DNA of 64,000 bases, from NCBI GenBank assembly GCA_002269645.1, contig NIVC01001238.1:62001-126000 (forward strand), read 5' to 3'. This stretch comes from Macrostomum lignano (taxonomy: Eukaryota). The notes beneath the pieces were generated by a model. It saw only the letters and a program-made list of their open reading frames with translations, did no database searches and was not told the DNA's origin. Made by a program: the position numbers and the translations under genes. The stretch's first letter is position 1. Every line of letters starts with the position of its first letter. This document shows, piece by piece, positions 1-64,000 of the stretch.

Positions 1-105
1 CACTGCATCAGTCATGCTGGCAATAAAAATTCAATTCAAGTCCCGGCGCAATGATGACTCATGCGAGTTGAGGTGATTTTTGCTGCTATAGAAAATTTGG
101 GAATA

Positions 106-450
106 TTATGAAGCTGTGGGGATTGTGAAGCTGTGGGGATTGTGAAGCTGGGGGAATTGTGAAGCTGTGGGGATTGTGATGCTGTGGGGATTGTGAAGCT
201 GTGGGGATTGTGAAGCTGGGGGAATTGTGAAGCTGGGGGAATTGTGAAGCTGTGGGGATTGTGAAGCTGTGGGGATTGTGAAGCTGTGGGAATTGTGAAG
301 CTGTAGGGATTGTGAAGCTGTGGGAATTGTGAAGCTGTGGGAATTGTGAAGCTGTGGGGATTGTGAAGCTGTGGGAATTGTGAAGCTGTGGGAATTGTGA
401 AGCTGTGGGAATTGTGAAGCTGTGGGAATTGTGAAGCTGTGGGTATTGTG
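106..450. repeat. 17-bp minisatellite (TGTGAAGCTGTGGGRAT)n, ~20 copies
   Basis: Direct tandem periodicity; the overlapping ORFs 36..529 are translations of the repeat. Confidence 0.95.
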
Positions 451-1754
451 AAACGCCCCAACAAAAGCTATATAGCAATGCGAACAGCCAATTGTGGGCC
501 CAGCTATTTGCAAAGGCAAAAAGCGGCAATGGGCTCCATCAGTTCAAACACGCCACCTCGCTTCCGCTCACACAGGAGCACACGTGGCGCGGCCAGCAAC
601 TAGCAGCGTGTCGGCCCCTGCCGCTGCTAAGCGAGTGTTTGAATACCTTGAGAAAATGGCCGCCAAGAGGAATAGCCCGAACAGGTGCGGAACAGCGCGC
701 AACTTTTCACCAAGCCTCGGAGGAGATGGAGGCGAGTGAGAGAGGCAGGGGGAGAGCGGGCAGGTGCGATTCAGACAAAGACTGCCCCAACTGCTGCAGC
801 TGGAGATGCTGGACAAAATTTTAGCCGGCCACGTGTTCTAAAACAACGTTTTGGAGGAAAATTCTCCCCTAACACCCTACCTGTCGCTGACACAAATTTG
901 GCAACAGGTGGAGGCGAGGACGCAGGCGGAGGCCCCCCGGGGTCTCCAGTTTCTCACAGGACCCCGCCAGCCCCAGCCCAGCCAAGCATCAGCAGGAGGA
1001 GAAAGAAAAAAAGCATTTTATGCTTCTCACATTTTCTCACGCGGCGTCTCAGAGGGGGGTCTCCGGGTGGCGGCAGTTGCCGTGGGGCTTTGCCACCCCC
1101 AACTGGCACCATGGGAAAGCCGATGCCTGCCGCCCATGGGAAATTCTCGGCCTCGGGCCCAGTTGCGATGCGGACCCGGGAAGGGGGGTGGGGGTGCGCA
1201 CCTGCGCGGGCTTATCGAGAAACTTTGCTTGAGGCTCTGCTTGGCTTTTGCCTGAGCCAAGGAGACCATTTTGATAGAGCCTGGAGCATAGCAACTCCTC
1301 ATCAGGATTGCTGAGATTTTATGCAGCTTTATAGTGAGACTTTAAGCTTGTTAAATTGAGTTCACTCAAGCTTGAGTTTTGATGGGATTAATCAAATTTC
1401 AAACATAATCTCTTCTGAAGATGCTGCAGTTCTGATGAAGACTTGCTGCTCCAGGCTGCCGTTCTGGGCCTCCTTGAAGGGCCGCTGGTCCGCTGGGAGC
1501 GCAGGTGTCCGCGAGCTCTGTCTGATCTGTTTTCATTGCAGCTGCGAGTCTGAATCTCTTCAATCTTGCTGGGCTTGTTGTGGGGCCCAGGGGAAAACGC
1601 TAAGCAGCTTTACTGAATACCGGATCTGCTTCATCTTCCTCTAATTATCTCTCACCTGCGTGTCAGGGGGTCCCGATTCGTTTCGTCAGTTGAGATGAGC
1701 CAGGGTTCAGATGTACTCTGACTGACAGCGCCTGTACTCGGTGGGGGCGGGGGG

Positions 1755-2095
1755 CAAGTCTCGGGGGGAGGTCTCGGAGAGGGGGCAAGTCTAGGGGGCA
1801 AGTCTCGGGGGGAGGTCTCGGAGAGGGGGCAAGTCTAGGGCGGCAAGTCTCGGGGGGGGCAAGTCTCGGGGGGCAAGTCTCGGGGGGGGCAAGTCTCGGG
1901 GGCAAGTCTCGGGGGCAAGTCTCGGGGGGCAAGTCTCGGGGGGCAAGTCTCGGGGGCAAGTCTCGGGGGGGGGGCAAGTCTCGGGGGGCAAGTCTCGGGG
2001 GGGGGCAAGTCTCGGGGGGCAAGTCTCGGGGGGCAAGTCTCGGGGGGGGAAGTCTCGGGGGGGGGCAAATGTTGGGGGGGACAAGTCTCAGAGGA
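1755..2095. repeat. G-rich ~15-bp minisatellite (GGGGGGCAAGTCTCG)n with variable G-run length
   Basis: Visible tandem periodicity. Confidence 0.95.
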
Positions 2096-2629
2096 GCAAG
2101 TCTCAGAGGCATGCGAGTCTCGAGTGCCAGACCTTTCATATTGCATATAGCCATGGGGAATTTCCAGTTTGCTTAACAACAATTTTCTAGGCGTCTCTTT
2201 GTTCTGGGCAGAGGAACCCCGTCATTCATCCGCAGTCGCAACCCAAAGCGCCAATGAATTGAGTAAGACCCAAGCAGGTGCAATTATGATGCATAGTTTT
2301 CCCTCTAATTAGCCCGAGTCATTTTCCTTTGCAATCGAAGTAACAGCTAGTAAATTGAATGGAATTGTGGTTATTTACAATCGATTCCCTGTTTCACATG
2401 GCAACTAATCATTAGCTGCAGTTTCCACTCTGTGTAGATGCTAAAGTTTAGCGCATCATTATGAATTAATACGAGAACAAGTGTCCAAGACTCCAAGCAC
2501 TGTACATTGTTTACCAACCGTATTTTGGTCTAGTTTATTCGCGAGCTATGAAGTTATACATATCACAAGCAGCAGTGAGTCATCGAATGCTATTCTCAAG
2601 TTTGACTTCACGTCTGCTCTCCGTCTAAG

Positions 2630-2735
2630 CAGTCTGTCCCTCTCACCCTCCGCAGTCTGTCTCTCTCACCCTCCGCAGTCTGTCCCTCTCACCCTCGGCA
2701 GTCTGTCCCTCTCACCCTCCGCAGTCTGTCCCTCT
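2630..2735. repeat. Short tandem repeat (GCAGTCTGTCCCTCTCACCCTCC)n, ~4 copies
   Basis: Visible tandem periodicity, ~23-bp unit. Confidence 0.8.
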
Positions 2736-3414
2736 AATTTGTCCCCCGCGACCCCCTGAGTCACCGAGAAGGCAGCAAGTCCATCCCTAACCCGCGACCT
2801 GTCAATCAATCAATCAATCTTGCCAGCTACCAAGGAAGGCTCTGTGAGGAAGAATGCACCTGAAGTGACCCCAGTCTGACAGCACCGACCCAGGGCACCC
2901 TGTTTTATGCAGAACAAAGAAAGCTGAGTGAAATTATTGTTCACTTTAAACTTCGAACTTTTAAAGGAAATTTCTGAACCATTTAACTTGTCACTTATGT
3001 AAAAGCAGACATAATTGGTTATGTTATATTTATGAGTCATTATCTTGAAACTCATTCACACAGGATAAAATTAACACTGAGTTTTATACAACTAATAGGT
3101 AATCTAGCTTTTTTATCTGCACTTATTCACAACAAAATGGCAATTAATTGTTCAATAAGAATATTGAATTCATATCTTTTACACAATAAGTACGAAATGA
3201 ACTTTATCGGTTCTCCGAACAGTTCACAACTTGATGAGGATCAACTCTGCAGACTCCCTGGCGGCACACTTTGCTAAAATTGGAGAATTCTGAAAAGGAA
3301 TTAGTGAGGAAAAAAAGTAAATATAAAAATATGCTTTGAGCACAAGTTCATTGTGTCTATGTGAATCAATCCACGTTTCAAGATCCAGGTTCAAACCAGT
3401 TCTACAGGTTATAC

Positions 3415-3600
3415 CCCTTTTCACCTGTTAGACCCCGATTTCACCTTTCAGATCCCGGCTTCACCTGTTAAGACCCCGGTTTCACCTTTTAGATCCCGAT
3501 TTCACCTGCTAGACCCCGGTTTTCACCTGTTAGACCCCGGTTTCACCTGTTGGACCCCGGTTTCCCCTGTTAGACCCAGGTGGCACTTATTAAACCCAGG
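3415..3600. repeat. Degenerate ~20-bp tandem repeat (TTCACCTGTTAGACCCCGGT)n
   Basis: Visible tandem periodicity. Confidence 0.85.
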
Positions 3601-4066
3601 TTCTACCGGTTACTTTACTAATCTTATTTAATTAAATTTGAGTACCAATAAGGCATTAATTTATCATTAACTTACAGATTGCAAATAAAACTTGATGAAA
3701 TGACCAGCTCAAACTCCCAGCAGGTCCGTCATCAGATGCTCACTGCGCAGGAGCATGAAGTGAAGCAGTTTAAAGCACAAGGAAGTCAGTCAGATTTTCG
3801 AACGAACTCGCCAGAAAAGGTGCCGCTAAAAGCCGCCGCTGCTGCTGCCGCTGATCGGTGTGACTGTGGGAAAAAATTTATTTTATGCACCTTTATTTAT
3901 GTCGTTCATCTCACTGTTTATAGGTCTTTCTGTAGAGCAGGCGGCCTCTCACTGAAGGACCGTTTGGGACAGTGGCGGCCTCTCACTGAAGGACTGTTTG
4001 GGTCAGTGGCGGCTTCTCACTACAGCACATTTGTTTTAGTGACCCAGGGAAATTTCTCCCAACACC

Positions 4067-4528
4067 CTAACTGCCCAGCAGTGGCTCCAGTGGTGCACTC
4101 ACATTCAACAGGATCATCTGTTGCTGGGCTGGCGTCTCCGCATTTGTCGCCGAGTTGACATCGGCAAACGGCCGCCTGACAGAGGCAGCGGCAGCCGCGG
4201 CGGCGAAGGACTGCTGCAGGGCGGCGCGGTAGAAGTCCCCGGTCAGCTGGTCGGTGAGCTGCTCCTCCAAGTCGATGATGTAATCGATGGCGGCCTGAAG
4301 GATCTGCAGCTGGCCGCGGTGGCACTCGGAACTGACGCCAGCCTTGGACAGCCACGGGATGGACTGGTGCAGCTGCTCAAAGCTCGCCACAACGTCGCAC
4401 ATCTCCTGCTCGCTGGCAAAATCGGCTCCGTTGAAGTTCTCGGACTGGCAGCAGTTTGGCGCTGTGCCGGGTTTCACAGTCAGTGATGCAGATCCGGAAG
4501 CTGGAAGATCGGTGTACTCGGCGTTCAT
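4067..4528 (-). CDS. emc: Id/extramacrochaetae-type HLH protein lacking a basic region (153 aa)
   Basis: EMCDVVASFEQLHQSIP...QLQILQAAIDYIIDLEEQL matches the Id/emc HLH pattern (helix 2 EILQxxIDYIxDL). The residues before helix 1 are acidic rather than basic. Splice acceptor TTTCCCAAG at 4562, 33 nt upstream of the ATG; C-terminal D-box-like RRPFADVN. Confidence 0.85.
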   Translation of the reverse strand: MNAEYTDLPASGSASLTVKPGTAPNCCQSENFNGADFASEQEMCDVVASFEQLHQSIPWLSKAGVSSECHRGQLQILQAAIDYIIDLEEQLTDQLTGDFYRAALQQSFAAAAAAASVRRPFADVNSATNAETPAQQQMILLNVSAPLEPLLGS

Positions 4529-5175
4529 GTCGATCCTCTGCTGTTGCTGGCTTTGTTGAACCTTGGGAAAGTAAAGTAGAGTGATGGAGAGTGGGTTCTG
4601 GGAGACTTAGCTAGCGCGAGAGACGGTCAGAGGGTGCAGGAAGGCAGAGAGTCAAGGACGGCTGAACTGGGGATGGGGAGGCCTTCCTTTATGCCCGAAG
4701 TGAAAGGGAGGGAGGGGGGGGTTGGGCCTAGGCCAGCCAATGCCGGTTGGGGGGGGGGGCTGCAGCCCAGCCAGTGCTTGGCAATTTCCTGCACTCCGGA
4801 TGCCGATTGCGGCCAGGGCGGGCGGGCCATGGAGTTTAGAATACAGAATCTGGAGCGGAAGTGTTCGTCTCTTACCTCAAAAAATGAATGCAATTGTAAA
4901 TTAGCTTGTAAATTGAATTGCGCATCTATGTTATAACTGTCACACAACACAAGACTTCTTGAAGTTCTTCTAGAAATTTATAAAACAACTATAACTATAA
5001 TAATCGTTTCATGATGCTGCGTGTGCTTCAGACGAGACCAGTTTCCACTCCAGACACTTTCTAGCTAGCAGTTCCTGGCCCCGGCGTACGCAAGGGGGGT
5101 AGAGAAGGGAAGGTCAGGCATGGAGGCACCAGCTGGCACTTTGCTTGCTTCCCATCACACTCGGCACGATGTGAG

Positions 5176-5178
<3 letters not shown>

Positions 5179-5218
<40 letters not shown>

Positions 5219-5225
5219 GTGAGTG
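5179..5225. repeat. (GA)n microsatellite upstream of the emc coding exon
   Basis: Uninterrupted GAGA run. Confidence 0.9.
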
Positions 5226-6465
5226 GGAGAGAGGGGAGTGAATGAAACACCGGGGTAAAATCGGGATTTTGGAATCCCGCTTAACAGCCCACCTGCACCT
5301 GCTTCCCTCCCTTTGCATCCTGCTTGCGATGGGAGAATTATGCGACTGTCGGAGTTCCGCGACGGAGTTCCATGCATAATGCAGGCGCGGGGGGCCGGGC
5401 CAGGGGACGGGGCCAGGTGCGCGACGGAGGATGGGGCCGCCAAACCTTTGCAACTTGCGCAGCTCCTCGCAGTCCCACGCCCTGCCGCAAGTTCATCCGC
5501 GCATTTCCAAACACTTTGGCCCTGGGCTGTGGGAAACTCACCAAAAGGGTTCTCCGCAGGGGAGAAACCGCTGAAAATTTATGTTCAGAACCTGTTCTCT
5601 CACGACAGCAGCTTTTCTAACAACTCTGGATGAGTCAACACCTAGATAGACAACTGAGTTACCTGTCTCATGATTACCTAATCTATATGAATACTTCTCA
5701 CCCACTCTACTTCCCTAGCACTCTACTTCTCAGCCACTCTATTGCCGACCTAATCTAATTTTAACTACTCATATTTCTACTCTTCTCACGATCTCTACTC
5801 TACTTCTCATCATCTCGTTTGCAAACTGCCCGAGCAATCTAAGGACATGCAGCAATGGCTGGCCCCTAAAGTCCCAGTCTAAAGTCAGACACTGCAGTGA
5901 CCGCCGATATTTGATCTGGCTGGGCTCCCACCTCCCTCCCTCCATCCTCTTTCTCTCAGTTACCATCACTCAGCAATTTCTGCAGAGGAAGCGGGACCGC
6001 TTGGCTTGGTCCGTAAGTGGGACAGGCGCAGTCTGGTGAGAAAAAACTTCATTTTCCAAGAAACTCGACCCAGACTTGACTGACATGAAACCAACCGGAA
6101 ATTGCTATCGGAGGACCGGAAGCTCCAGGGCTGCTAATGAATTCTGAAACACGCCCGCGATCTTTGTGGCTCCCGCTGTCGCTGCGGCGAAATATTCAGA
6201 AGCTGAAATATTCAGAGAAGTTTAGCTGAAAACCTTTTGTGATTGAACCTTCATAAGTTCAACTATCTATAACACTGGCTGATATGGAGTTGAAGGGAGA
6301 TGGCTGACACCCCCCCCCCGAGAAAGTTAGGGGTGGTCATGACCCCCCCCCCTCGGGAAAACAGAAAAATGCCTATTCCAATCGTCACTAGATTTCAATT
6401 TGTGGTATTGAAGTCCAGAGAGTTATGCAAAGTTACAAGCTGTCATATTAGCTCAAAGTTAAGAT

Positions 6466-6534
6466 CAATGGCGGATCCAGGGAGGGGGGATCAAGGGGGT
6501 CATGACCCCCGGAAAAATCCTGGATCCGCCTCTG
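6466..6534. mobile_element. 69-bp hairpin/MITE remnant with GGCGGATCCAGG terminal inverted repeats
   Basis: GGCGGATCCAGG at 6470-6481 and CCTGGATCCGCC at 6519-6530, with an internal palindrome GGGGGTCATGACCCCC. No target-site duplication seen. Confidence 0.5.
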
Positions 6535-7251
6535 GTCCATAAGCTTGAAACTTCATCGATTGTTAAACGAGCTCGAATTCGGGGCCAGTTTCACCATTTC
6601 GCAAAGCATGGCAGCCGCCTGCCGCAGATTCCGGCAACCCCCCCCCCCAGAGTCGGGTGCCGCCCATGCAGCTGTGCCCGGGTGGCTGGCTTCCATCAAG
6701 CGCATGTGTTGCGCAGATAAGCCGCCAGAGCCAGGCTCTTCTTAGCTTCATCAGGCCATCAGCTGCGCGCCCTCGTGAATACACGGAACAGCTGCGGCGG
6801 GCAGCTGAAAGCAAGGGATTGAGCGCTGGCTATCAGAGAGCAGGGAGCGCCGCCTGAATGCATGGGGCTCTCCCGCGTGGAGTGGGGGATAATTATCCCA
6901 AACGAAGCGGTGGTCTGTGGCTGGGCCCATCATCATCATTGGGCATTGTTGTGCTTGCCTTTGCCACTCAACTGGGGTGTCCCGGGTGCCAGGTGACATC
7001 TGTCTCCCCCAGCTTACGACGAAACATTTGTTTGTCGCATTTCCCTTCATCCGCAGCTTCCAAACAGAATTTTCATCTCTCGCCGCGCTTTGAAATCCTT
7101 CACCGGCCCGCGCACAGCTGTTCCAAAGGGCGAGGAGCTGGCCAGCTGGCGGCAGGCGAAATTGGAAAATAAATTTTCATTTTCCGGAGAATAGGAGCTC
7201 GCGTTCTCGTCTCTTAGCCTTAGCGTCTCTTAGCCTTAGCGTCATGTCCCT

Positions 7252-7965
7252 TATGCTCTATCCAGATCCTCAGTGCTCTATCCAGATCCTCAGTGCTCTA
7301 TCCAGATCCTCAGTGCTCTATCCAGATCCTCAGTGCTCTATCCAGATCCTCAGTGCTCTATCCAGATCCTCAGTGCTCTATCCAGATCCTCAGTGCTCTA
7401 TCCAGATCCTCAGCGCTCTATCCAGATCCTCAGCGCTCTATCCAGATCCTCAGCGCTCTATCCAAATCCTCAGCGCTCTATCCAGATCCTCAGCGCTCTA
7501 TCCAGATCCTCAGCGCTCTATCCAGATCCTCAGCGCTCTATCCAAATCCTCAGCGCTCTATCCAGATTCTCAGTGCTCTATCCAGATTCTCAGTGCTCTA
7601 TCAGGATCCTCAGTGCTCTATCCAGATCCTCAGCGCTCTATCCAGATCCTCAGCGCTCTATCCAGATTCTCAGTGCTCTATCCAGATCCTCAGTGCTCTA
7701 TCCAGATCCTCAGTGCTCTATCCAGATCCTCAGTGCTCTATCCAGATCCTCAGTGCTCTATCCAGATTCTCAGTGCTCTATCCAGATCCTCAATGCTCTA
7801 TCTAGATCCTCAGTGCTCTATCCAGATCCTCAGTGCTCTATCCAGATCCTCAGTGCTCTATCCAGATCCTCAGTGCTCTATCCAGATCCTCAGTGCTCTA
7901 TCCAGATCCTCAGTGCTCTATCCAGATCCTCAGTGCTCTATCCAGATCCTCAGCGCTCTATCCAG
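7252..7965. repeat. 20-bp minisatellite (TCCAGATCCTCAGTGCTCTA)n, ~35 copies
   Basis: Exact 20-bp periodicity with few variants. Confidence 0.97.
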
Positions 7966-10629
7966 TGTTCTTCAGCTCCCCCCCACAATAGTTTGTCCCT
8001 CAATTATGCAGAATTGGCTGTTGCAATGCTCTTCCAACTCAATTTAATTACATTTAAATGCAGAGATAAAGGCCAGAAACCCGGCTGTTTCGCTTCCCCA
8101 GTTCCGGGATCTTCGTAGCTCATAAATTTTGAGTCTCTCGCAAAGTCGAGATTGGAGCTTCGCTTAGCCCCCCCCCCACCAGCCAGTCCCACCCCGCATG
8201 GTGCGTGACGATCCGGGAGAATTTCCACTTCCTGTCGCTGACTCCGTCCCCCGTGGAGCAGCAAGGCTGGATCCCCAAGTCTCTTATCTGAGCTCTGGCC
8301 GCACCGGTTCCAATATCGATGATCAAAGTTTCCAGCTGCAACGTGACTTTTAAGCAAAGTAACCTGCGGGGGGTTGGGGTTGGCCCAATTTGAGTTCGAC
8401 TCAGCGTCTTTAAGAGGCTTAGCAGGTCTTACACAAAGCATTACAGAGTCATTTTATAATCTTCACTTTCTCCAGTCCAACTCAGCAATGCCTATGCAAA
8501 TGACCCGAGTCTCTGGGTATTAGCAGCTCCTAAGCTTGTTGGGGCGTGTTGGCGGTGAGCAAACATCCCCCCACGCTCTCGCCCGACAACCTTGCTGCCA
8601 TCAAAGACTCAAATCAATTGGGAGAATGCAGTCGGAGCTGCTTCTATCGTAGGAATTTCTGCATCAAGCTGCTACAAGCGACCATCTGCTGCTGCGTCAG
8701 GCGCCATGTAAGTCTTTGTTCTCTGACTTCACCACTCCGGCAGTCTAAAGCGACCGTGCTGCGACAGTTGCTAGGCCGGAATCCGGGCCGACTCGGCTGC
8801 TTTTGCGGCCTCTGTATATGCATAATTAGACAGCCGAAAGAGCCAGACCGACTTTTCTGCATGCTGCTTTTCTAAAGTTTTTTCTATGCTACTTTTTAGA
8901 CTGCAGGCTTTGTCAGCCTCCGTGTCTCTGTGGGCTAAGCTTGACCCAATTTAGCTGGTATGGCTAATCTTGAAGAGAGACAGCAATGCCGGGTAGCTGC
9001 TGCTGCTGGGGGGGGGAGAGGCTGACGGATTGTTTGCATTATATAATTTTATAGCCCGGACACGGAATCCGGACACGCAGTCATTAAATACGGTTGGGCT
9101 ATATATTAGACATGGCTAGTTCAATGGAGTGCAGTTTATCAGCCCTACAATTAACTTCATGGGGGCTGCGGCTATCTCTACTGGATGTCTGGGCAATCTG
9201 CGATCTCCCATTAATGAGGATGCAGATCAATTTTGGAAGCCAAACAAACTGTATTTGACACGACGCATTAAGTTTGGTTGCTGCAAAATCCATTAGTGAG
9301 AAAATTTTATCTGTTCGAAGTTAAAGAAACTTTTTCACACCAAGACTTTCGACAAAGACCTTAAAATAATTCATCCTTCCCCCGCGGGAGTTTATGAGGC
9401 GCCTTGTGGTTTTTGGGAGGCCATTTTTGCGGCAGTCTTTGTTGTTTTTATCGCAGGTTTCACCGCGCTACATGGGTGGGTCATGGGTGACTGCCATACG
9501 GTTAGCATTAAAAAGCTCGATGCTTGAAGGCATAATCAACACAGAAGGCATTAAACCTAATTGAATTGCAACCTGAATTCGATGTCAATTTCTAAATGGT
9601 CTTGGTCTTTGTTCGCCACACTGTCTCCTAGCTAGGCCCCCCTAGGCATGACCGTTTTGACCATATCTTCCCCCGAGGGTGCTGTAAAAAAGTTCCATTG
9701 CGCAGGCCGCAGATTAAATCCAAAAATCAATTTTCTTTCATTTCCCATAGCAAACAGCAGTTCAATTTACACAGCGGCTTGGTGCAAAAGCTAATGTAAT
9801 GTATAATTCTATTTCTACTAGAAGACTTGCTTGGCTGTTAATCAAGATTCATATGATTTTTTAAATGATCTCATCTGTTGCACATGATGCATGGCGTCTG
9901 GCGTGTACTCTGTTACACCCACAAACATTGTCCATGTACTGTAGATGCTCTGTAAACTGCTTCTGTCTGCTGCGTGTGTTTTGCTGATGCTGGCTGACTA
10001 GAGATCGTACTAATTTTGCCGACTCCAAAATATCTCTCTCTTAGGTTATCCAAGATTGTTTCTACGATTCTTGCATAATACAAGCCGTATAGTAGCTATG
10101 AGAAGTGATTTTAAGTTCAACGAGCGTCATTTATAAACCATTTGTTTTCATGTCGGTCGCAGAAACTTTAAAAAACTTTCTGGAAACTTGAAGAGTGCTA
10201 TATATGCTCGTACGTAGCTTCATTTGCTAGCTGTGCATGAGTATAAAGGCCAACATTGCTGAATTTGTGCAGAGAAAACGGACAGTATTCGAACTTGTGT
10301 TTTTATTTGGCAAAATCCAGTAAAAATGTATTTTGAGCTTTAGCTAATCATTCTAAAGGTCTGCAAAACATCTATTATAGTATTAATAAATTATAGTTTG
10401 TTTTTTAAACATGAGAAGTCTTGAACAGGTATATTTATAAAAAATGAATCTTATAGAACTTCAACTTCAGCAACTTGAGTGTTCAGTTACAGTTTGGATT
10501 AAACTATAAGAACCTCCAGATCCAAGGAAGGCAATTTATCACAAAACAAATCTTACATTCTACTTACAGTAGTACGTCCACTGTATGAAGTATAAAACAA
10601 TAATACGACAGTACATGCAGGTACCTGAG

Positions 10630-10965
10630 GTACAACAATAACAAACATAATACGCGATTAGCGTCACAGGGCGCGCTTCAAGGCCAGGTCGCGAATGAAC
10701 GCCACGCCGCCGGCCGAATCCGGGGCGCCGGCGTCAGCCAGCAGGCAGTCGACGAAACGCCGAGTGTGCGCCTGCCCCGCCGCTAGGGTGCCTGCAGCGT
10801 TAGCAGCAGCTCCTCCTGCACCGGCTCTGGGCAGTACACGACTCGGTGCGGATGATGTGGCCTGCCAGCTGGAGTCGCCGACGGCGCAGCAGGTCGCTTG
10901 GACGGACCAGGCCGGTGCGGCGATACAAAGATTTTGCCTTCTGAGATACGTATCGATCCAGACAC
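10630..10965 (-). mobile_element. 5'-truncated, decayed non-LTR retrotransposon (RTE-like) ORF C-terminus
   Basis: Joining three frames gives LYRRTGLVRPSDLLRRRRLQLAGHIIRTES / YCPEPVQEELLLTLQAP* / GQAHTRRFVDCLLADAGAPDSAGGVAFIRDLALKRAL*. The RRRRLxxAGHxxR motif is typical of the post-RT region of RTE-clade LINEs. Two frameshifts and one stop are present, and a TTG/TTA-rich tail follows the stop at 10664. Confidence 0.75.
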
Positions 10966-11590
10966 TTTGTAGGAACAAGTCAAAAGAAAGTAGATCTAGA
11001 CAGCCATTATGTTTTTGCTAAAGTTATATATACATTTTTTTCTATGAATATTTTAATATTCATTAAATCCTTTTTTAAGTAATTTTATTTGAACCATTCT
11101 GCCATTATTATAAATAAGTAACACTTGTTTCCAAATTCGAAGTTATTTTAGTATCACATATATATTGAGAGTTTAGAAAGCCAGAGTGAGAGTCCAATCA
11201 ACAAGTAGGCCTAAGATCATTCTGAGTTTATATGGCAATAAAATTTTCTCCTATATCTGTATAACTAAACTAAACTTGACCATATTACTCTAATTTTCCC
11301 TTTTATTTAAAACAAAAAACTCACCGATATATTTTGAGCATTAAAACAAAAGATTATTACTTTTCGGTACCTTGCACACATTAATTTTTTAAATATATTA
11401 CATGGCACAATGTCGGCGGACACTATCTCAGGTCATTGATAGGGTAACTATTTATAAAGACTTTTCAGTACCGTGTCACCTGTGTGTAAATAACACCAAA
11501 AATATTTACATGGGATGGTATCATGCAAATAATGACTGCCATTTTTTAATGCTTATGTCTTATGACTATGTTACTATGTATGACTTGTAA

Positions 11591-11691
11591 GGCAATCTTC
11601 TCGAATCGTTCGTTTAATTATTTCCGGAATTATTTCGCCCTCTATTCAAGGGTGGTGGGGGGGGGGGTGGGAACGATTCGAGAAGATAGCC
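11591..11691. mobile_element. 101-bp element with 21-bp terminal inverted repeats (MITE-like or hairpin)
   Basis: GGCAATCTTCTCGAATCGTTC (11591-11611) versus GAACGATTCGAGAAGATAGCC (11671-11691): 20/21 inverted match. No TSD seen. Confidence 0.55.
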
Positions 11692-13720
11692 GACTTTAAC
11701 TTACTTAGGCCTATTACTTATATGTTATATGCTGTTTATCCTTAGGCTAATCATTTTTATCAATTCTATATTCAGCCTAGGCCCTGGCCTGAGCGAAAAT
11801 TTTGATTTTATATTATAGCTAATTACTAGCTAAAATAATGCACCTAATTTTAGCTAGGCAATAGACTTTTTCTTATTAAGAATATTAGCTAAGCATAAGC
11901 CTAAGGATTATTATTTACTCTATTTGACTATTAATTCAAAATAATTTATAGGCCTAGCTATCTATACTAGTATTAATTAATAGGCCAAATGCTTGAACTA
12001 GGCCCTATTCAAAAATATCTTTACAAGTTGAACAATCTACTAAGCCTACTAAGGTGGCTGTCAAAGTGACCTTCAAACTTGTTAGACGAATATAGTTTGG
12101 TATGTTGATACATTGCTCAAAGTGTAGGCCAAACTAAGCTTGGATATTCCAAATAGCCTCTAGCTTAGCTTTTATAGGCTTTTGGAAATGCATATCCAAT
12201 TGAATCTCAATTGGCCAATTAAATTAGCACCTATACAGTATACATGCTGATACTTATGTAGAGTAGCTGGCCCCTACTAGTAGGGCCTAGGCCTAGCTTT
12301 TGCTAAAATGTATAATATAAAAAGTATACTTATATTTAGCAATATTCTTAAAGAACAATGTCTATTTAAAAATTTATCAAACTCTAAAATTATTTATTTC
12401 TATTCATGACAACTAGTTAGCAAATAAATTAAACTTATATATGTTTTTAAAGTCAACAAAACTTAGATATCTAATTTATCTAAGAAAAAGCATTGCTATT
12501 GCCATGATTAAATATATTTGCATTAAGAGAAAATACCTATAGAAATTTCTAGAAATTCTAGAATATAAATAACAAAATTGTTATGTTGTAATGAGTTAGA
12601 ATAGATTGGTCAGGCTTGTTATATTAAAGTGCATATATGATTTTATATTTGAATCTGGCTTATAGCTGTAAGAAAATGTGCTGTCTTCTTTTAAAAAGTA
12701 ATAGAGTAAGTAAACAGCAAGAGTCAAACTAAAATATTCAATACCATAAATATCACAAAAATCCAACAGCCTCTTTTGATTGAAATACACTTGTGCAACA
12801 ATCAGATTTATGCTAAAGTAACACTATGGCATGTATACTGGCATTGTTGGCTATTTCAACCTGAAATAAAATGGAAACACAAAAAGCATTTGCCAAAGAA
12901 GGACACACAACTATTAAACTTACTTGTATTAAACTTGTTTTTTTAGAAATGATAATTGTTAAATTGTAATTGTAAAATGATTTGACAAATAATGTCACTT
13001 TTGAACAAAATGTGTCATTAGTTTTCTATTGCAAGTATATTTATTTTGCAGGTGCCCCTTAGGCTATAAATTGAAATGGCTTCCATTAACTCTTGTTTTT
13101 CTTATTTAGTAGTCCTTTGAAAGCAGATTTATGGTGATATTTTATAGCAAACATTCTTGAAACTGGGACTAAAAATTTACATGGTCATTTGTTAGTAGAT
13201 TTTTCATGGTAAATTTATACCATTGTCTATGTTTCTTGATCTTGGTTTTCTAAAAGTTGGACTTTTCCCTATAGAAAGACCAAGTTATTCTGTTATTGTG
13301 ACCTGCCATTTAGATATAACAAATATTTCATCTAAAGAATATGTTGTCTAAAAACTGAAAAAGTGCTAACTAGAGGAAGGTACCCACAAAAGAAGTCTCA
13401 CTTGATCTAGACGATTCAGTTTCTTCTTTGTTCATTTCTTTATCTAATGGCATATCATGGCTTGATTAAAATGGTCTTCTTCAAATTGAGTCATTCTGCA
13501 ATATAGTATAAGCATTAGGGCACTTACTGTTATTTTAAGTACTAGCATTTGAAAGCAGTATACTGCATTTGTTAAAAAAAGTGGCACCTGTGAGCAAATT
13601 AAAGTACAAGTACTATCAAACAATTGGGAGCACTTTCCTATCTATCTGAGGCATGGCTAAGCAGTCCACCAATCTTACAAAGGTATAACAGAAAGCCTTG
13701 CACGTTCCAGAGCTGGCACA

Positions 13721-22066
<8,346 letters not shown>

Positions 22067-22724
22067 GCACAGTTGCTGCCAATGCGAGTGTACTGACAAA
22101 TCTGTGCTCAAATTCCTGCCTATGTTTGCTATGAAAATTGATCAGTCATTATTTAGTCAAGGCTCAATTTTACTATTATCAATTTAGTCTCCTATAAGTC
22201 TGGAACTTGTACAGCATTTTCTAATCCTTTTTTGTATCTTAACGGTGCAATCCTTTATTCACAGGCCTCAATGGTGCTTTTTGTGTCCGGTAAATATTAA
22301 TTATTTTTATTAGTAACTTTTATATACATTTACAATCAGCTGATCGGTTAGGCCGCGTGTTTATTATTATTTAGTATTATTATTATTATACGCTCAGTCA
22401 TTATTACATTTCACCTATAATGCATCTTGCTACATAAATACAGCATTGTTGGTGTCCATCTCATGCTGGCCAGCTGGCCTTCATATATAATTTGTGCACT
22501 AAAACATATTTGCGCTATTATTGCGCTGTTTAAGGCTTTGCGCTGATTTATTTTTGTCAGCTGACGCTTCACCGCTGAGCCAGGGCATCACCGCTGAGGC
22601 CACGCACTCTGGGATTTGCTTGTTGCATGCACCTGCAGCTGGGCACAGGGTGCGCCCGATCGTGTCGGCCTGTTTTGTACAAAAATTCAAGCCTAGTCTA
22701 CATGTATTGCAGGAGCAACGCTTT

Positions 22725-23790
22725 ACACCTATTCCTCTCCTATTTCACCACCTCTATCCACCCCTCTATCCACCCCTCCCTCTATCCGCCCCTCCCTCTA
22801 TCCGCCCCTCACTCTATCCGCCCTTCCCTCTATCCTCCCCTCCCTCTATCCGCCCCTCCCTCTATCCTCCCCTCCCTCTATCCGCCCTTCACTCTATCCA
22901 CCCCTCCCTCTATCCACCCTTCCCTCTATCCTCCCCTCCCTCTATCCACCCCTCCCTCTATCCGCCCCTCCCTCTATCCTCCCCTCCCTCTATCCACCCC
23001 TCCCTCTATCCGCCCCTCCCTCTATCCGCCCCTCCCTCTATCCTGCCCTCCCTCTATCCTCCCCTCACTCTATCTGCCCCTTACTCTATCCGCCCCTCCC
23101 TCTATCCGCCCCTCCCTCTATCCTGCCCTCCCTCTATCCTCCCCTCACTCTATCTGCCCCTTACTCTATCCGCCCCTCCCTCTATCCTCCCCTCCCTCTA
23201 TCCTCCCCTCACTCTATCCGCCCCTCCCTCTATCCGCCCCTCACTCTATCCACCCCTCCCTCTATCCGCCCCTCCCTCTATCCGCCCCTCCCTCTATCCT
23301 GCCCTCCCTCTATCCTCCCCTCACTCTATCTGCCCCTTACTCTATCCGCCCCTCCCTCTATCCGCCCCTCCCTCTATCCGCCCCTCCCTCTATCCGCCCC
23401 TCCCTCTATCCGCCCCTCCCTCTATACGCCCTTCCCTCCATCCTCCCCTCCCTCTACCCTCCCTCCCTCTATACGCCCCTTCCCTCTATCCGCCCCTCCC
23501 TCTATCCTCCCCCCACTCTATCCGCCCCTCCCTCTATCCGCCCCTCCCTCTATACGCCCTTCCCTCCATCCTCCCCTCCCTCTACCCTCCCTCCCTCTAT
23601 ACGCCCCTTCCCTCTATCCGCCCCTCCCTCTCCTCTCCTCACTGTCTATCCTCTCTATCTGCCCCTCCCTCTTTATCTGCACCTCCCTCTATCCGCTCCT
23701 CACTCTCTATCCGCTGCTCACCTACCCGCCCTCTCTCTCTATCCGCTCTAAACTTTTATACGCCTCTGCCTTTATCCGCTCCCTCCTATC
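22725..23790. repeat. C/T-rich ~16-bp degenerate minisatellite (CCGCCCCTCCCTCTAT)n
   Basis: Tandem periodicity; the overlapping Pro/Ser/Leu ORFs are artefacts. Confidence 0.93.
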
Positions 23791-23985
23791 CGCCCTCTCC
23801 TTTTCTAGCTGCATATTTTTCTTTCACTCAGTTTGAACTTCATTTACAATCTTGGCTTTCTCTTTCATATTTTATTTATTCCCATTGTCACATCCGTCAC
23901 ACCTTTCTTCCTATTGAAACTGACAAATCAAGATGTTAGACCAACAAGATCATTTTCCTCGTTTGCGTTGGTGGCCGCTTGTGTG

Positions 23986-24294
23986 TCAGCCGCTGGAATT
24001 GCGCGAAGGGCTTTGTACAGCTTGTATAAACACAATGCTTGGAAGCTTGGAGGCCCCAATGGCCGCCTTCGCCAGCGGCTGGGCGCAGGTGACGCACGCG
24101 GGTGGCGGCGCCTGGCTCAGCGCTTTGGCGCTGGGCAGCGCAGACTTCTCGGGTCGCAGCTGGCCGCACTCGGCCTCCATGCGGCTGTGCAGCTGCTGCT
24201 TCTCGTCCGCTGTCAGCGCCTCGGCTGTCGGCGCCTGTGTCAGCACCGACACCAGCATGAGCAGCTGGACTACTGTCTGAGCGGCTGCGGGCAT
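23986..24294 (-). CDS. Putative small secreted protein (102 aa), uncharacterised
   Basis: Acceptor CCCCAG immediately before CCATG (24297); upstream donor AACAG|GTAAAG at 24835; GC3-rich codons; hydrophobic N-terminus VVQLLMLVSVL with an A-E-A cleavage motif; AATAAA ~110 nt after the stop (plus-strand TTTATT near 23875). No family recognised. Confidence 0.55.
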   Translation of the reverse strand: MPAAAQTVVQLLMLVSVLTQAPTAEALTADEKQQLHSRMEAECGQLRPEKSALPSAKALSQAPPPACVTCAQPLAKAAIGASKLPSIVFIQAVQSPSRNSSG

Positions 24295-24299
24295 GGCTG

Positions 24300-24810
24300 G
24301 GGGTGGCGGAGAGAGTGACCCGGTTTGATGGTGGCGGAGAGAGTGACCCGGATTGATGGTGGCGGAGTGACCCGGTTTGATGGTGGCGGAGTGACCCGGT
24401 TTGATATGGCGGAGTGACCCGGTTTGATGGTGGCGGAGTGACCCGGTTTGATAGTGGCGGAGAGAGTGACCCGGATTGATGGTGGCGGAGTGACCCGGTT
24501 TGATGGTGGCGGAGTGACCCGGTTTGATAGTGGCGGAGAGAGTGACCCGGATTGGTGGTGGTGGAGAGTGACCCGGATTGATGGTGGCTGAGAGAGTGAC
24601 CCGGTTTGATGGTGGCGGATAGAGTGACCCGGTTTGATGGTGGCGGAGTGACCCGGTTTGATGGTGGCGGAGTGACCCGGTTTGATGGTGGCGGAGTGAC
24701 CCGGTTTGATAGTGGCGGAGAGAGTGACCCGGTTTGATGGTGGCGGAGAGAGTGACCCGGTTTGATGGTGGCTGAGAGAGTGACCCAGTTTGTATATGGC
24801 GGAGAGAGAC
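24300..24810. repeat. 24/28-bp minisatellite (GGCGGAGAGAGTGACCCGGTTTGATGGT)n filling the intron of the small gene
   Basis: Tandem periodicity with a +/-4 bp (AGAG) variant. Confidence 0.93.
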
Positions 24811-25672
24811 AAATCAAGGTCAGACAGTCTTTACCTGTTAGAGTTGAGCTCAATCGGATCGGGGCTAAGATATGCCTGTCTTCCGAGACTGTTTGCTTTT
24901 GCTTTTAGATACGCAGAGTCTAAGCTTTCTGCTTTGCTCCAAGAAATGGGGATCCCGGATCTCGCGCAAGTCCCTTGGGTAAATTTTATACCCAAAAATT
25001 TTACGACACGTGGCAACACGGCTCAACAAAGCGGAGAAATCCCTGGAGAGACTCGGGACTGAGTGGCTCCAGCAAATTTTTTTAATTAAAATGAAAACAA
25101 GCTCTTGATTATTTATGATTAATATTTGTCCTAGCTAGTAGATGCAAATACATACAAAATCCATCAAAACTACTCACACATTCAATTTTAAAAGTAGCTA
25201 AATAAGAAGATTTAATTAGCATGGTTTTATGACTGCTTTTGTCAAATTTTCAAGATTTTATGACGATGCAAATCAGGCCAAATCAGCCAATTGCTCCTGG
25301 AGAAACCAATTTTTATTTTGGCTATTAAGACAAAAGTTCATTAAAGTGTGGAAAGCGAAAATATTATTCATAAATCAGTTCATAAAACCTTTAACTTCTT
25401 TTATAAGGCAGAGGGGAGTTTAGACCAAGGGTCAGTTTTGAATAAAATATCACAGCAGCAAATTGAATTTTCATTCTCTTGTGTTGAGAAAACCTGCATT
25501 TTTACAGAGATACAGCTACTAGCAAAAATAGTTTGACAAGCGCATCGAAGCTACTCACAGCAGTAGTATTGACGCGTTTGCGGAACAGCAGTAAAAATAG
25601 ATTTTTATTGTCTGATACAAATAGTTATGGCAAAATATTTATCATATAAAATACGCCAAAGTCTGAAGCTGC

Positions 25673-38932
<13,260 letters not shown>

Positions 38933-39946
38933 GCGAGTTGCAGGAAGGCGCAGAAAAACAGCAGCTGTTTCAGATTGAAGTCACGATAAGTTTTTTCTCA
39001 TTCAACTGTTGATTGGATTTTTGACAGGAAAGACAAAAAATCGAAACCAGAAAACCCAAACAATTTAAGCGCAAAATATTCAAAATAGCAACAGAATTCG
39101 ACTTTATTATTTTACTTCTATAAAACACAACGATACACCGATAAAAATCAGCACACAGAAGAGTATCAATAAAATATTCATATCGCAGTTATAATAAAAA
39201 TATCAACATTGAAATGTCGCACAGGATTACTGATAGTGTTGAAAATTTTCATCAAGAAACATTTTTAGTCGCAGTTGAAGTTTACTGAGCAACAGTGCAA
39301 TAAATATTTATAAGAATTCAGAGGCTTAACGCAAAAGAGTAAAGGGTAATTAATATCAATCAAGGAGTGCCAGAAGTTTTAATTTTTTTCCTGATTACAA
39401 GGATACCAAACTCTGCTACTATTAGTAGTTGATCAAATATTAATCTTAACAAAACACTTAATGAGCTGCCCTGCAGCTGCTTGTGACAATAAAAAATCAA
39501 TAGAGAACTTTTAGGACACTGCAGCCGTATCTGTCCCAGGAACATGCGTTGAAATAAGGCAGGTAGGAGAGATGCAAAAGCCACCAATCCTTGCTTGCGG
39601 CACTAAACTAGCTAAGGTGGATAAAACATAAGAGAAGTGCAGCTTTACAAAGTGATTTGATAAGGACAGGTTAGTGTAGTTCTTGTAACTCATTTGACAC
39701 TGAAAATTTATGAATAATATTTATTTGAAGGCTTGATGGAGTTCTTTCTCAAGATTTTTTGTTTGAGTCTTTATTTTTGCCAGTGGTAGTTCTGTTTAAA
39801 GTTTACTAAAAATAAATTTAAACTGTTACTCAGTCCCACTGTTAGTATCTCCAGGGAAAATCTCCTATAGACTAAAGCTAATGCTGTCCAATGCGTTGAA
39901 ATCACCCGGCCATTTACTTTATGAAGTCCATGACGCCTGCTAAGTT

Positions 39947-41221
39947 TCAGTAGCCATCGCGGATTCGAACTCGCCGCATCCCGCGCTCCAATCCACCGAA
40001 GCCGTATTCAAAATCTTCGTAGTCCCTGTCCCCGTCCAGTCCAAAATCGTAGTCATCCGTGCCGCGCCGGAAGTAGGCGTCGTACAGCCGGTGCCGCAGC
40101 GGGGAGCCGCCGTGCCGGTCCTCCCGGCCGGACACGTAGGCCGATGGCGCCCGGTAGGTGCCGAGGTCCTCATCGAACTCATCGCCGTAGTCTCGTCCGG
40201 CCCCAGCCCCGCCGTAGGGCCCCGGGCCGGCCGGCATCGACCGGCGAAGGTCGGAGGATGACCGGCTGCGCCTGAGGCTGGACGAGGCGGCAGGCGGCCG
40301 AACGGGGGCGCGCGGGCCTCCCAGACGAGTCAGCGTGTCGTGCAGGACCGGCTTCCGGCTCACCAGATTCTTGTCGACGTGTCGGACGACGAACGGTGGA
40401 CGACCGTCGACGCGAACCGGAGCTGCCAGTGTCGCGGCCGCCTGCGGCGGTTTGCTCCGGCGCCGTCGCAATCGTCGTTCCTCGGCTTCCAAGTCGTCGC
40501 CGGAAGCGCGCAGGGCGGCGGCCGCGGCGGCGGAGGCGTAGCGGCCTGGCGAGCGGCAGCGCATAACGGCCGACAAGGTCTGCCGGCTGTAGCCGGGGCG
40601 CGCGCGTCGGAGGCGGCGGCGTCTCAGTCGCCGGGTTGGAGTCACCGTCGCGTCCAGGTCATCGTCGTCATCGTAGTACTCATCGTCCAGACCGTCGCTG
40701 TCCACACCGAGTAGGTCGGAATCGAAGTCTCCGGTGGTCAAGTTAGTTTGCTCAATGACGGCTCGGGTGCTGAACTCGAAGCGTGGCCCGGGGCCGAGGA
40801 AGTCGACGGTGCGGATCAGCTGCGCCTGCCGGCTGCCGCGGTGGACGGCGCAGCCGCTGGCGAGAGCTGCCGCGGTGCCGCCGGCCGGGTAGAGAAAATC
40901 CCTGGCGCCGGCGTCAAAGTAGGCGAGCAGGCAGCCGCCAAGGTAGACATCCGTGACCTGGCGCAGCTCCACTGTCACTGGCAGCTCGTCCAGCATCTCC
41001 AGGACGTCCTGGGGATCCGCTGCCGGCCAGAACAGCTTCTCGAAGACGAATCGCTCGTGCAGGCAGAGAGGGAATGCTGGGTCAACCAGGCGAGTCCGCT
41101 TTGCTTGGCCGAACATTTCCACGGTGAGGTAGAGCGGGTCCCGGTTGGGCAGCCAGGCACCTGGCGAGGCCACCGACTCGATGCTGACCTCCACGGTGCA
41201 CTTGAATCCTCTCGGCGGCAT
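39947..41221 (-). CDS. SPATA6: SPATA6-family protein (424 aa), intronless coding region
   Basis: N-terminus MPPRGFKCTVEVSIESVASPGAWL..LYLTVEMFGQAKRT..PAFPLCLHERFVFEKLF..DPQDVLEML..VELRQ matches the SPATA6/SPATA6L N-terminal domain, and a later PFVVRHVD motif is present. Acceptor CAACAG lies 7 nt before the ATG. Confidence 0.9.
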   Translation of the reverse strand: MPPRGFKCTVEVSIESVASPGAWLPNRDPLYLTVEMFGQAKRTRLVDPAFPLCLHERFVFEKLFWPAADPQDVLEMLDELPVTVELRQVTDVYLGGCLLAYFDAGARDFLYPAGGTAAALASGCAVHRGSRQAQLIRTVDFLGPGPRFEFSTRAVIEQTNLTTGDFDSDLLGVDSDGLDDEYYDDDDDLDATVTPTRRLRRRRLRRARPGYSRQTLSAVMRCRSPGRYASAAAAAALRASGDDLEAEERRLRRRRSKPPQAAATLAAPVRVDGRPPFVVRHVDKNLVSRKPVLHDTLTRLGGPRAPVRPPAASSSLRRSRSSSDLRRSMPAGPGPYGGAGAGRDYGDEFDEDLGTYRAPSAYVSGREDRHGGSPLRHRLYDAYFRRGTDDYDFGLDGDRDYEDFEYGFGGLERGMRRVRIRDGY

Positions 41222-43238
41222 GGTGCTTCTGTTGAGTTGGAGTGGAAGTTTTTTGAGGTACTGATCATTTATGAACTGAGAAAATGGACTGGTTTAAGTG
41301 CTTCTATAAGCAAGTTTTATTACTGGTTTAGTTTTGCATTCATGCATGATTTTACTAACTTTGAGATTTTTGAGCTATTATAGCTATTGCTATAAATAAC
41401 TATTAAATTGATTTTTAAATCATGGATTGCACATGTACAAGTTTCACTACCATTTGTTATGCAATATTCACATATTTTCCTGACTGATATGTAACATATT
41501 TTTGCCATGTGCCATAAACAATGTTAAAATATTTTGTCTTAGCTGTATAAAATGTTCTGCAGCATCTGGTTGGTTAAAAAAACAATTAAATGATGTTGTG
41601 TTTTGCATGAGGACCCCCCAAGAAGGTTTAATATATAATGTTTCTTGATTTCAGCAAAAAATCTGTTAAATACAGAGGTGAAGGTGCAGAGCTTAGATTG
41701 CTTAGGTAAGAACAAACTTATAATTTATGACAGATTTGTGATCACAGTTTTTGTTTGTAAGTAGTACCAAGGCCCAGCGGAATGGGCGCCCGCGCCTTCC
41801 CGCTGTGTCCACTCCGGGACAGCCCTGCAGCTAAAAGTACCAAGGCCATTAACATCACAAAGTGATTTCCTTCTTATTTGGCTATTTCTTTTATAAATCC
41901 TGGAATATTTGAAATGCTTTGGAAGTCTATGAAATCTTACATATTTTAATATGTGACTAATAGATAGATGCTCAATAATGTCAGCTTCAAGTCTCAATAA
42001 ATGCATTGTTAGTCCCTACGAACATTCATTGCCAAGTGAGCCATTGTTGATTTTTTGAGATACAAACTGCATAAATAGTATAACAATTGAAGTAAAATAA
42101 AGTATGGAGACTAGACAGGTAGTTTTCTACATTATAAGTTCTTCCTTTACAAGCCTTGCCTTCTACTTCTTTTAGTTTAGTGCGGTTTCGACAATCTGAA
42201 CTTGAAAAACACCGAATGTAAACTAATTTAAACTTGCGCGAAATATTATCATGAACTCTAAACGTTGTCTTAGTTATTTGTTATACTCCATAATATTCAA
42301 GCAGTAAAAATAGTCGTGTTTTATGGAAACGCCCTTTTGATCACACGTGACGATACAGTTTCTTTTTTTAGTATGCAGTTGCTGGAGGAGCATTTGGATT
42401 GTTTTCAGGCTAAATTTTCATAGGAGTTTTGCCATGGGTTTTCTTCTGTTTAGGAACACAAGCATTTTGCATTAAGTTCCTTACCGTTCGGCTTTCTACC
42501 CTTTTGGCTTGTTTTATAAATGTTTAGTTAGGATGGTTGGTTTGTGGTTACTGGCTAATGATGTACCTCTTCCTTGTAATTAAATGATAAAATTATTGTC
42601 TTTTAATGCACTGGTAAAAACAGTTATTTTAGACTTACACAAAGTTTAGTTTTCTTTGTTTATAGGTTGGGCCTAAATAATAATGAAATTGTTAGTCCTT
42701 TAGTAGGCCTAATAGGCCTATAAAATAAATGGTAATAATTATTATTAAACTATGGATTTATTTATATTTAGCTACCTATACTATTTTCAACATTTCTTAG
42801 CATTAATATCCTAGTCCCAAACTAATCCTAAACTTTTTGCAATCCCATGACATGATCCTAGGATTTAATCATAGAATTTGGCCAATCCTAGGATTCAATC
42901 CTAAGATAAAAAAAAGATTTTAAGCTTCTGGGTTAAATTTTTAAGGCAAAATATGCACTTAATATTTTTTTGCTTCTATTTTTTATTCTTATAGAAATAA
43001 TGATCTATTTGTAAATGAAAAACAGCATTATCTTGTGAGTATTAAAGTAAGTAATATAAAAGTACTAATTTAATTAATAATAAACAAGCAAATCAAATAT
43101 CAAAATTAATATTAGAATAAATTTCACATTTAAATCTGTGATGCAAGGTTTAAAAAGGCCCTAAGCAACATAAGGTAATTAATGGAAATTAGGGCAGTAT
43201 AATAAACTAATTGTGGGCCTTTTTATATTCATAATATA

Positions 43239-45468
43239 ATATATTGGTTTACCGACAGACATTCAGACAGACATTCAGAAATCGTTCATTAAATGTTTAA
43301 CAAAATTGTCTATTTATTACGCAAGATACTGTGAATTTATAGAAACTTTTACGCATGTCTCTTCTTTAAAAAGACACCTCAGACACATACAAAGATGCTT
43401 TACAAGCTGATATATTCCCTAGCAACTGTTGTTACAACGTTTCCCAATGTACCAAATATTGTATGTAGTAGTTTTGTGAGAAGCCACTATATCGTCCCAC
43501 TTTGGTCTTTCTGCATGAAATTTGCACAGCTGTTTTACGCATGTCTTTGCTTTAAAAAGACACCTCAGACACACACAAAGATGCTTCATAAGCTGAGATA
43601 TTCCCTAGCAAATGTTGTTACAACATTTTCTAAAAATACTGAATGTATTATTATTACAATATTATTAATACTATTATTGAAATTATTACTATTAATAATG
43701 ATAATAAGATTATTAAAATCATATTACTGTATTCCTTTTATTACTATATAATAATATTACTGTTCTATTATTAACAGTAGAACAGGGAATCCCCCACCCC
43801 TGACATAATTTTTTATGCGCCGACATGGAGCAATGTGGGCACACAAAATTCAAGAACATGAGCTTACTTTTTGCTACGCACCTCAAACAAGAATCAAGTT
43901 GTCGCCAGCCCTCTGAACTGTCGAGATATTCAATGATTCTGCCTGTAGATGGTCGGATTTTTCCCATAAGCACTAGTGTATTACACCCTGTGCGCCAATA
44001 AGCACTGCGCCTCAGTGCAGCCTTGCCAAGTCTCCAAATTTTGTCAGCACATGTGTCTGCATCAGATTTATTTGACTTTGTTGGTCACTAGCCTTCACCC
44101 AGGTAAAGCTTCTGGACATTCAACAAGTTGCAACAGGTGTCTACATGTATATGGGCACGCTGTTCAATTTCTCAGCTAGTTTCGCTGATCAAGCCTTGAT
44201 AGAGTGGGCAAGCCTCAACTGCTCGACATCCTCAGCTATAGTCTCTTGAGCATTCATTCATCACCCAGACGCCGTCGGTACCTTCAGCGGATTACACCAG
44301 CTGACTATGGACAGTCTGATGCAAATATGCTAGATTTTTTATCTAGCTTCAATAATTGGCAAACCTCAACTGCTAGGCATCCTTAACTAGTTTCTCAATA
44401 ATTCTGTCATCATTCTGCCATCATCGGCACCTTCAAGGAGACAAAACCATGACCATGGACACCCAGAAGTATGATTTTTTTAAACAAATAGTAACTTTTA
44501 AGACAGAAGGCTTGGATATTTACTATATTGTGACTTTATCTTCATTCCACATAGAAAATTTGGTAATTTTTAGTGCTTTCTTCTTTTCGTGAATATTCTG
44601 TTCAATTTAGTTTAATTAACAAATTACCTCATCATGTTTACATAATTATGTGATTATAGACTGTTTGGGACTCTAGCTGAGAATAAACAGGAGTTACAGA
44701 TTGCGCATTATTGAAGCTTGATAAGAAAAACCTGACATAGTTGCAAAAGGATGTCCATAGTCATCTGATGCCACCTGTTGAAGGTGCCGACGGTGTTGGA
44801 GTGGTGACGGAATGCTCGAGAGACTACTTGAGGGTGTCCAAAAGTTGAGGCTTGCTCCCTGTTGAGGCTTGATCGGCAAAACTCAAGAAATTTGTATCAG
44901 GGTGGTCACAGTTGCCTGGTGTCATTTGTTGAAGATGCCGATGGTGTCCGGGTTATGACTAAATGCTTAGGAGACTAGCTGAGGATACCTAGCAGTTGAG
45001 GTTTGCCCACTGTCGAGGCTTGATCAGTGATCAGCGATGTCTAGGCTGAACTACTATATACATTTTTGGTTTATTGGGAAACGTTGTAACAACAGTTGCT
45101 AGGGAATATCTCAGCTTGTGAAGCATCTTTGTGTGTGTCTGAGGTGTCTTTTTAAAGAAGAGACATGCGTAAAACAGCTGTGCAAATTTCATGCAGAAAG
45201 ACCAAAGTGGGACGATGTAGTGGCTTCTCAAAAAACTACTAAATACAGTATTCGGTATATTAGGAAACATCGTAACAACAGTTGCTAGGAAATATCTCAG
45301 CTTGTGAAGCGTCTTTGTGTGTGTCTGAGGTGTCTTTTTAAAGAAGAGACATGCGTAAAAGTTTCTATAAATACACAGTATCTTGCGCAAAAAATAGAAA
45401 ATTTTGTTAAACATTTATTGAACGATTTCTGAATGTCTGTCTGAATGTCTGTCGGGAAACCAATACAT
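43239..45468. mobile_element. Non-autonomous Mutator/Foldback-like DNA transposon (2230 bp, ~400-bp TIRs, 9-bp TSD)
   Basis: The left end ATATATTGGTTTACCGACAGACATTCAG.. mirrors the right end ..CTGAATGTCTGTCGGGAAACCAATACAT. Identical CATAATATA flanks at 43230-43238 and 45469-45477. TIRs contain a ~190-bp subrepeat; inner inverted ~150-bp subrepeats lie at 44165-44460 and 44690-45040. No transposase ORF. Confidence 0.9.
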
Positions 45469-46079
45469 CATAATATAGCACTTTAGTAACAAAAATTAGT
45501 CCTGGGATTTGGGCCCAATCCCAGGATTTTGGGATCCCAAGATCTCAGGATTGCAATCCTTAACTAATATACAATTGTTACCTATTTCTATTTAATGGGT
45601 TGAATGATCTCATTCATTCAAGAGAAATATTGTTAAATTGTTAATCATTCTTTGGCTAGGCTTATATAAATCATAACTGGCTAACATTGTCTTTTTATAC
45701 TATGTTTTTCTTAGCCTTATTATTTAATATTATACTTTTTATTATAGTAGATAGAAATAGGCCCCTAGTCAATAAATTAGTCTTTTACTTTCTTATGAGT
45801 ATTTTTTATAGTACTAAATAGAAACAACAAGCTGTTGAAACCCGCAGATTTTGAACCCGGGGAATTCCAATACCTGGAACTACTTTTGCATGTATTCTGA
45901 AATCTAAGGCCATACACAAACAAAAACTTGTTAATAGTTAGTAGGATAGAGGTAGACATAAAATGGAGCACATTCGTATAAAATTAGGGTTTGAGACATT
46001 GTTGGCTGTACTGCGCAGAATGTCAGGCAATGTCTGTCTGACTCTAAAACATATATTGCTAAACTCTGGTCTCTCCCTG

Positions 46080-46509
46080 ACTCTCCCTATGTCCCTTGGA
46101 TCCTTTAAAATTTCTATTGTCTCTTTGTTTCCTCTCATCTCTCTCATCCCTTGTCTCTCCTCTCTCCCCTCTTCTCTCGTATCTTCCCTCATCTCTCTTC
46201 TCTTTCATCTCTCTTATCTCATCTCTTCCTTATTCTTTTCTCTCTCCTCTCCTCTCTCCTCTCTACTTTTTCGTTTTCTCTCTCCTCTCCTCTCTCCTCT
46301 CTCCTCTCTCCCCCTCTCCTCTTTCCTCTCACCCCCTCTTCTCTCTTATCTTCCTTCTCCTTTCTATTATTTTCTCTCTTCTCTTAACTCTCTCCTCTAC
46401 TCTCTCATCTCTCCCCTCTTCTCTCGTCTCTTTCCTCACCTCTTTTCTCTCTCGTCTTTGCTCTCTCATCTTTCCTTTCTCTTCTTTTATCTTTTCTCTC
46501 TTATCTCTC

Positions 46510-46602
<93 letters not shown>

Positions 46603-47270
46603 TCCATTCTCCTCTTTCCTCTCCTCTCTCCTCACTCACTTCTCTACCTTTGTCTCTCCTCTCTCCTCTCGTCTCTGTAACCTCTCCTCTGTTCTCTCTA
46701 CTCTCCCATCTTTTATCTGTTCACTCTCGTATCTGCTCTCTCATCCCCTGGCATCTCTGTCTTATATGTTCTCTCACCTCTCCTCTATACTCTTTTCTTT
46801 CCCCTCTTTAGACTCCTCACTTTCCTTTCTCCTTTCTCCTTTTCTCTTCTCTTACCTTTTCTATACTCTGTCTCCCTCTCTTCTCTCACTCTACTCTCCT
46901 CTCTCCGTTATCTCTCATCTCTCATTTCTCATCTCTCCTTCCACCTCTCTCATCTCTACAACCTTAGAGATGTAGAGATGTATCTTTATCTCTTCTCTCT
47001 TCCGTTTACTCTCTCATCTCTTCTTTCACCTGTTTCCTCTCTGCTCTCCTCTCTGCTGTCTCCTCTCTCCTCTCACCTGCAGCTCTCTGCTCTTTCATCT
47101 CTACTCTCCTCTCGCTTTCCTCTCTCCCCTCTTCTCCCCCTCTCTCTCATCGTCCTCACCCCCTCATCTCTCCTATTATATTTTATCTTTTCTTTTATCC
47201 CTCTGTCGCCTCTCCTCTCTTCGAATCGTCTATTCCTTCTTCTTTCCACTTTCATCTGCCCCTCAGCTAT
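46080..47270. repeat. CT-rich low-complexity tract including a (CT)n core
   Basis: Near-pure pyrimidine composition. Confidence 0.93.
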
Positions 47271-48059
47271 GAGCTGGATTCTTTATCTGGCCTTTGAGGT
47301 AAAAGTCTGCCTATCTCTACTTGGAAAGCCAGTTTGTGGGACGTAGTACTCTCATGGTTGTTTTCATGCTTTGATCACGTCATCTTTCTTGCAAATTTGC
47401 AGCCTTGAAAGGAATTTGTGTATCTTCAGCTCCACTGCAGTCTGCATCAGTCTAACAACCAAGGAAATATGCATTTCTTAGGAGGCCATTTAATATTTAC
47501 ACAGTACCTTTAAAAGAAACCTAAAATTTCCATGGTGTGCCTAATTTAGTAGGGTTGTATTGCATTGCATCGCATTGCCTTTTCATAAATCTTTCGCTTT
47601 TACAAACCATGCTGGATAGTGGATTCCCTCGATTTGCCAATTGCCATCCACTGTTAAACTGCTGCAGAGTTTGCCAATACAGAGGGGAGGGCAGTGGTTA
47701 GAATTTCTCACTTAACTGTTATGGCTAAACGTAGCCTCTCTACTCTCGGGGTGCGAGATTGCGAGAAGACTATAAATAAAGTTATTTCAAAACACTACAT
47801 ACATTTGCTATGTACATTCAGTCCTATCGCCTGACCCTTTGTCTGGCTCTGGGGGAATGAGTGAGTGAGTGGCACAAACAACAGAAAAAGCAGACAAACT
47901 TCACATGCTTACAGTTTCTTTTTCGGTTGAGTTACAGAGTTGAAACTTTACATTTAGATAGAGAATGAGTCAATGAAGAATTGTGTCAAGTTTGAAGTCA
48001 ACTGCTTTACATGGAGCAAACTTATGGCAGCTGAAAGTTAGTCAATTTTGAAACCCTTT

Positions 48060-48488
48060 TACACATCTGGGCCCAGATTGGGAAAGAGAGGCAGGCGGGC
48101 GGAGGTTGGGGTGGTTGCTACGCTGAAAAAAACAGCCTAACTTTAAAAGTGCACAGCACCGCTCAGGATTAACTTCGAGACTCGAAATTTTACACGATTG
48201 TGCCAAAATAGTTCAAGATTGTCTGTGTCAAATTTGAAGAGAATCGGTAGAAGTGAAGCGGCACTATAGAGGATTTAGTGAAAAAATCGCGCATTTTGAG
48301 CAGTTTTTTGTACTTTTAGGTAGGAAGACTTGAGTCTAGGAAATTAAAAGGTAGCCTAAGACATTCTCCATAGTAAGTTTAGGGTGGGTGTAAAGTTTGG
48401 TGTCATTTGGTTGAGCGGTTTGGGAGTCCATAGCGATCAAAATTGTCCACAGACAGACACACAGAGTTTTGATTTTTATAGGTAGAGA
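48060..48488 (-). mobile_element. Possible non-autonomous Helitron-type (Lep1/HINE-like) element, 5' part
   Basis: The minus strand reads A|TCTCTACCTATAAAAATC..TGTGTCTGTCTGT..CCGCTCAACCAAATGACACCAAACTTT, which resembles the TC 5' terminus, TCTG repeat and body of small invertebrate Helitron derivatives. No CTAG 3' end was found. Confidence 0.4.
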
Positions 48489-49965
48489 TTTGGGATAAGA
48501 TTGAAATGCCAAACATTTCTAAGGCAATAGTAAGTTACATTTTAAATATTTTAAGTACAAGGCCTAATATAATAAGTTTGGCATAAAGTTATGATTTATT
48601 GAATAAGTTATAATTTAATTGATATTAGTCTATTAAATTATTATTTTATTAAGCATCTAAGATAAGCAACTTTGCAATTTCCTATTCTAAAATATTTATA
48701 TAAGTTACTTTGCCTTTTCTATTATTTTTTGATGCCAATATTAGTTATAATCATTTACTAATAATAGAGCTATAAATAGGAGTTTATATTAAGGCCTATA
48801 ACCTATTTTTATGTTTATATATATATATATTTATAATAGCTAACTAATAAATTTCTTACAACTTACAACTTTTATTTCAATAATATTAAATCTAATCATA
48901 TTAGACAATAATTGTTTAATTTATCAATCATTAATAATATATCATTGCTTTTTTATTTTATAAAAGCTTTAAAAATAAAAAATATTAAAGTCTATAAATT
49001 TTCTATTGCTTTACTTTTATTCATCAAATATATAGCTCTAATATTCCTTTTGAGTCTTAAGTTCTTAAAGAGATTGAGTGGATATTAAGCTTGTTTCTGT
49101 TTTTTAGCTTTTGATAAATATTTATAAACTCAATGACTATATATCTTCTATCTTTTTACACTATTGGATCTCTGACAGAGAAGTTGCAGAAGTCTATAGG
49201 TTCTATGTTTATAGATTAGTCAAATTTATAACTGATTTAAGCCATATAATTATGAACTTATTGATATTTCAAATACAACATAAATGACAGAAAATGGAAT
49301 TAGGCCTTGAAAAATCATGGTGCCAATTGGGTATCTGGGGTCCAAATTCAGGATGCCAACAATTAAAGTGAATGTGGCATGACATAGTTGGCACAAGAAA
49401 CCTAGCTATTATCTGTCCTATTCTATCTTATGAAAGGACTAGAAAAGAATATATTAGCAAAAAAGTTTTTTTCCAATGTACAACCCATACCCATTGGAAA
49501 TGGTGACTAGAATCACTAGAGTCATTGCAAACAACCATGCTTGGAAACAAACAACTCATTAGCAACTCTATGAAGACTCTTGTAATCCAACAAAGGCAAC
49601 TATTAAGTCACAAGCGCATCACATGAGTTGCAGAATCCTAAGAGTCTCAAAAAGTTGTACAAGCATTTTGTTGGCGCTTAACTTTCCACTAACTCAAGTA
49701 GACTTGAGTTTTTATAAGCGCAAAGTTCGATTCTAATTCATAAAGTGGTGCAGGTGTGCTTTAGAAGCAACTCAGTGATTCTACAGCAACTCTGGCATGC
49801 CTCAAATACAACTAGAAAACTAGAGTCACTTCTTTCCTATTTTACCTGTGTTATCTGCAGCAACTCTGGGACGCTATTTGGTCTAGGTACCGGGATCTGT
49901 GCACTACTTGTTCATCCTTTTACATTAGTAGTATAAACGCGCATTAATAGTCAGCATTGTGTTGC

Positions 49966-51959
49966 ATGGCTGCCCTGTCCAAATCCGGCGTCTTTATTGT
50001 CGCCGCTAAGCGAACGCCGTTCGGCGCATTCGGCGGCGCGCTCAAGGACCACTCGGCCACCGACTTGGCCGAGACGGCGGCCCGCGCCGCGCTAGAGGCC
50101 AGCGGCGCTCCGAAAGACACCATCGGCTCCGTGGTGTTCGGCAACGTCATCCAGAGCCACCGGGACACTGCCATGCTGTCGCGCCACGTGGCCGTCCGCC
50201 TCGGCCTGCCGATCTCAACGCCGGCTTTCAACGTCAACCGGCTGTGCGGCTCCGGCTTCCAGTCCGTGGTCAGCGCCACCAACGAGATTCTTCTGGGCGA
50301 CAGCGAAGTCTCCATCGCTGGCGGCTCGGAGAGCATGAGCGGCACCCCCTACGCAGTCTGGGGCGTCCGGTTTGGCACGAAGTTCGGCACCGACTACGAG
50401 TTGACGGACCTGCTGTGGCACGGCCTGATCGATAAGCAGATCAAAACTCCCATGGGCGTCACGGCCGAGAATCTGGCCGAGAAATTCCAGCTGACCAGGA
50501 AGGAGTGCGACGAGTTCGCCGTGGTCAGCCAGGACAGATGGCAGAAGGCCAACGCTGACGGCGCCTTCAAAGCCGAGATTGTGCCCATGCAGGTGCGAAT
50601 TCTTGGCCATTTGGGAAATGGGATCTATTCGAGCTAGATAGTAAATGGATTAAATCTGAGACTTGGGATTAGTGGTCTGGGAATTAGGATTAAGGGTCCT
50701 GGAATTGGGATTTGGGGTCTGGGAATTGGGATTAAGGGTCCTGGAATTGGGATTTGGGGTCTGGGAATTGGGATTAGCGGTCTGGGAATTTGGATTAGGG
50801 GTCTGGGAATTGGGATTAAGGGTCCTGGAATTGGGATTTGGGGTCTGGGAATTGGGATTAGCGGTCTGGGAATTTGGATTAGGGGTCTGGGAATTGGGAT
50901 TAAGGGTCCTGGAATTGGATTAGGGGTCTGGGAATTGGGATTAAGGGTCCTGGAATTGGGATTAGGGGTCTGGGAATTGGGATTAAGGGTCCTGTAATTA
51001 GGATTAGGGGTCTGGGAATTTGGATTAGGGGTCCTGGAATTGGGATTAAGGGTCCTGGAATTGGGATTAGGGGTCTGGGAATTGGGATTAAGGGTCCTGG
51101 AATTGGGATTAGGGGTCTGGGAATTTGGATTAGGGGTCTGGGAATTTGGATTAGGGGTCTGGGACTTGGGATTAAGGGTCCTGGAATTGGGATTTGGGTC
51201 TGGGAATTGGAATTGTGTCTGGGAATTGGGATTAGGGGTCTGGGAATTGGGATTAGGAGTCTGGGAATTCGGTCTAAGGTCTAACACTTGGTGTTAGGAA
51301 GATAGGACTTGGAGTTAGCAATACAGGTCTCATAATTAGGAATTTGGATTCAATTGATTTCCTATCCCCCATGCCCCCCCCCTACTCCCCAGGTCAAGGG
51401 CAAGAAGGGCCCCACAGAGTTCGCCGTAGACGAGCACCCGCGCGCGGCCACGGTAGAGACCATGGCCAAGCTGCCGCCCGTGTTCAAGAAGAACGGCGTT
51501 GTCCACGCCGGCAACGCGTCCGGCATCTGCGACGGAGCCGCCGCCCTGGTGCTGGCCTCCGAGGCGGCCCTGAAGCGGCACAGCCTGAAGCCGCTGGCTC
51601 GCCTAGTCGGCTATCATTTCGTTGGCTGCGACCCCAGCATCATGGGCATCGGGCCCGTGCCCGCGGTGCAGGGCCTGCTGGCCAAGACTGGCCGCAGCCT
51701 CGCCCAGGTCGACCTTGTCGAAGTCAACGAAGCCTTCGCGCCGCAGTACCTGGCCGTTGAGCGGCAGCTCAGCCTGGACCGCGCCATCACCAACGTCAAC
51801 GGCGGCGCCATCGCCCTCGGCCATCCGGTCGGCGCCAGCGGCAGCCGGATCATGGCGCACCTGGCTCACGAGCTGCACAGGCGCGACAAGAAGCTGGCAA
51901 TCGGTTCGGCTTGTATTGGAGGCGGTCAGGGCATCGCCATCATGATTGAGCGGTGCTGA
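49966..51959 (+). CDS. ACAA2: Mitochondrial 3-ketoacyl-CoA thiolase (397 aa, 2 exons)
   Basis: Exons 49966-50592 and 51393-51959 (GT-AG, phase 0). Motifs GVFIVAAKRTPFGAFGG, NRLCGSG (catalytic Cys), EVNEAFA, NGGAIALGHP and SACIGGGQG. Confidence 0.96.
50660..51270. repeat. G-rich ~21-bp minisatellite (GGGATTAAGGGTCCTGGAATT / GGATTAGGGGTCTGGGAATT)n in the ACAA2 intron
   Basis: Tandem periodicity; several units contain TTAGGG. Confidence 0.93.
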
Positions 51960-52084
51960 CAGTCTGATTAAAAACCTTGCTGATTGATTGATTGATTGAT
52001 TGCTTTTTAATTGTGTAACATCTTTTGGATTTCAATTGTTGACTATGAATCGATTTTTTCTATTTGATTTATTCGATTAGTAAT

Positions 52085-52345
52085 CGCATAGCAACGGGAG
52101 ATTTCAAGCACTTAGCAACCGCATAGCAACCGGATTAAGAGCCTAGCAACCGCACAGCAACCGGCTTAAGAGCCTAGCAACCGGATTAAGAGCCTAGCAA
52201 CCGCATAGCAACGGGCTTATGAGCCTAGCAACCGCACAGCAACCGGCTTAAGAGCCTAGCAACCGCATTGCAACCGGCTTAAGAGCCTAGCAACTAGCAA
52301 CCCCTGTCTCACACAACCGGCTTAAAAGCTAAGCAACCGCATAGC
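52085..52345. repeat. Tandem repeat built on the TAGCAACC core between ACAA2 and TOPBP1
   Basis: ~12 TAGCAAC copies plus variants in 11/20/31-bp units. Confidence 0.9.
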
Positions 52346-52870
52346 CTTGGGAAAGTATGAATTAAACTATAAAATGCTGTGAATCGGTCTACTTTTGCCA
52401 TTGCGCCTCTGTCAGTGATGTTATTATGTCAAAAAATTTTGTTCCTAGCTTTTAATTCACGTAGTTTTTGCCATCCTATTCATCCAATTTCCCATTCTGT
52501 TATTGTACGTTGAAACAGCATTAATTGCTTGATACATTTGACATCGCAATTTTCATGAACAATATGTAATTGAGCAAGTTTAAGTTACAAACGGTTGAAA
52601 GTCATTTTATTGCCCTTCGTGTTGGGCTTTGATTGCTATTCATAGTAATTATTAAGATTATAATAACCAACCTCTGCTTTCTTTTATTTATTGTCAGAAA
52701 ATAGTTCAGTTTACTATTTAGGCTACTATAAGTAAAAATGAAAGAATTTTACTTTAAAATTTGGTCAGTCAAAGTAAAAAAATAGCGCTTTAATTTTTCA
52801 CTTGCAGCTTTCTGACCAGAGCGAAGCCAAAGTGAATTCCAAGGCAGATACAACAGCGCGATCCAATCCG

Positions 52871-55800
52871 ATGGGCCTGTCCGGGAAGCAACAACAACAG
52901 CAGCAACAGAAACCGCCGTCATCGACTTCTTCGTCGGCAATGTCGACGGCTTCGTCGGCCGCGGCGGCCAGCCTAGGCACCGTGTACTTTGTTGAGCCAA
53001 CTGGCGGCAGTCGGCACGGCCTGCTGCGCGAGGCCTTCAGCCTGCTGGATGGGGAGCCCAGCTGCTCGGCCGTCTGGCTGCCGGAGGCTCAGGTGCCATC
53101 GGTGCTGGCCAAGCATCAGCAGCGGTCTGGCGGCTCCGGCCGGGCCTACTTCGTATTCGATGACTTCCAGGGCGCCGCCTACGAGAGAGCGGCGGCCGCG
53201 CCTGGCTGCCGGCTGTTCGGCGCCCAGCTGCTGCTGCAGTACCTGCGCGATGACTTGCCGCTGCCCAAGTGGGAGGTGCCGCTGTTCTCCGCCGCGCTCA
53301 AGGATTTGCAGGCAAGTTTTGTGGGGTGCGGCGAGCTCCATGTGAGGCTCTGATGATCTGCAGTTCGCGGCTCTGTATCTGGAGATTCTGTATCCGATAG
53401 AAGTGCGTGAAATGGTATTTAAGATAGTTCTGCAGTTGCTAGAGGCCCATACAGGCATTTTGCTCCGCAACGGGGAGGGGTAGAGGTATAAGCTGAATAA
53501 CTCCCAACTCCAATTGGTTAACTCCATCTCCATTAACCCCACTCCTCAACCGGCTGCTCCCCACTCCTCAACCTGCAACTCCCCACCCCTCAATCCAAAA
53601 CTCCCCACCCCTCATCCCGCAACTCCCCACCTCTCAATCCACAACTCCCCACCCCTCAACCCACAACTCCCCACCCCTCAACCCACAACTCCCCACCCCT
53701 CAACTTACAACTCCCCACCCCCTCAACCTGCTGCACCCCATCCTCAACCCGCAACTCCCCACCCCTCAACCCGCAACTCCCCGCCCCTCAACCTGCTGCA
53801 CCCCATCCTCAACCCACAACTCCCCACCCCCTCAACCTGCTGCACCCCATCCTCAACCCGCAACTCCCCACCCCTCAACCCACAACTCCCCACCCCTCAA
53901 CCCACAACTCCCCACCCCTCAACTTACAACTCCCCACCCCCTCAACCTGCTGCACCCCATCCTCAACCCGCAACTCCCCACCCCTCAACCCGCAACTCCC
54001 CGCCCCTCAACCTGCTGCACCCCATCCTCAACCCACAACTCCCCACCCCCTCAACCTGCTGCACCCCATCCTCAACCCGCAACTCCCCACCCCTCAACCC
54101 GCAACTCCCCGCCCCTCAACCTGCTGCACCCCATCCTCAACCCGCAACTCCCCGCCCCTCAACCTGCTGCACCCCACTCCTCAACCCGCAACACCCCACC
54201 CCTCAACTCGCGCAGATCTCCGTGTCGGGCATCGAGGACCGCGCCACCGTCAAGCGCAAGATCCGCATGCTGCACGGCAACTTCCAACCCGATTTAACTG
54301 ACGATGTCAACGTGCTCATAACTACCTGCACCAATTCGAAGAAGTACCTGGTTGCTAAGCAGTTCAACATTAAAGTGCTGCTGCCCGAATGGCTGGACGG
54401 CCTCCTGGCCTGGTCCCGCAGTCGCAGTGTCGTTGAGCCGTTCGGCCTGCCCGACTTCGCCCGCTACGTGGTGCCGCCATTTCACAATGTGACCGCCACC
54501 ACTACCAACTTTGAGCAGACCGAGAAGGACCTCATTCAACGGCTGGTGGTGAAAAACGGCGGCCGCTACACCGGCAACCTGGTGGTTGGCGAGTGCACCC
54601 ACCTCATCGTGGCCCGGCCAGTCGGTCAGAAGTACAACTACGCTCGGAATTGGAAAATCAACTGCGTCAGCCTGCAGTGGGTGGTGGACAGCGATCGCAA
54701 GCAGTGCTGCTTGGACATTGCCGACTATCTGGTGTCGGACGATGGCAAGAACCGCGCCGGCGCCAAGCCCGCCAACAGCTCCACGCCGGACAAGCAGCGG
54801 GTGCCGCTCAGCGGGAAGACCGCGCCCGATGTCAGCTGCCTGCTGGACCCGGACCGGTCCCGGGTCAACGAGACCGTGGCCAGCGTGCCCGGCGACCGCA
54901 GCGTCTGCTACCCGGTGTCCTCAACTGCCGCTTCAACAGCGTCCGCGCCGACTCCGCAGCCGCCTGTTTCGGCGGCATCCAGCGGCATCGACAAAGAGAA
55001 CAACTTCCGGATTCCAAATCCGCCGCAGCCTCAGCCGCTGGCTCCGCTGCGCGACCTGCGCCTGTTGATCGCCTGCTGCCGCGGTCAGCAAGCGGAGCTG
55101 CAGCGCCTGACATCCATGGCTCGCCAGCTTGGCGCCTCGCCAATCTCCGCCAGTTCGAATCAACGCGTTGTCGAAGCGGACGCAGGCCTGATCATCGAGC
55201 CGGATCAGCTGGAGGATTTACCGGCTGGGGTTCAGTGCGGCGTGCTGGTTGCCAAGCAGTGGCTGCTTGACTGCTCCGAGAAGCAGCAGCGCCTGCCGTT
55301 TGACGCCTACAAACTGCTTTGGCGGCAGCCGGCAGCGGCAGATGAGGCGCATGAAACTGGGGACAGCACCATGGGCCCCGGCGATGCTGCGCCTGCTGCT
55401 GCCGCCGCTCCACCGGCGTCCGACATGCTGGAGGAAAGCCTCAACATCCTGTGTGACTATGTCAGGGAAGAGGAGTCCCAGCTCAAGCAGCAGGAGCAGC
55501 AGGCTGCTGAGCAGGACGATGAAGAAGGAGATGAAACTGAACTGCCGCCGGTTCGCTCTGTGGTGGACAACAATTCCACAGCTGCCAATGTGCTGCCAGA
55601 GACTGAGGAGCCCGCTAACAGCTCCACAGCCGCCGACACGCAGAGCTTCCTGACTGGCCGTCGCGTCGGCATCCTCGGTCTGGAGCCGGCCGCCGCCGCG
55701 GTCGCCGCCCGCAGTGTTACCCGCCTTGGCGGCCAGGTCGCCTCCGCAGCCGCTGCCGAAGCTACTCAGCTGGACTTGGCCGTGCTGCCAGTTGTCTATC

Positions 55801-58800
55801 AGCGAGGCAGCGGCGGGGCCACCGAGGCCGGCCTGCTGTCAGCCGACGAGCTGGTGACCGACGCCTGGCTTGCCGACTGCATTGACGGCCCGGCCGTGAT
55901 GGTGGCGGACCCAGACTCGGAGCCTTGGTACCGGCCCTGCGTGCTGTCCGCCACAGCCTCCAAGCCGCTGGCCGGCGTGGTGCTCTGCGTCAGCGGCTTC
56001 GAGCTCCGCGATCGGGAGCGCGTGACCACCCTGGGCCGCGGCCTCGGCGCCATCGTCCAGGAGAACCTCAGCCGCGTCAGCAAGCCCGACCGCCAGCTGC
56101 GGGTCACCACTCACCTGGTGCTGGCGGCCAGCGGGGGCCACAAATACTCGGCCGCAATGGGCTGGGGCAGCGTGCACTGCGTCACCAAGCACTGGCTGGG
56201 CGAGTGCGGCCGTCAGGGCCGCCGACTACCCGAGGCTGAGTTCCACATCGACTCGCTGGCCGATTACGAGGAGCGAAAACGGCGCGAAGCTGCAGCCGCC
56301 GCCGCTTCGGCCATGTCGGCGACAATGTCCTCGGCTGCGGATACCCCAACGGCTACGGCTGTTGCCATGGTGACGTCGACGATGGCGTCCGACTGCGTTG
56401 TTCCGGCCAGTCAGCCGTCCCCGATGCAGCAGCGGCAGCCGGCGAATCCGCACCGGGCGGCCATGGATAGCCCGAGCGTGTTTCTCAACAGCGGCTATCG
56501 GCCGCGCTTTGACCTGCAGGCGCTGAGCGCCGCCCTGCGCAGCCCGGTGCCGGGGCCGCCGGCCGGCACGCCGGACTCGGTTCAGTACGCCCGCGCCAGG
56601 CGCAACATCCGCCAGACCTGCCGGGCGCAGGGCAAACGCGAGCTGCTCGTCCTGCTGCCGCCGCCGTCCTCAGCGGCTGCCATCGGCGGCTCAGCCAACT
56701 CCGCGGCCGCGACGGCCGCCGACGCTAACGGCGACTTCGCCACGCCGCAGACCCCGCAGCAGGCGGCCGGCTTGCTATCGGGCGTCACCGTCTACCTGTC
56801 CGCCCGCCTTGGCGCCCAGCGGTCCCGCCTGGCCCAGCTGGCCGAGTCTCTCGGCGCCAGGTCGCGCTGGCAGTGGGACCCGCGCACCTGCACCCACCTG
56901 GTTGCCGAGGGGCCGCCGTCTGATGATCCCGAGCTGCAGCGGGCGATGCAGCCGCAGCCGGCCGCCACTGCCTCGGCGCCTCCGCCCCGACTGGTCAGCC
57001 CGGCCTGGCTGCTGCAGTGCAAGCGGCTGCGACGCCGGCTTGACGAGCGCGACTATCCGCCTGCGTCCGCCTTATCTGCCGCTGCCGCCCAGCCTCACGG
57101 GCAGCATCATCATCATCACAAGCACCATCACCATCACCATCAAGCGCATCAGGCTCAGCAGCTGGAGAGGCGAGCCTCCCGCGCCAGCCTGCAGGAGCTG
57201 AGCAGCAAGCTCGACTGCTTTGGCAAAGGCGCCGACAACTCACCCGACGGCGTATCCGGCGACGTAGCCGGAGCCAACGTAAACGACATCGGCGGCGCAT
57301 CCGCTGGCACCGGCGGCGGCGGCGGTACCGCGCCGGACAGCCGGCTGGCCCAGAATCGAGCCCGCCAGCTGCTGGAATCCGAGCCGGACGAGTCCGCCGT
57401 CTGCGTCGGTGGCGGCAGCGGCAGCGGCTCCGACGCCCGAGCAGCCGGCAAGGCCGCCACTGTCGCTTCCTCCGTTGCCGCCAACGCCGCTGCCGCCGCT
57501 ACGGCCGCCGTGCGACCCAACGAGCCGCTGCTGGTGGGCTGGCGCTACACCGACTCGGACGGAGCCGCGGCGGCGCCGCAACCGCCGCCTCCACAGCAGT
57601 CCGCGCCGCCCGAGCCGCCGCGCCTCTTCCAAATCACCGGCTTCAGCGCTCAGGTAAAGTTTTGCATTCCTTTTTGATGGGTCACATCTTGAGGATATAA
57701 AAGCATTTATTTCTAGGAATCAAGTTGAGATTTGTTTTAATTAGAGTGACAAAATAGCGCGAACTGTTTTTTGTATTGTCTCAGTAAGAAAATTCACCAA
57801 AAAAGCGCTGTTATTATTATTTAAAAGGACATGATGTACGCATGAGCGGGATGCACGCTTGGCTCAACGCAATTGACATAACGTGCGCTATTATTGTTTG
57901 TAGCATTATTAGTGATTATTCTAACCCAGGGGTCAGCAAACTCCAGCCAGAGGGTCATATGTGACCCGCAAAGCCTCTCTATCCGGCCCTCAGGTCTTTC
58001 GAAACTTTACAATAGCAATCCGGCCTGCTTAAGGTTTTTGTCTTCTCAGCTCTCTTCTCTCTCCTCTTCTCTTCTCTCTCCTCTCTCTTCTCCCATTTCT
58101 TCTCTCTTTTCTATTGTCTCTCCTCTCTGGCCCTTGAGGTTACGGAGAAAAGTTTTCCGAACCCTGTATTAATTAACCAATAGCACACCAGTAAGGCCTC
58201 AAGCATAATGCCGCTCCGGCAGGACCGGGACCGCCTTGTCAGCCAGATTCGCGGCCTGGGCGGCTCACTGGTCTCGGTGGAGTCCGAGGACCCCAGCCAC
58301 CTGGTCTGCGGCCGCCTGCTGCGCAACGAGAAACTCCTCCGCTGCGTTGCCGCCGGCCGCTGGGTCCTCCGGCCTGCCTATGTTGAAGCCTCGGCCAAGG
58401 CCGGCCGCTGGCTGCCCGAGGAGCCGTACGAGTGGGGCGGCGGCGGCGCTGAATCTGCGGACGCCGAGACCCGCCTTCTGGCCGCCGCCTGCAGTCGGTG
58501 GCGCCAGCGTGGCGGGCGGGCCTTTCGCGACTGGCGCGCCGCCCTGCTGTGCCCGCCGGACAAGCTGGCCAGCTTCCGGCGCCTCCTGGAGGCCGGCGGT
58601 GGCCGAGTTGTGGCCGACGGGCCGCCCTATCCGGCCGCCGCCAGCGTCAGTCACGCCTTCTGCCAGCGCGGCAACTACGCCGGCTGCTCGGACACCCTGT
58701 CCGGCGCCGGCTCCCACCTGTCCTGGCTGAGAATCGACTTCATCGCCGCCCACCTGGTGGACGAGAAGCCGCCAGAGCCGGCCGCTTACCGGCTGCCGCA

Positions 58801-58957
58801 GGCGCGCAAGCGACAGCAGGTCGGCGGGCCGGCGGGCAGCAGCGGCGCAGCGGACGAGGACGACTTCAGCGACGCGACTTCGACCGCCTCCAGCGGCCGA
58901 GGCGGCGGCAGCGGCGGCGCGGCCACCAGATCTTCAAAGCGGATTCGGCGCCGCTAG
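52871..58957 (+). CDS. TOPBP1: DNA topoisomerase II-binding protein 1, multi-BRCT (~1537 aa, 3 exons)
   Basis: Exons 52871-53311 (GC donor), 54216-57653 and 58223-58957, all phase 0. Recognised: BRCT0, BRCT1/2 (PEWL; ECTHLIV..GQKYNYARNWKINCVSLQWVVDS), BRCT4/5 (PLAGVVLCVSGF..TTHLV..KYSAAMGWG..VTKHWL), BRCT6 and the C-terminal BRCT7/8 pair (RNEKLLRCVAAGRWVLRPAYVEAS). Confidence 0.92.
53525..54208. repeat. C-rich degenerate minisatellite (CCCCACCCCTCAACCCRCAACT)n in TOPBP1 intron 1
   Basis: Tandem periodicity with a ~180-bp higher-order duplication; it ends a few nt before the acceptor at 54215. Confidence 0.92.
57927..58166 (+). mobile_element. 240-bp hAT-like MITE in TOPBP1 intron 2
   Basis: Termini CAGGGGTCAGCAAAC and GTTTTCCGAACCCTG form imperfect inverted repeats of the CAGGG hAT/Charlie type. 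It holds about one copy of the 36-bp unit and a short CT tract. No exact TSD. Confidence 0.7.
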
Positions 58958-59847
58958 TATTTGTTATAATAATTGTCTATTATTATATTGGCGCGAATTT
59001 GACTGTCACCTTAAATTTATTTAAAGCTTGTCGCGTTTTAACTGAATGTGAGGACTTCTATTATATGACATTGGCTATCTTTTTTATAATTGGAATCATC
59101 TTTCCATTATTTTGCTGCTTCTGAAAGCTCAGATGCTTTGAAAAGTCTTAATTGCTTTTGTTGCTTTTATTTTATTCTTGAAAAAATTTGCCACAAAAAT
59201 TACTAATACAAACAGTTTATACACTACATAAGTTAGGCATTTTTATACATACCAGATCAGCTGTACTCGTTTACTTAGTACAAAGGCCGGTGCTACCGCT
59301 ATTTTTCTACAAGGCAATTCTCTGCTTCTATCTTGTTCTTGTCTTCTTTTGCTGCTTTTAGTAGTAGCTGTATTATTATTAATTTTTAACAGTTGGCATT
59401 TTCTCTCTTTTTGTTTATTGAATTTGTGCACTGGCACATCACCCTACTCATACTCATAGTAGACTTAATATGTCTATGCAATGCCAGTAATGCTATATTG
59501 AACCGGGCCAATGTCATTGCTATTTATTTCCCTAATATTTTTGCCTAATATGATAATTATTGTCTACGCAATTTCAATTCACAGCGCAGAACCTAATATT
59601 GTCATTTTTAAAATATTTTTTCTTTCATGTTGATTGTCACTAGTCACTTCAGGGCATATATAGACTACTAGGCTAGGCTAGAGATAGAGATGATTGACCG
59701 ATGAGTGACAGCTAGAGATGAGTGACAGATAGAGAAGAGGGACAGCTAGTGGTATACTAATATTAGGCTAGTAGTGTATCACCTCTGACAGCTTGTTGTA
59801 TCTAATTAAATATATGAAATGGATTTCTGTCGGTCCGTCACAGTGGG

Positions 59848-62800
59848 ATGCTGACCCGCCTCTGGCCAGCTGGCGGGGCCGGCAGCAGCGGCGCAGCTGG
59901 AGGCGGCAGCGGCTTCACAAGAGCTGCCAGGATTGTGCTGGCACCGCCAGACTTCCAGGTGAGCGAATGAAGGATTGATTTGTCCTTTGCATTACTGAAG
60001 AGCTGTCACTTATCTAGCTGTCATTCATCTAGCTGTCACTCATCTAGATGTCACTCATCTAGCTCTCATCACTCATCTAGCTGTCACTCATCTAGCTCTC
60101 ATCACTCATCTAGCTGTCACTCTTCTAGCTGTCACTAATCTAGCTCTCATCACTCATCTAGCTGTCACTCATCTAGCTCTCATCACTAATCTAGCTGTCA
60201 CTCATCTCATCCAGCTGTCACTCATCTAGCTGTCAATCATCTAGCTCTCATCACTCATCTAGCTCTCATCACTCATCTAGCTCTCATCACTCATCTAGCT
60301 CTCATCACTCATCTAGCTGTCACTCTTCTAGCTGTCACTAATCTAGCTGTCACTCATCTCATCCAGCTGTCACTCATCTCATCCAGCTGTCACTCATCTA
60401 GCTGTCAATCATCTAGCTGTCATCACTTATCTAGCTCTCATCACTCATCTAGCTGTCACTCATCCAGCTGTCACTCATCTAGCTCTCATCACTCATCTAG
60501 CTCTCATCACTCATCTAGCTGTCACTCTTCTAGCTGTCACTAATCTAGCTGTCACTCATCTCATCCAGCTGTCACTCATCTCATCCAGCTGTCACTCATC
60601 TAGCTGTCAATCATCTAGCTGTCATCACTTATCTAGCTCTCATCACTCATCTAGCTCTCATCACTCATCTAGCTCTCATCACTCATCTAGCTCTCATCAC
60701 TCATCTAGCTGTCACTCTTCTAGCTGTCACTCTTCTAGCTGTCACTCATCTAGCTGTCACTCATCTCATCCAGCTGTCACTCATCTCATCCAGCTGTCAC
60801 TCATCTAGCTGTCAATCATCTAGCTGTCATCACTTATCTAGCTGTCATCACTCATCTAGCTGTCACTCATCCAGCTGTCACTCATCTAGCTGTCACTCAT
60901 CTCTAGCTGTCACTCATCTAGCTCTCATCACTCATGTAGCTGTCACTCATCTATCTCTCATCACTCATGTAGCTGTCACTCATCTAGCTATCACTCATCC
61001 TGCTGTCCCTCATCCAGCTGTCATCCTAGCTACTCTCCCACCCCATCACCCCCAGGTGAATCCCAGCTTGCTAATCGACTCCTACCTGGAGTGGCCGGTT
61101 CGCCTGCTGGGCTCCCTGTCCGGTGTCCGCAGCAACCGGGACATCAGCAACCGGGCCTACCTGCTCAGCTTGGTGGACTCAATCGAGCGCGGCATTCGTG
61201 GCAGTCGCTCCCCGCCTGTAGACGCCATGCTCAGCCTGAGCGTCTCCGGCCTCCGTCTGGAGCGCCGCGTCCAGCCGCAGCAGCAGCAACAGCCACCGCA
61301 GCAGATGCCCGAGGTGCTGCTCCGAGTTCCCGTGTCCCAGCTGCTCTCTGTGGCCTACGTCAGGGACTCCGACAGGCACCTGCTCGCGCTGCACTACAGC
61401 CCGGATGCCAACGGAACCAGCCAGCTCTGCGCCATGTCCGTCCACGCCAGGATCCACGCTCAGGTGAGCAGTTGTGCGACACCGGTGCCAGATGACTGTG
61501 AGACACCGGTGATGGATTGCTGATGTGAGACACCGGTGATGGATTGCTGATGTGAGATACCGGTGATGGATTGCTAATGTGAGACACCGGTGATGGATTG
61601 CTGATGTGAGACACCGGTGATGGATGATGGATTGCTGATGTGTGAGACACCGGTGATGGATTGCTGATGTGAGACACCGGTGATGGATGATGGATTGCTG
61701 ATGTGTGAGACACCGGTGATCGATTGTTGATGTGAGACAGCGGTGATGGATTGCTAATGGGAGAAACGGGTGATTCATTGCTGATGTGAGACACGGGTGA
61801 TTGATTGCTGATGTGAGATACCGGTGATGGATTGCTAATGTGAGACAGCGGTGATGGATTGCTGATGTGAAATACCTGTTGTACATAATGAGACACCTGT
61901 TGTACATAATGAGACACCTGTTGTACATAATGGGACACCTGTTGTACATAATGAGACACCTGTTGTACATAATGAGACACCTGTTGTACATAATGAGACA
62001 CCTGTTGTACATAATGACACCTGTTGTACATAATGACACACCTGTTGTACATAATGACACACCTGTTGTACATAATGAGACACCTGTTGTACATAATGAG
62101 ACACCTGTTGCGGATACTCAGTCGCAGCTCAGTGATTCTACAACATTTGATCTTCCCCAACCCCTTCATCCTCTCAGGAGATCTGCGCGGTGGCCCGACA
62201 GCTGCTGCAGCTCGCCTACACGGAGGCCACTTTGGAATTCTTCGACCGCGCCCTCGGTGGCGCTGCTTCAACATCCGGCGGCGCCCCTTCGACATCCGGC
62301 GCCTCCGTGCTCGGCGGCGGCGGCCACAGCGGCAGCGGGGGCGGCAGCGGAGACAGCGGCAGGGCCGGCGGCGGCGGAGCCCGCACGGCAACGGACTCGA
62401 ACGCCACCCCGGTGACCTCGACAGCCAGCAGCCCCGTGATTGGCCGGCGCGACAACCCGCAGGAGGCGGTGAGCAGCCTCGCCGGCAGCCTGGCGTCCAG
62501 CCTGAGCCGCCAGGAGCTGGTCACGTTCGGGCAGCTGTTCCGTGCCTGGTCCTCCGGCGCCTCCTCCTTCGCTGGCAGCGTTCGGCCCCAGCTGGAGCGG
62601 CTGTTCCCGGCTGAGCGGAGCCACCTGCTGCTGGGCCTGCGGCCCTTCATCCCGGCCAGGGATCACCAGGCTTTCGATGAGTTTCTGCATGACCGCGGCC
62701 TTAGACCGACCGGTTACAGTCGCTCGGTGAGCATCGGGAGCACCGCCAGCAGCGTGCGAAGTCGGGACTCCAGCGAGGTCGATCTGGACCAGGCTCTCGG

Positions 62801-63500
62801 CTCCATCGTTGCTCAGGTGAGCCATCGGGGATGAGGATTTTGGGACTGAAATCTCTAAGTTCCCTGGCGGTTAAGAATATATCCGGTAGTCCCAATTCCG
62901 ACTCTAGAAGTCCCGATCCCGACTCCAGAAGTCCCGATAGAAGTCCCGATCCCGACTCTAGAAGTCCCGATCCCAACTCTAGAAGGGCCGATCCCGACTA
63001 GTAGTCCCGATCCCGACTCTAGTAGTCCCGATCCCGACTCTAGAAGTCCCGATCCCGACTCTAGAAGTCCAGTCCCGATAGAAGTCCCGATCCCGACTCT
63101 AGAAGTCCCGTTCCCAACTCTAGAAGGGCCGATCCCGACTAGTAGTCCCGATCCCGACTCTAGAAGGGCCGATCCCACCTTTGAGATTCTTTAAATCATG
63201 ATCCTGAATGTAAAAATCCCGAGTCGGAATTTCGAGAAGAATTGACCTTCATTTGTCCTTAACCTTTCCTCTCCCCAGGTGCAGCGGCTGGACATGAGCC
63301 AGCAGCAGTTTGCCCAGCCCAGCTACTCCCGCTCCGTGTCCGCCGCCTCCGCCTCAACTGCCGGCCGGTCGCCCGGACAGCCGCACAAGTACCTCGCGCT
63401 GGACGGACTCGAAGATTCCGCCTCCATGGTGGCGCCGGCGGACTCCGGGCGAAGTCCCGTCAAGGAGCTCTCGCCGATGGGTCACGCGCACAGATTCTAA
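59848..63500 (+). CDS. CCM2: Cerebral cavernous malformations 2 protein (malcavernin), PTB plus harmonin-homology domain (~459 aa, 4 exons)
   Basis: Exons 59848-59958, 61056-61463, 62178-62816, 63279-63500; GT-AG, phase 0. PTB (DAMLSLS..LLRVPVSQLLSVAYVRD..HLL), YTEATLEFFDRA, and HHD (LSRQELVTFGQL..LLLGLRPFIPARDHQAFDEFL). Confidence 0.92.
60005..61025. repeat. 15/18-bp minisatellite (CTCATCTAGCTGTCA)n in CCM2 intron 1
   Basis: Tandem periodicity with higher-order blocks. Confidence 0.95.
61495..62110. repeat. Two adjacent minisatellites in CCM2 intron 2: ~27-bp (GAGACACCGGTGATGGATTGCTGATGT)n, then 21-bp (GAGACACCTGTTGTACATAAT)n
   Basis: Tandem periodicity; both units share the GAGACACC core; the switch occurs near 61870. 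Confidence 0.93.
62890..63180. repeat. 21-bp minisatellite (AGAAGTCCCGATCCCGACTCT)n in CCM2 intron 3
   Basis: Tandem periodicity. Confidence 0.92.
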
Positions 63501-63509
63501 CTGGCCTTG

Positions 63510-63925
63510 CCGTCTGTTTATCCTTAATCCCGCTGTCTGTTTATCCTTAATCCCGCTGTCTGTTTATCCTTAATCCCGCTGTCTGTTTATCCTTAATCCC
63601 GATGTCTGTTTATCCTTAATCCCGCTGTCTGTTTATCCTTAATCCCGCTGTCTGTTTATCCTTAATCCCGATGTCTGTTTATCCTTAATCCCGCTGTCTG
63701 TTTATCCTTAATCCCGCTGTCTGTTTATCCTTAATCCCGCTGTCTGTTTATCCTTAATCCCGCTGTCTGTTTATCCTTAATCCCGCTGTCTGTTTATCCT
63801 TAATCCCGCTGTCTGTTTATCCTTAATCCCGATGTCTGTTTATCCTTAATCCCGCTGTCTGTTTATCCTTAATCCCGCTGTCTGTTTATCCTTAATCCTA
63901 CTGTATGTTTGTCCTTAATCCCTCT
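63510..63925. repeat. 23-bp minisatellite (TTATCCTTAATCCCGCTGTCTGT)n just after the CCM2 stop codon
   Basis: Tandem periodicity, ~17 copies. Confidence 0.95.
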
Positions 63926-64000
63926 GTCCGCTTATCCTTAATCCCCACTTACTCATCTCACTCTCCCATTATATCAATTTGAGGTGATCACTATAATTCA

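What the first reader, a model, noticed from the sequence alone, without database searches (positions are those of the whole stretch)
49955..63500. Candidate SL trans-spliced operon ACAA2-TOPBP1-CCM2
Seen: three same-strand genes with short AT-rich spacers. The ACAA2 stop at 51959 is 848 bp from an acceptor at 52807 (TTTTTCACTTGCAG). The TOPBP1 stop at 58957 is 886 bp from an acceptor at 59843 (CCGTCACAG, 4 nt before the ATG). ACAA2 also has TCAG shortly before its ATG. Established: spliced-leader trans-splicing occurs in flatworms, and operons have been described in Macrostomum. Inference: a polycistron linking beta-oxidation, replication checkpoint and CCM scaffold genes.
Basis: partly seen in the sequence, partly recalled or inferred. 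Interest (0 to 1): 0.7.

Follow-up and report, generated by a model that had tools for sequence, protein, structure and literature searches.

The report
Ordinary Macrostomum spliced-leader gene cluster
Three unrelated housekeeping genes of the flatworm Macrostomum lignano sit head to tail and each receives a spliced leader; the first two are already annotated as one transcription unit, so this is an ordinary example of a known kind of flatworm operon.

Summary
The window is Macrostomum lignano scaffold NIVC01001238.1 (record coordinate = window + 62000). It carries three same-strand genes: an ACAA2-like thiolase, a TOPBP1-like BRCT protein and a CCM2-like protein.

In the GenBank annotation all three coding regions are 5'-partial and begin at or within 4 nt of splice-acceptor-type sites. 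That fits gene 5' ends set from spliced-leader (SL) reads.

Thiolase and TOPBP1 carry the tags Mlig030250g1 and g2. By the authors' naming rule, they were cut from one assembled transcriptional unit. CCM2 (Mlig031042g1) is a separate unit. It meets the published distance rule of under 1 kb, but its co-transcription is not shown.

- The thiolase junction is at 49968|49969, not the TCAG at 49953.
- The annotated CCM2 junction is at 59829|59830, not 59843, where the SL's AUG would be out of frame.

The junction bases in this assembly look overwritten by SL-bearing RNA-seq reads during polishing.

About 15% of M. lignano genes are assigned to operons, so interest is low. I saw no RNA reads directly.

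The parts
41228..49968 (+). Upstream AT-rich intergenic region, shared with the divergent SPATA6-like gene. It should contain the promoter and the thiolase outron. The promoter was not located.
   Evidence: The nearest upstream annotated gene is on the minus strand, with its CDS start at 41227. G+C is 0.31-0.43. There is no convincing ORF, only a CT-rich tract and an inverted repeat.
49962..49968 (+). TTGCATG directly before the annotated thiolase CDS start. It is identical to the last 7 nt of the SL. It is probably a polishing artefact that masks a true TTTGCAG acceptor.
   Evidence: The GenBank CDS starts at GCT (49969) and omits the ATG. The protein derived from the older ML2 assembly reads LCLQ|AALSK, which back-translates to TTG TGT TTG CAG|GCT. 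The three copies differ only at these bases. Pilon polishing of this assembly used RNA-seq.
49969..51959 (+). ACAA2-like mitochondrial 3-ketoacyl-CoA thiolase (BOX15_Mlig030250g1, PAA70426.1). Exons 49969-50592 and 51393-51959. The intron is filled by a minisatellite of period 21.
51960..52807 (+). Spacer 1, 848 nt and 37% G+C. It holds the thiolase 3' UTR, a tandem repeat at 52113-52294 and the outron of TOPBP1. ATTAAA hexamers lie at 51967 and 52361.
52794..52807 (+). Trans-splice acceptor TTTTTCACTTGCAG. It is the only [T/C]TNCAG match in spacer 1.
   Evidence: The annotated 5'-partial CDS starts at 52811 in the window and exactly after the junction in copy L001. With this junction the SL AUG is in frame.
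52808..58957 (+). TOPBP1-like BRCT protein (BOX15_Mlig030250g2, PAA70427.1, 1557 aa as annotated). Exons 52808-53311, 54216-57653 and 58223-58957. The first intron is of the GC-AG type.
   Evidence: My model plus the 20-aa N-terminal extension matches PAA70427.1 exactly. BRCT domains are found by Pfam. Matches to TopBP1 structures are collinear.
58958..59829 (+). Spacer 2, 872 nt up to the annotated CCM2 junction and 33% G+C (measured over 58958-59843). It has no AATAAA. An ATTAAA lies at 59805. Positions 59681-59749 are an inverted copy of the CCM2 intron-1 minisatellite.
59824..59829 (+). Annotated CCM2 SL junction. It reads TTTCTG in the window and TTTCAG in sister copy L001. The A-to-T change at position -2 matches the SL's last bases.
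   Evidence: The CDS of PAA70428.1 starts at 59830 with SVRHSGM. An in-frame stop lies at 59815-59817. The copies are aligned. The SL AUG is in frame here.
59835..59843 (+). It is not the annotated junction, and the SL AUG would be out of frame.
59830..63500 (+). CCM2-like gene (BOX15_Mlig031042g1, PAA70428.1). Exons 59830-59958, 61056-61463, 62178-62816 and 63279-63500. All three introns hold minisatellites.

Best explanation
This is an ordinary Macrostomum lignano cluster of SL-trans-spliced genes.

The proposed mechanism is as follows.
1. RNA polymerase II starts somewhere in the 8.7 kb AT-rich region upstream of the thiolase. This step is inferred.
2. The thiolase outron is replaced by the 35-nt spliced leader at 49968|49969.
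3. The same precursor runs on through the 848-nt spacer.
4. The thiolase mRNA is cleaved and polyadenylated.
5. The leader is spliced onto TTGCAG|CTT at 52807|52808, releasing a capped TOPBP1 mRNA.

Thiolase plus TOPBP1 is therefore a two-cistron operon. This is shown only through the public annotation, not through reads that I saw.

CCM2 is also leader-spliced, at 59829|59830. It may be a third cistron, because it lies less than 1 kb from the TOPBP1 stop. It may equally have its own promoter in spacer 2. This point is undecided.

At every annotated junction the leader's terminal AUG is in frame with the ORF. For the thiolase it is probably the real start codon.

The three products are a beta-oxidation enzyme, a replication-checkpoint scaffold and a CCM scaffold. 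They have no functional link, as is usual for metazoan operons.
For: Source and annotation:
- The window is NIVC01001238.1 of assembly Mlig_3_7.
- All three GenBank CDSs are 5'-partial. They start downstream of an in-frame stop and 0-4 nt after acceptor-type sites. This is what the authors' TBONE pipeline plus TransDecoder yields when a 5' end is set by an SL-read peak.
- The SPATA6-like neighbour shows the same pattern after an intact CAACAG.

Co-transcription of genes 1 and 2:
- The locus tags are Mlig030250g1 and g2 in the window, g3 and g4 in the second copy, and g6 and g5 in the third.
- Genes that share a prefix were cut from one transcriptional unit (Wudarski 2017, Supplementary Fig. 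5a).

Spacing and arrangement:
- Both spacers are under the 1 kb repeat-adjusted threshold used to call operons in this species (PMC8629364). Spacer 1 is 848 nt, less 182 nt of tandem repeat. Spacer 2 is 872 nt, less 50 nt of tandem repeat.
- The flanking intergenic regions are 8.7 kb and 5.3 kb.
- No opposite-strand gene, tRNA or Rfam RNA lies in the spacers.
- The three genes are adjacent in all three genomic copies.

Splice sites and reading frame:
- The SL AUG is in frame at all three annotated junctions.
- The site at 52807 is the only [T/C]TNCAG match in spacer 1.
- SL-like 'footprints' (CATG or CTG in place of CAG) sit exactly at these junctions, in an assembly that was polished with RNA-seq.
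Against: - I inspected no SL-containing, poly(A) or 5'-end reads. All RNA evidence reaches me second-hand through annotation boundaries and names.
- CCM2 belongs to a different transcriptional unit (prefix Mlig031042).
- The spacers, about 0.85 kb from stop codon to junction, are far from the roughly 100 bp mode of operon distances. They lie towards the threshold that separates the two modes. They are AT-rich and long enough to hold a promoter.
- The annotated TOPBP1 start differs by 0, 3 and 9 nt among the three copies, so the boundaries are not exact.
- Transcriptional units built by StringTie with up to 1000 multimapping positions could be bridged by the repeat in spacer 1 or by low-level read-through.
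- In the window copy the CCM2 acceptor reads TG rather than AG. If that is real, this copy cannot use the site.
Confidence: 0.65

Rival explanations
1. The full three-gene polycistron. One promoter upstream of the thiolase drives ACAA2, TOPBP1 and CCM2, and CCM2 is released by trans-splicing.
For: - The genes are on the same strand. Spacer 2 is under 1 kb, so the trio meets the published operon rule provided CCM2 is SL-spliced.
- CCM2's annotated 5' end is of the SL type.
- The trio is adjacent in all three copies.
- An older ML2 gene model (A0A1I8IGQ1) fuses TOPBP1 and CCM2 through the same acceptor. One recent study treats such chimeras as signs of polycistronic precursors (PMC12582326).
- The only canonical poly(A) hexamer (AATAAA or ATTAAA) in spacer 2 is the ATTAAA at 59805, 25 nt before the junction.
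Against: - CCM2 has its own transcriptional-unit prefix in all three copies.
- The chimeric ML2 model follows a frameshift and uses a weak GTTATA donor. It is probably an ab initio artefact.
- The three copies are 97-99% identical everywhere, so shared synteny reflects recent duplication rather than selection.
Confidence: 0.4
2. Three independent genes. Each spacer holds its own promoter, and the leader is added to monocistronic precursors, as for about 60% of SL-spliced genes in this species. The shared unit name reflects read-through or assembly bridging.
For: - Only about 40% of SL-spliced genes are assigned to operons.
- The spacers are about 0.85 kb and AT-rich, far above the 100 bp mode.
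- In this species, regions of up to 2 kb upstream were sufficient as promoters for the genes tested.
- Multimapping-tolerant assembly and the tandem repeat at 52113-52294 could join the units.
Against: - The same thiolase plus TOPBP1 pairing under one prefix is seen for all three genomic copies.
- The authors report that units tend to split, not fuse, at repeat-rich intergenic regions.
- The cluster is much tighter than its flanks.
Confidence: 0.25

Closest known systems
Macrostomum lignano transcriptional units and operons (Wudarski et al. 2017, PMC5730564; Ustyantsev & Berezikov 2021, PMC8629364), for example unit Mlig030697.1 with genes g1 and g2
   Same: Same species, and the same single 35-nt leader ending in AUG. 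The layout is also the same: same-strand conserved genes, a [T/C]TNCAG acceptor, spacing under 1 kb, and two genes under one unit prefix. Two-gene operons make up 75% of those called.
   Different: The spacers, about 0.85 kb before UTR subtraction, sit in the upper tail rather than at the 100 bp mode. The third gene is not in the same assembled unit.
Caenorhabditis elegans SL2-type operons
   Same: A polycistronic precursor is resolved by 3' end formation coupled to trans-splicing. The genes are functionally unrelated housekeeping or growth genes.
   Different: M. lignano has one leader and no specialised SL2. C. elegans intercistronic regions are about 100 nt. No Ur-type element was sought or found here.
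Schistosoma mansoni UbCRBP-enolase polycistron and the operon candidates of parasitic flatworms (PMC12582326)
   Same: These are flatworm operons with a single-leader class. The same acceptor can be used in cis and in trans, and chimeric gene models serve as a hint of polycistrons.
   Different: Those studies use thresholds of 200-300 bp. The gene pairs differ. I could not test conservation of this pair outside M. lignano.
Flatworm leader 3'-terminal AUG used as the initiator methionine (Cheng et al. 2006, J Biol Chem 281:733; cited, content from my own knowledge)
   Same: The leader's AUG is in frame at all three junctions. For the thiolase it appears to be the only start codon.
   Different: This is inferred here from annotation and an older assembly. 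It was not tested by translation assays.

Membership tests
M. lignano SL-resolved operon (criteria of Ustyantsev & Berezikov 2021) | Adjacent genes on one strand, not interrupted by an opposite-strand gene | tested here: met
   Gene models and GenBank gene lists for the window and two sister copies. No gene-like ORF or RNA lies in the spacers.
M. lignano SL-resolved operon (criteria of Ustyantsev & Berezikov 2021) | Downstream gene 2 (TOPBP1) is SL trans-spliced | tested here: met
   The evidence is indirect. The 5'-partial CDS starts at 52811 in the window and exactly after the junction in L001. It lies downstream of an in-frame stop and next to the only YTNCAG in the spacer. One copy carries an SL-like CATG footprint. 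I did not see reads.
M. lignano SL-resolved operon (criteria of Ustyantsev & Berezikov 2021) | Downstream gene 3 (CCM2) is SL trans-spliced | tested here: inconclusive
   The annotated 5'-partial start is at 59830, directly after TTTCAG in copy L001. In the window and in L003 the site reads TTTCTG. This is either a polishing artefact or a real loss of the acceptor.
M. lignano SL-resolved operon (criteria of Ustyantsev & Berezikov 2021) | Repeat-adjusted intergenic distance below 1 kb | tested here: met
   Upper bounds measured from the stop codon are 848 nt and 872 nt. Subtracting tandem repeats removes 182 nt and 50 nt respectively. The poly(A) sites are unknown, so the true distances are shorter.
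M. lignano SL-resolved operon (criteria of Ustyantsev & Berezikov 2021) | Distance near the roughly 100 bp mode typical of operon pairs | tested here: not met
   From stop codon to junction, at least about 650-800 nt remains after repeat removal. This could reach the mode only if the 3' UTRs are long.
Polycistronic transcription unit (any SL operon) | One precursor RNA spanning genes 1 and 2 | tested here: met
   This rests on annotation only. The shared prefixes are Mlig030250g1 and g2, g3 and g4, and g6 and g5. The naming rule is stated in Wudarski 2017, Supplementary Fig. 5a.
Polycistronic transcription unit (any SL operon) | One precursor RNA spanning genes 2 and 3, and a single promoter | not testable with these tools
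   CCM2 has separate unit prefixes. No RNA-seq, RAMPAGE or T-fill data were reachable. No M. lignano transcript contigs were found in the protein collection.
C. elegans SL2-type operon | A specialised downstream leader (SL2) and an intercistronic region of about 100 nt | tested here: not met
   M. lignano has a single leader sequence. The spacers are about 0.85 kb.
ACAA2, TOPBP1 and CCM2 orthologues | Diagnostic domain architecture and best matches | tested here: met
   Thiolase_N and Thiolase_C, with 63-65% identity to mitochondrial 3-ketoacyl-CoA thiolases. Collinear matches to TopBP1 BRCT0-2, 4-5, 6 and 7-8. CCM2_C above the Pfam cutoff.

The most novel reading that the evidence does not exclude
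The cluster could be a 'hybrid' three-gene operon with unusually long intercistronic regions of about 0.85 kb. CCM2 would be made both from the polycistronic precursor and from an internal promoter in spacer 2. The inverted minisatellite copy at 59681-59749, which can pair with intron 1, would modulate use of the trans-splice acceptor. Separately, the thiolase would have no genomic start codon and would depend wholly on the leader's AUG.
Probability: 0.15. Interest if true: 0.35.

Novelty: new member of a known kind. Interest (0 to 1): 0.15.

Why it matters
As biology it matters little. SL-resolved operons are published for M. lignano, about 15% of its genes are assigned to them, and the thiolase-TOPBP1 pair is already encoded as one transcriptional unit in the public locus tags.

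Two practical points are worth passing on.
- In assembly Mlig_3_7 the bases just upstream of SL junctions seem to have been overwritten by leader-bearing RNA-seq reads during Pilon polishing. This destroys AG acceptors and, for the thiolase, creates a false genomic ATG. Anyone predicting trans-splice sites or start codons from this assembly alone will be misled.
- Anyone designing promoter constructs for TOPBP1 or CCM2 in this transgenic model needs to know whether the 0.85 kb spacers are promoters or intercistronic regions.

Tried and rejected
I went through homologue searches instead.
- The third and last homologue search, with the TOPBP1 N-terminus, returned only a fungal BRCT protein. Low-complexity words probably saturated the candidate list. 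An exact-sequence look-up rescued it.
- I hoped to find Logan RNA-seq contigs of M. lignano carrying the leader at their 5' ends. The 90% clusters hold only NCBI and UniRef members. The one Logan member, P0136 (43 aa), sits on contigs whose other called genes are unrelated to this locus.
- The leader sequence itself is not in the window.
- I searched for the gene names in full text and in the supplements of four papers. There were no hits, and the operon list is not held.
- Comparing spacers among the three genomic copies for signs of constraint failed. The copies are 97-99% identical everywhere, so there is no power.
- Poly(A) hexamer scanning cannot place the 3' ends.
- I rejected PAXIP1 as the identity of gene 2, although UniRef names the older model that way. 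The structure-sequence search gives TopBP1 across all BRCT blocks.
- I rejected TCAG at 49953 and CACAG at 59843 as the main acceptors.
Full report
**What is there**

The region has GC-rich exons separated by AT-rich or minisatellite-filled non-coding DNA. I rebuilt the three genes from the splice sites and obtained clean reading frames.
- Thiolase: exons 49966-50592 and 51393-51959, 397 aa.
- A BRCT-repeat protein: exons 52871-53311, 54216-57653 and 58223-58957, 1537 aa. Its first intron is of the GC-AG type.
- A CCM2-like protein: exons 59848-59958, 61056-61463, 62178-62816 and 63279-63500, 459 aa.

Pfam finds Thiolase_N and Thiolase_C, PTCB-BRCT and BRCT, and CCM2_C. The thiolase is 63-65% identical to animal mitochondrial 3-ketoacyl-CoA thiolases, that is ACAA2. 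The BRCT protein matches solved TopBP1 fragments BRCT0-2, 4-5, 6 and 7-8 in collinear order. TOPBP1 is therefore the right name, and the PAXIP1 label on an older UniRef model is wrong.

**Where it comes from**

The CCM2 and thiolase proteins match GenBank proteins of Macrostomum lignano at 100%. Fetching the encoding contigs showed that locus L002 is identical to the window from position 49830. The window is therefore NIVC01001238.1:62001-126000 of assembly Mlig_3_7, GCA_002269645.1.

Two further copies of the trio exist in that assembly: L001 on NIVC01000337.1 and L003 on NIVC01000916.1. In the two spacers they are 97-99% identical to the window copy. This agrees with the known recent duplications in this line.

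The next gene upstream is a SPATA6-like gene on the opposite strand, 8.7 kb away. The next gene downstream is Patched-like, about 5.3 kb beyond the CCM2 stop and outside the window.

**Evidence for leader trans-splicing**

According to its authors, the GenBank annotation rests on gene boundaries set by their TBONE pipeline. The pipeline uses peaks of leader-trimmed reads and poly(A) reads, and ORFs are then called by TransDecoder.

All three CDSs in all three copies are 5'-partial. In the window they start at 49969 (GCT, omitting the preceding ATG), at 52811 and at 59830.

Each start lies downstream of an in-frame stop: 49950, 52777 and 59817. A partial ORF of this kind can only arise if the transcript model begins within 2 nt of the CDS start.
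- For TOPBP1 that is 2-4 nt after the AG at 52806-52807. In copy L001 it is exactly the first base after the junction.
- For CCM2 in L001 it is exactly after TTTCAG.

The SPATA6-like gene shows the same pattern after an intact CAACAG.

The site at 52807 is the only match in spacer 1 to the published acceptor motif [T/C]TNCAG. The 35-nt leader ends in ATG. At every annotated junction that ATG is in frame with the ORF.

**Evidence for co-transcription**

An exact-sequence look-up showed that my TOPBP1 model, with 20 extra N-terminal residues, is PAA70427.1, locus tag BOX15_Mlig030250g2. The window's thiolase is Mlig030250g1. The other copies are g3 with g4, and g6 with g5.

[quoted passage not shown] Two unrelated proteins sharing a prefix in three copies therefore means the assembled precursor spanned spacer 1.

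CCM2 carries other prefixes: Mlig031042g1, Mlig011054g1 and Mlig026923g1. No assembled precursor spanned spacer 2.

Ustyantsev and Berezikov call an operon whenever leader-spliced neighbours on one strand lie less than 1 kb apart after repeat subtraction. The main mode of that distribution is near 100 bp. Both spacers pass the threshold but lie well above the mode.

An older ML2 gene model fuses TOPBP1 and CCM2 through the same CAG|TCG acceptor. It follows a frameshift and uses a weak donor, so I give it little weight.

The thiolase junction is not the TCAG at 49953.
- The annotated CDS begins at 49969.
- The protein predicted from the independent ML2 assembly reads LCLQ|AALSK. This back-translates to TTG TGT TTG CAG|GCT, a perfect acceptor with no genomic ATG.
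- In Mlig_3_7 the same bases read TTGCATG in two copies and TCTCATG in the third. These are the only differences among the copies in about 170 nt.

The same pattern appears at the other two junctions.
- At the TOPBP1 junction, copy L001 reads TCATG where the other two read TGCAG. These account for 3 of the 5 mismatches in 843 nt between L001 and L003.
- At the CCM2 junction, the window and L003 read TCTG where L001 reads TCAG.

In each case the change moves towards the leader's 3' end (GCATG). The assembly was polished with Pilon using RNA-seq mapped by STAR.

I infer that leader-bearing reads overwrote the last outron bases. This is an inference. It is supported by the clustering of differences and by their direction. 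It also serves as indirect evidence that leader reads end at exactly these positions.

It would also place the leader's AUG out of frame, at the head of a 320-aa overlapping ORF. If the TG at 59828-59829 is real in this copy, the site at 59843 remains a possible fallback.

**Verdict**

The thiolase plus TOPBP1 operon is already implicit in the public annotation. CCM2 is a plausible but unproven third cistron (about 0.4).
- Nothing here departs from what is published for this species. The functional mismatch of the three genes is normal for metazoan operons.
- I saw no RNA data directly. The listed read-mapping and RT-PCR checks would settle the matter.

Interest is low.

Noticed in passing
window 49962-49968 and 59828-59829; L001 2735-2741; L003 about 239-244: In 6 of the 10 annotated leader junctions I examined, the bases just upstream read ..TG (CATG or CTG) instead of AG. 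The leader ends in ..GCATG. Near-identical sister copies, or proteins derived from the older ML2 assembly, keep CAG. The assembly was Pilon-polished with RNA-seq, so these look like polishing artefacts. They destroy acceptors and create a false ATG for the thiolase.
   Followed up: partly
window 49966-49971: If the true sequence is TTTGCAG|GCT, the thiolase has no genomic start codon. The next in-frame Met is about 70 residues in, so the gene would depend on the leader's terminal AUG.
   Followed up: partly
window 59681-59749 versus 60001-61023: Spacer 2 holds an inverted copy of the 15-nt minisatellite that fills CCM2 intron 1. The predicted RNA duplex is -92.7 kcal/mol, against -42.6 +/- 5.0 for shuffles. 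In a precursor it would bracket exon 1 and the trans-splice site.
   Followed up: partly
window 50655-51269, 53537-54211, 60001-61023, 61497-62110, 62888-63176 and 63512-63945: All but one of the six introns in the three genes (the exception is TOPBP1 intron 2, which has only short CT-rich repeats) are largely filled by a minisatellite of its own, with periods of 15-27 nt. Another array begins 12 nt after the CCM2 stop. Array lengths differ among the three genomic copies.
   Followed up: no
window 53312-54215: The first TOPBP1 intron has a GC donor (CAG|GCAAGT). The model with this intron matches GenBank protein PAA70427.1 exactly.
   Followed up: yes
window 38932-41227, minus strand: A second head-to-tail pair runs away from the same 8.7 kb AT-rich region. 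It consists of a SPATA6-like gene, whose leader-type 5'-partial start follows CAACAG, and a 1066-aa gene without Pfam domains. That gene's CDS starts 1014 nt after the SPATA6 stop. This may be another operon candidate.
   Followed up: partly
L003 2944-6514 (NIVC01000916.1): The third copy of TOPBP1 is annotated as a truncated 888-aa protein with a frameshifted tail. It is either an assembly indel or a decaying duplicate.
   Followed up: no
UniRef A0A1I8IGQ1 (P0135): The older ML2-based model is a chimera of TOPBP1 and two tandem CCM2-like parts, and it is named PAXIP1. It ends with a second, diverged CCM2_C-like segment that is not present in the window's CCM2.
   Followed up: no
window 43395-43751 (+) and 45031-45414 (-): An inverted pair of related sequences lies in the upstream AT-rich region. 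It is seen as similar spurious ORF translations. It may be the ends of a transposable element.
   Followed up: no
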